From Oceanispirochaeta sp. (GTDB taxonomy: Bacteria > Spirochaetota > Spirochaetia > DSM-2461), in the NCBI GenBank assembly GCA_963666275.2, contig CAXXOA010000001.1, forward strand, positions 1,280,001 through 1,344,000: a stretch of DNA of 64,000 nt, in the 5' to 3' direction. Below, piece after piece: positions 1 through 64,000 of this stretch. Within the stretch, counting starts at the first letter, position 1. The number at the start of each line of letters is the position of its first letter. Position numbers and translations under genes: made by a program. Under the pieces are notes generated by a model. It saw nothing but the letters and a program-made list of their open reading frames with translations. It was not told where the DNA came from and made no database searches.

Positions 1-256
1 TGTTATAGATTTCTTTGATAATGGCCACGGCTTCGTCCAGGGCCAGGCCGAAGTGTGCTGTCCCGTTGATGACCATGCAGGGGAATTTCCCTTCCCTGCT
101 TTTTTTGCAGTGCCCCAGGCAGGTGACCCCCCGGATGTCCAGGCTGGCCATGATCTGTTCGCTCAGGTTCTCTTCCAGAAGGAAGTAGTTGCTTCCCCCT
201 GTGACATAGCACATGGTTCCTGTACAAAGGGTGATTTCGATTTTTTTCATTTCCAT
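1..256 (-). CDS. Thioredoxin-like [2Fe-2S] ferredoxin (NuoE-like), runs off the window start
   Basis: Not in the ORF track. Manual translation from ATG at 256 gives MEMKKIEITLCTGTMCYVTGG...VTCLGHCK...PCMVING with Cx4C and Cx3C ligands and no stop before base 1; follows hfsC in the operon. Confidence 0.75.
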   Translation of the reverse strand, partial: MEMKKIEITLCTGTMCYVTGGSNYFLLEENLSEQIMASLDIRGVTCLGHCKKSREGKFPCMVINGTAHFGLALDEAVAIIKEIYN

Positions 257-274
257 TTTTCTATCCGTTTTTTC

Positions 275-1456
275 CTAGATATAGCTCATAATAATCTGTT
301 TCAGGAATTTATCCTTCATCAGATCCGCGATTTTCTTGACAATATTCCGCCGGATTTCCAGTTCCATGGGAATGTTGGGGTCCTGATGGGCCTCGTTAAT
401 CCTGGTGCCCACCACAAAATGGATGATATCCGAATCCATCATGGCCTCTACAATCTTCTGGGCGGGGTTCCCCGAAGTGACAGGTTCCTGCTGGTTCCTC
501 GTGAGATACTCGGACACCTTTCCCAGGGTGATGATCCCTTCTGTTATGAGGGTGACTCCTTCCATCCGGGAGGAGGGGGGAATCTCGTCGGTCATGGAGG
601 ACATATCCACTTCGATGTCCCGTTCCAGTTCCCGGGCGACGATATTGGCGGTGGTGCCGCCGCTGATAATGGACTTCCCTTCAAAGTCCCGGATCATCTC
701 GGCCAGCCCCCTGTCCCTGTCGGGGTTGTAGGGAGGCCCTGTGGCAATGATAAGTTTCCGGGGGTTCCGGAAGTAGATGGATCCGCAGGTAATATCGTCC
801 TTGGCTTTGAACACATCGTTTTTCAGGCTCTCTTTGACAACCTTCCTGGCCAGTTCGTTGGAGGAGATTTCCGGATCCCGCGCCAGGGTTTTCCGGATAA
901 ACAGGCGCACATTGTCATCGCCCCATCCCAGAGGCCAGAGCCTGGTTCCCAGGCCCGACTGGGTCACCCCGTCGGAGAAGAAGATAAGCCTGTCGCCCGG
1001 CCGGGCAGTAAAATTGCAGCTTGTGATTTCGTTTCGGTTGACCGTACCGGGATTGAAGGTGATGGTGCTGCCCTCCAGGGGGGTGATCTCCCCGTCCCGG
1101 ATCAGGATAAAACGGGGATTGTCGTATTCCAGTATCTGAACCTTTCCCTTTTCGTCTATGTCCACGATGGTAAAGGTGGCGTAGCTGATCTGCCTTTCGC
1201 TGCACACCGGCAGGGTCCGGGAGATCAGTTCCGCCGTCTGCAGGGCGGGCAGGTTCTTTTCGATGGCCCGCATGGCCATGGTGGCTGTCAGGGAAGAGAG
1301 CACGCTGGCCCGGATCCCGCTGCCCAGTCCGTCGGAAAGGATGGAGATCATCCTTTGCCGGCCTTCGGCCTTGCGGGAGAGGAAGGCGTCCCCCGGAGCG
1401 GATTCGCCCTCCTTTTTAACCTGATAGTAGCCCACATCCAGAAAGGTATCTTTCAT
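275..1456 (-). CDS. hfsC: SpoIIE/PP2C-family Ser/Thr phosphatase of the hydrogenase sensory operon
   Basis: LSDGLGSG, FSDGV and DDIT PP2C motifs; overlaps hfsB stop (ATGA). Confidence 0.85.
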   Translation of the reverse strand: MKDTFLDVGYYQVKKEGESAPGDAFLSRKAEGRQRMISILSDGLGSGIRASVLSSLTATMAMRAIEKNLPALQTAELISRTLPVCSERQISYATFTIVDIDEKGKVQILEYDNPRFILIRDGEITPLEGSTITFNPGTVNRNEITSCNFTARPGDRLIFFSDGVTQSGLGTRLWPLGWGDDNVRLFIRKTLARDPEISSNELARKVVKESLKNDVFKAKDDITCGSIYFRNPRKLIIATGPPYNPDRDRGLAEMIRDFEGKSIISGGTTANIVARELERDIEVDMSSMTDEIPPSSRMEGVTLITEGIITLGKVSEYLTRNQQEPVTSGNPAQKIVEAMMDSDIIHFVVGTRINEAHQDPNIPMELEIRRNIVKKIADLMKDKFLKQIIMSYI

Positions 1457-3171
1457 GATTTATTGTCCGCACTGAAGGACTCAATGATGGTGTTGAGCAT
1501 CACTTCGCTTTCGGCGGCATTCTCTCCCAGCAGAAACGCGATCTGCTGAACCGCTTCCACATTCTTTTCCATCACCTGTTTGGCCTGGCGGATAATCCTC
1601 TCTTTCTGCACCTGAGGGCTCGTGACATCCTGGAAGATGCCCCCCACCGCCTGGTTGGGTTCAATGCAGAAAACCGATCCCTCCAGGATTCTGTCCCCCA
1701 CCTGGAAGGTCTGCCTTGTCATGTGCTCTTCCACCGCCAGGGCTCCCTGGAAAACAGCCGAATAGGGCAGGATCTTTTCGAGGACAGCCCCTTTGAGACC
1801 GGGACGGGCCGAATAGGCTGCCTCTGTTTCCATGCCCATCAGTTTGGCAAAGGCTTTGTTGCACTCTATGATTTTCATGTCCTGATCCACAATGACCACT
1901 CCCGAAGGCATGGTCTTGATCAGGGCGTTGGATTTTTTCTCGCTCAGTTTTTTCAGATAGGTGATGCACATATCCTTTTCGGCCCGTTTTTCAAGAAAGG
2001 CCCGGGCGTAGTCCCGGCAGGTCATGTAACCACAGGCGCCGCAGTTCTTCTCATCTTCCCTGTCGTATTTACCGATTTTCCGCAGAGCCGACTGGAGCTG
2101 TTCCTCGCTGAACGCCGCCGGAACAGCCGGCTGGATCTGCCTGACTGCGGTGATATCTTCGATCTGGAACTCTTTCTGCTCCACCGTATCGGGGAGTTTC
2201 CGGGCGTAGTCGGTGACCATGCACTGTTTGATGGCCGAGCCTACCTTTCTTGTAGCCACAGGGCCGTTGATGCAGCCCCCCTTGCAGGCCAGAAGCTCCA
2301 GAAACAGGGGCCCCTCGGTTATGATATTCTCCAGTCCGTTCAGGATCTCTCCCATGGAGTGGATGTCGGAGAAGCTCAGCATCTGACCCTTCGGCATCTC
2401 TTCGGTCTGATGGCGCATGCTGGCGATCATTCCCCCTTCCGAGGGGTAGAGGGCTCCGTCCCGGGAGGTGGAGGGGACAAATACATCTTCCTCGTCCGCT
2501 ACTTCCCCGGCGGGATCTATATTGCTCTCGTCGAGCCATTTATGCAGATCGTCGAAGGAGATCGCCAGGTTCAGAAGGTCCGGGCGGAGATCGGCTTCGC
2601 GTTTTTTGGAGATACAGGGGCCCGCAAAGATAATGGAGATATCCTCGCCGTAGTATTTTTTCAGCAGCCGGCAGTGGGTCTGCAGGGGAGAGAGGGACTC
2701 GGTCATACAGTCGCTCAGACCGCTCTGGTATTTTTTAATGTACTCCACAATGGTGGGGCAGGCGGTGGAGATAAAAATACCGCTGCTGTTTTTATTCAGG
2801 ATCTCTATGGTATGCCGGGATACCTCATGGGCTCCCAGAGCGGTTTCGGAGATCCCGTGGAATCCCAGTTTTTTCAGGGCTTTGATGAGCTGCGCGGGAG
2901 TGGCTCCGGGAAACTCGCTGACAAAAGAGGGCGCCAGAGAGAGGAACACCTTCTCTTCCGTGGCAATGAGCCTTTTGGCCCGGGAAAGGTCATTCCGGAT
3001 TTTTTTGGCTCCCACCGGGCAGACCTGAACACAGTTTCCGCAGAGGATGCAGTGGTCGGTCATAATACGGGCATGGCCGTCCTGAACTTCTATGGTTTTA
3101 ACCGGGCAGTGACGGACGCATTTATAGCAGTCCTGGCACTCGGTTTCTTCGGTATAGATTGGATTGAGCAT
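1453..3171 (-). CDS. hfsB: Sensory group C [FeFe]-hydrogenase with 2x[4Fe-4S], H-cluster domain, FeS and PAS domains (HydS/HfsB)
   Basis: CxxCxxCxxxCP twice; H-cluster motifs STACP, AGPCISKKRE, ELLACKGGCING; NCGACGYMTC; C-terminal PAS (MPSGVVIVD). Confidence 0.9.
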   Translation of the reverse strand: MLNPIYTEETECQDCYKCVRHCPVKTIEVQDGHARIMTDHCILCGNCVQVCPVGAKKIRNDLSRAKRLIATEEKVFLSLAPSFVSEFPGATPAQLIKALKKLGFHGISETALGAHEVSRHTIEILNKNSSGIFISTACPTIVEYIKKYQSGLSDCMTESLSPLQTHCRLLKKYYGEDISIIFAGPCISKKREADLRPDLLNLAISFDDLHKWLDESNIDPAGEVADEEDVFVPSTSRDGALYPSEGGMIASMRHQTEEMPKGQMLSFSDIHSMGEILNGLENIITEGPLFLELLACKGGCINGPVATRKVGSAIKQCMVTDYARKLPDTVEQKEFQIEDITAVRQIQPAVPAAFSEEQLQSALRKIGKYDREDEKNCGACGYMTCRDYARAFLEKRAEKDMCITYLKKLSEKKSNALIKTMPSGVVIVDQDMKIIECNKAFAKLMGMETEAAYSARPGLKGAVLEKILPYSAVFQGALAVEEHMTRQTFQVGDRILEGSVFCIEPNQAVGGIFQDVTSPQVQKERIIRQAKQVMEKNVEAVQQIAFLLGENAAESEVMLNTIIESFSADNKS

Positions 3172-3180
3172 ATAGCCTCT

Positions 3181-3432
3181 TTACTTCTGACAAAAGTTAT
3201 CCAGCAGATCCGGCAGATCAGATTCGGTTACATTGGTATGGATCTCATCGTTCAAATAGATCACCGGACCTTTCCGGCATTTTTCCTGGCACAGGGCACC
3301 GGTCAGGTGAACAGCGGCCTCAATCCCGTTATCAGACAGGTATTTCTGGATGATTTTGAGATTACCGTTGTTTCCCCTGGTAAAACAAGAGCTGCCCATG
3401 CAGATTGTTATGGTTTTTTTATTCACAGCCAT
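3181..3432 (-). CDS. hfsA: Thioredoxin-like [2Fe-2S] ferredoxin
   Basis: ICMGSSCF...LCQEKCRKGP; first gene of the hfs-type operon. Confidence 0.85.
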   Translation of the reverse strand: MAVNKKTITICMGSSCFTRGNNGNLKIIQKYLSDNGIEAAVHLTGALCQEKCRKGPVIYLNDEIHTNVTESDLPDLLDNFCQK

Positions 3433-3489
3433 AAAAACCTCCCCATGACCCTGATTATAGTTATAATACAGATTTAGTCAATAATTAAT

Positions 3490-3570
3490 TATCGATATAA
3501 ATATATTTAATATTTCCAAAAAAGGGTTGACAAAAAACCCTATACGTAAAAATATATCGATATAAATATA
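3490..3570. promoter_or_regulatory. Divergent hfs/adhE promoter region with a 16-bp exact direct repeat and TTGACA
   Basis: TATCGATATAAATATA at 3490-3505 and 3555-3570; TTGACA at 3527-3532. Confidence 0.55.
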
Positions 3571-3590
3571 CTTAAACACGGGAGATTCAA

Positions 3591-6239
3591 ATGGCTAAAG
3601 ACGAAAATACAGTCCTTAAGTTGAAAAAAGATCTGGATGAGACTATTCAGAAAGTAAAAGATGCACAGAAGATCTATGCCTCGTTTTCACAGGAGCAGGT
3701 GGACGAGATTTTCAGACAGTCGGCCATTGCCGCCAACGATGCCAGAATCTCTCTTGCCAAAATGGCCGTGGAAGAGACAGGGATGGGAATTGTGGAAGAC
3801 AAGGTGATCAAAAACCACTTTGCTTCGGAGTTCATTTTCAATAAATACAAAGATACAAAAACCTGCGGGATCCTGGAGGACGACGGTACCTACGGGATCA
3901 AGAAAGTGGCCGAACCTATCGGAGTGCTCTGCGGTATCGTTCCCACCACCAACCCCACGTCCACAGCGATTTTCAAGGCCCTGATAGCTTTGAAAACACG
4001 GAATGCCATTATATTCTCTCCCCATCCCCGGGCGGCGAAGTGCACAGTCAAAGCCGCTCAGATCGTTCTGGATGCAGCGGTAAAAGCCGGAGCCCCCATA
4101 GATATCATAGGCTGGGTGGCCGAGCCCTCCCTGGAGCTCTCCCAGCATCTGCTGGCCCACAGGGATATCAATATGATCCTGGCCACAGGGGGCCCCGGAA
4201 TGGTCAAGGCCGCCTACTCGTCGGGAAAACCCGCCGTGGGAGTAGGGGCGGGAAACACCCCGGCCCTGATGGACGAATCCGCAGATATCAAAATGGCCGT
4301 CAGCTCTGTTCTGATGAGCAAAACCTTTGACAACGGCGTGATCTGCGCCTCCGAGCAGTCCATTATTGTTCATAAGAGCCTTTACAGCGATGTGAAGAAA
4401 GAGCTCCTGGCAAGGGGCGCCCTGATCCTGACGGAAGATCAGAAAAAGAAGGTGGCCGGCCTGATCATTGACCCCGACAGAGGCACCATCAACCCCAAAA
4501 TTGTGGGACAGAAGGCGGCGGACATAGCCAAAATGGCAGGATTCGATGTGGATCCGGATACAAAAGTCCTGATCGGCGAAGTCACGGATATTACAGAGGC
4601 AGAGCCCTTTGCCCATGAAAAACTGAGCCCCTGTCTGGCCATGTACAAGTGCAATGACTTTGAAGACGGCCTGATGAAAGCCAAGGCCCTGGTGGAACTG
4701 GGCGGTATCGGCCACACATCGGTGCTTTACACAAACGATAAAAACGACGACAGGATCAAACGGTTCGGCGATGTGATCAAAACCGGTCGGGTCCTTGTGA
4801 ATATGCCTTCCTCCCACGGCGCCATCGGCGACCTTTACAACTTCCGCCTGGAACCCTCACTGACCCTGGGCTGCGGCAGCTGGGGAGGCAACTCGGTGAG
4901 TGAGAACGTAGGGGTCAAACATCTATTGAATGTGAAAACTGTGGCAGAAAGGAGAGAAAACATGCTCTGGTTCCGGATTCCCCCGAAAGTCTACAACAAG
5001 TACGGATGCCTCCCCATCGCTCTGAAGGAGCTGCAGGGCAAAAAACGGGCCTTCATCGTGACCGACTCCTATCTGTACGACAGCGGCTGCGTGGACAGGG
5101 TGACAAGGATCCTCAAACCCCTGGGTGTGGAGGTGGAGTGCTTTCACCATGTAAAACCGGACCCCACGCTGAGTACCATCAACGAAGGCCTGGCTGTGAT
5201 GAACACTTTCAACCCCGATGTGATCATCGGCCTGGGAGGGGGTTCCCCCATGGATGCGGCCAAGATCATGTGGCTCCTCTACGAACACCCTGAAGTCCAC
5301 TTCGAAGGCCTGGCCATGCGCTTTATGGACATAGAAAAGAGGATCTACAGCTTTCCCGATATGGGCAAAAAGGCCGAGATGGTGGCTATACCCACCACCT
5401 CCGGAACAGGAAGCGAGGTGACTCCCTTCTCAGTTGTGACAGACGACAGAACAGGCCTGAAATACCCCATTGCCGACTACGCTCTGACCCCCAATATGGC
5501 CATTGTGGACCCCGAACTTGTAATGACCATGCCCAAGGGCCTGACCGCCGCCAGCGGTATCGACGCCATTACCCACTCACTGGAGGCCTTCGTGAGCATC
5601 ATGGCCAGCGACTACACCAACGGTCTGGCTCTTGAGTCTCTGAGGATCCTCTTTAAATATCTGCCCCTGTCCTACAAAAACGGTCCGGTAGATAAAAAAG
5701 CCAAAGAGAAGGTCCACAACGCCAGCTGTATAGCCGGTATGGCCTTTGCCAACGCCTTTTTAGGGGTTTGCCACTCTATGGCCCACAAACTGGGAGCGGC
5801 CTTCCATATTCCCCACGGTGTGGCCAATGCCCTGATGATCAACGAGGTGATCCGTTTCAACGCCACGGACAACCCCACAAAACAGACAGCCTTTCCCCAG
5901 TACGAGTATCCCACAGCGATCTCCCGGTACGCCCGGGTGGCCGACTACCTGGGACTGGGAGGAAAAGAAGATATGGATAAGGTGGAAAACCTTATCAGCA
6001 AACTGGACGAGCTCAAAAAAGAGCTGAATATCCCTGCTACCATCAAAGAATACGGCATCGACGAAAAAGAGTTCCTGGCTCAGGTCGATGAGCTGGCCGA
6101 ACAGGCCTTTGATGATCAGTGTACCGGAGGTAATCCGCGGTATCCTCTGATACGCGAAATAAAGCAGATGTATCTGAATGCCTTTTACGGCAAGATGTAC
6201 GCTGTCAATTCCAGTAAAAAAGCGGCCAAAGCCGGCTGA
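3591..6239 (+). CDS. adhE: Bifunctional acetaldehyde-CoA/alcohol dehydrogenase
   Basis: PTTNPTST, ATGGPGMVKAAYSSGKPA, LTLGCGSWGGNS, GGGSPMDAAK, HSMAHKLG; 882 aa. Confidence 0.97.
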   Translation: MAKDENTVLKLKKDLDETIQKVKDAQKIYASFSQEQVDEIFRQSAIAANDARISLAKMAVEETGMGIVEDKVIKNHFASEFIFNKYKDTKTCGILEDDGTYGIKKVAEPIGVLCGIVPTTNPTSTAIFKALIALKTRNAIIFSPHPRAAKCTVKAAQIVLDAAVKAGAPIDIIGWVAEPSLELSQHLLAHRDINMILATGGPGMVKAAYSSGKPAVGVGAGNTPALMDESADIKMAVSSVLMSKTFDNGVICASEQSIIVHKSLYSDVKKELLARGALILTEDQKKKVAGLIIDPDRGTINPKIVGQKAADIAKMAGFDVDPDTKVLIGEVTDITEAEPFAHEKLSPCLAMYKCNDFEDGLMKAKALVELGGIGHTSVLYTNDKNDDRIKRFGDVIKTGRVLVNMPSSHGAIGDLYNFRLEPSLTLGCGSWGGNSVSENVGVKHLLNVKTVAERRENMLWFRIPPKVYNKYGCLPIALKELQGKKRAFIVTDSYLYDSGCVDRVTRILKPLGVEVECFHHVKPDPTLSTINEGLAVMNTFNPDVIIGLGGGSPMDAAKIMWLLYEHPEVHFEGLAMRFMDIEKRIYSFPDMGKKAEMVAIPTTSGTGSEVTPFSVVTDDRTGLKYPIADYALTPNMAIVDPELVMTMPKGLTAASGIDAITHSLEAFVSIMASDYTNGLALESLRILFKYLPLSYKNGPVDKKAKEKVHNASCIAGMAFANAFLGVCHSMAHKLGAAFHIPHGVANALMINEVIRFNATDNPTKQTAFPQYEYPTAISRYARVADYLGLGGKEDMDKVENLISKLDELKKELNIPATIKEYGIDEKEFLAQVDELAEQAFDDQCTGGNPRYPLIREIKQMYLNAFYGKMYAVNSSKKAAKAG

Positions 6240-6324
6240 TTTACCGGTAACTCCGCCTGACCGGGTTTCCTCCTTTATTCCCGGCGGGCGGGTGCTTTTT
6301 TTAGAATAGAATTCCTCACCGCGG

Positions 6325-6353
6325 CCGCCCCTTGTTAAGGGGCGGTTTTTTTT
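6325..6353 (+). terminator. Rho-independent terminator of adhE
   Basis: CCGCCCCTT-GTT-AAGGGGCGG followed by T8. Confidence 0.85.
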
Positions 6354-6473
6354 CTTTCATCAAAAAATATACCCTGTGTACGAGTTTCTAGAATTAAGTG
6401 AAATAAAACGAAATATTTGCGGTCAACTGAAAAAGATGTTGCCTAAAATAAGAGGGAGAAATAGAATAAGGTT

Positions 6474-6767
6474 ATGAATATTACTGTCCCGAAGGAATAT
6501 GAATCAGACATTCAGCTTGCGTACGAATATTTATCAAAAGCAGGGTGTACTGAAATCTTTCTCTTCGGTTCATTAGCTGATGATACATGTAACTCCGAAT
6601 CGGATATTGATATTGCCGTTAAAGGGTTAGAGAAGAATAAGTTTTTTCATGTTTATGGAGAGTTATTCAGGATACTGGAACACCCTTTTGATCTCATCGG
6701 GCTGGACTATGATAATGATTTTTCCAAAGAGATCCTGAGAAGCGGTACATTGAAACGTGTCTCCTGA
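6474..6767 (+). CDS. Minimal nucleotidyltransferase (MNT antitoxin)
   Basis: LFGSLA...SDIDIAV motif, 97 aa, overlaps the HEPN gene. Confidence 0.85.
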   Translation: MNITVPKEYESDIQLAYEYLSKAGCTEIFLFGSLADDTCNSESDIDIAVKGLEKNKFFHVYGELFRILEHPFDLIGLDYDNDFSKEILRSGTLKRVS

Positions 6768-7188
6768 TAAAATCCCATCAGAAAAAATTGAATATGAACT
6801 TTCTCAAATAAATAAAGAGAGTGAAATCATAGAGTTGCTTGCCAGAAAACTAAGTGTTTCCCAATTGGATGAAATAGAATTGCGAGCAGCTGCAGCATCA
6901 ATGCAATCTGTCTATAATGGATATGAAAAGATTCTCATATTAATTTTAAAAAGTTTAAAATACGTTCTTCCTACTACCCAATCCTGGCATTCAGATCTGT
7001 TAGTCATTTCAAAGGATAATAATATCATATCAGAAAGGTTAGAGTCACAGTTAAGGGATTTAATGGCTTTCAGGCATTTTATCCGTCATTCATATAGCTT
7101 TATGCTAGATAGTGAGCAATTGGAACCTTTGTTAAAGAACATGGAGTATTTGCTCAAGGATTTTAAGAGGGAAATCTTAAGTTTTTAA
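6757..7188 (+). CDS. HEPN RNase toxin (HepT-like)
   Basis: FRHFIRHSY (Rx4H) motif; paired with MNT. Confidence 0.85.
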   Translation: MSPDKIPSEKIEYELSQINKESEIIELLARKLSVSQLDEIELRAAAASMQSVYNGYEKILILILKSLKYVLPTTQSWHSDLLVISKDNNIISERLESQLRDLMAFRHFIRHSYSFMLDSEQLEPLLKNMEYLLKDFKREILSF

Positions 7189-7334
7189 TTCTTAAAAAGT
7201 CTCAGTATCTTTACTTTTATAGTTAATAGACTTCTCCTTACATCTATAAAGGGTGAAATTCTCTATAGTTTATGTCTGTCGTGGAAAAATCCATTAACCA
7301 GAAGTAGACTGTAGAGTTATATGGAAAAATCTTA

Positions 7335-7802
7335 ATGACTTCAGCTGTTGGATTTATAATTATCAGTGTAACTTTTCTTATTCTCTGGTTCTGGCTCTTT
7401 CTGGCCATGATTGTAAAAGTTATCCAGGTCTCCCGGCTGCGCCGGTCCGCTGTCAGGGATGAAACTTTGATGAACGATCCGGTTCCCGCTCATTTGGAAG
7501 AGTGCCGGGTGGTGTTTCACCGCTGCCGGGTGTACCCGGGGCGGCATAATTCGTTTTATGCGGCTGTGACGGCTGATGGAGATACCATATATATGGAAGC
7601 CCGGCTGGAGAATACTTTCATTGCTCTCCCCAAAAAAGATATTCGGGATATTTCAGTGAAAATGAACCGGATTTGTCCATTTTTGTCTTTCCTTGTTCTG
7701 GAACATGACAGGGCAGGGCTGGTTTCGCCTTTACTGCTGGAGCCTGATATGGTGTGGGGGTGGAAGAAGAGGCTCAGCCTGTTGGAAACTGAAAAAATAT
7801 AA
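7335..7802 (+). CDS. Hypothetical protein with an N-terminal TM helix
   Basis: 155-aa ORF with hydrophobic N-terminus. Confidence 0.6.
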   Translation: MTSAVGFIIISVTFLILWFWLFLAMIVKVIQVSRLRRSAVRDETLMNDPVPAHLEECRVVFHRCRVYPGRHNSFYAAVTADGDTIYMEARLENTFIALPKKDIRDISVKMNRICPFLSFLVLEHDRAGLVSPLLLEPDMVWGWKKRLSLLETEKI

Positions 7803-7944
7803 AAATGTAAGGCAGAGAGGAGAAATCGGGTTTACAATTCCTATGACTCCCATCTGAATACCGGAGTATATCATTCCTATTCCATTCCTCCTGGATATAG
7901 CATCCGATGGAGGATTTTTTTGGGTTAAAGGTTCAGATAGCCAT

Positions 7945-8090
7945 AATTATATAGACGTCTAGATAACTATATTCTGGAGAGAATTATACTGCGTGGATGT
8001 CTAGATAACTGTGTTTTTTTTGTTATCTGAGGTGGGGTTGGATGGTAAGATGGGAATTATACTGAACAGTATAATAAGTTATGTTATGCA
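7945..8090 (+). promoter_or_regulatory. Candidate attI site / cassette promoter at the head of the array
   Basis: First cassette begins at GTTATGCA (8083-8090) with no upstream attC arm; GTCTAGATAACT direct repeat (7957, 7999); inverted repeat ATTATACTG-AA-CAGTATAAT (8056-8075). Confidence 0.5.
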
Positions 8091-8118
8091 GAGCCTAAAA
8101 ATATATTTATAGGAAATA

Positions 8119-9054
8119 ATGATGAGAACATTTGTTGGTATGATAAAGAATAATTTTTCAAATCTATTTTCAATAATAGGCATTTTACTGACGATTTATT
8201 TTTCAGTATTCTACATTCCAAACTATACAGAAGAAATAATTTACAAAAGAATAGAGAATGTGAATAAAGAATTGATTAGCTCCATTCAGGAACTGATATA
8301 TAATAATCAAGATATATCTATTAACAATATTGAAACACTAATTAAAGGAAAAGAACTCAGGGATAATATTGAGTATCCATATTCCGTTGAAGAACTGTTA
8401 ATTCAAGTTCAAGAGACATTCATGTCTAACAACTTTATTCCTCTAGAAGATAGAAAAGTATTTTTTGATAAAACTGATAAGATTAGAAAAGAAATTGTAC
8501 ATATTCAAACTTCGCAGTTAGAGGGAAACAAAACAATAAATTTATTAGGTCTTATTGTATCAATTTTAGGCGTAGCTGTATCCACTATTGGTGGAATAAG
8601 TTTATTTCAGTCAATAAAGATGCAAAAGGAGACTGAAATAAATAAGGAAGTAGATAATAGGAAAGATGATTTTACAAATATTGTCATGAAAGCTATTAGT
8701 TTTGAAGAAAATGTTTACGATAAACTTAAATCTATTTTTGGAGAAAAATCTATTAAAAAAGCCGATCAAGAAAATTCAGGTGTGGATTTTATATTTCAAA
8801 GAGAAGATAAAAAAATCCTTATTGAAGTTAAGTATTCAGAGAGAGGTATATTGAATTCTCAATCTATAATGAAAATTGCATCAATTGCTAAAAGAGAAAA
8901 ATTACCAGTTATTATTATTACTAATTATGATATTAACGACAGTATATTGAATAGAATAAATAAGATTAACACTGAGTTCAATGAACCAATTTTGAAGATA
9001 ATATCAATAAAAAATATAAATAAAATTGAAAATATTATATCGGAGGTACTTTGA
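8119..9054 (+). CDS. Cassette 1 gene A: membrane-anchored protein with C-terminal PD-(D/E)XK restriction-endonuclease-like domain
   Basis: Two hydrophobic segments; FEE...GVDFIF...LIEVK. Confidence 0.65.
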   Translation: MMRTFVGMIKNNFSNLFSIIGILLTIYFSVFYIPNYTEEIIYKRIENVNKELISSIQELIYNNQDISINNIETLIKGKELRDNIEYPYSVEELLIQVQETFMSNNFIPLEDRKVFFDKTDKIRKEIVHIQTSQLEGNKTINLLGLIVSILGVAVSTIGGISLFQSIKMQKETEINKEVDNRKDDFTNIVMKAISFEENVYDKLKSIFGEKSIKKADQENSGVDFIFQREDKKILIEVKYSERGILNSQSIMKIASIAKREKLPVIIITNYDINDSILNRINKINTEFNEPILKIISIKNINKIENIISEVL

Positions 9055-10208
9055 ATAAAAGGCTCAAATATGTAGAAGATAAAATTAGTAATTGGAAAAA
9101 AAATCTCGAGACATTTTTAAGGGAAAACGATTTATTTGATGATTCATTTTTCCACAGTTATTATGAATATTTTGATTGTGAGCCAAGTAGTTTTCCAGTT
9201 GTATTTGTATTAACAACTGAAGGTTCATTATGGACTGGTTTAAATTATGGATATTCACCGACTGAAAATTGTTTCAATGAGTATATTGAGAAGCAAGAGT
9301 TTTATTATGAAATCCATAGTAGTTGTGTATTACTTTTTTATCTTAGAGAGGATTCAGAACAAGAATTATTTGTGGATTATTTTAAATATCTTTGGGGGAG
9401 AGAAATATTAAAAGAGAACTATTCTCTATTACATAATGATCTATTGAAGGCTATTCAATCTAAAAAAATTGAATTTCATGATTTTAGTCCAAGAGAATTT
9501 GAATATTATATTAATAAGCTCTTTAATGATCTTGGTTACGACACAATTCTTGGTCCTGGTACAAATGATAAAGGAATTGATATTAGAATTATTTCAAATG
9601 ATACAAAAAACTATATTTTAGTTCAAATAAAAAGATATACTGATTCAAACCCAATACATCTCGAAGCAGTAAAAGCTTTATGTTGGGATGTTTACCATGA
9701 AGATAAAAAAGCAATTTCTGGATTATTTGTCACTACGTCAAGATATTTACCAGGAGTAAAGAAGTTTTCGGAAAATAAAAAAATAAAATTAGCAGGTAAG
9801 AGTGATATATACAATTGGAATAATGAAGCCATTAAAAGAAATAATCAAATTTTAGAAAATGTAAATGGTGAAGTTGCAAATTTTTTTTTGTCATATGATT
9901 ACACTAAAGATGTAATTGAAATTAAAAATTCAATTTTTGTTGAGACTTGGGGACATAATATGGTTCGGAATGATTTCTATTTAATTATTTACGAAATAAA
10001 TAATGTCAGTCTTATAATAAAAATTGATAATGAAAAGTTCACAGATCAATTTGGTCAAATCGGTTATGAACGACCCAAAATACCTAATGATTGGAAAAAT
10101 CATAAGATTGAGTTTGCAAGACGAAAAGATAATGATTGGCTTTCCGTTGGTGAGAAGTTCTTAATCCCATGGAATGGAGAGAATATGTATTTTAACTACA
10201 TGGATTGA
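9051..10208 (+). CDS. Cassette 1 gene B: Mrr-like restriction endonuclease domain protein
   Basis: SPREFE...LGY...DKGIDI...VQIKRY...GLFVTTS (Mrr_cat-like). Confidence 0.8.
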   Translation: MNKRLKYVEDKISNWKKNLETFLRENDLFDDSFFHSYYEYFDCEPSSFPVVFVLTTEGSLWTGLNYGYSPTENCFNEYIEKQEFYYEIHSSCVLLFYLREDSEQELFVDYFKYLWGREILKENYSLLHNDLLKAIQSKKIEFHDFSPREFEYYINKLFNDLGYDTILGPGTNDKGIDIRIISNDTKNYILVQIKRYTDSNPIHLEAVKALCWDVYHEDKKAISGLFVTTSRYLPGVKKFSENKKIKLAGKSDIYNWNNEAIKRNNQILENVNGEVANFFLSYDYTKDVIEIKNSIFVETWGHNMVRNDFYLIIYEINNVSLIIKIDNEKFTDQFGQIGYERPKIPNDWKNHKIEFARRKDNDWLSVGEKFLIPWNGENMYFNYMD

Positions 10209-10215
10209 ATGCCAT

Positions 10216-10316
10216 GCATAACAAGCTTTTGATACTGTCTGCTCTATTGTCATGCTAATTGCAATGCGCAATAAGCACGCCAACTTAACGAACAGCAGCA
10301 TAAAAGAGTGTTATGT
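10216..10316 (+). repeat. attC site 1 (101 bp)
   Basis: R'' GCATAAC ... R' GTTATGT; left arm CTTTT(G)ATACTG pairs with CAGCATAAAAG with an extrahelical G. Confidence 0.9.
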
Positions 10317-10340
10317 TGAAAAAATATAGATAAGTTATTA

Positions 10341-10368
10341 TTGATTTTAAAATGACTGATTATATAAT
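10341..10368 (+). promoter_or_regulatory. Putative sigma70 promoter inside cassette 2
   Basis: TTGATT-N16-TATAAT followed by AAGGAG RBS. Confidence 0.5.
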
Positions 10369-10386
10369 TAACTGAAGGAGTAAGAA

Positions 10387-10614
10387 ATGAAAAAGACTCA
10401 ACACGAATATGAAGAAATAATGATTAAAATACTAGATGATAAATCAAGTATAACAATCACTGAATTTATTGATTTTCTTGAAAAGAGGAATGATAACTGG
10501 AATGATCAACAAATTGTTAAAAATATAGTGTCCAATAGGTTTAATTCTCCTTCTCCATTTGTTAATGGGATATTAAAATATAACGAAACTACTGGTGAAA
10601 TAACAAAGGTTTAA
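10387..10614 (+). CDS. Cassette 2 gene A: small hypothetical protein
   Basis: 75 aa with strong RBS; 2 bp from the next gene. Confidence 0.7.
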   Translation: MKKTQHEYEEIMIKILDDKSSITITEFIDFLEKRNDNWNDQQIVKNIVSNRFNSPSPFVNGILKYNETTGEITKV

Positions 10615-10616
10615 AT

Positions 10617-12473
10617 ATGGGAAGGATTCCAGGAGATAAAAAGGAAAAACAAAAGATATTAACTAAACTTGACTGTAAAACGTTAGCAGATATTACAGGA
10701 GATATATTATATTTTAATTACAATCATAATAATGTGAAAATTATGGATGGTCCTGGAGATGGAAAAAGAGATATATATTCAGAAGATGAATATGGAATAC
10801 CATGTATAACACAGTGCAAATATCATGAAGATCTTACCAAAACAGTCAGTTCTGATGAAACAGATCAATTAATTCTTGCTTTAGAAAAATTTAAAACAAA
10901 AAAAGGTTATTTTTCCACTACTTCATTTATTTCGCCCCAAGCGAAAAGGGAATATAAAGATAATTATCCAGGTTATTCATTAGATTTTTTTGAAGGATCA
11001 AATATAGTTGATGAGGTTTATTCAAGTCCAATATTAAAAAAAATATGGGTAGATGATATTCATTTTACAAAGCTAGATTTTAGCCTTAATATAGCTTTTG
11101 TTATTATTGATTTAAATAATTCTAAGATAATTAATGATATATTTGTGGAAGATGAATCAATTAAGTTCAACTTTATTAAACAAGCCTATTTTAATTCGAT
11201 TGTTTTTGATAAAAAATTTGATAATATTTTATCAAACGAATTCATTCATTGCTATGTTTCAACAATAAATAATTGCAATATTCATGATACAGATTCATTA
11301 ATAAATAAAATTCTAAGAGATATAATATCCACAAAACATAATAACAATGCTTTCTCAGTTGTTTTTTCATCACCTTATATTACAAATCATGATAATGAAA
11401 ATAAATACTTTTTGTTGGAAGATATTAAACCAATAATTTTTAATATTGATGCTAAAACAAATATAATAGATCACTTTGATTTTATTGTTCCAAAATCTAC
11501 AATAGACTGGGCTTTTCCTGAGAATTTATCTGTTGCTCAAGCACCTTGGGCTTGTTGGTATAATGAAAATATTGATTCTATGATGCAACTTTTTATTGAA
11601 AAAGAATTACCTTTACACTATTTGTCATATGAAACTCCATTTTTTGATTCTTTAAAGCTATATTTAAACAAATCGTTATTTGTGTCTGGTTCAATAAGAA
11701 ATATGAAAAGATTTATTAAAAAAATGAAAATAAATAATCCTGATTGGGAATGTAATTATGGATATAAATCAAAACTTTATGCATGGATGCATCCAATGAT
11801 AGAAATCTTACAGAATAGAAAATATTCAATGCAACAGAATAAAAGCAATTTAGAATGGAATATAATTCCAAATGAAAAGGTTGATTTAAATAAATATAAA
11901 GAATTTAAAGAAAATGTAGAATCATTTCTATATAAATATCATCTTGAACAAATAGATCTAGAAAAAGCTAATTTTATTTCAAAAGCAGAAAAAAAAGATC
12001 TTATAATAGATAAAATAATATACCAATTTGGTAGTGCTGAATTATTTCATGATTTCAATAAACTTCCATTGCCTTTAGATCAGGGAACAAGATTTACTAA
12101 TATTATTAAAATGTGGAAAGTTGAAGGAGATATTAAAAAAATAAGAAAAAGATTAGAAACTATTAATTTTTCTGATGATACTCTTCATGATTTATTAGTT
12201 GAAGTTAAATATGGGCCTTCTACAATGAAACTATTTATAAAAGTAACATTAACATTCGAAATAAAAAATTATCAGTCCTTTACTGTTTTTTTAGAAAATA
12301 ATAGTAGTAAAATCAATACAATCTTAAAAAATATAGATCATGATATAAAAAGCAAATTCTCTGAAGCTAGTGAAGGAACAAAAGAATTTCTGGTGGATGA
12401 ATTAGACTTTAAATTTGATAATAATAAATTTCAAGGAAGACCTTGGATTGCAACTGTACCTAATTCAACATAA
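10617..12473 (+). CDS. Cassette 2 gene B: N-terminal Mrr-like/PD-(D/E)XK nuclease fused to a large unknown domain
   Basis: DGPGDGKRDI...TQCKY...YFSTTS in the first ~140 aa; stop codon lies in attC2 R''. Confidence 0.7.
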   Translation: MGRIPGDKKEKQKILTKLDCKTLADITGDILYFNYNHNNVKIMDGPGDGKRDIYSEDEYGIPCITQCKYHEDLTKTVSSDETDQLILALEKFKTKKGYFSTTSFISPQAKREYKDNYPGYSLDFFEGSNIVDEVYSSPILKKIWVDDIHFTKLDFSLNIAFVIIDLNNSKIINDIFVEDESIKFNFIKQAYFNSIVFDKKFDNILSNEFIHCYVSTINNCNIHDTDSLINKILRDIISTKHNNNAFSVVFSSPYITNHDNENKYFLLEDIKPIIFNIDAKTNIIDHFDFIVPKSTIDWAFPENLSVAQAPWACWYNENIDSMMQLFIEKELPLHYLSYETPFFDSLKLYLNKSLFVSGSIRNMKRFIKKMKINNPDWECNYGYKSKLYAWMHPMIEILQNRKYSMQQNKSNLEWNIIPNEKVDLNKYKEFKENVESFLYKYHLEQIDLEKANFISKAEKKDLIIDKIIYQFGSAELFHDFNKLPLPLDQGTRFTNIIKMWKVEGDIKKIRKRLETINFSDDTLHDLLVEVKYGPSTMKLFIKVTLTFEIKNYQSFTVFLENNSSKINTILKNIDHDIKSKFSEASEGTKEFLVDELDFKFDNNKFQGRPWIATVPNST

Positions 12474-12573
12474 CAAGCATTTGCTACTGTCAATTTTTCT
12501 GGCACGTATTTTGTGGTCACAAAATAAGCGCCAGCCCTTCGGGACAAAATTGCAGCAGAAATGGGCGTTACAT
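12468..12573 (+). repeat. attC site 2 (106 bp)
   Basis: TTCAACATAAC is the reverse complement of cassette start GTTATGTTGAA; CATTT(G)CTACTG(T)CAATTTT pairs with AAAATTGCAGCAGAAATG with extrahelical G and T. Confidence 0.92.
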
Positions 12574-12586
12574 CGAAGAAGGATAT

Positions 12587-13777
12587 ATGATTGAAATAAA
12601 TTCTATTTTAAGAAAAAAATTACTGAAAGAAGATATCAAATATTACTCAGCAACACAAATAGATGAACTTTTTAAAAGAATAGATGAGCTACGAGCTATT
12701 TTTCCAGATGGGAATATTCTTGAGAAAATTTATTGCCGAATCCGCTGGTATGGTTCTGCAGGAATTGCAATAAGAAATAAAATTATAAAATTAACAATTG
12801 AGTATAATAAAAGATCTCATGATCAGATTATGGTTAACCCAACTATTGATACAGTATTAGATTTCAAAACAGTTCGAGTAAATTATAAAGGTAGAAACCA
12901 GCTAATTAATGATATTTGGAAAAATGAACATAAAAAGAATAACTTTGGTATTGCAGATTTAAGAGGGATTAATCTTAATAACGTACAGTTCAACTGGTTG
13001 TTTATTAAAAATGTCAATTTTATGTATTCAGACTTTGATTCTATATTAATAAATTACTGTAAATTTGAAAATACTCACTTTAGTTATAGTAATTTTTTTA
13101 AATGTTCAATTTTACAAAGTAAGATAATAAATAACACCAGTTTTAATAATTCAAGTTTTAAAAAAACTTACTTTGCAGGAATATCATTTAAGCACTTTTA
13201 TAATTCAAAAATTGATTATGCAAATACCTTTGTATTTATATATTATATTTTAAAAAATAGAATAAGAAAGAGAAGTTTTAATCCATTTTATGGATTACCA
13301 TTTACTATTATTGAAAATATACTTGATACAGGAGAAATTAAATCAAGGCAAATTGGATTGGAACGCTTTTCCAGAATAATTGACAGGATAGAACTCTCTG
13401 AATCGATTACTATGTATGAATCATATTCAAATTTTAGAGTAGTTATATACATATTAAATATTCTCATGACTAAGAACTGGACATCTTACATAAATATGTT
13501 TTTTTCATTTTTAGTATCCAACTTATTCTTTTCTTATCTCTATAGTCAAAGTATTAATGGCTTTATAACGGATTCAAAAGAAGTAACTCTTAGTCTACTC
13601 GATTCATTCTATTTCAGTATAATAACAATTACAACATTAGGTTATGGGGATATTTCTCCACATTCTATAACTGTAAAAATAATGGTGATTTGTGAAGTTA
13701 TATTTGGTGTAATTATATTAGGATTATTTGTTAATACTATTAGTGGAAAGATATCTACAAAGAAGTATTTACAATAA
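12587..13777 (+). CDS. Cassette 3: pentapeptide-repeat protein with C-terminal 2-TM potassium-channel domain
   Basis: ADLRGINL/F-repeat region; YFSIITITTLGYGDISP selectivity filter. Confidence 0.8.
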   Translation: MIEINSILRKKLLKEDIKYYSATQIDELFKRIDELRAIFPDGNILEKIYCRIRWYGSAGIAIRNKIIKLTIEYNKRSHDQIMVNPTIDTVLDFKTVRVNYKGRNQLINDIWKNEHKKNNFGIADLRGINLNNVQFNWLFIKNVNFMYSDFDSILINYCKFENTHFSYSNFFKCSILQSKIINNTSFNNSSFKKTYFAGISFKHFYNSKIDYANTFVFIYYILKNRIRKRSFNPFYGLPFTIIENILDTGEIKSRQIGLERFSRIIDRIELSESITMYESYSNFRVVIYILNILMTKNWTSYINMFFSFLVSNLFFSYLYSQSINGFITDSKEVTLSLLDSFYFSIITITTLGYGDISPHSITVKIMVICEVIFGVIILGLFVNTISGKISTKKYLQ

Positions 13778-13803
13778 TTCGATGTAACACATATAAGGGC
13801 TCC

Positions 13804-14211
13804 AGTTGTCAAGGAATAAAACAGCCCCTGAACTGAATTTTACTCCTTTCAGCTCCATAAAAAATTAAACATATGCCGTTATGCGATATAAATTATATCC
13901 TGTCTTGTTTCTATCAATGGGCTGCAGAAGATTCTGCTCCAAACACATATTGATGGTTACTCATAGAAATACATCCGTACCCAAAACTGTCACAATCAAA
14001 AAAGGAATTCACAGCAAGTGTGTTCCAGTTACTTACCGTGATCAGCCTGGTGCAGAATACTCTTTACTTCACATATTGGTCCTTTATAAGGGCCATTACA
14101 GAGGTCTAATCAAACAATTCTACTTCTCAAAGTTATTGAAGCAATCTGATCGTAGCGGGTTTTCTTCCCCAAAAAAATGACCGGAATTGCTTCTTCCTTA
14201 TGCTGGAATAG
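13804..14211 (-). ncRNA. Putative bridge/seekRNA-encoding non-coding end of the IS1111-type element
   Basis: ~410-bp region downstream of the transposase, where IS1111-group elements encode their guide RNA; RNA boundaries not determined. Confidence 0.55.
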
Positions 14212-15288
14212 TTATATCGCAGGCTCCTCTGTAACGCCCAATCTCAGATCTGAATAAAATATCGTATAATCGAATGGTTCCCTCCTTTTTAGTATGTAAT
14301 ACACAGAACGAGCCAACTTATGAGAGATGATAGATAGGGCTTTCCCTCTGCCATATCGATTCATCAGTTTATTATGATAAAGTTTCGATCTGTCATTATC
14401 TTTGATAAAAAGTACTGCGGCCTCTGAAAATGCCCATTTAAGATGTGCATTACCAATCTTGGTATTTTTTGATCCCATACGCTTCCCTGACGATTCACGT
14501 GGGCATTTGACAAGCCGGCAGTAAGAGACGAAGTTTTGTACTCTAGGAAATCTTTTAATATCTTCAATCTCATAAAGTATGGTCAAACCAAGGATTTTCC
14601 CTATTCCGGGGACAGTTTTCAATAGTGAAAATGCAACCGGATCGTGAAATCTTGCTCCTTTGAGTATAATTGAATCCAGATTCCGAATCTGCTTTTCTAG
14701 GGTTGTTATTACAGCTAGGTCTGTCTGGATATTAATATTTACCAATGGAATAGTGAAATGCTCTGCTAAATCGTCACGGTTTATTTTGTAGGTGATCTTT
14801 TTCCCGATGGGAGGAAGATTATATTGATAATTTGTATTCTGAATATGGGAGAGAAAATCACTCTTTTTCTTAACAAGGTATTGTCTTCTTCTGAGAAGAT
14901 CCCTGGTTGCTCGCATCCGTGCTGGGTAAACATATGCCATGGGAATCATGCCGCCTCGCAACAGGGATGCTATTTTCATTGAATCGATCTTATCATTTTT
15001 AGTTTTCCCATTGCTGATTGCTTTCATATAAAGAGCATGCCCTAGCACGAAGGGGATGCTTTCTTTGGCACAAATATCTGCAATCCAGTACCAGGTAAAC
15101 ATACACTCAACGCAAACAACCAGGTCTTCTCGATAAGGATTTATAGCTTTAAGAAATACATCAGCATCAGTTTGTATATTTTTGTGATAGAGTATTTCAC
15201 CTGTTTGGTCCATAATACAGAGATACATCACTTTGGTATGGAGATCTATTCCGCAGTAATACTTATGCTGCTTGGTATAGAATGTCAT
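14212..15288 (-). CDS. IS110-family DEDD transposase/recombinase
   Basis: GIDLH, VECM, KNDKIDS, TVPGIG, ESSGK, GNAHLKWA; start set at MTFY after an AGGAGG RBS rather than at 15330. Confidence 0.92.
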   Translation of the reverse strand: MTFYTKQHKYYCGIDLHTKVMYLCIMDQTGEILYHKNIQTDADVFLKAINPYREDLVVCVECMFTWYWIADICAKESIPFVLGHALYMKAISNGKTKNDKIDSMKIASLLRGGMIPMAYVYPARMRATRDLLRRRQYLVKKKSDFLSHIQNTNYQYNLPPIGKKITYKINRDDLAEHFTIPLVNINIQTDLAVITTLEKQIRNLDSIILKGARFHDPVAFSLLKTVPGIGKILGLTILYEIEDIKRFPRVQNFVSYCRLVKCPRESSGKRMGSKNTKIGNAHLKWAFSEAAVLFIKDNDRSKLYHNKLMNRYGRGKALSIISHKLARSVYYILKRREPFDYTIFYSDLRLGVTEEPAI

Positions 15289-15554
15289 AGGACACCTCCT
15301 TGATGGTAAATGACTCTTATATTTTATCATTCTCCGGGGAGCCCTTAATAAGTATCAAACAAATGATGCAGTCGAAGCTATAGATCACATTTCTTGCAGA
15401 AATTGCTTCGACAATGGAATTGTTCTTTTCAAATAACGAATTGGTGTTTAGAGTATAGATGCAAGAAAAGCGCCTATACCTGCCCTTCGGACAGGCCGCT
15501 CCGCAGCATATTTGGGCGTTATATAGCGTACAAATTGTATAATCAATTGACAAT

Positions 15555-16748
15555 ATGTACATGTGTGATAAAATTCAAAATATGATAAATAGGCAAATGG
15601 AGCAGGAATTACAGCTCCTAAAGAATGAATTCCCAATAATTGCGATACTTGGTCCAAGACAATCTGGAAAAACAACATTATCCAAAATAGTTTTTCCAGA
15701 ATATCAATATATTTCCCTCGAGGATATTGATCACCGAGAATTTGCGACTAATGATCCCCGCGGCTTTCTAAACAAATACTCAAAAAATATTATATTTGAT
15801 GAAATTCAACGTGTTCCACAGCTTATGTCTTATCTCCAATCCCATGTGGATAGTTTGAACGAGAATGGAAAAATAATTATAACCGGTTCCCATAACTTTT
15901 TCTTGATGGAGCAAATAAGCCAGTCTCTGGCAGGACGTGTAGGGATTACAAAATTATTACCATTTTCAATCTATGAGTTAACCAATGAACAGAAATCATT
16001 AAACGATCATATTTTTACAGGGGCCTATCCAAGAATTTATGATCAGAATATCAGGCCCGAAGTATTTTATAAAAACTATATTTCTACTTACATTGAAAAA
16101 GATATCAGGCAGATAAAACAGGTTACAAAACTCGATTTTTTTATGAAATTCATGCGATTATTGGCAGGAAGAACTGGCCAGGAACTGAATTTATCGACAA
16201 TTAGTGAAGAATGTGGTGTATCACATAATACTATAAGTGAATGGATCTCCATATTAGAAGCCAGTTTTTTAATCTATAAATTAAAGCCCTACCATAAAAA
16301 CTATAATAAACGTTTAGTTAAGAACTCAAAAATTTATTTCACCGATACAGGTCTAGTCTGTAGCCTGCTAGGGATACGAAAACCAGAGGAATTGGATTAC
16401 CACTTTTTAAAAGGAAATATTTTTGAAACATTTGTAATCTCTGAATTCATTAAAGGATGTTACAATACAGGTGAAAAATTCGATATGTACTTCTGGAGAG
16501 ATAACCATAAAAAAGAAATTGATTTGATTATTGATTATGGAATCGACAAATTCGGAATTGAGATTAAAAGAAGTGAAACCATCCAGGAGAAGTATTTTTC
16601 AGGATTAACATATTGGATGAATTTATCAGAGACAAAATCTGAGAATATGTTCCTTATCTATGGAGGAGAAGACTCCTATATTAGGAACAATATGAATATA
16701 AATGGTTGGAACAAAATCTTTAATGGTATAATCCAACGCGCTATATAA
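15555..16748 (+). CDS. Cassette 4: AAA+ ATPase with DUF4143 domain
   Basis: GPRQSGKT, IFDEIQ, SLAGR, KIYFTDTG, EIDLII...EIK; stop lies in attC4 R''; true start may be the downstream MINR. Confidence 0.9.
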   Translation: MYMCDKIQNMINRQMEQELQLLKNEFPIIAILGPRQSGKTTLSKIVFPEYQYISLEDIDHREFATNDPRGFLNKYSKNIIFDEIQRVPQLMSYLQSHVDSLNENGKIIITGSHNFFLMEQISQSLAGRVGITKLLPFSIYELTNEQKSLNDHIFTGAYPRIYDQNIRPEVFYKNYISTYIEKDIRQIKQVTKLDFFMKFMRLLAGRTGQELNLSTISEECGVSHNTISEWISILEASFLIYKLKPYHKNYNKRLVKNSKIYFTDTGLVCSLLGIRKPEELDYHFLKGNIFETFVISEFIKGCYNTGEKFDMYFWRDNHKKEIDLIIDYGIDKFGIEIKRSETIQEKYFSGLTYWMNLSETKSENMFLIYGGEDSYIRNNMNINGWNKIFNGIIQRAI

Positions 16749-16906
16749 CATAAAAATGCACGAGACGTTCCTATTGTCACTTTTCTTGCAGAAAATCTTC
16801 AGTTAACCATAAAATTATTTCCAAATAAGAAATAGTTGTTTAAAATAATGCAAGAAAACCGCCAATGCCTGGCAAGCCAGGCCGTCACGCTGGTGATTTT
16901 GGCGTT
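16743..16906 (+). repeat. attC site 4 (long type), IS1182 inserted after its GTT
   Basis: CGCTATATAAC is the reverse complement of cassette start GTTATATAGCG; AAAAT(G)CACGAG pairs with CTGGTGATTTT. Confidence 0.88.
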
Positions 16907-18695
16907 GAGACTGTAGAAAAAGTCACCTTTTCTACAGCTCTCCCCCAAATCATGGTAAAATTTTCAAAAAGGGAGGTTTTCAATAATGGCTAGATATAAA
17001 GACTATTCTTATGACCAGACAATGATGATCCCCGTAAGTTTTGAAAAACAGATTTTACCAGGAACTTTTGAATACACCCTATGCCATCTAATTGATGATA
17101 AAATCGATATGTCTGTCTTTGAAAACCATTACGAAAATGAAGAAACAGGTGCTCCCGCCTACGATCCTGCCATCCTTTTAAAGATTGTACTTTTCGCCTA
17201 TTCAAAAGGGATAAACAGCAGCAGAAAAATTGAACAATTATGCAGGGAGAATATAGTCTGTATGGCCCTGGCAGCCGATGCACGGCCCCATTTTACAACC
17301 ATTGCCGACTTCATATCCTCATGCCATCAGGAATGCCAATCCCTTTTTACAATGATTATCTCAGTATGTTACTCCCAAGGATTGATTGGAAAAAACATGT
17401 TTGCCATAGATGGCTGCAAGATATCCTCCAACTGCTCAAAAGAGTGGAGTGGAACAAAAACAGAGCTTTTTGCCAAGGCAAAGAAAATTGAAAAATCCGT
17501 TAACTACCTTATAGAAAAGCATAAGAAAACTGATATCAAATGGGATGACAAAGAACAGCGATTAAAAGAAAAAAAAGCCATTAAAAAACTCAAAGCCAAA
17601 TCTGACAGAATTTATAAATGGCTTGATACGCACTATGAACGACTTGGCAGCCAGGACCAACCCATTAAAAGCAATATAATCGATAATGAGAGCGCTAAAA
17701 TGTCCACCGGACACGGTGTCATTCAGGGCTATAATGGTATTGCAGCTGTGGATGACAAGCATCAGCTTATTATATTCGCCGATGCTTACGGCGATGTAAA
17801 CGAATCAGGACACCTTACAGAGATTCTCAGCGGGATTGATAAAAGCTGTAAAGATTCCCACATCGATGATGATATCTACAAACACGTGACAGTTACAGCT
17901 GATACAGGATTCCATAACAAAAGAAATATGGTGATGATCAGCGAGCAGAAAATAGATGCTTATATCCCGGATAATCAGTTCAGAAAAAGGCAAGTGGCCT
18001 TTCAGGATGCAGGTAGATATAAGAAGAAAGTCGCCAACTGGAAACCGGAAAAAGGTAAGCACTACTTCAGACCGGAAGATTTCTATTTTGATACAGTTTC
18101 GAACAAACTGATATGTCCCGCCGGACATGCTATGTGGCTGAAATCTCCCAACTTCAGGAGCAATGACGGTCGGTATATTGGTAAGTCCTACCAGGGTTAC
18201 ATCCGGAACTGCAGGGATTGCAAACTTCGTTCAAAATGCATCCGTAAAGAAACAACCAAAGCCCGTCAGGTTGCCCTGCTGAAAGAAGTCACGGATGCAA
18301 AGGGTACTAATCCTATGAATGCAATGAAGGATAAAATTGATACGCCCTATGGCAGGTCTGTTTATGCCAAAAGGATGAGTACAGTAGAGCCGGTATTTGG
18401 GCATATTGCCGGGATAAAAAAGCTGAATCGCTTTACCTTACGGGGAACAGAGAAAGTCAGAACGCAGTGGTTGCTATATTGCATGGTGCATAATATCGGT
18501 AAAATTCAGCGGTATAGTGTGTAGGAATGCGATAGAACCAATGAGATTGGAAGTTTTAAGGGATATATTCAATTGTAAAGGAATATATGCGGGTTTAATC
18601 GGATAGAAATTAGTAAATGGAGAGATGAATAATTCTCTGAATAATTCTATTTAGAGAAGAGGAAAAATTCTTAAATTGAGTTTTTTTACAATCTC
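16907..18695 (+). mobile_element. IS1182-family insertion sequence, flanked by GTT direct repeat
   Basis: IRL GAGACTGTAGAAAAAGTC, IRR GAGTTTTTTTACAATCTC; GTT at 16904-16906 and 18696-18698. Confidence 0.88.
16986..18524 (+). CDS. IS1182-family DDE transposase
   Basis: GAPAYDP, SSRKIE, AIDG, ADTGF, CPAG, R..TVEPVFG, F.LRG..KV..QW.L..MVHN. Confidence 0.92.
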   Translation: MARYKDYSYDQTMMIPVSFEKQILPGTFEYTLCHLIDDKIDMSVFENHYENEETGAPAYDPAILLKIVLFAYSKGINSSRKIEQLCRENIVCMALAADARPHFTTIADFISSCHQECQSLFTMIISVCYSQGLIGKNMFAIDGCKISSNCSKEWSGTKTELFAKAKKIEKSVNYLIEKHKKTDIKWDDKEQRLKEKKAIKKLKAKSDRIYKWLDTHYERLGSQDQPIKSNIIDNESAKMSTGHGVIQGYNGIAAVDDKHQLIIFADAYGDVNESGHLTEILSGIDKSCKDSHIDDDIYKHVTVTADTGFHNKRNMVMISEQKIDAYIPDNQFRKRQVAFQDAGRYKKKVANWKPEKGKHYFRPEDFYFDTVSNKLICPAGHAMWLKSPNFRSNDGRYIGKSYQGYIRNCRDCKLRSKCIRKETTKARQVALLKEVTDAKGTNPMNAMKDKIDTPYGRSVYAKRMSTVEPVFGHIAGIKKLNRFTLRGTEKVRTQWLLYCMVHNIGKIQRYSV

Positions 18696-18800
18696 GTTAT
18701 TCAGAAATAGGGTACGAACCCGTATATACAGGATGTAAGAAGCTGAAAATTGATACAATAATGTGATTCAATAATCAGAATCACACAAAAGGAGACAAAA

Positions 18801-20162
18801 ATGGGACTAAAGCGAGACTCAATTCTGGACATGGATATTACGGATTTCTATTCAGAAATAAAATCCAAAGAAAGATTCAACGGCCAAAGAGCCAAACTCA
18901 TCCCAACCTACAAACTCGGCGATGAAATGGCCTTAACCTCCACATTTTTAGCCTCCTTAAAACTGATTAAAGAATTCAGGAAATTCATACATTCCGCAGT
19001 AAACCTCACCAACTCAGGCAAAGTCCACGTTTTTACTGAGTTTGTATTCATAGAGGAAAATAAACGGGTTGACGGTCTTATCATCATAGAACGGGGAAGC
19101 AAAATAGTTGATGCTGCTTTACTGGAAATGAAGAACGGAAAATCCGAATTGGATTCTCAGCAGATCACTGACTACATGGATATTGCCGGCAAATATTCCA
19201 TTCCCAGACTAATTACAGTTTCCAATCAATTTGTCTCTCACCCAACCCAGAGTCCCCTTGTAGGAATAAAGCAGAAAAAATGTGTAGACCTCTATCACCT
19301 GTCCTGGTCCTATATCCTCACATTAGCTTATGTGCTGCTCACTGATAATGAAACAAACATAGCAGATCCAGATCAGGTTGAAATCATGAAGGAAGTGGTC
19401 GATTATTTTGAAAATACCAAATCCGGCGTTCTCGGTTTTTCTGAAATGAAGCCTGGCTGGTCGAATGTTTCCGAAAGGATGGTGAAAGGGGAGAAGCTCA
19501 AAAAAGATGACAATGATGTTATTGAAGCAGTAGAAAGCTGGCTTCAGGAAGAAAGAGATATGTCACTTAAACTAAGCAGACAGTTGGGGTCTCTTGTTAT
19601 TTCCGGACAGAATAAATATAAAAATGATTTGAAAGGCAGACTTGATGAGGACAGGAAAAAACTCTGTACAGAAGGTAAACTGGATTCAATGTTGAGGATA
19701 AACGGAGCCGCTTCTCCCATCACTATAACCAGTGATTTTCAGAAAAAATCCTTTGAGTTTAAATCCTCCTTAACTGCTCCCCAGGACAGTAAAACTCTGA
19801 AAGGTCAGGTCGGGTGGCTGAAAAAACAGATTAAAAAGATGGATGACAGGAATGAAGAGTCCTTCTTCACTTTAAAATCAAACCTTATGATTGATATCAA
19901 AATCAAGAATAAACAATCCCAGAGAAAAACAATCGATGAGCTGGACCAGTTCTGCAACGACTATAAGAATGATTACCTGAAGGAATTTGAAATTGTTCTT
20001 ATCTGTGATCTGGGAAGCCGGTTCCTGCAGAAACGGAAAGTTATCGATGAGCTGGAAGACACTCTTTCCGAGTACTATAAAAATGTGGTTAAACACCTGA
20101 CTAAATGGGTCAAACCGGCTCCGGAAATTAGAAATCTTGCAATGGATCTTCAGGAAGCCTGA
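18801..20162 (+). CDS. Hypothetical protein with a probable PD-(D/E)XK nuclease domain
   Basis: E...RVDGLII...LLEMK...LITVSN. Confidence 0.6.
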   Translation: MGLKRDSILDMDITDFYSEIKSKERFNGQRAKLIPTYKLGDEMALTSTFLASLKLIKEFRKFIHSAVNLTNSGKVHVFTEFVFIEENKRVDGLIIIERGSKIVDAALLEMKNGKSELDSQQITDYMDIAGKYSIPRLITVSNQFVSHPTQSPLVGIKQKKCVDLYHLSWSYILTLAYVLLTDNETNIADPDQVEIMKEVVDYFENTKSGVLGFSEMKPGWSNVSERMVKGEKLKKDDNDVIEAVESWLQEERDMSLKLSRQLGSLVISGQNKYKNDLKGRLDEDRKKLCTEGKLDSMLRINGAASPITITSDFQKKSFEFKSSLTAPQDSKTLKGQVGWLKKQIKKMDDRNEESFFTLKSNLMIDIKIKNKQSQRKTIDELDQFCNDYKNDYLKEFEIVLICDLGSRFLQKRKVIDELEDTLSEYYKNVVKHLTKWVKPAPEIRNLAMDLQEA

Positions 20163-20184
20163 GAATTTATAGGTAAATAGAAAA

Positions 20185-21012
20185 TTGCGCTTAAAACGTG
20201 TATATCAGATAATCGAACCAGCAAAGACTGGAGACAAAGCCAGCAAAATATTTGATTTATGTATCATAAGTTTAATCATTATAAATATATTCGCTGTCAT
20301 TATCAGTTCATTCTCCAATCTGCCAAGGGGCATATACCCATTGTTGGATACAGTAGAAATATTTTCTATAGTGATTTTTACAGTTGAATATTTACTGAGG
20401 CTTATTACAGCCCCCTATAAATATCCCCATAGAAAAATCTGGGTTCCATATATCCTGTATATATTCTCTTCTATGGCGATCATAGATTTGATGGCAATTC
20501 TGCCATTCTATCTGCCTTTTATCATAAAAATTGATCTCAGATCTTTAAGAATACTCCGGTTGGTACGTCTGCTCCGAATCCTTAAATTGAACAGATACAC
20601 CAAATCTATGAAAGTACTGGGCCGTGTCATAAAGCGGAAAAAGGAAGAACTGATCGTTACGGTATTTATAACAGGAATCCTGATGCTTCTGGCTGCTTCT
20701 ATCATGTTTTATATAGAAAATGAAACTCAACCCGAAGCATTTCCCAATATCATAGCGTCATTCTGGTGGGCTATTGCGACATTAACAACCGTTGGATACG
20801 GAGATATATATCCGGTGACCTTTCTGGGGAAATTCCTGGCAGGAATTATTGCCTTCCTGGGAATCGGATTGGTTGCACTGCCTACCGGGATTATCAGTTC
20901 CGGATTTATTGAAGAAGTGGAAAGCCGTAAAATAATTAAGAAGGGGAGATCCCGGGTAAAAATCAAGAGGAGGAAGAGAAAGAGGAAGGGGCAGAGGAAT
21001 AGACTGGCATAA
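20185..21012 (+). CDS. Voltage-gated-type potassium channel (ion transporter)
   Basis: S4-like RSLRILRLVRLLRILKL; WWAIATLTTVGYGD filter. Confidence 0.9.
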   Translation: MRLKRVYQIIEPAKTGDKASKIFDLCIISLIIINIFAVIISSFSNLPRGIYPLLDTVEIFSIVIFTVEYLLRLITAPYKYPHRKIWVPYILYIFSSMAIIDLMAILPFYLPFIIKIDLRSLRILRLVRLLRILKLNRYTKSMKVLGRVIKRKKEELIVTVFITGILMLLAASIMFYIENETQPEAFPNIIASFWWAIATLTTVGYGDIYPVTFLGKFLAGIIAFLGIGLVALPTGIISSGFIEEVESRKIIKKGRSRVKIKRRKRKRKGQRNRLA

Positions 21013-21126
21013 TAAAAGTAATAATATAAATTTAAATGTTTTTTTCTCAACATGATATTAAAAAAGGTTACTCTAATTATAGTAAGTTCCTTAAATGTAT
21101 GGTGGCATTTCAATATGAATTTTTAT

Positions 21127-21419
21127 ATATTGCTGGGATAAAAAAGCTGAATCGCTTTACCTTACGGGGAACAGAGAAAGTCAGAACGCAGTGGTTGCTA
21201 TATTGCATGGTGCATAATATCGGTAAAATTCAGCGGTATAGTGTGTAGGAAAGCGATAGAACCAATGAGATTGGAAGTATTAAGAAATATATTCAATTGT
21301 AATGGAATATATGCGGGTTTAATCGGATAGAAATTAGTAAATGGAGAGATGAATAATTCTCTGAATAATTCTATTTAGAGAAGAGGAAAAATTCTTAAAT
21401 CGAGTTTTTCTACAGTCTC
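21127..21419 (+). mobile_element. Right-end remnant of a second IS1182 copy
   Basis: Near-identical to ~18403-18695, including the transposase tail and IRR GAGTTTTTCTACAGTCTC, followed by GTT. Confidence 0.9.
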
Positions 21420-21456
21420 GTTATATGTGGAAGGCTCAAAAAAGGACTTGCTATAT

Positions 21457-22431
21457 ATGCAGAATAGAGGACTATTTAAAGATATTTTTAAAAATTCTCA
21501 AATAACAACCACAAGAGAATTAAAAATTACTTTATTAAAGTCATTAGATATTTGGGTTTTTACTGCTTTATCAAATGAAATAAATGATAACACTAATATT
21601 AAATCTTCGATTCAAAAACAAATAAATGATTTTTGCTTCCCTCAAGACGATTTTAAAAGACTTCCTGTTTACTATATTTCTATTCGACCAAAAGTACGAA
21701 TTATAAAATGTAAAAAAATGAATTATTGTGATAATTCTTCAATGAGCTTTACGATAACAGAAGGCACAAAAAAATATAAAATTAAAACAAAAATTCAATC
21801 AATTGCCAATTTCCTGAATGTTGATGTAAAAGAAATAACGGAAGTACTTTTTCAAGATAAATATATATTTTGTAAATATAAGAATGACCACGGAATGATA
21901 ATTACTGTTTATGATCTTTTAAATCTATCAGAGTTTCGCCTTCAGGAAAAAAATGAAATATATTATATCGGTTATACTAAGAATCCATCGAAGAGACCAT
22001 TTGATGGCAATCATTCGGGTCTTAATACTGTTTTATATAATTATTATGACAAAAGAGAGCATGATATATTTATCAGCTATCAGCAATTTCATGTCAATTC
22101 ACTAATAGAAGTCCCAAATATGGTTTTTCAAGCTAGCAATACAATGCTTGATGAGATAGCAATAACAACAGAAGCAAAGATAATTGAGTCATCTCTAATA
22201 GAAAGATATATTCCAAATTTAAGGAAAAATTATTTATCAGAATCAGGATATTTAAAGAATGTTTTTATCCAAGAACTAAATGATGCCAAAATAGAAACCC
22301 TAAACTTCTTATTAGATTATTCAATTTCGGGTTCACTATTTAGGTATAGAAATAACTATAATTCTATTGATAATTTTAGGATTGCTGTAAAAGAAAATAA
22401 ACTAGAAATACAACATATAACAAAGCCATGA
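21457..22431 (+). CDS. Cassette gene: hypothetical protein with a possible GIY-YIG-like nuclease motif
   Basis: EIYYIGYTKNPSKR...IIESSLI; start at ATG 21457 after AAAGGA (ORF track starts at 21427). Confidence 0.55.
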   Translation: MQNRGLFKDIFKNSQITTTRELKITLLKSLDIWVFTALSNEINDNTNIKSSIQKQINDFCFPQDDFKRLPVYYISIRPKVRIIKCKKMNYCDNSSMSFTITEGTKKYKIKTKIQSIANFLNVDVKEITEVLFQDKYIFCKYKNDHGMIITVYDLLNLSEFRLQEKNEIYYIGYTKNPSKRPFDGNHSGLNTVLYNYYDKREHDIFISYQQFHVNSLIEVPNMVFQASNTMLDEIAITTEAKIIESSLIERYIPNLRKNYLSESGYLKNVFIQELNDAKIETLNFLLDYSISGSLFRYRNNYNSIDNFRIAVKENKLEIQHITKP

Positions 22432-22511
22432 AACTGTTATGGCAAACTGTCACAGAAAATGCATGGCATTTTTTGCGCCAATTCACCATGCAGCTTATGG
22501 CGATGTTGTAT
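22415..22511 (+). repeat. attC site (97 bp)
   Basis: ACATATAAC matches cassette start GTTATATGT (21420); GCCAT(G)AAACTG(T)TATGG pairs with CCATGCAGCTTATGGC. Confidence 0.88.
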
Positions 22512-22565
22512 TTCAGAAAGGAGTAAATTATTAAAAGAATATCAGGAAATCTGATCTCATATGTT

Positions 22566-22979
22566 ATGTCAGTATCGTTTCCACTTGGTTTTTATTTCTC
22601 TCTTTTCATATATTTTGTTATCTGTTTATCGAATGAAAAGATTGAAAATCCAGTTTACATAGTTTTATTTCTATTGATCTTCTTCTTTGCAAGTCTATAC
22701 GATGGATTTATCACTTTAAGGAAGTTAAAAAAATTAAAAGAAATTAGCATAAGTAATATTTATGTATCAACTAATCAGAGTCTCATCATTAATAATAAAG
22801 AATATTTCAACTTCACAATAACACCCATACGGGTCAATATGCCAATGAATTTGAAAATGCGATTATATACAATTAGATGTAATGATCAGGAGTTTTATTG
22901 CCTCGATCATTTCCGGTTTCTATTTTTTCTCAGCATGGGATTTAAATATTGGGACAGTCAGGAATATGATCTGTTTTAA
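22566..22979 (+). CDS. Cassette gene: small membrane protein
   Basis: Two TM segments; follows attC; start uncertain. Confidence 0.55.
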   Translation: MSVSFPLGFYFSLFIYFVICLSNEKIENPVYIVLFLLIFFFASLYDGFITLRKLKKLKEISISNIYVSTNQSLIINNKEYFNFTITPIRVNMPMNLKMRLYTIRCNDQEFYCLDHFRFLFFLSMGFKYWDSQEYDLF

Positions 22980-23231
22980 ATTACAAAACTGTTTCAGTAT
23001 TCTATCCTTGGCGTTTTAGAAATTAGAATAAATTCATCGATCTCATCTCTAAACAAAAAATATTCGCTCTATTCAGCCCCAGGCTTCGGCAAATTTATCT
23101 TTTTGTGATAAACTAATGTATATTTCTGAACAGCTAAGTGAAAAGGATAACTATTGTGGAATGAAGAACTTTAACACCCGTGCCTCAGTTGATATCTGAT
23201 TTTAAACTATTAAAACGGAGTTCATTATAAA

Positions 23232-23840
23232 ATGAATATTTTAGATAATATAAAAAATGGATTATTAACCTTTGTTGGGTATCTAGAGGCAATCGGATGC
23301 GATAGATTCTTAATTTTGTATAATGATACTTTTATTTACATTTCAATATTTATTGCACTCTTCATCTTTACCTTTTTGGGATCAAAAATCTTTGGTAAAC
23401 AGATAAATTTAAGCAATAACTTTAGACCTCATTTTTTTATTATTGGAGTGGCAAGCACTCTAAATACAATAATTGCTCATTTTCTAAATGTATTATTTAA
23501 TAGTAAGTATTATTGGAAAGACATAATTGATAATTATTTTCTCATTCAGCTATTATTATTAATTTTAACACTTGCTGTTTTTATAGCTTACACATGTAAA
23601 AACGTAAAGTTCTTGAAGATTTTAATTGGAGCTTCATTCACTTGGTTTTCAATATATCATTTTTTTAATGGAACCTTTATCTACTTATCTCTTGCATTTT
23701 ATTTTTCAGTTGCAAAGAAATGGGAGAATCCAATAGGTAAAAAAAAATTATTGAAGAAATCATTAATTCCATTGTCCATAATAAATGCAATTCTGATTAT
23801 TATTTTGGTGCCAATATATAAAATGGTATTTATATTCTAA
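23232..23840 (+). CDS. Multi-pass membrane hypothetical protein
   Basis: 202 aa with several hydrophobic helices. Confidence 0.6.
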   Translation: MNILDNIKNGLLTFVGYLEAIGCDRFLILYNDTFIYISIFIALFIFTFLGSKIFGKQINLSNNFRPHFFIIGVASTLNTIIAHFLNVLFNSKYYWKDIIDNYFLIQLLLLILTLAVFIAYTCKNVKFLKILIGASFTWFSIYHFFNGTFIYLSLAFYFSVAKKWENPIGKKKLLKKSLIPLSIINAILIIILVPIYKMVFIF

Positions 23841-24055
23841 AAATATAATCCGGATTTGCTGCAGACGACTTTTTTATCGAGCCAGCTCCATTCTCACTTG
23901 AAGCGCCAACCCACGGGAACAAAGTGGGAGTTGATTAAGGCTTTCCGTTGAAAATTAATTTACCCATCTTTTTGAAGTAAAGATGAAATCCATGAAGTCA
24001 ATAATATTAACCTCCCCTGGAATATTATCCATCAGAGGAATCAATATTGATGAGG

Positions 24056-24073
24056 GTTAACAAATATGTTAAC
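24056..24073. promoter_or_regulatory. Probable TA autoregulatory operator
   Basis: GTTAAC-AAATAT-GTTAAC immediately upstream of the toxin start. Confidence 0.55.
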
Positions 24074-24081
24074 ATTGAATT

Positions 24082-24432
24082 ATGCATGAGATTTCATTTT
24101 ATATAGAAGAAAATGGCAAATCTCCTGTTGAAGAATTTCTTGATGCTTTGAAGGCTAAGGATGCTCAAAAGGTCGTTTGGGTACTCCAACTGATAGAACA
24201 GCACGATATTATCCCAAAGGCCTATTTCAAGAAACTGACAAACACTGATGGCATCTGGGAAGTAAGAGCTCAATCAGGAAATAATATTTACCGGCTACTC
24301 TGTTTTGTAGAAGGACAAAAAGTCATTATTTTGACCAATGGTTTTCAGAAGAAGACACCAAAGACTCCAAAGAAAGAAATCCAACAGGCAGAGAAAAGAA
24401 AAATGGATTGGATAAGGAGAAATAAGAAATGA
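24082..24432 (+). CDS. RelE/HigB-family toxin (Gp49-like)
   Basis: [27 protein letters not shown]. Confidence 0.88.
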
Positions 24433-24704
24433 GCGATTTACAAAAATATATATCTAAAAGAAAAAAGGATGATCCCGAGTTCGAGAAAGACTTTGACAAG
24501 GGATATGACAACTTCCGGATTGGTGCAGTTTTAAGGCAGGCCAGACTCGAAAAAGGGATAACCCAGGAAGAACTGGCAAATCTGGTAAATACGAAGAAAA
24601 CAGCCATATCACGAATTGAAAATCATGCAGAAGATATCAGACTTTCAACACTTGAGAAAATTGCCCATGCTCTTGATAAAGAGATACGGGTGGAGATACT
24701 CTAA
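24429..24704 (+). CDS. XRE HTH antitoxin (HigA-like)
   Basis: [12 protein letters not shown]...ISRIEN; overlaps toxin stop. Confidence 0.88.
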
Positions 24705-24748
24705 AGAATAGAAGAATTGCTGTATTGGTGCATTATTGAAAAAATGCG

Positions 24749-24916
24749 GTATAACAAACTAATGCACCAGACTTTCCTATTGTCACATTTCTTGCTGCAT
24801 TGATCTCTCCTACAATTATTCCTTACAAATAAGAAAATACAATTTACAATAAATCGCAAGAAAAGCGTCTATACCTGGCAAGCCAGGCCGCTGCGCAGCA
24901 TATTTTGGTGTTATAA
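24749..24916 (+). repeat. attC site (168 bp, long type, apparently chimeric)
   Basis: GTATAAC...GTTATAA; shares TCAC.TTTCTTGC, GCAAGAAAA and CCTGGCAAGCCAGGCCG blocks with attC3/attC4. Confidence 0.8.
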
Positions 24917-24997
24917 AGCCCTTCGTTCGCAATTAAAAAATAATTACATACCAGTTAGATATTAATGATCATAGTATTTTATTGCTTAGAAGAGTAA

Positions 24998-25034
24998 TTG
25001 TGAAATTGATTCACAAGGCTTTATATGGTACAAT
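24998..25034 (+). promoter_or_regulatory. TA cassette promoter with overlapping palindromic operator
   Basis: TTGATT-N17-TACAAT (25006-25034); TTGTGAA-N5-TTCACAA (24998-25016). Confidence 0.6.
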
Positions 25035-25057
25035 AAAAAGACTACTGGAGGTAGGAT

Positions 25058-25339
25058 ATGAATTTTGCAGAAGACATTAAACCAATTTCGTATATAAAAA
25101 CAAATGCGGCTGAAATGTTAAAACGCGTAAATGATACACATAATCCAATCATCATCACTCAGAACGGAGAAGCAAAGGCAGTGTTGCTCGATACAGAAAC
25201 ATATCAAGATATGAGGAATAGTCTTGGAATACTAAAAATCTTATCTGAGAGTGAAAAGGATATTCAAAAAGGTCTTGTTCATAAGAATGAAGATGTTTTC
25301 TCGCAATTAGAATCTAAAATATTTTCACAAGACAAATAG
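25058..25339 (+). CDS. Phd/YefM-family antitoxin
   Basis: IKPISYIK...PIIITQNGEAKAVL. Confidence 0.88.
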   Translation: MNFAEDIKPISYIKTNAAEMLKRVNDTHNPIIITQNGEAKAVLLDTETYQDMRNSLGILKILSESEKDIQKGLVHKNEDVFSQLESKIFSQDK

Positions 25340-25348
25340 TGTATTCCA

Positions 25349-25672
25349 ATGACATATGAAATTTTATGGACAGATTCAGCAAAGCAAGATCTAACAGAAA
25401 TTATTGAATATATTGCTTTCAATGAAATAGAAATAGCAAAGAAACAATTTCTTAGAATTAAAGAATCGGCAGAAAAATTAGAATCTTTTCCTGATCAAGG
25501 TAGAATTATACCTGAGTTATTAAACCAAAATATTAATAAATACCGTGAATTGATAATCTCCCCATGGAGAATAATGTATAAAATAGAAGGAAATACTGTC
25601 TACATATTAGCAGTAATTGATGGCAGAAGAAATATAGAAGATGTACTGATGAAAAGGCAAATAAGGAAATAG
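25349..25672 (+). CDS. RelE/ParE-family toxin
   Basis: WTDSAKQDL..I.EYI, FPDQGRIIPEL, YRELI..PWRIMY, DGRR. Confidence 0.88.
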   Translation: MTYEILWTDSAKQDLTEIIEYIAFNEIEIAKKQFLRIKESAEKLESFPDQGRIIPELLNQNINKYRELIISPWRIMYKIEGNTVYILAVIDGRRNIEDVLMKRQIRK

Positions 25673-25676
25673 ATTT

Positions 25677-25706
25677 CATTACAAGCTTTTGATACTATCA
25701 GCTCTA
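25677..25706 (+). repeat. Truncated attC left arm ending the array
   Basis: 27/30 identical to attC1 positions 10217-10246. Confidence 0.7.
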
Positions 25707-26248
25707 CTTTCATTAAACATTATGGATCGGTTTTGAAGAAATTCAGATAGAATTGTTCCTGGGAGAACCGTATATTCCAAAGATTCGGACACTGCCCGGC
25801 GGTTCATAATACGAAATACCAGAGAGTGGCGATAATCCATAACAGCTTGAGCTGTCTCGAACTGATACATTCCCTGCCATGTGCCGTCCGACTTATCAAC
25901 ACTCCACATTTTTTCCTGAAAACCCGAAGTCCCGGCAATTAATGGAATGGGAATCAGTGAAGCCCAGCGGTTAAAATTAAAGGAATGGCGCTTAAACCTG
26001 AATCGAACAATAAAAACAGTTTCTTCTCCAGTAGATTCAGTCAATTTTTTTGTTCTCAGATATCGGAATTCTGTAAATTTTTTTCCATCATTCATCTCCC
26101 AAACCTGCTCGGAATTTTGGCGGGAAAAATATTGGGATCTTTTTGCAATTCGGATAAAAGACCGCCCTAAATTCATGGGCGGAAAGTTTTTCCATGTCCC
26201 TTTATGATGTTCCATCCCTTTCTCCTTTGATACAGTATGACGCTTCAT
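25679..26248 (-). CDS. YdhR-like putative monooxygenase
   Basis: IAGTSGFQEKMW...WQGMYQFET. Confidence 0.6.
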   Translation of the reverse strand: MKRHTVSKEKGMEHHKGTWKNFPPMNLGRSFIRIAKRSQYFSRQNSEQVWEMNDGKKFTEFRYLRTKKLTESTGEETVFIVRFRFKRHSFNFNRWASLIPIPLIAGTSGFQEKMWSVDKSDGTWQGMYQFETAQAVMDYRHSLVFRIMNRRAVSESLEYTVLPGTILSEFLQNRSIMFNESRADSIKSL

Positions 26249-26274
26249 TTTTCACCGGGTCCTCAATTAACTGT

Positions 26275-27150
26275 CTATTCATTACCAATCCAGTTTATAG
26301 ATTGCAACGGACGGGATATGGATCTTCTGTACTTGTATTTCGGGAATCCCAGGACGAGTGACATATTCACTTCGTGGTCTTGGGGAATCTGAAATAAAGA
26401 TTTCAGTTCTTTCACTTGATTGATAGCCGAAGGGACTATTTCTACCAATGTTGATCCCAGCCCCAGGGCGTGGGCCTGAAGCATGGCATAGGTGGCATTC
26501 AACAGCGCATTTGCTGTGCGGGCTTCTGCTGTCTTTTCAGAGTGAAACAGTATCATCAAGGGTGCTCCCCGGGAAATACGGTCTCCCTTATCCAGTTTAA
26601 AGGTGCCCTGCCTGGCTATGGGGTATAGGTGGTTCTTCACCGTGTTGTATACTTCTGCAGAACTGGATCTTCTGAAAAAGAACGATATCATTGGATTCTC
26701 GATAATATGGACTACTAGATCCAGAAATCGTGAGATCAAGGGAAGAGACAGCTCTATGGTCTCCCGATTATTTACTACAGTGATGGCACTCTTTTCGGGA
26801 TGACATCCAAAAGGAGCATACTGAACCGCATGGAGAACTTTCTGGATCATTTCTTTCGGAACCTCCCTTCCATCAAAATTCCGTACCGATCTGCGTGATG
26901 CAAGAAAATGAGAAAAATCTTCCTCCTTAAAGCCTATGGGTTGGATATCTGCCAGATTTTCCCCGTAGGATAATCCATCCACCTGGATAAATCGGGTAGG
27001 GCACACCGCCATACACTGACCGCAGGTAAGGCAGAGCTGTTTTTTTTCGGACTGCAGTATCGCCCCTTTTTCTTCGGTAACATCTATAACCTTGAAGGGA
27101 CAAACCTCCCGGCAGAGTCCGCAGCGGCTGCATTGTTTTAAAATAGCCAT
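26275..27150 (-). CDS. Nitroreductase family protein with N-terminal 4Fe-4S ferredoxin
   Basis: CxxCxxCxxxCP twice; RRSVRNF; AHALGLGS. Confidence 0.9.
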   Translation of the reverse strand: MAILKQCSRCGLCREVCPFKVIDVTEEKGAILQSEKKQLCLTCGQCMAVCPTRFIQVDGLSYGENLADIQPIGFKEEDFSHFLASRRSVRNFDGREVPKEMIQKVLHAVQYAPFGCHPEKSAITVVNNRETIELSLPLISRFLDLVVHIIENPMISFFFRRSSSAEVYNTVKNHLYPIARQGTFKLDKGDRISRGAPLMILFHSEKTAEARTANALLNATYAMLQAHALGLGSTLVEIVPSAINQVKELKSLFQIPQDHEVNMSLVLGFPKYKYRRSISRPLQSINWIGNE

Positions 27151-27151
27151 A

Positions 27152-27385
27152 TTACTTTCCCCCCTGACTCTTGCGTGCTTTATTCATGGCAAGAATCACG
27201 TGAAATATTAGCAACGAAACCAATATCAATGTGCTGTAGGGGGTAAAACTGCAAAGTGCCTTGTAACCCAGTCGGCATTCCTTACTTATGGTTTCACAGG
27301 GTATAACCGTTAACAGGGCACTCACCAGATAGATAGTGACAAAGATCCTGTGGACCTTGTTTGTTTTACTGATTTGCTTTTTCAT
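27152..27385 (-). CDS. Small membrane protein
   Basis: Two TM segments flanking CRLGYKALCSFTP; operon-coupled. Confidence 0.65.
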   Translation of the reverse strand: MKKQISKTNKVHRIFVTIYLVSALLTVIPCETISKECRLGYKALCSFTPYSTLILVSLLIFHVILAMNKARKSQGGK

Positions 27386-28616
27386 AGATTACCTCCTGAA
27401 GCACCTTAACGGCATTGGCCGGTCCATCCCAGGCTTCCAGCTGCTGCCGGAACTGGTTGATCCTGGATTTAGCTTCCTGGTTACTCAGCAGAGATTCAAT
27501 GGATTCTATAATCTGGGATGGGGTGACTCTCTTTTTGGATAGCCTGATGGCAAAACCCTTTCGGACACAGGCATCCAGATTCGCCTGCTGCTCCACATGC
27601 ATTCCGATTCCTACCATAGGCGTCCCTGACAGACAGGCGTTCATCACTGTATTCTGACCGCCGTGAATAACTGCCACATCGGCCATTTTATTCACAATAT
27701 GAGCAGGCAGAAATTCAGTTACAATCACATTTTCCGGAACAACAATATCTAAACCCTCAATCAGGGATTTTATGGGAGCTATGACTCTATAGGGTTTTCC
27801 TTTAAAACCCGCAAGAATATTACCGATCAACTCCTTTTTTCCCGAACTGCCCATGGCGAAGTAGACAATCGGAGTATCTCCCTTCAAGTTTTTCAGCTCT
27901 TCAGGAACGGGAATGTTCAACCTGGCAGGTAAGGGACCGATATGCCTCAGATTATTTCTGAGAGTTCTATGATTTACCCATTCCGGAATATCCGCCAGTA
28001 GCGTCGTATCACCTTCGATGAACTCTACGAAATTCCTGAATCCCGCCAATTCGTAATCTTTAAGAACCTTATTGTATGGTTTCATAGGAATGGAGGCATT
28101 TAATACCCGCTTATTGAACAGGGCCGTCCGTTTTTCAGGAGGCATTAGCTTGTCCAGCAGCCAGTTATCCAAATTATCGGGGTAGCTTTGAAGGCCTGCT
28201 TCATAGTACTCCCGAACCGAAGTGGAGTGGAGAACATTAACATAGTGAACACCAACGTATCGGGCCGATATGCCTACGGTAAGGTTCCATCCTGTTATCA
28301 CAGCTGCAGGTTCGGCTTCCATAAAATAGGCAATCTCCGATTTGACCCGGGTACGTATCTCTTTTTCATTAAAATAGGCGACAGGATTCAACGCATCACC
28401 GTTCAACATTTTCCCTATATGAGTAAGCTGCCTTTCTGTAAGAGCCGGCTCCATAGGGAATACCTTAAAGCCTTCCTCTTTGATGATGTATTCATACTTC
28501 CCGCCATAATGGATGAACTCAACGTCGAATACTTCTCTTGCTTTTTTGGCGATTTCCACCATTCGGCTGACTTCAGCCAGATTATATGCTGCTACAGCGA
28601 AACAAATTTTAGTCAT
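27366..28616 (-). CDS. UDP-glycosyltransferase (GT1/MGT-like)
   Basis: YFAMGSSG, IHGGQNT, GTPMV...EQQAN. Confidence 0.85.
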   Translation of the reverse strand: MTKICFAVAAYNLAEVSRMVEIAKKAREVFDVEFIHYGGKYEYIIKEEGFKVFPMEPALTERQLTHIGKMLNGDALNPVAYFNEKEIRTRVKSEIAYFMEAEPAAVITGWNLTVGISARYVGVHYVNVLHSTSVREYYEAGLQSYPDNLDNWLLDKLMPPEKRTALFNKRVLNASIPMKPYNKVLKDYELAGFRNFVEFIEGDTTLLADIPEWVNHRTLRNNLRHIGPLPARLNIPVPEELKNLKGDTPIVYFAMGSSGKKELIGNILAGFKGKPYRVIAPIKSLIEGLDIVVPENVIVTEFLPAHIVNKMADVAVIHGGQNTVMNACLSGTPMVGIGMHVEQQANLDACVRKGFAIRLSKKRVTPSQIIESIESLLSNQEAKSRINQFRQQLEAWDGPANAVKVLQEVIYEKANQ

Positions 28617-28683
28617 AATGATTTTTCTCCTTTGATAAACTCAAACTCGGTATTTAAGAAGGATAGGGCTATGATTCAAATTG

Positions 28684-28719
28684 CGCATACCTCCCTCGGG
28701 GTATTCGGGGTAGTATTCT
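28684..28719 (-). promoter_or_regulatory. Repeated 36-bp motif, copy 1 (candidate operator of the MalT-like regulator)
   Basis: CGCATACCTC-CCTC-GGGGTATT-CGG-GGTAGTATT; aligns ungapped with the copies at 29951 and 31691. Confidence 0.65.
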
Positions 28720-28773
28720 TTCTGTTTCATTGATCAGTGCTTTTTGGAATAAAGATCGATAGCCAATTATGAG

Positions 28774-28932
28774 CTATGCTTCATTACCTTGCTCTCCGGT
28801 TTTTCTTTCAACCTTCATCAAAGAAAATCGACTGGTGACCTTGAGCACTACTGCCACAGTCCAGAATGACAGCATTCTTATCAGCGGTATAAAGAGCTTG
28901 TGACTTTTCGATAGGTTTTCATGATGACTCAT
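28774..28932 (-). CDS. Small 52-aa ORF absent from the ORF track
   Basis: ATG overlaps the flavodoxin TGA (ATGA); MSHHENLSKSHKLFIPLIRMLSFWTVAVVLKV...NEA*. Confidence 0.45.
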   Translation of the reverse strand: MSHHENLSKSHKLFIPLIRMLSFWTVAVVLKVTSRFSLMKVERKTGEQGNEA

Positions 28933-29723
28933 TTTTTTCTCCGGATACTGAAGGATTGGGAATCTGCACTGCCAAAAATTTTACTCAGCTCTTTTTGCAC
29001 CACCTTTTTAGTGATCCATTTTGTATGAAAGGGCAGTTTTACATCATAGAAGTAATCCGTTTTACTTTTATAGTATTCAAAATCTGCCGGCATTGCTTCT
29101 TTTGCCTTCGTGGAAATGGCTTTAAAAATCCCAAAGGGAACCAGCTTGTTCAGAGTCGGTTTATCTTTTTCTCCTGATCGGATTCTGTTCAGAAAAACCT
29201 CAAAGGCTTCTATGGATTTCCGGATATTCTCCTGTTGAAGGGATTCCGTATTACCGCCTGGCCTGTATTGCAGTGCCAGGGAAGGTACGATATTAAAACC
29301 GAACACACTTAATCCCTTGCTCATATATTCCAGAGCCGGTTCCGCACCGTACCCGGAATAGGTCACCAGGGACATGGCAAACTGGTTAAAAAAACGGGGG
29401 CGGTGCCCGATGTACCCCAGGCGGTCGAAAAAGTTCTTCATCAGCGCCGGGACCATTTGGGAGTAAACCGGCGAGGCCACTATCAAACCGTCAGCTTCAT
29501 CAATTTTCTCAAGAATCCTGTCTCTGTCATCGTTGATAGGGCATTTACATGAGCCATGGGTGACACAGGCGTAGCATCCCCGGCAGAACTCGAAGTCGAG
29601 ATCTTTAAGCAATAGGATTTCAATGTGGATATCAGAAAAGATATCTTTAATGTTCTGAAGGGCTGCGTAGGTATTTCCCTTTCTGGGGCTGCCGCATATA
29701 GCCAGAATTTTCATATCAAACAC
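28929..29723 (-). CDS. Flavodoxin-family / NADPH-dependent FMN reductase (iron-sulfur flavoprotein-like)
   Basis: GSPRKGNT, CRGCYAC...C, ASPVY, KNFFDR. Confidence 0.88.
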   Translation of the reverse strand: MFDMKILAICGSPRKGNTYAALQNIKDIFSDIHIEILLLKDLDFEFCRGCYACVTHGSCKCPINDDRDRILEKIDEADGLIVASPVYSQMVPALMKNFFDRLGYIGHRPRFFNQFAMSLVTYSGYGAEPALEYMSKGLSVFGFNIVPSLALQYRPGGNTESLQQENIRKSIEAFEVFLNRIRSGEKDKPTLNKLVPFGIFKAISTKAKEAMPADFEYYKSKTDYFYDVKLPFHTKWITKKVVQKELSKIFGSADSQSFSIRRKK

Positions 29724-29916
29724 CTCCTCCTTTCTCTGTCAAAAAAGAATGGCTGCTGAATCCCAGCCATGCTATTAATCCATGTAAATAGATTTGATCC
29801 ATCGAGCCGGTTGTATGGTTTACCGGTTCGGGTTCTATTCCGCAATCCTTTCTCAGATCCTCTGGTAAAGGCTCAATTTTTTTCTTATCAAACTTTCTCA
29901 TGACTGCCTCCTTCAT
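29716..29916 (-). CDS. Small hypothetical protein
   Basis: 66 aa; overlaps the flavodoxin start. Confidence 0.45.
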   Translation of the reverse strand: MKEAVMRKFDKKKIEPLPEDLRKDCGIEPEPVNHTTGSMDQIYLHGLIAWLGFSSHSFLTEKGGGV

Positions 29917-29950
29917 GTTGATTGAACTTTAATTCCTGAAGGGTATTGTC

Positions 29951-29986
29951 CGCGTACCACGGGGGTAGTAATCCTGGTAGTATTCT
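29951..29986 (-). promoter_or_regulatory. Repeated 36-bp motif, copy 2
   Basis: CGCGTACCAC-GGGG-GTAGTAAT-CCT-GGTAGTATT. Confidence 0.65.
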
Positions 29987-30032
29987 GTACCTCCATTAAC
30001 GGGAACGGACCTGTTCCCTGATTTTCCCTCCC

Positions 30033-30845
30033 TCAGTTTTCCTCCCAGAAATCTCCGGGAGTAAGCACAATACAACTGGAACCTAGCTTTTCGATTCCTG
30101 CTCTAAATTCCTGAGCATCGGCGGGGCAGTATTTATTTGTAAACAAAGCTCGCAGGTTATAGTGCATGGGAATAACCACCCCGGGTTTCATCAACCTGAC
30201 AGCTTCTATCGCCTCTTCAACTCCCATGGTATTCCCTGCGTCTTTCCCACCGATGGGAAGCATCAGAACATCCGGTTCAACGATGGATGACCAGGCTTCC
30301 TCTTCCAGAAGAGTATCGCCCAGGTTTACCAGGGTGCGGCCATTCCAGGTCATTATAAACCCTAGGGAGCCCCATCCGACACGTTCTTTTGGTCCGGGAT
30401 ATTCCACTTTTACAAAAGGGCCCATTCTCAAAGAAAGAGGCCCATGGGTAGTTTTTACGGCGGTAAATCTTATGCCATCCACATTTCGGGTTTCTCCAGG
30501 GGCGAAGAGTTCAGGGGAGGCCAGATTCCAATCGAATTTCAGACCCCTCGAACGGGGCCCCAGTGCTTTAGGACCTTTGGGAGTCTCTTTCATCATGGTT
30601 CTGTTCATTATGACCGGGGCGCCCGATACTTTCGCCATTTTATGGGCAAACCAGTAATGATCGGGGTCTCCATGGGTAATCACGATGTGACTTACAGCAG
30701 GCCAGATGGATTTGGGTATAACTGAATGAAACTGAAAGTAATAGGCGAAGGTGGCTCCTGGATCGATGGCGACCCTCTTTCCGCCGTATTCGATGATAAA
30801 GGCGTTATACTCGTAATAGGAAATTCTGAGGCCAGTTTTGTGCAT
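30033..30845 (-). CDS. Metallo-beta-lactamase-fold hydrolase
   Basis: IDP, THGDPDH, LGDT, LPIGG, IPMHY. Confidence 0.85.
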   Translation of the reverse strand: MHKTGLRISYYEYNAFIIEYGGKRVAIDPGATFAYYFQFHSVIPKSIWPAVSHIVITHGDPDHYWFAHKMAKVSGAPVIMNRTMMKETPKGPKALGPRSRGLKFDWNLASPELFAPGETRNVDGIRFTAVKTTHGPLSLRMGPFVKVEYPGPKERVGWGSLGFIMTWNGRTLVNLGDTLLEEEAWSSIVEPDVLMLPIGGKDAGNTMGVEEAIEAVRLMKPGVVIPMHYNLRALFTNKYCPADAQEFRAGIEKLGSSCIVLTPGDFWEEN

Positions 30846-30846
30846 T

Positions 30847-31596
30847 CTAATCTCCTTTCTGAATAGGATTCATACCGAAATCAAACTGAATTGCTTTTTT
30901 GGGGCAGTTGTCGACACAGGCTCCGCAGAGGATGCAGTCCTGGGTTTCCAGCTTGTCATTTAGAACAAGCTGATCTACCTCTATGCCCATGCTGCAGGAA
31001 CGATTACAGCGTTTACAGGAGATGCATTGTGATGAATTGACCTTTAAGCCCAAACGGGGAATCCGAAGAGCCAGACTGATTTTCCTTCCGATGATCATAA
31101 AAGGGGACATCCAGCAAAAACTATGACAGGCTCCCCGTTTACCGATGAACAGGGCCGAAAGAAAGAATATCAGGACGATTCCCATATAGATGATTAAACC
31201 CCTGAGATCGGTTACGGAAACTCCGTGTTCAATATGATAGAGGGGCTCCACTGACTGTACTCCCCCTGCCCGAATCAGGAGCAGAATGAAACCCATGAGC
31301 CAGGGACCCCAGATAATAAATTTAATCCAACCGAGACGCTTAGGGTTTACCGGTCGGTCACGGAATCCGGAAACCACATCCTGAATCGCACCGGCTGGAC
31401 AAACCCATCCGCAGAAGGCCCTTCCGGAGATTAACGATGTGATAAGAAACACCGAAAAAGTAAAGGCACTTCCCACAATGATTCCCTTCTCAGCGCCTCT
31501 GATGAACAAATAGGGCGAGAAATAAAAGGCACTAACCGGAAACAGAAACATGGATGCCGCTGATATTCCTTTGCGGATGTTTTGTCTTCTTTTCAT
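30847..31596 (-). CDS. Membrane 4Fe-4S binding protein (NapH/polyferredoxin-like)
   Basis: GRAFCGWVCPAG; C-terminal CxxCxxCxxxC twice. Confidence 0.85.
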   Translation of the reverse strand: MKRRQNIRKGISAASMFLFPVSAFYFSPYLFIRGAEKGIIVGSAFTFSVFLITSLISGRAFCGWVCPAGAIQDVVSGFRDRPVNPKRLGWIKFIIWGPWLMGFILLLIRAGGVQSVEPLYHIEHGVSVTDLRGLIIYMGIVLIFFLSALFIGKRGACHSFCWMSPFMIIGRKISLALRIPRLGLKVNSSQCISCKRCNRSCSMGIEVDQLVLNDKLETQDCILCGACVDNCPKKAIQFDFGMNPIQKGD

Positions 31597-31690
31597 AAGG
31601 AACTCCTTTGAAATTGATTTGCTGAATAAAAATTCCCAACAAACCCATACGATTAAGATGGGTATAGTCTACTTCCGGCTATGCCATGGC

Positions 31691-31726
31691 CGCATACCAC
31701 AGCAGTAGTATTTCAGGAGGTATTTG
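31691..31726 (-). promoter_or_regulatory. Repeated 36-bp motif, copy 3
   Basis: CGCATACCAC-AGCA-GTAGTATT-TCA-GGAGGTATT. Confidence 0.65.
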
Positions 31727-31761
31727 GAGATGAAATATTTAGTTATGGGATAATATGGGGC

Positions 31762-34494
31762 TCAATCCAGATTCAGGATACCGAATCTTCTGGCTCGTGC
31801 TACGGCTTCCGTACGGTTATGGCAGTTCAGTTTGGCGTAGATATTCCGTGTATGAACCTTAACTGTATGGACGGAGATAAAAAGTTTTTCACCCAACTGC
31901 TCGTTGGATAAGCCTTCTGCGATAAGCTGCAATACATCAATTTCCCGTTCACTATGAGGTTCCATTAGTCCTTTCTGCTTTGCTTCTGCTTTTTTGTCTG
32001 CTTCCGATTCAGGTTCTTTTAAGGGAAAATTCTCTAATAGCCGGTGGATATAGGCTGTTTGAATGTCCGCTTTAGCTGCTTCGTAGAGCAATTTGCTCAT
32101 CCCCGGGCCTTCGTCAGTAAATTGGCTGATAAAGCCCAGGGGTTCCGCCAGGGTGAGAGCTTTCGCTATCATTTCCAGGGCACTTTTCCGATCATCTAAA
32201 GCCTGCCAGGCCAGTGCCTGAAGAGTGAGGGATTCAATAATGGCAGTTGCTCGATTTTCTGAAACAGCTATTGATTCAGCCCATTTAAGGAGAAAAACCG
32301 CTTCTTTCGGATGGCCCTGTGCAAGCCTGATTCGTGCGAGAACAAAATACAATTCTTCCTGGATACGCTGAGGAGGTTTGCTGGTATCAATGCTGAGCTC
32401 ATCTGCCCATTGGACAGCTTCTTCAAGCTTTCCTTCTGCCAGCATAAGCCGGGCTTTCCATGACTCTGCTATTAATAGCTTTGGCAGAGGCAAATGGCGT
32501 TGCCCCGCAAGACGTTTCACTTTCTGAATGGTGTTCCAGGCCCTTTCCCACTCTCCGCAGGAAAAGAATGTCCTGGCAACATAAATACTGCTCCGGGTTA
32601 TATAGAAACCGTCTTCACAGCGGGAGGAACGTTCCATGGCCAGTTCAACCTGTTCCCGGGCGGTATCGGTTTCTCCCATTTCTGTCAGGACATCGCTGTA
32701 GAAAGCAAAAAGCCAGCAGAATTTCGGATTTTCCGATATTTTAGAAATCTCTGAATCGAAAATCAGGCTTTTGCAAAGCTTTGCCGCTTCCCGTAGATTT
32801 CCCTTACACCTCAGCATTTCTGCCTGTATCATCCCTGCAAAACTTATGAGTTCTCTATCGCCCAGTTGTTTTGCAGCAGACATGGCATCAGTCTGGACCT
32901 GTTCGGCCTCTTTTATTAAGCCGGCATATTCATAGGCATAAGCCAGAACAATCAGCGCGAATGCCCGGGGTCTCATAATCTCACCCTCAGCGGCTGAAGA
33001 TCCCTGTTGTGCGATCAATTCCTGGTGGTATGCAAGCGCTCTTAAGCCCTGCTGAATACTTGCTTCAAAATTTCCTCTGTATGATTCAATAAAGGAATGG
33101 AATGCGGCTGCCATGGCCAGGCATTGAGTCCATTGAAGTCTGTTTTCCCGATTAGATGAATCCCTGGGAACAAGTGAGTTTTCCACAGCTCCGATGCATC
33201 GTTCTGCAATCTCCAGTTGTCCAGCCACGATCATAGACCAGGCTTCGAACAGAGCCAGGTAGGGCCTGGTCCCAAGGTATTCCTCGGGTATTGTTTCCAG
33301 CCAGCGTTTACGGGTCGCTTGTGATATTTTCTCAAAGTTTTCCCCCAGGTAGGCCTCAATCCAGCCTACAGCGCTTTCAAAGTCCCTGGCCAGGAGGTTA
33401 TGTTCAATGGCATCAAAATCATAATTATGTTGGGAAAACCAGAATCCTGCCTTTTTATGAAGTTCCGGAATATTCTCCTTTTGAGTCTCTCTCAGGTGTT
33501 GACGTAAAAGTTCTGCAAAAAGATGATGATAACGGTACCAACGGCGTTCATCATCCATAGGAATGATAAACAAATTACTTCTTTCCAGCATCTCCAGTAT
33601 CTTCTGCCCGTCTTTGCGGCCAGTGATTTCATCACAGAGTGAACCGCACATCCTTTCCAGAATGGAGGTCTGTATTAGAAAATCCTGAATTTCTCCATTC
33701 TGATTCCGTAGTACTTCTTCTACAAGATAATCCAATACCAGCCGATTGCTTCCGGTAAAAGATTGTATAAATAGTGGTATGTCTGTCTGTTTCTGGATAG
33801 AGAGTGCTGCAAGTTGAAGACTGGCTATCCACCCTTCGGTGCGTTGTTCAAGGGATTCTATAAGTTCTGAGTTCAGTTGGAGATTCATACCAACGTTCAT
33901 AAACTGAGCAATTTCATCTGTCAGAAATCGAAGTTCCTGAGCCCGAAGTTCATTCATTTGACCAGAAGCTCTCAGACGGGATAGACCAAGTTGGGGATCT
34001 TCCCGTGTGGAGAGGACCAGATGCATCTGGGAGGGAAGGTTGTCAATGAGAAATTCGAGAATTTCATCTATCTCCTGGTCATCAATTAAATGGTAGTCGT
34101 CTATAACCAGGATTATTTCCTGTGGTTGAGAAACAATTTCATTTATAAGACTGGTAAGCACCAACTCCGGAGCTGTCTGCTCCCCGGTCTGCATCATTTT
34201 CAGAGTCTCGCTACCTATTCTATTTTGAGTTGTTTCTATAGCTCCAACCAGATAACATAGAAACCGCAGCAGATCATTGTCTCTTTGATCCAGGGACAAC
34301 CAGGCCAGCTGCCGATCTGTTCCAAGAATCCACTCACTGATAAGCGATGTTTTTCCAAAGCCGGCTGGTGCTGACAGGAGGGTCAACTTCCGGTGAAGGT
34401 TATTATTTAAATGATCAACCAGACGCGGGCGAAAGACATATTCCGGTCTGACAGGTGGTATATGAAATTTGGTTTCTAATAATGGAATCGTCAT
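31762..34494 (-). CDS. MalT-like STAND ATPase / LuxR transcriptional regulator
   Basis: APAGFGKT, LVIDDYH, TEGW, YRYHHLF, TPR region, C-terminal LuxR HTH. Confidence 0.92.
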   Translation of the reverse strand: MTIPLLETKFHIPPVRPEYVFRPRLVDHLNNNLHRKLTLLSAPAGFGKTSLISEWILGTDRQLAWLSLDQRDNDLLRFLCYLVGAIETTQNRIGSETLKMMQTGEQTAPELVLTSLINEIVSQPQEIILVIDDYHLIDDQEIDEILEFLIDNLPSQMHLVLSTREDPQLGLSRLRASGQMNELRAQELRFLTDEIAQFMNVGMNLQLNSELIESLEQRTEGWIASLQLAALSIQKQTDIPLFIQSFTGSNRLVLDYLVEEVLRNQNGEIQDFLIQTSILERMCGSLCDEITGRKDGQKILEMLERSNLFIIPMDDERRWYRYHHLFAELLRQHLRETQKENIPELHKKAGFWFSQHNYDFDAIEHNLLARDFESAVGWIEAYLGENFEKISQATRKRWLETIPEEYLGTRPYLALFEAWSMIVAGQLEIAERCIGAVENSLVPRDSSNRENRLQWTQCLAMAAAFHSFIESYRGNFEASIQQGLRALAYHQELIAQQGSSAAEGEIMRPRAFALIVLAYAYEYAGLIKEAEQVQTDAMSAAKQLGDRELISFAGMIQAEMLRCKGNLREAAKLCKSLIFDSEISKISENPKFCWLFAFYSDVLTEMGETDTAREQVELAMERSSRCEDGFYITRSSIYVARTFFSCGEWERAWNTIQKVKRLAGQRHLPLPKLLIAESWKARLMLAEGKLEEAVQWADELSIDTSKPPQRIQEELYFVLARIRLAQGHPKEAVFLLKWAESIAVSENRATAIIESLTLQALAWQALDDRKSALEMIAKALTLAEPLGFISQFTDEGPGMSKLLYEAAKADIQTAYIHRLLENFPLKEPESEADKKAEAKQKGLMEPHSEREIDVLQLIAEGLSNEQLGEKLFISVHTVKVHTRNIYAKLNCHNRTEAVARARRFGILNLD

Positions 34495-34594
34495 CAGCTG
34501 CCTCAGTACCGGAATAAGGTTGATGGAATAAATACATCATAACACAGAGTTCCAGGGTCCTGGACATTTTCCTGAAATTGCAGATGGAGAGGTA

Positions 34595-34900
34595 TCAGGT
34601 ATCAAGGAAATGTATTGATATGATAGGCAGTCCATGGTTATATAGCCTTCTGATTATCCCCAGCAAGGCAGCCTGATCTACCGTACAGGTCAGTATGGTC
34701 ACTGTATAAATCCCATCGATTAGACTGTGACAGATTCTCTCCACGTTGTCCCATTCCGAGTAGTGATTTTCCAGATTACCTAATGCCTTTATCTCATACC
34801 TTATGGTATTGAATAAAGTTAATTCGTCTTTGATTGTTTTCATACTCAGGATTCTAATCCCGGGACAATCTCTGTCACATACCTCCGAGGTATTATTCAA
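34595..34900 (-). CDS. Small hypothetical protein of the type found beside MalT-like regulators
   Basis: YEIK..G.L...W...DQAALLGIIRRL; start uncertain. Confidence 0.55.
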   Translation of the reverse strand: MNNTSEVCDRDCPGIRILSMKTIKDELTLFNTIRYEIKALGNLENHYSEWDNVERICHSLIDGIYTVTILTCTVDQAALLGIIRRLYNHGLPIISIHFLDT

Positions 34901-35167
34901 AGGAGTATTTTCAAATATTCTGATTGCTCATATTACAGCCCATAGGGACGATTCTAAAAAAATCGGGAAATGCAGCAGAAAAAATGCGCTATGAATTGAG
35001 ACCATACTATGCTGAAAATTGTTCACAAAAATAATTCAGGAGATTGATTCTGATTTTACCATCAAGCAGATGTTCATCAGAATTATCCGCACCCTCTCTT
35101 TTCATGTGTATTGGACTTTCCCTCCCGCTCATAAGATAATTTAAAGAGCAGCCCCTCAGGAGTCCCT

Positions 35168-36433
35168 ATGAGTAAAATAAAATATCCTGTCCTGATCTTT
35201 CTGGTTCTGCTCTTTTCCCCTCTGTACTCCCAGTCGGCAGAGCTTGTTATCGAGTCTCTTATCAGTAAACTGACGCTGGAGTTCAGAAATACCCATCCCG
35301 ACCTGGCGTTCCAGCCCAATCTGGCGGTATTTCCCGTTCAGAATCAGTCTCCCTCGGCTGAGGAGTACGAGGTGGGGCCGGCGTTTACAGCCATTATCCG
35401 ATCCCTTCTGGAGCGGTCCCTGATTTTCAATCTGGTGGACGAAGAGCTCCGGGACGAAATGATCGAGGAGATCAAATTTTCTCTTACCGGACTGGCTTCG
35501 GGCAGCCTGGAAACCGGAGAGATCCAGCTGGCAGAGTACTTCCTGGTGGGCAGCGTCACAGAGCTGGGGGAGGACTTCCGTCTGTCCCTGCAGATTGTAT
35601 CGGTGGAAACCGGCGAAGTTCTGGTCAGCGCCGCTGAGGCTATTCCCAAAGAAGAGGTTTTTGAAACCTCCGAAGCCTATACCGCCGCCTATGTGAGCCC
35701 CTACGGGCTGGGGATCGAGTTCGGCCTGACTCCCTGGGCTACAACCATGGGAGAGATGGCCCAAAGGGAAGGGCAGCCCCATCCGCAGGAGTTTAACCTT
35801 TTTTCCATTATGCTCCATTACAGGATCCGCAAGTGGCTTGTGGCCTGGGGCGGTCTGGCACTGGCTCCGGGGGCCGTGCGGTTTGACAAGTCCTATAATG
35901 AGAAGGGCATTATTCTGGATGCGGAGGACGTTGAGAATATGGCAGCGGATCTACCGGAGGGATCAACGATTACCTACTCCAAAGACAGGTCGCCCTATTT
36001 TTCCCTTCATCTGGGAGCCGGGTATGTGTGGAACTTTTCAAAAACCCTGAACCTGACGGCCGGTGCGGAGCTGAGTATGGCCCAGACCTTCCTGGAACAG
36101 GAATACACCATACCACTGGATGATTCCCAGATGACCTACGGGACCTATACGGTGACTTCCAATGATATTTCCCTGTATACAATCGCTCCGACCTTAAAGG
36201 TTCAGTATTTTGTGACCCCCCGTGTGGCTTTTCAGTTCACCTACCAGTTCAAATATCAGATAAATAAAGATACCGAATCTACCAACTACTTTTTCAGGGA
36301 CGGTTCCTACAGTGACGGAACACCGATTCCGGAGCTCTATGACCTGGATCCTACAGTCGATCCCTATGGAGAGAAGCATATCACCGATATGTCCGGCCAT
36401 ACGGTCAATATGGGGGTGGGGTTCTATTTTTAG
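35168..36433 (+). CDS. Secreted/outer-membrane protein: FlgO/CsgG-like N-domain plus beta-barrel (copy 1, intact)
   Basis: Signal peptide; alternating beta-strand pattern; C-terminal GVGFYF beta-signal. Confidence 0.7.
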   Translation: MSKIKYPVLIFLVLLFSPLYSQSAELVIESLISKLTLEFRNTHPDLAFQPNLAVFPVQNQSPSAEEYEVGPAFTAIIRSLLERSLIFNLVDEELRDEMIEEIKFSLTGLASGSLETGEIQLAEYFLVGSVTELGEDFRLSLQIVSVETGEVLVSAAEAIPKEEVFETSEAYTAAYVSPYGLGIEFGLTPWATTMGEMAQREGQPHPQEFNLFSIMLHYRIRKWLVAWGGLALAPGAVRFDKSYNEKGIILDAEDVENMAADLPEGSTITYSKDRSPYFSLHLGAGYVWNFSKTLNLTAGAELSMAQTFLEQEYTIPLDDSQMTYGTYTVTSNDISLYTIAPTLKVQYFVTPRVAFQFTYQFKYQINKDTESTNYFFRDGSYSDGTPIPELYDLDPTVDPYGEKHITDMSGHTVNMGVGFYF

Positions 36434-36547
36434 AGGGATTTTTGAGTAGACAGAGGATATCTCAAAAAATCATCCATTTTAATTGATTACAGATTTCCAA
36501 AATGCAGTATTTCAAAAACATCTCTATAAATGATAGAATTATGACTT

Positions 36548-38011
36548 ATGTCCCTGGATTACTTCGAACTGAAAGAGATGCGGAAAAAACACCCCGCCTG
36601 GCGGCTTATGGCGGCGGAAAACAGTCCCTTGATTGCCGGTTTCCTGGACCGGATCTTTTCAGATGCAAAGATCCGGCAGATCAGCGAAGGAGAAATTCTT
36701 ATGCTTCTGGAGGATTATCTGTATTCTCTCAGAGAACTGGAATCGGAAGAGCGATTTCCGCGGACCGCAGGGGAATATCTGACTGAATGGAGCCGTAATG
36801 AACGGGGCTGGCTCAGAAAATTCTATCCTCTGGGGTTTGATGAACCCCATTTCGACCTTACCCCGGCCAGTGAAAAAGCTCTGCAATGGATGAGAGAACT
36901 CTTCGAACGGACTTTCATCGGCACCGAAAGCCGTTTGTACTCTAGTATTGAACTTCTGAAGCAGATCATCCATGGGATGGAAGAAAATGAAGAGACCAGG
37001 ATCGGGAGGTTGGAAGAGCAAAAGAAACAGATCGACCTGGAGATACAGAAAATTCGGGATGGTTATGTGCCTCTGCTTAGTGAACGGGAAGTACGGGAGC
37101 GATTTCTTCAGTTCCAGAGGCAGTCGGGTGAATTGCTCAGTGATTTCCGTGCGGTGGAACAAAATTTCAGGAATCTGGACCGGGATATCCGGGAGAAAAT
37201 AGCCTCATGGACAGGAGAGAAGAGTTCGCTGCTGAAGATTCTTCTGGGAGAGAGAGATTCCATTTCCGGTTCTGATGAAGGTCAGAGCTTTTCCGCATTC
37301 TGGGGATTTCTCATGTCTTCCGCCAGCCAGGAAGAGCTATCGGATCTTCTGGATGCGGTATGTTCCCTGGAATCAGTTCAAACCCTGGAAAATCCGGACC
37401 GTTATAAACGGATACATTTCGACTGGATGCTGGCAGGAGAACAGACTCAGAGAACAGTTGCACGTCTCAGTCAGCAGCTTCGGCGATTTCTGGATGATAA
37501 AAGCTATTATGAGAACCGGAGAATCAGCCGCCTGCTGGACGGAATTGAACAGAAAGCCATTAAACTCAGAGATGCACTTCCCGAGGGGGATTTTATGACT
37601 CTAGACGGCTTTCGCCCTGAAATCCATCTTCCCATGGAGCAGCCCCTATTTTCTCCTCCCGTTTCTGATGTCCTTAAAGCGGAAGTGGAAGAACCAGATT
37701 TTAACGTTCTAGACGATCAGGTCCTTTTTAATCAGGTGGTGGTGGATAAACTTGTCCTGAAAAAACAGATTCAAACCTGTCTGGAAACCAAAGACCAGGC
37801 TTCCCTCTCGGAAGTTTTAGAGGAATTTCCCTTGGAAGAAGGATTGGCTGAACTGATAAGTTACCTTTCTCTGGCAGAAGAGAGCTTAACCGCTTCTGTT
37901 GACGAACAAGTCCGGGAAAATATCCAATGGATCGATAGAGCCGGGATTTTAAGAACAGCCCGAATGCCCCTTATTCTTTTTCAGAGGAGACGAGATGGAC
38001 AGTCAGGATAA
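36548..38011 (+). CDS. jetA: Wadjet JetA (DUF3375)
   Basis: HPAWRL, GWLRKFY, GTESRL, SDEGQSFSAFW; operon order. Confidence 0.9.
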   Translation: MSLDYFELKEMRKKHPAWRLMAAENSPLIAGFLDRIFSDAKIRQISEGEILMLLEDYLYSLRELESEERFPRTAGEYLTEWSRNERGWLRKFYPLGFDEPHFDLTPASEKALQWMRELFERTFIGTESRLYSSIELLKQIIHGMEENEETRIGRLEEQKKQIDLEIQKIRDGYVPLLSEREVRERFLQFQRQSGELLSDFRAVEQNFRNLDRDIREKIASWTGEKSSLLKILLGERDSISGSDEGQSFSAFWGFLMSSASQEELSDLLDAVCSLESVQTLENPDRYKRIHFDWMLAGEQTQRTVARLSQQLRRFLDDKSYYENRRISRLLDGIEQKAIKLRDALPEGDFMTLDGFRPEIHLPMEQPLFSPPVSDVLKAEVEEPDFNVLDDQVLFNQVVVDKLVLKKQIQTCLETKDQASLSEVLEEFPLEEGLAELISYLSLAEESLTASVDEQVRENIQWIDRAGILRTARMPLILFQRRRDGQSG

Positions 38012-38597
38012 GAGTACCGTGTTTTCCCTATTGCTGATAAAACTCATGAAGTCGGTGATGAACAGGGATGATAATCCCGTTCAATGGCAGCAGCTTCTTC
38101 AAAATCAGGGAGATCTGAGTGATTATCTGTCCCGGATGGCTCTGGAGTTGGTGATTTTTGAAGATGAAGGGTTCGCCTATTTGAAAAACAGGGAAGAGGA
38201 AGGGGGAGAGGAAATGCCTCGGATGATTGCCAGGAGACCCCTGTCTTATCCGGTCAGTCTTCTCATTGCCCTGCTCAGGAGAAAAATGGCTGAACACGAT
38301 GCCGGCAGCGGGGAAGTCCGTATCATTTTGGACAAACAGGAAATTGTAGACATGATGGCCGTATATTTTCCTTCGGGCATGAACGAAGTACAGTTTGTCC
38401 GTAAGGTCGATGCTTATTTGAAAAGAGTGATGGATATGGGGTTTCTCCGCTATCTGGGAGAAAACAGAGAAAAAATGGAAATTAAAAGGATATTGAAGGC
38501 TTTTGTTGACGCCCAGTGGCTTAATGAATTTGATCAGAAGATGGAAGAGTATACCGCTTACAAGGGAAAATCTGAAACGGTGGAGATAGCCGAATGA
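37995..38597 (+). CDS. jetB: Wadjet JetB (DUF4194)
   Basis: [28 protein letters not shown]. Confidence 0.9.
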
Positions 38598-41500
38598 ATG
38601 AAATGGACGGATTTCTTGAGTTTTCCGATGATGATCGTCGGGCGGGATTTCGTCTTCACAGACTGGAGATGTTCAACTGGGGAACCTTTCATAAAAGTAT
38701 CTGGGAATTTCCCCTGGACGGCAGCAATGGCCTTCTGACAGGAGACATCGGTTCGGGAAAATCCACACTGGTGGATGCTTTGACCACACTGCTCGTTCCA
38801 CCGGGAAAAATACGGTATAACAAGGCGGCCGGCGCTGAGAAGAAGGAACGTTCTCTCCGATCCTATGTTATGGGCTATTATAAGTCCGAACGCAGTGATG
38901 AAGGGCATGCGGCCAAACCCGTTCCCTTACGGGCTCGAAACAGCTATTCCGTGCTTCTGGCCGTATTCAGAAATGAAGGATTCAATCAGACAGTAACCCT
39001 CGCCCAGGTATTCTGGCAGAAAGACAGCTCCGGTCAGCCCTCCCGATTCTATCTGGTTTCTGATGATGAGCTGAATATCCGTGATCATTTTTCTGATTTT
39101 AATGGAGACATCAATGTTCTCCGTAAAGCCCTCCGTAGCAGAGAACATACGGAACCCCCTTTTGATAACTTTCCACCCTATGGTTCAGCCTTCCGGCGCC
39201 GGTTTGGTTTACAGAATGAACAAGCCCTGGAGCTCTTCCATCAAACAGTGTCTATGAAATCTATTGGGAACCTGACGGCCTTTGTTCGGGAGCATATGCT
39301 GGAAGCCTTCGATGTGGAACCAAGACTTGAGGCTCTGATCACTCATTTCGATGATCTGAACCGTGCTCACGCAGCAGTACTTAAGGCGAAGGATCAGATT
39401 GCCAGACTGACACCTTTAGCCGCAGATCTGGATACCCATGACGAGCTTAGGCAACAGCTTCTGAAAGACAGGACGTGCCGTGATGGGCTGGAACCCTATT
39501 TTTCCCGTAAAAAACAGAAGCTTCTGGAAGAACGTATCCTTGGCTTGGAAGAGAAACAGCAGAAGAAAGCTCTATCCCTCGCTTCTATGGAAGAGGTGCA
39601 GTTACAACAGGAAAACGAACGAGATAATCTGAAGAAAGCGATCTATGAAAATGGCGGAGACCGTCTGGAGCTGCTTAAATCCGAGAAGGGAAAGGCCATC
39701 GGCGAGAAGACAAGGTGTTTTGAACGCTATGGGGAATACCTGAAACTGGCACAGCAGCTGGACCTTTCCGAACTGCGTTCGTCGGAGGATTTCATAGACA
39801 ACAGGAAAGCCGCTGAGGGATTTCTGGTAGAACTGGAAGAGCAGAGCCGGGAAGGGGAGAACAGAAAAACAGAAATCACCGTTGAATTTGTTGATCATAA
39901 AAAACAGCACAATGATTTGAGTCATGAAATTGAGTCACTCCAATCAAGGAAGAGTAATATTGAATCCAGACAGCTTTCTATAAGAGAGAGACTCTGCTCC
40001 GAACTAGGCCTGGACGAAGAAGAGCTGCCCTTCGCCGGGGAGCTTATCAAGGTTCGTGAGAGCTGTGCCGAATGGGAAGGCGCTATAGAAAGAGTACTCA
40101 GGAATTTTGCCATGAGTCTTTTGGTTCCCGATAAGTTCTACAAAGATGTGGCCTTGTGGGTTGATCGAACCCATTTGAAAGGCCGCCTTGTATTCTTCAG
40201 AACACCGGAAAGTCGGGAAAGGCAGCTCTATGAGCATGCGGATGATTCCTTATTGAATAAAATTGACCTAAAGAGCAGCCATCCTCTGGGGAACTGGCTG
40301 GAAAAAGAGCTTCATAAACGTTTTGATTACAGTTGCTGCGATACCATGGAAAGTTTCCGCCTGGCCAGTAAAGGGCTTACCAGAATGGGGTTGATGAAAA
40401 GCGGAGGAGCCCGTCATGAAAAGGATGATCGGCACAGAATTGACGATAGAAGCCGTTATGTTCTAGGTTGGATCAACCGTTCTAAACTGAATACCCTGGG
40501 ACAAATGCTTCGGCAGTTGGAAAAGAAAATGCAGGATATCAGCAGTAAAATGGCCTCTTTGGATAAAGAGGCAGGACTCAGGGATGACAGGAAAAAAACT
40601 GCCATTGGACTCGGGCATTATACACGGTTTGAAGAACTCCACTGGCAGCCACTGGCAGAAAGAATCGATAGTATAAATAAGGAAATCAGTCAACTCGAAG
40701 CCAGCTCGGATATCCTTAATACCCTGAATGTCCGTTTGGAAGCTCTGGAATCTGCACGCCGGGAAATGAAAGAGGCTCTGGTCAAAGCCCGGAAGGATTT
40801 GGCCACTATTGAAGAGAAAATCCGGAATTTCAGGGAACAGAGGGATCAGGCTGAAGCTTTAGCGGAAGAGTCGGAAACAAATTCTGACGAATGGTCCCTC
40901 TTGATTGAGCCTCTTATTGATGAAGCCCTTGAAGGTCGCCGTTTTACCGTTGAAAGTTGCGATGCCAGACAGCATGAGCTTCGTAACTGGCTGCAGAGCC
41001 GTATTGATGCCGTTTCGAAACGTCTGGATCGGCTAGGGCAGAAAATTGTCCGGGATATGCAGGATTTCAAACGGGATTATCTGAGCGAAACCAGCGAAAT
41101 CGATGCTGTTATAGAGGCCGGCAGTGAATTCAGATCTATTCTGGAGCGACTGAAGCGGGACGATTTGCCTCAGTTTGAACAACGTTTTAAGGAACTTTTA
41201 AACGAAAATACGATTCGTGAAATCGCCAACTTTCAGGCACAGCTCAACAGAGAGAGGAAAGAGATTGAAGACAGGATAGCAAAAATAAATCGTTCCATGT
41301 CTTCCATTGAATACAATAAAGACCGTTATATACTCCTGGATGTAATGAATTCCAACGATGTGGAAATACGGCAATTCAGACAGGATCTGAGAAGCTGCAC
41401 CGAAGGCAGCCTGGATGGAAATAGGGATGAACAGTATACAGAACGGAAATTTCTGGAAGTAAGGAAGATCGTCGACCGCTTCCGTGGGCGGGAAGGGAGC

Positions 41501-41968
41501 GCAGAATTGGACCGGAAATGGACAAAGAAAGTTACGGATGTACGAAACTGGTTCGACTTTGCCGCTTCGGAACGCTGGAACGAGGATGACAGCGAATATG
41601 AACATCATACCGATTCTGGGGGGAAATCGGGGGGACAGAAGGAAAAACTGGCTTATACGGTTCTGGCCGCCAGCCTGGCTTATCAGTTCGGACTGGAATT
41701 TAATGAAGTCCGTTCCCGAAGTTTTCGATTCGTGGTTATCGACGAAGCATTCGGTCGTGGATCCGATGAATCTGCTCGATACGGACTGGAACTCTTCAGG
41801 AAATTGAACCTCCAGCTCCTTGTGATTACTCCGCTTCAGAAAATTCATATCATCGAGCCTTTTGTCTCCAGTGTGGGATTTGTTTCAAATGAAAATGGAA
41901 AAAGATCCCTCCTGCGGAATTTCACTATCAAAGAATACCGACAGCGGAAGGAAGAGCTTATTCAATGA
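38594..41968 (+). CDS. jetC: Wadjet JetC SMC-like ATPase
   Basis: [14 protein letters not shown], long coiled coil, KSGGQ, VVIDEAF. Confidence 0.93.
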
Positions 41969-43146
41969 ACTGGGGAACCGCCTTTGAGGTCCGGAAGACA
42001 CTTATAAAACGTTGGGATTCAGGAGCTTTAATCAGGCAATTGAAAACAGAAGGACTGGACTTTCCTTTTCGATTAGCTCTGAAAAAGCCTAACTCAAAAG
42101 AACTGAGCGAATTTTTTGAGCAAGTCAGGAACTGGAGCCTGGAGTTGGAAGAACAATGCTTCAACGCTTCCTGGGAACTTGAAAAGACTGAAGTGAATCA
42201 CAGACTGCTGGGGCGCAACCGGATACCCTCGGCCCTGGTCTTTGCAGATTCAAACGCAATCCTGGAATGTATTGGAAAACGGAAAGTTTATGAAGCGTAT
42301 CTCCAATTATATACAACTTTAACGGATCCTTTTCCCGAACTGGAGGAGTGGGCTCTTCAGAAACCTCATCAACTTCTGGAACAGAAAGATGAACTGGAAC
42401 GGTTAATCCGAATACTGAAATGGATAAAAGTCCATCCCCGTCCGGGAATCTATCTGCGGCAGTTAGCCCTGGATGGAGTGGATACAAAATTTATCGAAAG
42501 GAAACGGGGGATTTTATCCGTATGGTTGGATCGGATACTGGAAGAATCGGCTATTGATGTAAAGTATTCCGGAGTTCGGCATTTTGCAAAGCGTTACGGA
42601 TTTCTTAGTAAGCCCGAACTGATCCGAATGTTGTTTCCCCATGTTTCTGACAGCCCCAGCGGTTTCAGCGATCTCAGTGTACGATCTGACGAGTTCTGTC
42701 AGAGGCCTATACGCATAAAGAGAGTCATTGTTATTGAAAACGATATTACTGCCCTGGCCTTCCCTACGCTGCAGGATAGTCTGATCCTATTTGGACGCGG
42801 ATATGATTTCTCCGCTCTTGAACAGGCTGACTGGCTGCAGGAAAGAGATCTCTATTATTGGGGCGATCTGGATACCCACGGATTTGCCATACTTTCTCAG
42901 TTCCGCGGGGTTTTTCCACAGACCCGCTCTCTGATGATGGACCGGAAAACTCTTCTTGATCATAAAGATCTTTGGTCGGCTGAAGAGAAGCCAGTTAAAA
43001 TGCTTCCTAATAATCTGACACCTTCTGAAAAATCTCTTTTCAGAGATCTGGCAGCAGACAAATACGGAAAAAATATCCGTTTGGAACAGGAGTTGATCAG
43101 TTATCCACATATTGTAGATTCTTTGGAATCTTATTTTTCTATGTAA
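41965..43146 (+). CDS. jetD: Wadjet JetD Toprim nuclease (DUF3322/DUF2220)
   Basis: [26 protein letters not shown]. Confidence 0.92.
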
Positions 43147-43175
43147 ATAAGCAGCACCCTCTAACAGTTTAAAGA

Positions 43176-43533
43176 TCAGGTTCTAAAGCGTCCGAAGTTC
43201 TGCTGCAGTTCTTCTACAATGGTATTCAGTTCGCCCGACATGGAAACCATCATCTGAGTGGAATCCGCAATTTCCTGAATGCTTGTTCTGGCATCGGTCA
43301 TTTCCCATGCAACCGAACGGGAGGCATTCCGCATTTTGGAAGAGCTGTCCAGCATCATTTCTGTACCCTGTTTGATATCATTGGATCCCTGCCGGATCGA
43401 AAGGGTAATGTCATGGATGTTGTTGGAGGATTCCAGGATTTTCTGGCCTCCCTGATCCAGTTCCTCCACGGACTGTATAATTTCGGTAAAGGCATTGATT
43501 GTATAGTTAACCTCTTCTGCCACCAGTTCAATG
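43176..43533 (-). pseudogene. 3' fragment of a methyl-accepting chemotaxis protein
   Basis: MCP-like heptads ending ...LNTIVEELQQNFGRFRT; 5' part replaced by barrel-gene/IS66 sequence. Confidence 0.7.
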
Positions 43534-43660
43534 GCCCAATCTGGCCGTTCTGCCCGTGCAGAACCAGTCTCCCTCGGCAGAGGAATACGGTAAGCGTCAA
43601 ATAAACCGCATCTAAAATTCTCCAAGTCATCCCGGTACAATCTCCATCAGGAGATTTACT

Positions 43661-43960
43661 ATGAAACAATACACAATGGATCAGCGCTTAGCTCTTTTGG
43701 CAGAGTGGAAACAGTCCGGAAAATCTGTAAGTCAGTTCTGCCGGGATAAAAAACTGAAAACAACGACATTCCACGGATGGCAAAAGCGGTATAACCGGAA
43801 AACTCAATCCTTGATTGAAGTTCCGATGAAAAGGCCCTTAGATAAAGAAATGGGATCCATTGAATTGCAATGGAAATCCTACCGGATAAAACTGGATCGG
43901 AACTTTGATATAATCACATTGAAGAAACTGCTCCAGACCCTGGAAGAGTGCAATGATTAA
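43661..43960 (+). CDS. tnpA: IS66 TnpA
   Basis: WKQSGKSVSQFC...TFHGW HTH; first IS66 ORF. Confidence 0.85.
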   Translation: MKQYTMDQRLALLAEWKQSGKSVSQFCRDKKLKTTTFHGWQKRYNRKTQSLIEVPMKRPLDKEMGSIELQWKSYRIKLDRNFDIITLKKLLQTLEECND

Positions 43961-44300
43961 GGATTTCTCCCAAGTCAAAATATTTATCCGTCCCGGTGTT
44001 ACGGATATGAGAAAAGCTATAAACGGTTTGGCTGTAGAGGTTCAAGATGAGATGGCTCTTGATCCTTTTTGCGGTTCTCTTTTCATGTTCTGTAATAAAC
44101 AGAGACGGATTCTGAAGGCCCTCTATTGGGATCAGACAGGGTTCTGCCTCTGGCAGAAGCGTTTGGAAAAGTACCGTTTTCCCTGGCCGGATACGGAAGA
44201 AGCTGCAAAAGCCATCAGCTTTGAAGAACTCTCTATGCTTTTAAAGGGTATTGATTTCTGGAAGGCTCATGAATCATTGAAATATTCAGAAATTGCCTGA
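43953..44300 (+). CDS. tnpB: IS66 accessory TnpB
   Basis: TDMRKAINGL, LYWDQTGF.LWQKRLE. Confidence 0.92.
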   Translation: MIKDFSQVKIFIRPGVTDMRKAINGLAVEVQDEMALDPFCGSLFMFCNKQRRILKALYWDQTGFCLWQKRLEKYRFPWPDTEEAAKAISFEELSMLLKGIDFWKAHESLKYSEIA

Positions 44301-44341
44301 AAGGAATTTACTCAAATTCCAGACTTTGCTAAAATTCTTTT

Positions 44342-45913
44342 ATGGATATTGCCTCTCTTCCTTTAGAAGCGCAAAGAGAATTCCTTTTGCTGAAACAGCA
44401 ACTCGCTGAATCAAAAGCCCAGAACCAGAACTGGGAAAAGAAATATCAGCTTCTTGAAGAGAAGTTGGCTTTGGCATTGCATCGTCAATTCGGTCGAAGA
44501 GCAGAAAATATTCCTGATCAGATTGAATTATTTGATACAGATGAAGCTGTGACTCCAGAGGAAGACAGTTCGGTAGAACAGCAAATAGATTCTTACAAGC
44601 GTAAGAAAACAGGCAGAAAGCCTCTGGATGAGAACCTTCCCCGTAAAGAAAAGATTATTGATATTCCTGAGGATGAAAAAACCTGTGCCTGCGGTACGGA
44701 ACTGAAGAAAATCGGGGAAGAGATCTCTGAGAAACTGCATGTGATTCCTCCCCGTATCTGGGTAGAGCGGATTATCCGGTTTAAATATGCCTGTGGTAAT
44801 TGCGAAGGAACCGCCGATGAAGATATTCCTGCTGTAAAGATTGCCCCTCCGGAGCCTTCCATCATCCCCAAAGGGATAGTTACTCCCGGTCTGTTGGCAT
44901 TTCTGATGGTAAACAAGTACGTGGACCATCTTCCTTTTTACCGACAGGAAAAGCGGTTTGAGCGAATGGGAGCCCGGATTAGCCGTCAGAATATGAGTAA
45001 TTGGCAAAAAAAGGCTTTTGAAGCTCTTCTCCCTCTCTTCGAACTGCTGAAAATACATACAAAATCCGGTGTGGTTCTTCAAATGGATGAAACAACCGTA
45101 CAGGTTCTGAATGAACCATGTCGGGATAACAAACAAAAATCCTATATGTGGCTGGCCAGAGGCGGTCCTCCGGGACAACAAGCTGTTTATTATGAATACC
45201 ATCCGACACGGGCATCGGAACATGCAAAGAATTTTCTCACAGGTTTTAAAGGGTATCTTCAAACCGATGGATATCAAGGATACAAAACCGCGGTAGAAGG
45301 CAATCCCGATATACATCTGGTAGGTTGCTTTGCTCATGCCAGAAGGAAGTTCTTTGAGGCTGATAAAGCCAGTAAAAAATCTAAAAGTGCTCTGGAAGGA
45401 ATCAAGCATATCAAGAAGCTCTATGCCTTGGAAAAAGATCTAAGGAGTAGAAAATTATCTTCTGAAGATTTCCTGGAACAACGGAAAAGCAAGGCTGAGC
45501 CTATTCTTGATGCATTTAAACGATGGCTGGATAAACGTTCTGAGAATATTCTACCGGAAAGTGCTTTGGGAAAAGCGGTTCACTATGCATTGAATCAATG
45601 GGATTATTTGATTCGATATCTGGAAAGCCCCTATCTGACTCCGGATAATAATGCCAGTGAAAATGCTATTCGTCCTTTTGTTCTGGGGAGGAAAAACTGG
45701 CTATTTTCCGGGAATCCCAAAGGGGCAGACAGTTCCTGCGGGATGTATTCTCTGATTGAGACTGCAAAACAAAATAATTTGAATCCCTTTGATTATCTGC
45801 ATTATGTTTTCTCTAAAGCTCCGCTCATCAATAATGAACAAGAATGGGAAGAATTATTACCATGGAATTTAAAAGATAACATTACGGCTGATAAAGGGCC
45901 TGTGTTTATTTGA
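44342..45913 (+). CDS. tnpC: IS66 transposase TnpC
   Basis: HLPFYRQ, DET, QTDGY, CFAHARRKF, DNNASENAIR, LLPWN. Confidence 0.94.
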   Translation: MDIASLPLEAQREFLLLKQQLAESKAQNQNWEKKYQLLEEKLALALHRQFGRRAENIPDQIELFDTDEAVTPEEDSSVEQQIDSYKRKKTGRKPLDENLPRKEKIIDIPEDEKTCACGTELKKIGEEISEKLHVIPPRIWVERIIRFKYACGNCEGTADEDIPAVKIAPPEPSIIPKGIVTPGLLAFLMVNKYVDHLPFYRQEKRFERMGARISRQNMSNWQKKAFEALLPLFELLKIHTKSGVVLQMDETTVQVLNEPCRDNKQKSYMWLARGGPPGQQAVYYEYHPTRASEHAKNFLTGFKGYLQTDGYQGYKTAVEGNPDIHLVGCFAHARRKFFEADKASKKSKSALEGIKHIKKLYALEKDLRSRKLSSEDFLEQRKSKAEPILDAFKRWLDKRSENILPESALGKAVHYALNQWDYLIRYLESPYLTPDNNASENAIRPFVLGRKNWLFSGNPKGADSSCGMYSLIETAKQNNLNPFDYLHYVFSKAPLINNEQEWEELLPWNLKDNITADKGPVFI

Positions 45914-47178
45914 CGCTTACGGAATACGAAGTAGGCCCGGCATTCACTGCTATTATCCGCTCCTATCTGGAGCGGTCCCTGATTTTCAATCTGGTGGACG
46001 AAGAGCTCCGGGATGAGATGATCGAAGAGATCAAATTCTCCCTTTCGGGACTGGCTTCCGGGGAGCTTGAAACCGGCGGGATCAAGCTGGCTGAGTACTT
46101 CCTGGTGGGCAGCGTCACCGAGCTGGGAGCAGACTTCCGCCTTACCCTGCAGCTTGTGTCGGTGGAAACCGGCGAGGTTGTGGGAAGCGCCGGTAAGGCT
46201 ATTCCCAAAGAAGAGGTTTTTGAAACCTCCGAAGCCTATACCGCCGCCTATGTGAGCCCCTACGGACTGGGAATCGAGTTCGGAGTGATCCCCTGGGCCA
46301 CTACCATGGGAGAGATGGCCCAAAGGGAAGGGCAGCCCCATCCCCAGGAGTTTAACCTCTTTTCCATTATGCTCCATTACAGGATCCGCAAGTGGCTTGT
46401 GGCCTGGGGCGGTCTGGCCCTGGCTCCGGGAGCTGTCCGGTTTGACAAGTCCTATAATGAGAAGGGCATTAATCTGGATGCGGAGGACGTGGAGAATATG
46501 GGAGCCGATCTTCCCGAGGGATCAACGATAACCTACTCCAAAGACAGATCTCCCTATTTTTCTCTCCATCTGGGAGCCGGGTATGTATGGAACTTTTCTA
46601 AAACCCTGAACCTCACGGCCGGGGCGGAGCTGAGTATGGCCCAGACCTTTCTGGAACAGGAATACACTATACCACTGGATGATACCCAGATGTCCTACGG
46701 AACCTATACGGTGACTTCCAATGATATTTCCCTGTATACAATCGCCCCGACTTTAAAGGTACAGTATTTTGTGACCCCCCGGGTGGCTTTTCAGTTTACC
46801 TACCAGTTCAAATATCAGATGAATAAGGATACCGAATCCACCAACTACTTTTTCCGGGACGGCTCCTACGGGGACGGAGCTCCGATTCCGGAACTCTATG
46901 ATCTGGATCCTACGGTTGATCCCTATGGCGAGAAGCATATCACCGATATGTCGGGCCATACGGTTAATATGGGGGTGGGGTTTTATTTTTAGATTAGAAA
47001 GACGAATATCTCTCTTTATGCATTATCCTATTCCTGAATATTTGGCATAGACTGTGAAATATGACTATTCTATAGAAAAATCCCATGACACAGCCATTGT
47101 GAACTGGAAAGGGAATGAATTTTAAACATCCCCTGTAAAGGGAGAATGGAATGAAACACAAGAGAGGAAATTGATCAT

Positions 47179-47643
47179 ATGAAAAAAACCGATAAACCGA
47201 AATTTTTTGAAAAATATGCCTGGATCCTTTTTCTTATCATAGGATTTCTGGTTCTTATAGGCGCCATACCCCATACCCTTGGAAACAATACCGATCCGGG
47301 ACTAGTGATAACCATCAGCGGTTACACCATCGAAGAGCTTCAAGCATCCTATCCTGATATTTTCAATCTCTACGATTTCTATTTCAGAGGCGGCGGACTA
47401 TCGGATCTGGGCTTTGCCGTGCTTATGATCGTCCTTTCCTTAACGGCCTTCAGGACCGGGCAGAAATGGTCCTGGTACACATTCTGGGTTTTTCCGGCCT
47501 ACTTTCTCAGCTGGATCTTTCTCTGTCTGCCGCTCCCTGAGGAAGCCAGGGCAATGCTGATCCCCCCTCTAACTGTGCTGACTGCTGTGTGCACCATCGG
47601 ATTGATTTTACCTGTCAGAATCTTTCTGGGAAAGGAGAAATAA
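47179..47643 (+). CDS. Membrane hypothetical protein
   Basis: Four hydrophobic helices; RBS. Confidence 0.65.
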   Translation: MKKTDKPKFFEKYAWILFLIIGFLVLIGAIPHTLGNNTDPGLVITISGYTIEELQASYPDIFNLYDFYFRGGGLSDLGFAVLMIVLSLTAFRTGQKWSWYTFWVFPAYFLSWIFLCLPLPEEARAMLIPPLTVLTAVCTIGLILPVRIFLGKEK

Positions 47644-47766
47644 AGACTCAGAGCTCCCCAGGCATCCTGAAACAGCATCAGAATTGCGGTCTTTAATGGG
47701 GAGGGAATAGATTAAAAATCTGCAGGAAAACTCCTCAGGAGGGAGAATTCCGGGTATAGTATCCCC

Positions 47767-48636
47767 ATGCATTTTAAAGAGGCCAAAGGCATATTATCCC
47801 CGAAAAACGGCATGAATCTCAGCCGGGGCTGTACCCACGGGTGCATCTACTGCGATTCCCGCAGTGAAATCTACGGGATGGACCATGATTTTGAGGATGT
47901 GGAGATAAAGGTCAACGCACCGGAACTGCTGAGAAAGAAGCTTGCCTCCAAAAGAAAAAAATGCATGATCGGCACCGGCTCCATGAGCGATCCCTATATA
48001 CCTGTGAAAGAGAGCCTGGCCAATACGCGGGCCTGTCTGGAGATTATCCAGGAATACGGATTCGGCGTTACAGTCATAACGAAATCCAGACTGATCCTGC
48101 GGGATCTGGATCTGCTGAAAAGCATTAATGAAAAGTCTAAATGCATTGTCCAGATGACTCTTACCACCTACGATGAAGATCTCTGCCGCATCCTGGAGCC
48201 CCGGGTTTCTACAAGTCGGGAAAGGTTTGATACCCTGAAAATCCTGGGAGACCATGGCATTGATACGGTCGTCTGGCTCTGTCCCATCCTGCCCTGGATC
48301 AATGATACGGCAGAGAATATCCGGGGACTCCTGGAGTACTGCCGGGAGGCCGGGGTAAAAGGGATTCTCTGTTTCGGCATGGGGGTCACTCTCCGGGAGG
48401 GGAACCGGGAGTATTTCTATGAGCAGCTGAGGAAAAGCTTTCCCGGCCTGGAAGAAAGATACAGAAGAACCTTCGGTAACAGCTACAGCCTGGGCAGTGA
48501 AAGGAACAGAGAACTGATGGACCTGTATCACAGGTTCTGCCGGGAAGAGGGAATCCTTCACGATAACGATGAAATATTCCGGTATCTGGCAGCCTTTCCG
48601 GAGAAAGAGGACAATTCCCAGCTGTCTCTGTTCTGA
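47767..48636 (+). CDS. Radical SAM protein (spore photoproduct lyase-like)
   Basis: RGCTHGCIYCD; SDPY; TKS; C-terminal QLSLF. Confidence 0.85.
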   Translation: MHFKEAKGILSPKNGMNLSRGCTHGCIYCDSRSEIYGMDHDFEDVEIKVNAPELLRKKLASKRKKCMIGTGSMSDPYIPVKESLANTRACLEIIQEYGFGVTVITKSRLILRDLDLLKSINEKSKCIVQMTLTTYDEDLCRILEPRVSTSRERFDTLKILGDHGIDTVVWLCPILPWINDTAENIRGLLEYCREAGVKGILCFGMGVTLREGNREYFYEQLRKSFPGLEERYRRTFGNSYSLGSERNRELMDLYHRFCREEGILHDNDEIFRYLAAFPEKEDNSQLSLF

Positions 48637-48705
48637 GGGGGAGGGAACTGCCTGCTTCCGGGATGCTCAGAATACAGAGGTTTGGAAAAGGACGGGAAGG
48701 GAATG

Positions 48706-49116
48706 ACAGCTGAGTACCTGTTTGTCTACGGCACACTCAGAAAAGACATCGTCCGGGCGGAACGGCCGGGAATCCTGGAAGAGCACGGCATCTACTGCGG
48801 GGAAGGCTGGCTTTACGGGGAGCTCTATGAAATTGATCATTACCCGGGAGCAGTAATTTCGGAAGAGAATTCCCACTGTGTTAAAGGGGAAATCTACAGC
48901 GTCCTGAAGGGGACCCGGGTCTGGCAGGTTCTGGATGACTATGAGGAGTGCTCCGACGCCTATCCAGAGCCCCGTGAATATAGGAGGGTCCAGCAGGAGA
49001 TCCATATGGAAAGCGGGGAGAGAGTCACGGCCTGGGTCTATCTGTACAACCGGGATACAGAGGGGCTGGAGAGGATCGAATCGGGGGATTACCTGGAATA
49101 TCTGGCAGGGAAATAA
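48706..49116 (+). CDS. Gamma-glutamylcyclotransferase (AIG2/YtfP-like)
   Basis: LFVYGTLR, YPG, LDDYE, AWVYLY. Confidence 0.85.
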   Translation, partial: TAEYLFVYGTLRKDIVRAERPGILEEHGIYCGEGWLYGELYEIDHYPGAVISEENSHCVKGEIYSVLKGTRVWQVLDDYEECSDAYPEPREYRRVQQEIHMESGERVTAWVYLYNRDTEGLERIESGDYLEYLAGK

Positions 49117-49235
49117 TTGGAAATTCAGGCCTTGTCAAATCTGCGAAGTTGCAGATACACTGAATTTTACAAATCGATCCTGCTGAAAAGGGGGAGTCAG
49201 GAATGCCTGTTTCTGTCCCGTAGAAAAACAGCGGG

Positions 49236-50897
49236 ATGAGAGAACAGTCCCTATCTGGAACAGGAATATCTGGAGTGAGTGTGAAAGTACTGATCGCCGA
49301 TGATGAACACAGAGTATGCCAGCTGATCAGGCATCTTATTCCCTGGGAAGAGTTCGGTCTGGACCTTGCCGGTATTGCCTACAACGGAATCGAAGCCTAT
49401 GAACTGATACGGACGGAGAAACCGGATATTGTCATCACAGATATCCGCATGCCCGGCTATGACGGGCTGACACTCCTTGAAAAAAGCAAGGAGCTGGATC
49501 CTTCCATCAGTTTTATTATTGTCAGCGGGTACAAGGACTTTGAGTATGCCCAGAAAGCCCTGAAATACGGAGCGGAAGACTATATTCTGAAACCTGTCTC
49601 CCATGATGATATCAACAGGATCCTGCGGAAGATCATCGACAGAAGGAACAGTGATCAGAACAGAATTCAGGAAGCCCTGGAAACCAGGGAGGAACTGGAA
49701 CAGAACAGGAATATCCTCAAAAAGGAGCTTGTTAAAAAGCTTCTCAATAGTGATTTCAAATTAGACAGCGAGACCCGGCAGAGTTTATCAAATGGAAATA
49801 TTGTGAATTTCCAGGCCCCCTGTTTTATGGTGTTTATCATTCAGGCGGACTGCATAGATCAGTCCCTTCTGGGGACAGAGCATTACAGTATCTCTGTAAA
49901 AATACTGGAAAGAGTGGAAGAGTTGGTCAACTCCCATGCCGGAGTGGAGGGGATCGAAACTCTGAGTGCCTATACAAAGTACAGTCTGATCTACCTGTGG
50001 GAGTGCCCCGGGCCTGCCATCAGCCGGGACGACTGGGAGCGGCTCCAGGAACAGGCCTCTCAGAAAATTGCCGGTTTCAGTGACTGGAGGGTCACATTCT
50101 GCATGGGGGGCGTGTATCCGGGCCTTGAGAATCTCAGTGCCAGCTATTCCGATGCCGAACTGATACGAAAAGACCGTCTGTTTCAGGGAACCGGGAAGGT
50201 GCTTACCCTGCGGCCGGATCTTCCCGGTTTTGAGAAATTTGAACAGCCTGACAGTGCCCCTCTGGCCGATGCGGTCAATAGAGTCCTGGAGAATCAGGAT
50301 CTGGACCAGTTTGCCTATGGGATCTCCACCTATGTGATCGGACTGACCCGGACGATTACTCATCCGGATCAGCTTTTCCGGACCTATCGATTTCTCTGTG
50401 ATGCGATTTTTGAACAGTTCAGAAAACTCAATGTGAACGGGGATTATATAGGCGAAGCATACGAAACGGCTGCATCCATATTAGACCTGACTCACAATAT
50501 GAAACTCATGAATACCCGTTTGTCCCGGCTGTTCAAAGATATGGCGAAAACTGTAATTTCCTCCCGGAAAGTGCTGGACAATAAACCCATCAGAATCGCC
50601 AAGGATTACATCTCCCGGAATTATGCCGAACCCATCGATCTTAATATGGTTGCCGCCCAGGCCGGTCTGAATCCCATCTATTTCAGTACCCTGTTCAAAA
50701 AGGAAACAGGAATGAATTTCAAGGACTTTCTGGTGGATATCCGTCTTGAGAAGGCCAGGGAGCTGCTTGTGAACAGCAATGAGACCATTCAGGAGATCAG
50801 TCACCTGGTGGGGTACAGGGATACAAGGTATTTCAGCAGAATATTTGCCAGGAATGTAGGCTTGAAACCCAATATCTACAGAAAAATCCATGGCTGA
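49236..50897 (+). CDS. Response regulator with AraC HTH (YesN-like)
   Basis: ADDE, TDIRMP, YILKP; C-terminal AraC domain. Confidence 0.92.
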   Translation: MREQSLSGTGISGVSVKVLIADDEHRVCQLIRHLIPWEEFGLDLAGIAYNGIEAYELIRTEKPDIVITDIRMPGYDGLTLLEKSKELDPSISFIIVSGYKDFEYAQKALKYGAEDYILKPVSHDDINRILRKIIDRRNSDQNRIQEALETREELEQNRNILKKELVKKLLNSDFKLDSETRQSLSNGNIVNFQAPCFMVFIIQADCIDQSLLGTEHYSISVKILERVEELVNSHAGVEGIETLSAYTKYSLIYLWECPGPAISRDDWERLQEQASQKIAGFSDWRVTFCMGGVYPGLENLSASYSDAELIRKDRLFQGTGKVLTLRPDLPGFEKFEQPDSAPLADAVNRVLENQDLDQFAYGISTYVIGLTRTITHPDQLFRTYRFLCDAIFEQFRKLNVNGDYIGEAYETAASILDLTHNMKLMNTRLSRLFKDMAKTVISSRKVLDNKPIRIAKDYISRNYAEPIDLNMVAAQAGLNPIYFSTLFKKETGMNFKDFLVDIRLEKARELLVNSNETIQEISHLVGYRDTRYFSRIFARNVGLKPNIYRKIHG

Positions 50898-51924
50898 TTA
50901 CAAGCTGCACTCCCACTCCCTGGCTGTTGAGCTCAAAAGGCATGTGGCTTTTCTTGTCCTGCTGGGCGTTCTCTTCCTGACGCTGACCTGTCTTCCTGTT
51001 CCCCGGGAATTGTGGGGAACCCTGGGCCGGGTGATCCTGGGCATTCTGCTTTTGGGGGATCTGGTTTCCCTGATTGTGTATGTCTACAGGCCTATTCGGA
51101 AAATGGAAGAGGCAATGAAACTGCTCACCCGGGGAGAACAATCCATTTTTGAGGAATTCAAACCGGAAAAAGACAGTGTCACCCTGTCCATCCATCTGCA
51201 TGAGCTCATTGAGATGCTCAAGCAGTCCCTTGATCGGGAGTACACATCGGATCTGCTGAAAAAAGAAGCTGAACTGAAGGCGCTTCAGAGTCAGATCAAT
51301 CCTCACTTCCTGTATAACGTTCTGGATGCTATCCGGGGACATGCCCTGACCGAGGGGGTTCCTGAAATAGCTGAAATGACGGAAGCCCTGTCGAATCTTT
51401 TCCGTTACAGCGTGAGTTACTGGGAAAACGAAGTTTCCCTGAAGAAGGAACTGGGAAATGTGGCCAGTTTTTTTAAAATTCAGCAGTACAGATTCAATAA
51501 CAAGTTTGATCTGCAGATCCTTGCCGGGGAGGATGAAGAGGAAACCCTGAAATGTCTGCTCCCCAAACTGACCCTGCAGCCCATTATTGAGAACTCCATC
51601 TACCACGGCCTGGAGATGAAACTGGATCACGGGCTGGTGACGATCAGAACCAGACTGTCCCGTACGGTCCTGCTTGTTGAAATCAGTGATGACGGGGTGG
51701 GGATGCCCGCAGAAATGGTCGACCAGTTAAACAGCGCCTTCCGGAACTGGCGGGACGCTCCCGGTGACAGAAAGAACTCCCGGGGAAGCGGCATCGCCCT
51801 TGCCAATGTGAACAGCAGGATCAAGATGATGTATGGAGAGGACTACGGACTCCATGTGTACAGTACGGAAAATTTCGGCACCACCGTGGAAATCCAGCTG
51901 CCTGTAAATAAAGAAGAGACATAG
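50890..51924 (+). CDS. YesM/LytS-type histidine kinase with no extracellular domain
   Basis: LQSQINPHFLYN, LQPIIENSIYHG, DDGVG, GIAL.NV; two adjacent TMs. Confidence 0.9.
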   Translation: MADYKLHSHSLAVELKRHVAFLVLLGVLFLTLTCLPVPRELWGTLGRVILGILLLGDLVSLIVYVYRPIRKMEEAMKLLTRGEQSIFEEFKPEKDSVTLSIHLHELIEMLKQSLDREYTSDLLKKEAELKALQSQINPHFLYNVLDAIRGHALTEGVPEIAEMTEALSNLFRYSVSYWENEVSLKKELGNVASFFKIQQYRFNNKFDLQILAGEDEEETLKCLLPKLTLQPIIENSIYHGLEMKLDHGLVTIRTRLSRTVLLVEISDDGVGMPAEMVDQLNSAFRNWRDAPGDRKNSRGSGIALANVNSRIKMMYGEDYGLHVYSTENFGTTVEIQLPVNKEET

Positions 51925-51953
51925 GCCGCACTTGTGAGACCGGAGCAGGGAAT

Positions 51954-53408
51954 ATGGAAGAGTTAATACGAATCAGAGAACTTTCTACAGAAAACCCCTA
52001 TGAAGCATCCCTCAAGGATTTCAGACTCCAGTCTTTTGAAGGGGAGATCCTCGGGCTGGTGGGGCTGAACGGTTCCGGGAAAAGAACTCTCGTCAAAGTT
52101 CTGTCGGGAGAGATAAATCCTGTCGGCGGCCATGTGTTTCTTCAGGGAAAAGAGATTATCAGCCCCCTTCTGAAACCCGGAAGGAATCAGCTCGAACGGG
52201 AGGGCCTCTTTGTTGTTCAGAATATCAACAGACTTATCAAAGATCTGAGCATTTCAGAAAATCTCTCCATCTCCTCCAATATGAATTTCTTCAGTATGCT
52301 CCGGGCTCCCCACAATCTTGAAAAAATATCAGCCTCTGTTCTGGATGAGTTTATTCCGGAACTGGACCGTGATACCCCTGTGGACTATCTGCCCCCTGCG
52401 GAACATGCCCGGGTCGGTCTTCTGAAAGCCTATATGGAGGGAGCAAAGCTGATTGTTCTGGATGGGGTCCTTGAGGTCTGCCGCCGCAAAGAGGAAGAGG
52501 CGCTGATCACTCTGTTGAAACGGCTCAGGTCCAGAGGAGTGGGGATCATTGTCACCTACAACCGGGTGGCCCCTTTTCTGCAGTCTTTTGACAGGGTTGC
52601 CGTGATCTCCGGCGGGCAGCTTAAGAATATCATGTTCAGGGACAGCTTTAATCAGAGTCAGCTGGCGGACCTGATTGTCGGGGGCAAATACAGGGAACAA
52701 ACAGCTCACCGGGAAAGTTCCGATCCGCCGGTGAGCAGCAGGATCCTGGATGTCAGAAACATTTCTCTGGGAAAGAACTTCAGAAATTGCAGTTTTTATC
52801 TCTGCAGCGGAGAGATCCTGGGCATCCATGATCCTTTGAATGAAACCGCCCACAGGCTTCTTCAGTTGTTCAGCGGCATCATTCCCCTGGAACAGGGGAG
52901 AATCCATATAAACGGAAGAGTGCAGGAGCTTTTGAAAGAGCATAATGCCTTGCAGTCGGGATTAGGGATCGTTTCTGAAAAATTTTTCGAATACTCCTTT
53001 TTCAGAGGTTTGAACGCCGGGGAGAATCTGGAGATCTCGGCCGCGAAATCTGCTTCATCCCTGTGGGGGCACATCCCTTCTTCGTTGCATCACTATTTTC
53101 AGAAGAACTATCTCAGGAGCATAGGATTTTCAGAAGAGCTGCTGGAACAGCCTGTGGAGTATCTTGATCGGGATCTTCAGTTTATCCTGGTGCTTCATAT
53201 GAAGATCCTGAGCGGAGCAAAAATCTTTATTCTTGAAAACCCTGTTCAGAGTGCGGACCTTCTGTCCCGTGATCTTATCTACAGAAAAATGAGCTCTCTG
53301 CGGAAAAAGGGAATGGGTGCCATTTTTATCTCCGGTTCCATGGGCGAACTCGATGGTTTCTGCGACAGAATTCTCTACTGCGACTATAGTGAAGGAATAT
53401 TGAAATGA
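51954..53408 (+). CDS. Degenerate sugar-ABC ATP-binding protein
   Basis: RbsA-like length and fold, but GLNGSGKR, LPPAE, IVLDGV, LDRDL, ILENP replace the canonical motifs. Confidence 0.75.
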   Translation: MEELIRIRELSTENPYEASLKDFRLQSFEGEILGLVGLNGSGKRTLVKVLSGEINPVGGHVFLQGKEIISPLLKPGRNQLEREGLFVVQNINRLIKDLSISENLSISSNMNFFSMLRAPHNLEKISASVLDEFIPELDRDTPVDYLPPAEHARVGLLKAYMEGAKLIVLDGVLEVCRRKEEEALITLLKRLRSRGVGIIVTYNRVAPFLQSFDRVAVISGGQLKNIMFRDSFNQSQLADLIVGGKYREQTAHRESSDPPVSSRILDVRNISLGKNFRNCSFYLCSGEILGIHDPLNETAHRLLQLFSGIIPLEQGRIHINGRVQELLKEHNALQSGLGIVSEKFFEYSFFRGLNAGENLEISAAKSASSLWGHIPSSLHHYFQKNYLRSIGFSEELLEQPVEYLDRDLQFILVLHMKILSGAKIFILENPVQSADLLSRDLIYRKMSSLRKKGMGAIFISGSMGELDGFCDRILYCDYSEGILK

Positions 53409-54355
53409 AAGGTTCTACGGGGTATCTGAAAAAAAAGATTCATTACAATACGGCTGTGATTCTTATCCTGCTTCTGGGAGAATTCCTCGTTCTGAAGGTA
53501 TTTGTTCCCCAGTATCTATCACTGGGAAATATCATAAGCATCGGGAGACAGTCCTCCATCACAGGGATTATCGCCATCGCAATGGGGTTTGTCCTGATCA
53601 GCGGGGGCATTGATTTTTCCCTGGGATCCCAGATTGCCTTCAGCAGTATGATTGTCTCCATTTTCATGGTACGTCTGCACTTTCCCGTTGCCCCGGCACT
53701 GATTCTGGGCCTGACGGTATGCACGTTCTCAGGATTTCTTAACGGGATGATCTGTGCAAAAATCCGGATACACCCTTTTATTCTGACCATGGCGACAGGA
53801 GTCATTTACAGGGCCGCCGCCAAGGTCCTGAACTGGGGGATGCCTCTCTACGGGCTGCCCGAGGGGTTTCTGGGACTGGATCAGTTTCAGTTCCTCGGGC
53901 TGCCCCAGTCGCTTCTTATGCTTCTGCTCTGCCTTCTGGCCGGGCATTATATCCTGAGAAAAACCTACCTGGGAAAGTATATCTATGCCATCGGAATCGA
54001 TGAGAAAACGGCGGAGTTCGCCGGCATCAATACAAAGAAGATCAAATGGACGGTCTATGGAATCGCCGGTTTTTTCTGCGGAATCGCGGGCATCCTCCTC
54101 CTCGCCCGTGTGGGATCCGCCCAGCCTTCGGCCCTTTCCGGGATTGAACTGGATGTGCTTGTGGCCGCTGCGATCGGCGGTGTGGGATTCAAGGGAGGGA
54201 AGGGCTATCTTATCAATATAGTTCTGGGAGTCCTTATCATGGAATTTTTCGGCGATGCTCTGATTATTTTCGGTGTGGGCGAATATTTCCGGAATATTTT
54301 CAAGGGACTCGTTCTTCTCCTGGCCCTCTATATGGATGATGCGGTCAGATCTTAA
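53405..54355 (+). CDS. Sugar ABC transporter permease (RbsC-like)
   Basis: SGGIDFS, GKYIYAIG, ELDVLVAAAIGG. Confidence 0.88.
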   Translation: MKGSTGYLKKKIHYNTAVILILLLGEFLVLKVFVPQYLSLGNIISIGRQSSITGIIAIAMGFVLISGGIDFSLGSQIAFSSMIVSIFMVRLHFPVAPALILGLTVCTFSGFLNGMICAKIRIHPFILTMATGVIYRAAAKVLNWGMPLYGLPEGFLGLDQFQFLGLPQSLLMLLLCLLAGHYILRKTYLGKYIYAIGIDEKTAEFAGINTKKIKWTVYGIAGFFCGIAGILLLARVGSAQPSALSGIELDVLVAAAIGGVGFKGGKGYLINIVLGVLIMEFFGDALIIFGVGEYFRNIFKGLVLLLALYMDDAVRS

Positions 54356-54443
54356 TTTTCTCCCCTCATATCTTTAATCTGTCACATTGCGGTGTGAATT
54401 CTGCCCCTGTAAAATAAACTTATCATCAAGGGGAGAATGAATT

Positions 54444-55967
54444 TTGCCAAAACCTATTTTAGAAATGAAGGATATCACCAAATACTTTTCGGGTGTTCAG
54501 GTACTGGATAAGGTCTGTCTGAAGGTTATGCCCGGAGAAGTGCATGCGCTGATGGGTGAGAACGGGGCGGGCAAGTCAACACTAATGAATATCCTGATGG
54601 GAATTCATACGGCCGACGGCGGTGAAATCTTTCTGGAAGGGAAAGAGATTTCCAACAAAACTCCCAGGGAAGCCATGGACAGAGGCATCTCCATGATTCA
54701 TCAGGAGCTGCATCCCATCCGGGATATGGACGTGACGGAAAATATCTTTCTGGGAAGGGAAATCCGGAAAGGTACGGACGGTATTATAAGCCTGGTCAAT
54801 AAAAAAGAGATGCTGCATAAGGCCCGGGAGCTGTTCGAAGAACTGGGTATTGCCATCAGTCCTTCGGCTCTCATGCGGGATCTCAGTGTGGCTCAATGCC
54901 AGCTCATTGAAATGGTCAAAGCCATTTCCATTTCAGCCAAAGTTATAATTATGGATGAACCGACTTCTGCCATTACGGATAAAGAGGTTGATATCCTGTT
55001 CAAACAGATCCGCTATCTTAAATCCAAAGGGGTCTCCATCATCTATATCTCTCATAAAATGGACGAAATCTTTCAGATAGCCGATTCCATTACGGTCCTG
55101 CGGGACGGCCAGTATATCGGGACCGATGCTTCGGCAAATCTGAATAATGACAAACTTATAAGCATGATGGTGGGCCGGGAAATCAGCGGAATCTATCCGA
55201 AAGAGACCGTTTCGATTGGTGATGTCACCATGGAGGTGAAAAACCTCAGCTGGGGAAAAAGGGTCAGGAATGTCAATTTTGAACTCCATCAGGGAGAGAT
55301 CCTGGGGCTGGCAGGTCTTGTAGGCGCCGGGCGAAGCGAACTTGTGGAAACCCTGTTCGGCATTAACAGCAAAACTTCCGGAGAGATCTATATCCGGGGG
55401 AACAGGACGGATATCCGCAGACCTGCGGATGCGATCTCCCATCGTATCGCTCTGATCACCGAAGACAGGAAGAGATCGGGATTGAATCTGATCGGTTCGA
55501 TCACCGAAAACGTCACCCTGGCGTCTCTGGGCTCTCTTTTCTCGAAAGGGATTATCAACAAAAAACTGGAAGGATCCCTCACAGAAGAGAGTATTAAAAA
55601 ACACAAAGTGAAGACAGTTTCCAGAAAAGCCCTGGTCAAATCGCTCAGCGGCGGCAATCAGCAGAAGGTGGTCATCGCCAAGTGGCTTCTGACAGAACCG
55701 GATATCATCATTATGGATGAACCTACCCGGGGCATCGATGTGGGAGCCAAGCGGGATATCTACCTGCTGCTGGGAGAGCTTGTAAAAGCTGGAAAATCTG
55801 TACTTGTTATCTCATCGGAGATCCCCGAGATCATGGGGATTGCCGACCGGATCCTGATCATGGCGGAAGGACAGGTTACCGGAGAGCTGATGCGGGAAGA
55901 ATTTACACAGGAAAAAATTATGCATTACGCGTCAAAATTCAACAAAGGGAAAAAGAATGAAAAATAG
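54444..55967 (+). CDS. Sugar ABC transporter ATP-binding protein (RbsA/MglA-like)
   Basis: GENGAGKST, MDEPT, LSGGNQQKV, DEPTRGIDVGAK. Confidence 0.93.
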   Translation: MPKPILEMKDITKYFSGVQVLDKVCLKVMPGEVHALMGENGAGKSTLMNILMGIHTADGGEIFLEGKEISNKTPREAMDRGISMIHQELHPIRDMDVTENIFLGREIRKGTDGIISLVNKKEMLHKARELFEELGIAISPSALMRDLSVAQCQLIEMVKAISISAKVIIMDEPTSAITDKEVDILFKQIRYLKSKGVSIIYISHKMDEIFQIADSITVLRDGQYIGTDASANLNNDKLISMMVGREISGIYPKETVSIGDVTMEVKNLSWGKRVRNVNFELHQGEILGLAGLVGAGRSELVETLFGINSKTSGEIYIRGNRTDIRRPADAISHRIALITEDRKRSGLNLIGSITENVTLASLGSLFSKGIINKKLEGSLTEESIKKHKVKTVSRKALVKSLSGGNQQKVVIAKWLLTEPDIIIMDEPTRGIDVGAKRDIYLLLGELVKAGKSVLVISSEIPEIMGIADRILIMAEGQVTGELMREEFTQEKIMHYASKFNKGKKNEK

Positions 55968-56919
55968 AAATGGAATATTGGCTTTAAGATCCATGAGGGA
56001 ACTGGGAATTGTTTTTGTTTTTATCTGTATCCTGGTAACCCTGATGATTCTATCACCCAATGCTTTTGCCAGGCCTGCCAACCTGATCAATATATTCAAA
56101 CAGGCCTCTATAAACGGGATTCTCGCCATGGGAATGATGTTTGTTATCATCTCCGGAGGGATCGACCTCTCTGTGGGATCCATTGTGGCCCTGACTGGTG
56201 TGGTGTCCGCCAGCTTTGCCCATCCCGGAGAGTACCCTCTGATCGTTCCCATTCTTCTGGCTCTAATCCTGGGACTTTTTATAGGATGGCTGAACGGCGT
56301 GGGTGTTTCCTACGGAAATATACCGGCCTTTATTGTGACACTGGGGATGATGACCATCATCCGGGGAGTGGCGCTTATCGTGGCAAAGGGAGCTCCTGTT
56401 TTCGGCGTGACAGATCAGTATGAACTCATCGCCGGAGGATTCCTTTTTGACACAATCCCATTTCTGGTTGTCTATTTCACGGCGATAACTGCATTCAGCG
56501 CCTATGTATTGAATAAGACAGTCTTCGGAAGGCGTGTCTATGCTGTGGGCGGGAATGAAATCTCCGCGGCTTTTTCGGGAATCAATGTCAATAAAATACG
56601 GATTATGGTATTTATGATCTCCGGACTCTTTGCGGGATTCGCCGGATTGCTCCTGGCCTCAAGAACTGTCTCGGGGAATCCCACGGCGGGTCAGTCCTAC
56701 GAACTGGATGCCATTGCCGCCGTTATTATCGGAGGCGTCAGTATGTCCGGCGGTTCCGGGAAATGGTATGGAACCGTGGTGGGCGCGCTGCTCATCGCCG
56801 TTATAGGAAATGGTCTGGACATACTCAATGTGTCGTCCCACTACCAGCTGGTTATCAAAGGGGCCATTATCATTTCTGCCGTACTACTGGATGTTAAAAG
56901 CAGGGAAAAAACGGTCTAG
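55957..56919 (+). CDS. Sugar ABC transporter permease
   Basis: GGIDLSVG, GRRVYAVGGN, YELDAIAAVIIGG. Confidence 0.93.
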   Translation: MKNRNGILALRSMRELGIVFVFICILVTLMILSPNAFARPANLINIFKQASINGILAMGMMFVIISGGIDLSVGSIVALTGVVSASFAHPGEYPLIVPILLALILGLFIGWLNGVGVSYGNIPAFIVTLGMMTIIRGVALIVAKGAPVFGVTDQYELIAGGFLFDTIPFLVVYFTAITAFSAYVLNKTVFGRRVYAVGGNEISAAFSGINVNKIRIMVFMISGLFAGFAGLLLASRTVSGNPTAGQSYELDAIAAVIIGGVSMSGGSGKWYGTVVGALLIAVIGNGLDILNVSSHYQLVIKGAIIISAVLLDVKSREKTV

Positions 56920-56949
56920 GCTGTTTGATATATATTAGAGGAGGAAGAT

Positions 56950-57879
56950 ATGAAAAAAATCTTTGCAATGGTTTTATTGTCGGTATTTGCACTCACAACC
57001 GGTCTGTTTGCTGCCGGACAGGGTGACAATGAAGGAAAGCCCCAGAAATATGCACTTATGATGAGTCATATGACCAATGCCTTCACCATGGAAATGTCCA
57101 GCGCGGTGAAGGAGAAAGCTGAAGAACTGGGAGTAAATCTGACTGTATTTGACGGAGAGCAGGATGTTTCCAAACAGATCAGCCAGGTGGAATCCGCGAT
57201 CATTCAGGGATATGTGGGAATTGTGATCGAACCTGTATCCGTGGATGGCGTTAAACCTGCCGTCAAGGCTGCCAAAGAAGCGGGTATACCGCTGATTACC
57301 CTGAACCAGAAAATCACTGATCAGGAACTGGCCAGTGCGTTTGTCGGAGCCAACCCCATCGAAGGGGGAGAGCTTGAAATGAGAACCGCTGCCGAAGAGA
57401 TGGGCGGATCCGGAAAAGTGGCTTTTCTGCTCGGACCTTTAGGTTCGGATGCGCAGATCGGCCGAACCCAGGGGTATAAAAATGTTCTGAAAGATTACCC
57501 CGGCATTGAAGTCGTCTACGAACAGACTGCCAACTGGAGAACCGATGAGGCTCTGGAACTGGTTGAAAACTGGCTTCAGACCGGTGTGGAACTGAAAGCC
57601 ATCGTGGCTAACAACGACGGTATGGCTCTTGGAGCACTGAAAGCCGTGGAAGATGCCAAGCTTCTGGATCAGATTAAAATCTACGGTCTTGATGCCACTC
57701 CCGATGCCATGGCTGCTGTCAAAGAAGGACGTCTGTCTGCGACTATTTCCCAGAGTACTTCCGAACAGGGAAAAACAGCAATGGAATCTATTGTGAAAAT
57801 TGTAAACGGAGAATCCATTCCCTCTGAAATCATTGTTGGACACACTCTGATTAACAGTTCCAATATCAACGATTTCTAA
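56950..57879 (+). CDS. Sugar ABC substrate-binding protein (RbsB-like)
   Basis: Signal peptide; ANW, NNDGMALGA, GLDAT. Confidence 0.92.
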   Translation: MKKIFAMVLLSVFALTTGLFAAGQGDNEGKPQKYALMMSHMTNAFTMEMSSAVKEKAEELGVNLTVFDGEQDVSKQISQVESAIIQGYVGIVIEPVSVDGVKPAVKAAKEAGIPLITLNQKITDQELASAFVGANPIEGGELEMRTAAEEMGGSGKVAFLLGPLGSDAQIGRTQGYKNVLKDYPGIEVVYEQTANWRTDEALELVENWLQTGVELKAIVANNDGMALGALKAVEDAKLLDQIKIYGLDATPDAMAAVKEGRLSATISQSTSEQGKTAMESIVKIVNGESIPSEIIVGHTLINSSNINDF

Positions 57880-57905
57880 TTCGGAGAACAACATCTCTTT
57901 TCGGG

Positions 57906-57936
57906 GACCGGCAGATTGCTGCCGGTCCTTTTTTTT
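57906..57936 (+). terminator. Rho-independent terminator
   Basis: GACCGGCAG-ATTG-CTGCCGGTC followed by a T-run. Confidence 0.85.
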
Positions 57937-58102
57937 CCAAATAATTCCAGACGGCTCCGGTTTTTTCGAACCCACATTTCTGTGGGATTGTCAGATAATG
58001 GACACCCGGATGTATGACTTCGTAGGACCTTCGAGAGCACTTTGAAGATCAAAACCCTCCCTCACAGGCCTTTCGGATCTCCCGGAGCCATTGTTACCGG
58101 AT

Positions 58103-58118
58103 TGGCACTTTTATTGCA
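58103..58118 (+). promoter_or_regulatory. Sigma54 (-24/-12) promoter
   Basis: TGGCAC-TTTTA-TTGCA, consensus spacing, ~60 bp upstream of cheY. Confidence 0.8.
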
Positions 58119-58176
58119 TTACTGTTCAGTAATAAAAACTTAGTAACAGAATAAATTAAAAAAACGGAGTCTGCCT

Positions 58177-58545
58177 GTGAAACTGTTAATTGTGGATGAT
58201 TCCAATATTATCCGTCGTGCCATCCAATTCTATCTGAAAGAGTTCAATATGGAGATCTGCGGTTCCGTCAGCAACGGAGAAGACGCGGTCCGCTGCTATG
58301 AGGAGCAGAAGCCCGATCTGGTGACCATGGATATCACCATGCCCGGTATGGACGGCCTCAGCGCCCTGGAGAAAATCATCGAAATAGATCCTGATGCGTC
58401 TGTGATTGTCATCTCAGCCCTGAAAGATAAAAGCACAGGCATCAAAGCCCTGACCCTGGGGGCCTGCGGATTCCTTTCCAAACCCTTTACCCCTGATCAG
58501 CTGAAAGAGGAAATACAGGCTTTCCTGGAGGAACGGAGCACATGA
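58177..58545 (+). CDS. cheY: Single-domain response regulator (CheY-like)
   Basis: IVDDS, MDITMPGMDG, ISA, KPF. Confidence 0.85.
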   Translation: MKLLIVDDSNIIRRAIQFYLKEFNMEICGSVSNGEDAVRCYEEQKPDLVTMDITMPGMDGLSALEKIIEIDPDASVIVISALKDKSTGIKALTLGACGFLSKPFTPDQLKEEIQAFLEERST

Positions 58546-59006
58546 AAGAAGAAGAGATTAAAGTCTTTATTGATATAGTCACCCACTATTTCCGGGAGAT
58601 CTCGGGAGAGGAAGCCCGCATGGGGGTTCCCTTTATCAAAAACGATAACCTGTCTGTCATGGACTATACAGGGATCATCGGGATCTCCGGTAAATACAGG
58701 GGAGGGATCTACCTCTCCGCCGACAGCGATCTTCTGGCCGAAGTGGCCTCATGCATTCTGGGGCTGGAAGCGGATCTGGTAGACGGGGAAGCCCGGGAGG
58801 ATATGCTGGGGGAGATTACCAATACCATCGCCGGGAATGCCCGCAGCAGCTTCGGCAGCCAGTTTATGATCTCCGTTCCCATTGTCATCAAGGGGCGCCC
58901 CGAGGATATCTCGTTCAAACTGAAACCGCCCGTTTTTGTCATCCCCATCACCTGGCGGGATCACTCCTGTTTTCTGGCCATCGGACTGGAAGAGGAGGCA
59001 TTATGA
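58542..59006 (+). CDS. cheX: CheX phosphatase
   Basis: TGIIGISG, GEITNTIAGN, ISVP. Confidence 0.9.
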   Translation: MKEEEIKVFIDIVTHYFREISGEEARMGVPFIKNDNLSVMDYTGIIGISGKYRGGIYLSADSDLLAEVASCILGLEADLVDGEAREDMLGEITNTIAGNARSSFGSQFMISVPIVIKGRPEDISFKLKPPVFVIPITWRDHSCFLAIGLEEEAL

Positions 59007-61756
59007 TTGATATTCAGCAGCTTCTGGACGTGCTCTGGGTCATCATGGCATCGAGCCTTGTCTTTTTTATGCAGGCCGGATTTTCCATGGTGGAATCGGG
59101 GCTGACCCGTTCCAAAAACAGCATCAATGTGGCCGTCAAAAACCTGACCGACCTGGGGGTCTCCATCCTGATCTTCTGGGCCGTGGGGTTTGCCCTGATG
59201 TTCGGAAACAGTTACCGGGGTGTCTCGGGGATGAGCAACTGGTTTTTCCGCTTTTCCGACAATACCCTTATGATCTCGGCCGCCTTCTTTCTGTTCCAGG
59301 CTATGTTCTGCAGCACTTCGGCGACCATTGTTTCCGGTGCTGTGGCCGAAAGGATGCGCTACGCCTCCTATATCATAAGCACCATCCTGCTGTCGGGGAT
59401 TATCTATCCCGTCTTCGGCCACTGGGTCTGGGGCGGCGCAGGGGGCAGTGAAATCGGCCTCGGCTCAGGCTGGCTGGGGGCTATGGGATTTGTCGACTTT
59501 GCCGGCTCTTCGGTGGTTCACAGCGTGGGCGGCTGGGTAGGCCTGGCGATCCTTCTGATCATAGGGCCCCGGACCGGACGCTTTGCCGAAGACGGCACAT
59601 CCCGCCCTGTTCCCGGGAGCAGTATCCCCATGGCCGTAGGCGGGGTGATTATCCTGTGGTTCGGCTGGATCGGCTTTAACGGGGGCAGTACCCTGGTTAT
59701 GGACGGCAGCGTGCCCGGAATCATTATGAGAACCTGTCTGGCCGCTTCGGCGGGTATGGTAGGAGCCCTGGCGGCAGGGTGGATCATCAAGAAAACTCCC
59801 GACGTGGGATTTGTCCTGAACGGCGCCCTGGCCGGGCTTGTGGCTATTACCGCTCCGGTTCATGCGGTGAACGAGGTGGAATCGGTGATTATCGGCGCCG
59901 TGGGCGGGCTGGTTATGCTGATCTGTACGGACCTCCTGGAAAAGCTGAAAATCGACGACGCCGTGGGAGCCATACCGGTTCATCTGGCGGCGGGTATCTG
60001 GGGAACCCTGGCAGTGGGAATCTTCGGGGATCCTGAAATCCTGGGGACCACACCGTTGTTCGGTTCCCAGTTTCTGGTTCAGCTGATCGGAGTTGGGGCC
60101 TGCGGTCTCTGGAGTTTCCTCACAGCCTGGATCATCCTGAACATCATCAATAAAATATCGCCCCTCCGGGTTTCTGTAGAAGACGAACACAAAGGTCTCA
60201 ACGTGGCCGAGCACGGGGCATCCACCGAAACCTATCAGCTCTTCCAGGTCATGGAGGAGCAGGCCAGGTCGGGGGATCTTTCCCTGCGAGTGCCTGTGGA
60301 ACCCTTTACAGAAATCGGTCAGATTGCCGCGCGGTACAATGCGGCTCTGGCGGGGTTTGAAGAGAACTCGGTGGCCCGGAGCGACTACCAGACCATTCTG
60401 GACAACGTGAGCGACGGCCTTTTTCTCATTAACAGCGACGGGGCCATCTCACCCAATTACTCGGCGGCCACGGAAGGAATTTTCTGCCGGGAGGATCTGG
60501 CGGGAGTGACGCTGGAAGATCTTGTAAAACCCATGCTCACCGAAAAGGATTTCAAGGCTTTCAGTGACTATCTGCCCCTCCTTTTTGATCCCAAAATGAA
60601 AACAAGAACCCTGGACCGGCTCAATCCCCTGTCGGAAACGGCCTTTTATCTGGACACGGGAAAGGGGGAGTTCAATACCCGGTATCTGAAGTTCCGGTTC
60701 AGCCGGATTGCTCCGGAGGGGATCATTACCCATCTTATGATTCTGGTGACCGACTGTACCGCCGAAAAGGAGATCGCCCAGTCTCTGGAGGCGGAAAGGC
60801 GGAAAAACCAGGGGGAAATGGAGATGTTCTACAGCATCCTTCACCTCCAGCCCGATCTTTTCCGGGAGTTTCTCTCAAGCGCCGAAGAGGACCTGGACAG
60901 AGTCAATGAGGCTCTGGAACATCAGGGAGTAGGACTGGGGCAGCGTCTGGAGGAGATCTTCCGGCATATCCATTCGGTCAAGGGAAACGCCGCTCTCCTG
61001 GAGCTGGATTTCATAGCCCAGAGTGCCCATGAGTTTGAAGACGCCATACAGGAACTTCTGGAGAAAAAAGACCTTCAGAATGACGATTTTCTTGGTCTGA
61101 CCGTTATGCTCAGCGAAATGTACGGCGTGCTGGAGCAGATCCGCCGGCTGATGGAACGGCTCAGCAATTTCAGGGAAAATATGGTGAAACATGATCAGAT
61201 GGGCGGGGAACTGATTGCTCTCTCCCTGCAGAAGCTTGCGGGAAAAACAGCCGAAGAGCTGGGTAAGAAAGTGGAGTTCCGGTTTCAGGATTTCCGGAGC
61301 CGGGACATTCCACCGGCCTACAGAAAACCCCTGAAGGATCTGATGATCCAGCTGGTGCGCAATGCGGTTTCCCACGGTATCGAAGAGGAGAAGATCCGGA
61401 TCATGAACGGAAAAACCCCGGTGGGCCGTCTGGAGATAAAAAGCCGGCTGGACGAGGGCGTTCTGACCCTCACAGTCCGGGACGACGGACGGGGACTGGA
61501 TTTTCTGAAACTGAGAGACCGTTCTGTGCAGCTGAATCCGGACAATCCCAGGGAGGATAAAAAGAGTCTGTTCCTTTCTATGTTCCAGTCGGGAATCTCC
61601 ACCGCAGACGAGGTGGGCCGGCACAGCGGCCGGGGCGTGGGAATGGCTCTTGTAAAAACCATTGCGGAAGAACTGAAGGCCCGGCTTGTGGTGAAAACCA
61701 GGGAAAACCAGTTTTGCGAATTCAATCTTTCCATCCCTCTGGAGGGCAGCTTATGA
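59003..61756 (+). CDS. Ammonium transporter (Amt) fused to HAMP-like, PAS, HPt and CheA-type HATPase domains (917 aa)
   Basis: FMQAGF..ESG, DFAGSSVVH, WFGWIGFN, DDAVGAIPVH; ILDNVSDGLF; FRHIHSVKGNA; QLVRNAVSHG, DDGRG, SGRGVGM; start after GAGGAGG overlapping the cheX stop. Confidence 0.88.
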   Translation: MIDIQQLLDVLWVIMASSLVFFMQAGFSMVESGLTRSKNSINVAVKNLTDLGVSILIFWAVGFALMFGNSYRGVSGMSNWFFRFSDNTLMISAAFFLFQAMFCSTSATIVSGAVAERMRYASYIISTILLSGIIYPVFGHWVWGGAGGSEIGLGSGWLGAMGFVDFAGSSVVHSVGGWVGLAILLIIGPRTGRFAEDGTSRPVPGSSIPMAVGGVIILWFGWIGFNGGSTLVMDGSVPGIIMRTCLAASAGMVGALAAGWIIKKTPDVGFVLNGALAGLVAITAPVHAVNEVESVIIGAVGGLVMLICTDLLEKLKIDDAVGAIPVHLAAGIWGTLAVGIFGDPEILGTTPLFGSQFLVQLIGVGACGLWSFLTAWIILNIINKISPLRVSVEDEHKGLNVAEHGASTETYQLFQVMEEQARSGDLSLRVPVEPFTEIGQIAARYNAALAGFEENSVARSDYQTILDNVSDGLFLINSDGAISPNYSAATEGIFCREDLAGVTLEDLVKPMLTEKDFKAFSDYLPLLFDPKMKTRTLDRLNPLSETAFYLDTGKGEFNTRYLKFRFSRIAPEGIITHLMILVTDCTAEKEIAQSLEAERRKNQGEMEMFYSILHLQPDLFREFLSSAEEDLDRVNEALEHQGVGLGQRLEEIFRHIHSVKGNAALLELDFIAQSAHEFEDAIQELLEKKDLQNDDFLGLTVMLSEMYGVLEQIRRLMERLSNFRENMVKHDQMGGELIALSLQKLAGKTAEELGKKVEFRFQDFRSRDIPPAYRKPLKDLMIQLVRNAVSHGIEEEKIRIMNGKTPVGRLEIKSRLDEGVLTLTVRDDGRGLDFLKLRDRSVQLNPDNPREDKKSLFLSMFQSGISTADEVGRHSGRGVGMALVKTIAEELKARLVVKTRENQFCEFNLSIPLEGSL

Positions 61757-63030
61757 CACCCGATGCGGGACTCCTTGAAAATGTCTCCCATGTGTACGAG
61801 AAGATTCCCGGACAGGATCAGGATGTGGATATCTTTGTACTGGAACCACCCCGGGAGCTGGATAAGGAGGATCCGGAAGGACGGGTTCTCCGGAAGGCCG
61901 GCCCGGGACGGCGCAAATCCAAAACGGTGAGCATGCTCAGTCACAGCCTCTATTATGTGACCGAAGACTGCCCCCTGGACCGGCTTGTGGAGGAACTTTC
62001 CGCCAAGAAGGACCTTTTTTCCATCGGTGTGGTGGACTCCCGGGGAGAAGCCAAGGGCCTTATCATCCGGCGGGAGCTCTTTGATCTTGTAGGCCGGTCG
62101 GGGAACACCGATCCCATGAAAGGGAAGAGGGCCGCCCAGGTTATGAAACTTGTCAAAACCTTTGCTCCCGATACCAGCGTTTTTTCTGTCGGCTCGGTGG
62201 TGGAAGAGGAAATGAAGGAAAGCCTGATCGTCTACTTTATGATCAAGGACGAGTACGGCCGCTTTGCCGGGTCTTTCTCCACCAAGGACCTGATGCTCTT
62301 CTATGCCCGGAACATGAACAGGGAAATGCAGCTGGTACAGGAAATTCAGAGCCGGATCGTCGAGCCCCAGGCCCGGCTGGATCTGTCAGACGGCGGGGCG
62401 GTCTGCGGAGTGAACCGCCATGCCCGGGAGGCCGGAGGAGACTATTTCCTGATCCGCCGGGTCCCGGACGGAAGGATTTTTTATGCCCTGGCGGATGTGT
62501 CGGGCAAGGGATACGCCGCCTCCCTTCTGACGGCAATCATAGGCTCCTTTCTGGAGAATACGACTTTTTCAAAAGGCCTTGCCGGATCCATTGGGAATCT
62601 CAACCGCTTTCTGCAGGAGAAATTCGCCGAAAAGGGGCTTTTTGTCACAGGCGTCTTCGTCCTGTTTGACGAAAAAAGCCCTGTTCTGGAAGTGTGCAAC
62701 TGCGCCCATCCCTTTTTCTATGTCCTGAGACGCAGAAAAATGAGAAAACTGAAGAGCCGTTCCAATCCTCCTCTGGGACTGGAGGGAGTGGATACACTGG
62801 AATGCTTCAATATCCGGCCCGAACCGGGGGACTGTCTGTTCCTCTGCAGCGACGGTATACCCGAACAGATGAATGAACTGGGCGAAACCTTTCCCCTTGC
62901 CTCTCTAGGGGGCATGACCGATCAGATCGACAAAGGGAAATTCCGCGAAAAGGTTCTGTCTGAAATCGACAGCTTCCGGGGATTTGCTCCCCAGCACGAT
63001 GATATTACCCTGCTGGTTCACCGCGTCTAA
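61753..63030 (+). CDS. CBS-like domain plus SpoIIE/PP2C phosphatase
   Basis: GGDYF, ADVSGKG, CSDGI, DDITL; start overlaps the kinase stop. Confidence 0.82.
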   Translation: MTPDAGLLENVSHVYEKIPGQDQDVDIFVLEPPRELDKEDPEGRVLRKAGPGRRKSKTVSMLSHSLYYVTEDCPLDRLVEELSAKKDLFSIGVVDSRGEAKGLIIRRELFDLVGRSGNTDPMKGKRAAQVMKLVKTFAPDTSVFSVGSVVEEEMKESLIVYFMIKDEYGRFAGSFSTKDLMLFYARNMNREMQLVQEIQSRIVEPQARLDLSDGGAVCGVNRHAREAGGDYFLIRRVPDGRIFYALADVSGKGYAASLLTAIIGSFLENTTFSKGLAGSIGNLNRFLQEKFAEKGLFVTGVFVLFDEKSPVLEVCNCAHPFFYVLRRRKMRKLKSRSNPPLGLEGVDTLECFNIRPEPGDCLFLCSDGIPEQMNELGETFPLASLGGMTDQIDKGKFREKVLSEIDSFRGFAPQHDDITLLVHRV

Positions 63031-63069
63031 AGAACACACATCCCTTCATGAAACTGAAGGGAACCCCTT

Positions 63070-63975
63070 TCAGCGGGACGCCTTGTCCAGCAAATCCAGA
63101 TCCTCTCTGTCCAGTTCCAGTTCGGGAGCTCTGAAAATGGTTTCCAGCTGTGTAATGCTTGTTGCACTGACGATCGGGGCTGTGATATCCGGCTTAGCCA
63201 GCAGCCAGGCAAGAGATACCATGGCGGGAGAGGCATTGTGCTTTTCCGACACCCGGTCCAGCGCGCTTAGTACATTCAAGCCCTGTTTGTTAAGATAGGG
63301 ACGGACCATTTCCGCCCGGGCTGAGCCTTCAAGGTCCTGGGTGCTTCTGTATTTCCCCGTAAGAAATCCGGCAGCCAGGGAAAAATAGGGAAACACCGAA
63401 AGATCGTATTCCTGCACCAGCGGCCTGTAGTTCTCCTCATAGGAAGGTTCTACAAGACTGTATTTAGGCTGGAGAACCGCATAGGCCGGGAGGGATTCTC
63501 CTGCTGATACCTCCATAGACTCTTTCAGCCGCTGGGGCGTCAGGTTCGATGCCCCTATATACCGGACCTTACCGGCTTTGATGATTTCATCGTAGGCCGA
63601 AAGGGTTTCTTCCACAGGGGTTTTCCCGTCATCAAAATGGGTATAGTAGATATCGATATAATCGGTCTGAAGGCGCCGGAGGGACTCATCTACACTTTTC
63701 AGAATGTGTTTCCTGCTGCTGTCTATGGGATGATTCTGATTCTGGGAACCCACCTTTGTGGCAATAACAATGCGGTCTCTGTTTTTCCGTTCACTCATCC
63801 AGGAACCGATGATTTTTTCTGACGTTTCTCCCACACCATTATGCCACCAGGGGTAGGTATCGGCAGTGTCTATAAAATTGAATCCTCCATCCTGAAAGGC
63901 ATCGAGAATTTCAAAGGACTGTTTCTGATCCAGAGTCCAGCCGAAAACATTGCCTCCGAAGTTGATAGGGCCCAC
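63070..63975 (-). CDS. Aldo/keto reductase (start probably beyond the window end)
   Basis: GGNVFGW, IDTADTY, SLRRLQTDYID, GKVRYIGASN. Confidence 0.92.
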   Translation of the reverse strand: MGPINFGGNVFGWTLDQKQSFEILDAFQDGGFNFIDTADTYPWWHNGVGETSEKIIGSWMSERKNRDRIVIATKVGSQNQNHPIDSSRKHILKSVDESLRRLQTDYIDIYYTHFDDGKTPVEETLSAYDEIIKAGKVRYIGASNLTPQRLKESMEVSAGESLPAYAVLQPKYSLVEPSYEENYRPLVQEYDLSVFPYFSLAAGFLTGKYRSTQDLEGSARAEMVRPYLNKQGLNVLSALDRVSEKHNASPAMVSLAWLLAKPDITAPIVSATSITQLETIFRAPELELDREDLDLLDKASR

Positions 63976-64000
63976 AGAAAGGTCTGTATTTTTTATTTGA

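Follow-up and report, generated by a model that had tools for sequence, protein, structure and literature searches.

An Amt-fused class III-type histidine kinase in a spirochaete operon: a candidate ammonium-gated phosphorelay

Class III histidine kinases (HKIII) were reportedly defined by Adebali et al. in 2017 as proteins joining a sensor to an Hpt domain and a CheA-type HATPase, with neither a dimerisation nor a CheW domain, and are said to be encoded alongside a CheY-like single-domain regulator and CheX. The same study reportedly proposed a type IV pilus function for the class and noted its co-occurrence with pilT, which is a reported correlate of HKIII rather than an architectural criterion. 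The pilus link is also quoted second-hand in PMC6501615, and no experimental work on HKIII kinases was found in the searchable literature.

Amt proteins that act as receptors form the second group of close relatives. Sd-Amt1 of Shewanella denitrificans, an Amt-HAMP-GGDEF protein (PDB 8qj3, 8qj4, 8qpf), is an ammonium receptor that binds rather than transports its ligand, and the same Amt cluster also holds true transporters and dual transport/receptor proteins (PMC11152129). Ks-Amt5 of Ca. Kuenenia stuttgartiensis (Amt-HisKA-HATPase; PDB 6eu6) is an Amt receptor-histidine kinase whose response regulator was described as 'yet to be identified' (PMC5764959). CheA completes the comparison: P3 and P5 (CheW) domains occur in every CheA protein surveyed, and these carry no sensor domain (PMC10782961).

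The window, by which we mean the whole 64,000-nt stretch analysed, contains a four-gene operon encoding a CheY-like regulator, CheX, a fusion of an Amt domain to a CheA-like kinase, and a CBS-PP2C phosphatase. It was compared with its counterparts in 16 other genomes, giving 17 carriers in all. We read the operon as a likely ammonium-gated phosphorelay, with an enzyme, not the flagellar motor, as its likely output, and place the probability of this reading at about 0.44.

The Amt-kinase fusion

The third gene (59003..61756, forward strand) encodes a protein of 917 aa (P0001), for which Pfam, an alignment of homologues and a structural model indicate an Amt-HAMP-PAS-like-Hpt-HATPase layout. Pfam matches Ammonium_transp at residues 11-407, Hpt at 618-712 and HATPase_c at 780-914. 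A sequencing artefact, named in the earlier note as something that would undo its case, is ruled out by the single open frame and by homologues of the same layout: about 100 of the best 120 homologue matches share it, and 92 full-length examples were aligned, forming the basis of the residue counts given here. Amt is followed by a HAMP-like hairpin (residues ~409-453), a PAS-like unit (~463-584) and a signalling helix (586-613), together spanning 60227..60841 on the forward strand. The HAMP-like stretch aligns with the HAMP region of Sd-Amt1; its Pfam E-value is 0.082 in the 917-aa protein, and six of 14 relatives match. For PAS, Pfam gives no match in this protein and the best PDB profile match has an E-value of 0.028; PAS_4 matches three of the 14 relatives, and the predicted structure shows an alpha/beta unit of PAS-like form. 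Pfam thus bears out the Amt, Hpt and HATPase domains assigned in the earlier note and matches its HAMP weakly, while its PAS domain is one that we infer from the relatives and the model.

The Amt domain itself (residues 11-407; 59033..60223, forward strand) is complete and retains both pore histidines, as had been claimed: H173 (VVH) and H327 (PVH), together with the Trp/Ser pair W141 and S229 and the Phe gate of F102 and F225, are found in 92/92 homologues. The pocket residues Q24, E31, N47, D50, T108 and S111 align with Q22, E29, N45, D48, T104 and S107 of Sd-Amt1, and are accompanied by a switch pair, K46/Y123, and an exit residue, N273. T108, S111, K46, Y123 and N273 are likewise invariant (92/92), with Q24 kept in 72 and N47 in 73 of the 92. 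Sd-Amt1 (E 3e-119 over residues 9-450 by sequence; TM 0.96 on target for 8qj3 by fold) and Ks-Amt5 are the top matches on both counts, far ahead of Af-Amt1 and AmtB. The fusion shares with Sd-Amt1 the Amt fold, the pore residues, the N1/N2 pocket, the Lys/Tyr switch, the Asn exit constriction and the HAMP junction; it differs in its output, which is a PAS-like unit with Hpt and a CheA-type ATPase rather than a diguanylate cyclase, and in having its own regulator and CheX. The strict published receptor signature is missed by one residue, L51 standing where F or T is required; only two of the 92 homologues carry the full signature, and this position is not a ligand in Sd-Amt1. Sequence comparison supports the assignment of a putative ammonium-receptor type to this domain.

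The same residues bear on a different reading, in which ammonium transport by the Amt domain has been kept, or the domain is only an anchor, and the kinase is gated otherwise, for example by a ligand of the PAS-like domain. The pocket pattern is also present in a stand-alone, GlnK-linked Amt of this genome (C1:137237) and is therefore not specific; dual transport/receptor proteins occur in the same cluster (PMC11152129); the pocket is remodelled (Q24R, N47V) in 18 of the 92 homologues; and the PAS-like unit is common to relatives that lack Amt. We nevertheless regard this as improbable, as no GlnK gene adjoins the fusion gene, at least one further Amt is encoded in 17/17 carriers, and the Amt-HAMP junction resembles that of the binding-type Sd-Amt1.

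Pfam and the model place a CheA P1-like Hpt bundle at residues 617-731 (60851..61195, forward strand), with the Hpt histidine H657 (codon 60971-60973) in the motif HSVKG. In the model no P3 hairpin stands apart from the last Hpt helix, which extends into the ATPase; this long helix might still mediate dimer contacts. The CheA P4-type HATPase (residues 735-914; 61205..61744, forward strand) keeps N787, H791, D827, G829, G831, G876, G878 and G880 in 92/92 homologues, so that the predicted kinase is intact in its catalytic residues. The protein stops three residues beyond the ATPase, where a CheW domain is absent, and in its 917 residues Pfam matches neither CheW nor H-kinase_dim at E<=0.1. Structures of CheA align to the fusion over P4 (model residues 325-507) and P1 (204-305) only, with Z-scores of 14.1 to 1tqg (P1-like) and 20.8 to 1b3q (P4-like). 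Because P1 and P4 are present but P3 and P5 are missing, the fusion kinase is not a CheA. It has P1-like and P4-like domains, and CheX and CheY partners, in common with the spirochaete cheA-cheW-cheX-cheY operon, but possesses a built-in sensor, and its own operon contains no MCP, CheW, CheR or CheB gene. Pfam and operon content thereby agree with the earlier claim that a CheW domain, and MCP and CheW genes, are absent. Membership of the Ks-Amt5 type was rejected, since HisKA (PF00512) has no match in the 917-aa protein at E<=0.1 and Hpt is present in its place. Both are Amt receptor-histidine kinases with pocket residues in common, but Ks-Amt5 has a DHp/HisKA kinase without HAMP or PAS, whereas here the histidine lies in an Hpt bundle and a candidate regulator and phosphatase sit in the operon.

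Kinship with HKIII systems

The fusion kinase fits the HKIII, CheY and CheX design, having a sensor N-terminal to Hpt and a CheA-type HATPase, catalytic residues intact, no P3 dimerisation domain, no CheW domain, and a regulator and CheX alongside, both in the window and in 16/16 other genomes. Elsewhere the same kinase core carries GAF, MASE6, 7TMR-DISM, NIT, HAMP or ROK inputs, and among the matches listed in a scan of genome contigs, which were dominated by ordinary CheA proteins, at least 10 loci gave long matches with other sensors and none with Amt. The receptor-independent kinase with CheY and CheX put forward in the earlier note is a known design, that of HKIII systems, within which only the Amt input looks undescribed.

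Differences from HKIII as described lie in this Amt input, in a PP2C or cyclase as the fourth gene, in having no soluble chemoreceptor in the operon, and in pilT, which despite the reported co-occurrence was over cut-off (TIGR01420) in 0/17 carriers, compared with 5/14 in the control. In the genome of the window, which is 97% complete, pilT gave no match at E<=1e-20. A role in twitching by type IV pili, as proposed for HKIII, would suit the architecture and gene neighbours, and the link is one that PMC6501615 gives at second hand; the absence of pilT from the 17 carriers disfavours it, and we consider such an output highly improbable. No paper describing an Amt-Hpt-HATPase fusion was found, and figures or supplements of earlier surveys may already list the architecture; the supplements of PMC11152129 gave 0 matches for Hpt, CheA, HATPase, Treponema and Spirochaet.

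Gene order, promoter motif and nitrogen context

The operon is preceded by a terminator-like hairpin with a T run (57903..57930, forward strand; 12-pair stem, consensus match only), which may end the upstream sugar ABC operon and set the four-gene unit apart; terminator-like sites number nine, against 7.0 in shuffled sequence. At the other end a hairpin (63041..63062, reverse strand) lies between the PP2C gene and a convergent aldo-keto reductase gene (63070-63975, reverse strand). All three junctions between the four genes are ATGA overlaps, and a sigma54 -24/-12 motif, TGGCAC-N5-TTGCA (58103..58118, forward strand), lies 74 nt 5' of the cheY start; the consensus promoter motif and the four overlapping genes described earlier are thus both present. 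This is the sole exact match within the window, and with one mismatch permitted there are three matches against 1.23 expected. One sigma54 motif by itself is weak, so support rests on its conserved position.

The order cheY-cheX-amt/kinase is intact in 16/16 other genomes fetched, which supports a dedicated CheY and CheX. The motif occurs at the same position in 13 of the 17 fusion-bearing genomes, and at none of 13 loci of the same kinase core without Amt, which sets the Amt version apart from other HKIII-core loci; it was found in 8/1500 background windows. It is missing from the remaining four carriers, and from 16 of 17 testable metagenome loci (present at one), indicating from sequence that the promoter motif is lineage-dependent. 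In this genome rpoN is present, and the motif also lies 5' of both amtB operons, glnA-III, nifH and an amt-GGDEF gene, so that the operon probably belongs to a sigma54 nitrogen regulon. The sigma54 control put forward in the earlier note is supported here, then, by a motif common to nitrogen genes, but not as a universal trait.

Nitrogen genes also feature in the wider context. In an even sample of the phylum, nifH was over cut-off in 5/13 carriers (and missing from eight) versus 16/288 other genomes, kin among them not being independent. The operon adjoins nif genes in one genome (G171) and lies ~8 kb from nifH in another (G030), while the genome of the window holds two amtB-glnK pairs. A NifA-type TGT-N10-ACA site 114 nt upstream was put down to chance, being absent before nifH and amtB, not conserved, and having a background of 175/3723.

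Regulator, CheX and candidate outputs

The first gene (58177..58545, forward strand; GTG start) encodes a single-domain CheY-like response regulator of 122 aa (Pfam Response_reg), with D7-D8, D52, S81 and K102 present. The second (58542..59006, forward strand) encodes a CheX phosphatase of 154 aa (Pfam CheX) that contains E91 and N94 of E-x2-N, which we take to be the CheX motif.

In the phosphorelay that we favour, the operon would be made under nitrogen shortage, from a promoter motif common in this genome to amtB-glnK, glnA and nifH. By analogy, ammonium would pass through the twin-His pore to the N1/N2 pocket and so move the C-terminal HAMP; HAMP, the PAS-like domain and the signalling helix would then switch the ATPase, leading to phosphorylation of His657, with ammonium most likely the ON signal, as in the two studied receptors. 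The fixed gene order suggests that the neighbouring regulator would receive the phosphate at Asp52 and that CheX would take it off again. Adaptation would not be expected, since methylation enzymes are lacking, and the system would report the level or return of ammonium rather than a gradient. Least certain is the final step, in which the regulator, once phosphorylated, would control in trans the enzyme encoded by the fourth gene (CBS-PP2C here, adenylate cyclase in many relatives), adjusting the nitrogen-starved state. In its fullest form, held a little more tentatively, the proposal is of an adaptation-free ammonium detector assembled from chemotaxis parts, in which a trimeric Amt gates a P3-less CheA core and an exchangeable output enzyme, PP2C or adenylate cyclase, is the target in trans of a dedicated CheY subtype.

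If true, a class III histidine kinase would for the first time have a ligand of defined chemistry, so that a class of kinases on which little work exists would gain a defined signal to test, and an ammonium receptor would for the first time share a single operon with its regulator, phosphatase and output. It would also be a counter-example to the pilus function proposed for HKIII, and the absence of pilT in the carriers reopens what these systems control. Free-living, often nitrogen-fixing spirochaetes would gain a further nitrogen-sensing layer. Since the likely ligand (NH4+), kinase, candidate regulator, phosphatase and candidate output are united in one operon, the whole path could be rebuilt in vitro, and the coupling of a trimeric Amt to a kinase without P3 becomes testable.

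A different reading of the regulator is ammonium taxis or kinesis, in which its phosphorylated form would bind FliM, or compete in the motility CheY pool, and change flagellar reversal without a receptor array. FliM is encoded in 17/17 carriers, CheX is a chemotaxis phosphatase, and among paralogues in this genome the one closest to the regulator is the CheY encoded in the cheA-cheW-cheX-cheY operon (42.6% identity). However, helix 4 reads S-A-L-x-D-K-x-T in the cassette regulators and S-A-L-G-K-Q-D in motility CheY, and the subtype separates from motility CheY in a quick tree (SH-aLRT 83, weak; 38/76 branches open). It also occurs in genomes where fliM was not detected (4/5), including those of Ekhidna and Marinoscillum. 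The operon has no CheR, CheB or MCP, and hence no adaptation, and a separate Amt-MCP (Amt-chemoreceptor) fusion encoded in this genome already provides the classical route. Motility output, suggested in the earlier note, gained no specific support, and we view it as possible but rather unlikely.

An enzymatic output, as preferred here, centres on the fourth gene (61753..63030, forward strand), which encodes a CBS-PP2C (SpoIIE) phosphatase of 425 aa (Pfam CBS and SpoIIE) with metal-binding Asp motifs and no receiver domain. Among relatives this position holds a CBS-PP2C, a predicted adenylate cyclase, or neither. An output-type enzyme is fourth in eight of the 15 genomes where the position is visible (five CBS-PP2C, three cyclase) and in 11/12 metagenome clusters (ten cyclase, one CBS-PP2C). 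The PP2C that had been counted as part of the system is therefore present here but not core (5/17 genomes; cyclase or nothing elsewhere).

This variability would also suit a relay to an unlinked target, such as a sigma54 activator or other nitrogen-control protein, with the fourth gene a co-transcribed passenger: the core of three genes is constant, with the fourth missing from 7/15 genomes, and the output enzymes have no working receiver, the PP2C and the PAS-cyclases lacking a receiver domain and the sole REC-cyclase adjoining an Amt kinase (L184) lacking the phospho-Asp. A GAF-AAA-HTH sigma54 activator is, moreover, encoded upstream of amtB in this genome. On the other side, where a fourth gene abuts the kinase it almost invariably encodes a cyclase or PP2C, in several families, which makes random passengers unlikely; we judge an unlinked target doubtful, marginally more so than taxis. 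A complex prediction for the regulator with a PP2C dimer scored 0.01, which is uninformative either way. A paralogue of the CBS-PP2C stands alone elsewhere in this genome.

The four-gene operon, its promoter motif and its distribution

An exact TGGCAC-N5-TTGCA motif at 58103–58118 lies upstream of four genes (58177–63030, forward strand) joined by ATGA overlaps, which encode a 122-aa receiver, a 154-aa CheX, a 917-aa fusion (59003–61756) and a 425-aa CBS-SpoIIE protein (61753–63030); sequence and Pfam here agree with the −24/−12 promoter and four overlapping genes of the earlier note. Within the fusion, Pfam places Amt at residues 11–407, Hpt at 618–712 and HATPase_c at 780–914; it matches none of CheW, H-kinase_dim and HisKA at a threshold of E ≤ 0.1. 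The proposed domain order therefore stands for these three domains and the lack of CheW, but HAMP is weak (Pfam match in 6 of 14 relatives) and PAS is best kept as a putative assignment, with PAS_4 matched in 3 of 14 relatives. The structure predicted for this stretch shows a hairpin made of two helices as well as an alpha/beta unit.

A search with residues 400–917 returned 571 proteins at E ≤ 1e-20; among the best 120 of these, about 100 combine Amt, Hpt and HATPase, and spirochaetes account for nearly all that are taxon-named. In an even phylum sample of 301 genomes the kinase core occurs in 25, being Amt-borne in 13, and only two of ten other genomes of the genus have a close fusion, which makes it patchy at that level. 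Operon conservation is borne out, with cheY–cheX directly upstream of the fusion in 16 of 16 other carrier genomes examined. Of 26 loci from metagenomes, 19 have cheX upstream and six lack upstream DNA; the last, L182, with a truncated kinase, has no cheX.

With up to one mismatch, the promoter motif lies 27–79 nt before cheY in 13 of 17 examined genomes that carry the fusion (carriers, this one included). None of 13 loci with another sensor has it there, and random upstream windows match in 8 of 1500 cases. All carriers but G233 yielded rpoN (16 of 17), and G233 is also without the motif. The suggested sigma54 control is not universal: only 1 of 17 testable metagenome loci has the motif, several of these being from the G233 cluster, which points to lineage-dependent control. 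In the present genome the motif also precedes amt-GGDEF, both amtB–glnK operons, glnA type III and nifH, as well as unrelated genes, and its sharing with amtB–glnK, glnA and nifH allows the fair inference that the operon would be induced under nitrogen shortage. nifH exceeds the cut-off in 9 of 17 carriers and, in the even phylum sample, in 5 of 13 carriers versus 16 of 288 others (uncorrected for kinship). In G171 the operon and a nifH cluster are divergently oriented (L111:5983–13653), and in G030 the distance to nifH is about 8 kb (C1:429675–440129).

A receptor-type Amt domain on a probable class III kinase core

Sd-Amt1 is the best solved relative of the fusion (402 bits over residues 9–450, reaching into HAMP), followed by Ks-Amt5 (308), Af-Amt1 (204) and AmtB (124), and the model matches 8qj3 with TM 0.96. 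The Sd-Amt1 pocket, as given in PMC11152129, corresponds to Q24, E31, N47, D50, T108 and S111, the switch to K46 and Y123, and the exit constriction to N273. Across 92 aligned full-length homologues, K46, T108, S111, Y123, N273 and the two pore histidines never vary; Q24 is retained in 72, N47 in 73. Judged from sequence and model, this is a receptor-type Amt domain, and the additional Amt gene in all 17 carriers would free the fusion copy for sensing. Caution is warranted, since the strict published ammonium-receptor motif matches only 2 of 92 homologues (the fusion itself has L51), this genome's own pair of GlnK-linked stand-alone Amts includes one with the relaxed pattern, and, in PMC11152129, known transporters sit in the receptor cluster.

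In 18 of the 92 homologues (P0015, P0016, P0027, P0050–P0052, P0054, P0062, P0065–P0067, P0072–P0076, P0090, P0093) Q24R, N47V, Q99H and P209Q occur together, with E31, D50 and the twin histidines kept. This remodels the pocket; perhaps the arginine replaces one bound cation, or the ligand differs. In the metagenome cluster of such loci (L169, L172, L173, L176) the fourth gene is a PAS-PAS-cyclase.

All 92 homologues keep H657, K660, G661, N787, H791, D827 and the glycine boxes unchanged. The modelled cytoplasmic part (pLDDT 91.8) matches CheA P4 with Z 20.8 (rmsd 2.7, 171 aligned), versus 15.7 or less for class I kinases, and CheA P1 with Z 14.1; CheA models are the top NCBIfam kinase matches, far under cut-off. 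P1, P3, P4 and P5 are counted as present in all CheA in PMC10782961, whereas the fusion shares the P1-like Hpt and P4-type ATPase but is without P3 and P5. CheA chains align over P4 only, the last Hpt helix continuing straight into the ATPase, and on this alignment and the lack of a CheW or H-kinase_dim match an identity as CheA was rejected. Class III histidine kinases (HKIII) are accompanied by a single-domain regulator and CheX, a layout which this kinase fits.

Among the matches listed, this core is also joined to GAF, MASE6, 7TMR-DISM, HAMP, ROK/GAF and NIT inputs, in most cases adjoining cheY and cheX; the hosts are spirochaetes, Bacteroidota, Verrucomicrobiota and Pseudomonadota. The receptor-free wiring of the earlier note is hence a known design, with Amt as one plug-in sensor. 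NIT (nitrate/nitrite)-HAMP versions at L055:4954–7581 and L059:4954–7557 (Marinoscillum luteum and Ekhidna lutea, in whose genomes fliM was not found) lie downstream of a cheA–cheR cluster; each is accompanied by CheX and by a regulator of the subtype seen here, and in L055 a SpoIIE gene follows.

Each half of the fusion belongs to a kind already known, one being the ammonium receptors and the other the HKIII systems. The Amt-Hpt-HATPase combination was not described in the literature found, though subscription papers or supplements may list it; it is absent from the PMC11152129 supplements, and the accessible parts of PMC10433425, PMC10767990 and PMC6943060 add nothing. The system is real, conserved, uncharacterised as far as that literature goes, and directly testable.

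Candidate outputs of the proposed phosphorelay

Irrespective of output, ammonium-gated phosphorylation of the neighbouring regulator is given a probability of about 0.87, and a fusion not gated by ammonium is improbable. Carried over from Sd-Amt1 and Ks-Amt5, the response would be ON with ammonium; in PMC5764959, Ks-Amt5 phosphorylation is highest at low ammonium.

An enzyme is tentatively favoured as the output. The fourth gene is CBS-PP2C in 5 of 17 genomes, so the phosphatase of the earlier note is present here but not constant; a class III cyclase stands there in three, nothing related in seven, and two are cut off. The 26 metagenome loci have 19 cyclases (eight confirmed by Pfam), two CBS-PP2C, one other and four unseen, though 25 of them collapse at 85% identity into 12 clusters (cyclase 10, PP2C 1, neither 1). 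A lysine before the G-D motif, which marks adenylate cyclases, occurs in 10 of 12 cyclases examined. A receiver domain is missing from the PP2C and from the PAS-cyclases alike. The REC-cyclase at L184 is without the phospho-Asp, which the REC-cyclase next to the GAF kinase of L123 does keep. A paralogue of the CBS-PP2C is encoded at another locus of this genome, opposite a STAS-HATPase gene.

Motility had been proposed alongside PP2C, and fliM in all 17 carriers makes the flagellar motor a possible output. It is nevertheless unlikely: the operon has no adaptation genes, a separate Amt-MCP fusion exists in this genome, and the cassette regulators, encoded beside HKIII-type cores, carry a helix-4 motif distinct from motility CheY. 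Twenty-five of them form a clade apart from motility CheY (weakly supported, SH-aLRT 83), with members in four of five tested genomes, of unstated completeness, where fliM was not found; two named Bacteroidota among these also have no pilT over cut-off. An unlinked target is about as unlikely as the motor. Type IV pili, the output proposed in print for HKIII and relayed second-hand in PMC6501615, are exceedingly improbable, and were removed for carriers by pilT exceeding the cut-off in 0 of 17 (unmatched in this genome).

Other features of the genome and window

Five Amt genes are present: the operon's kinase fusion, Amt-GGDEF, an Amt-MCP chemoreceptor and two amtB–glnK pairs, the other four lying at L157 (C2:816697–818712), L156 (C1:919414–921759), L154 (C1:137237–138547) and L155 (C1:352528–353856). 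Three parallel ammonium-signalling routes are predicted in one cell from these sequences. The cheA of a cheA–cheW–cheX–cheY operon is frameshift-split in the assembly (L151 near 9054; C1 near 2021054); of two runs of one sample, one gives a contig with eight bases fewer at this site and the other agrees with the assembly, so the sample may be mixed there. A third CheA-like gene near flagellar genes (L158:5402–7267; C1:2399398–2401266) has Hpt, P2, HATPase and a faint CheW, with no H-kinase_dim match at E ≤ 1e-4.

Upstream of the operon, genes for a response regulator and for sugar ABC transport occupy window positions 49236–57879, the transporter cluster closing with a periplasmic binding protein plus a terminator-like hairpin; nothing seen ties them to the operon. 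A low-GC island (about 8000–26000; GC 26–39% versus about 48% for the genome) holds small gene pairs along with several genes lacking an assignment, and its 9051–10205 stretch weakly matches type IV restriction/Mrr-like models; a complete Wadjet type I set, JetA-JetB-JetC-JetD, occupies 36548–43143.
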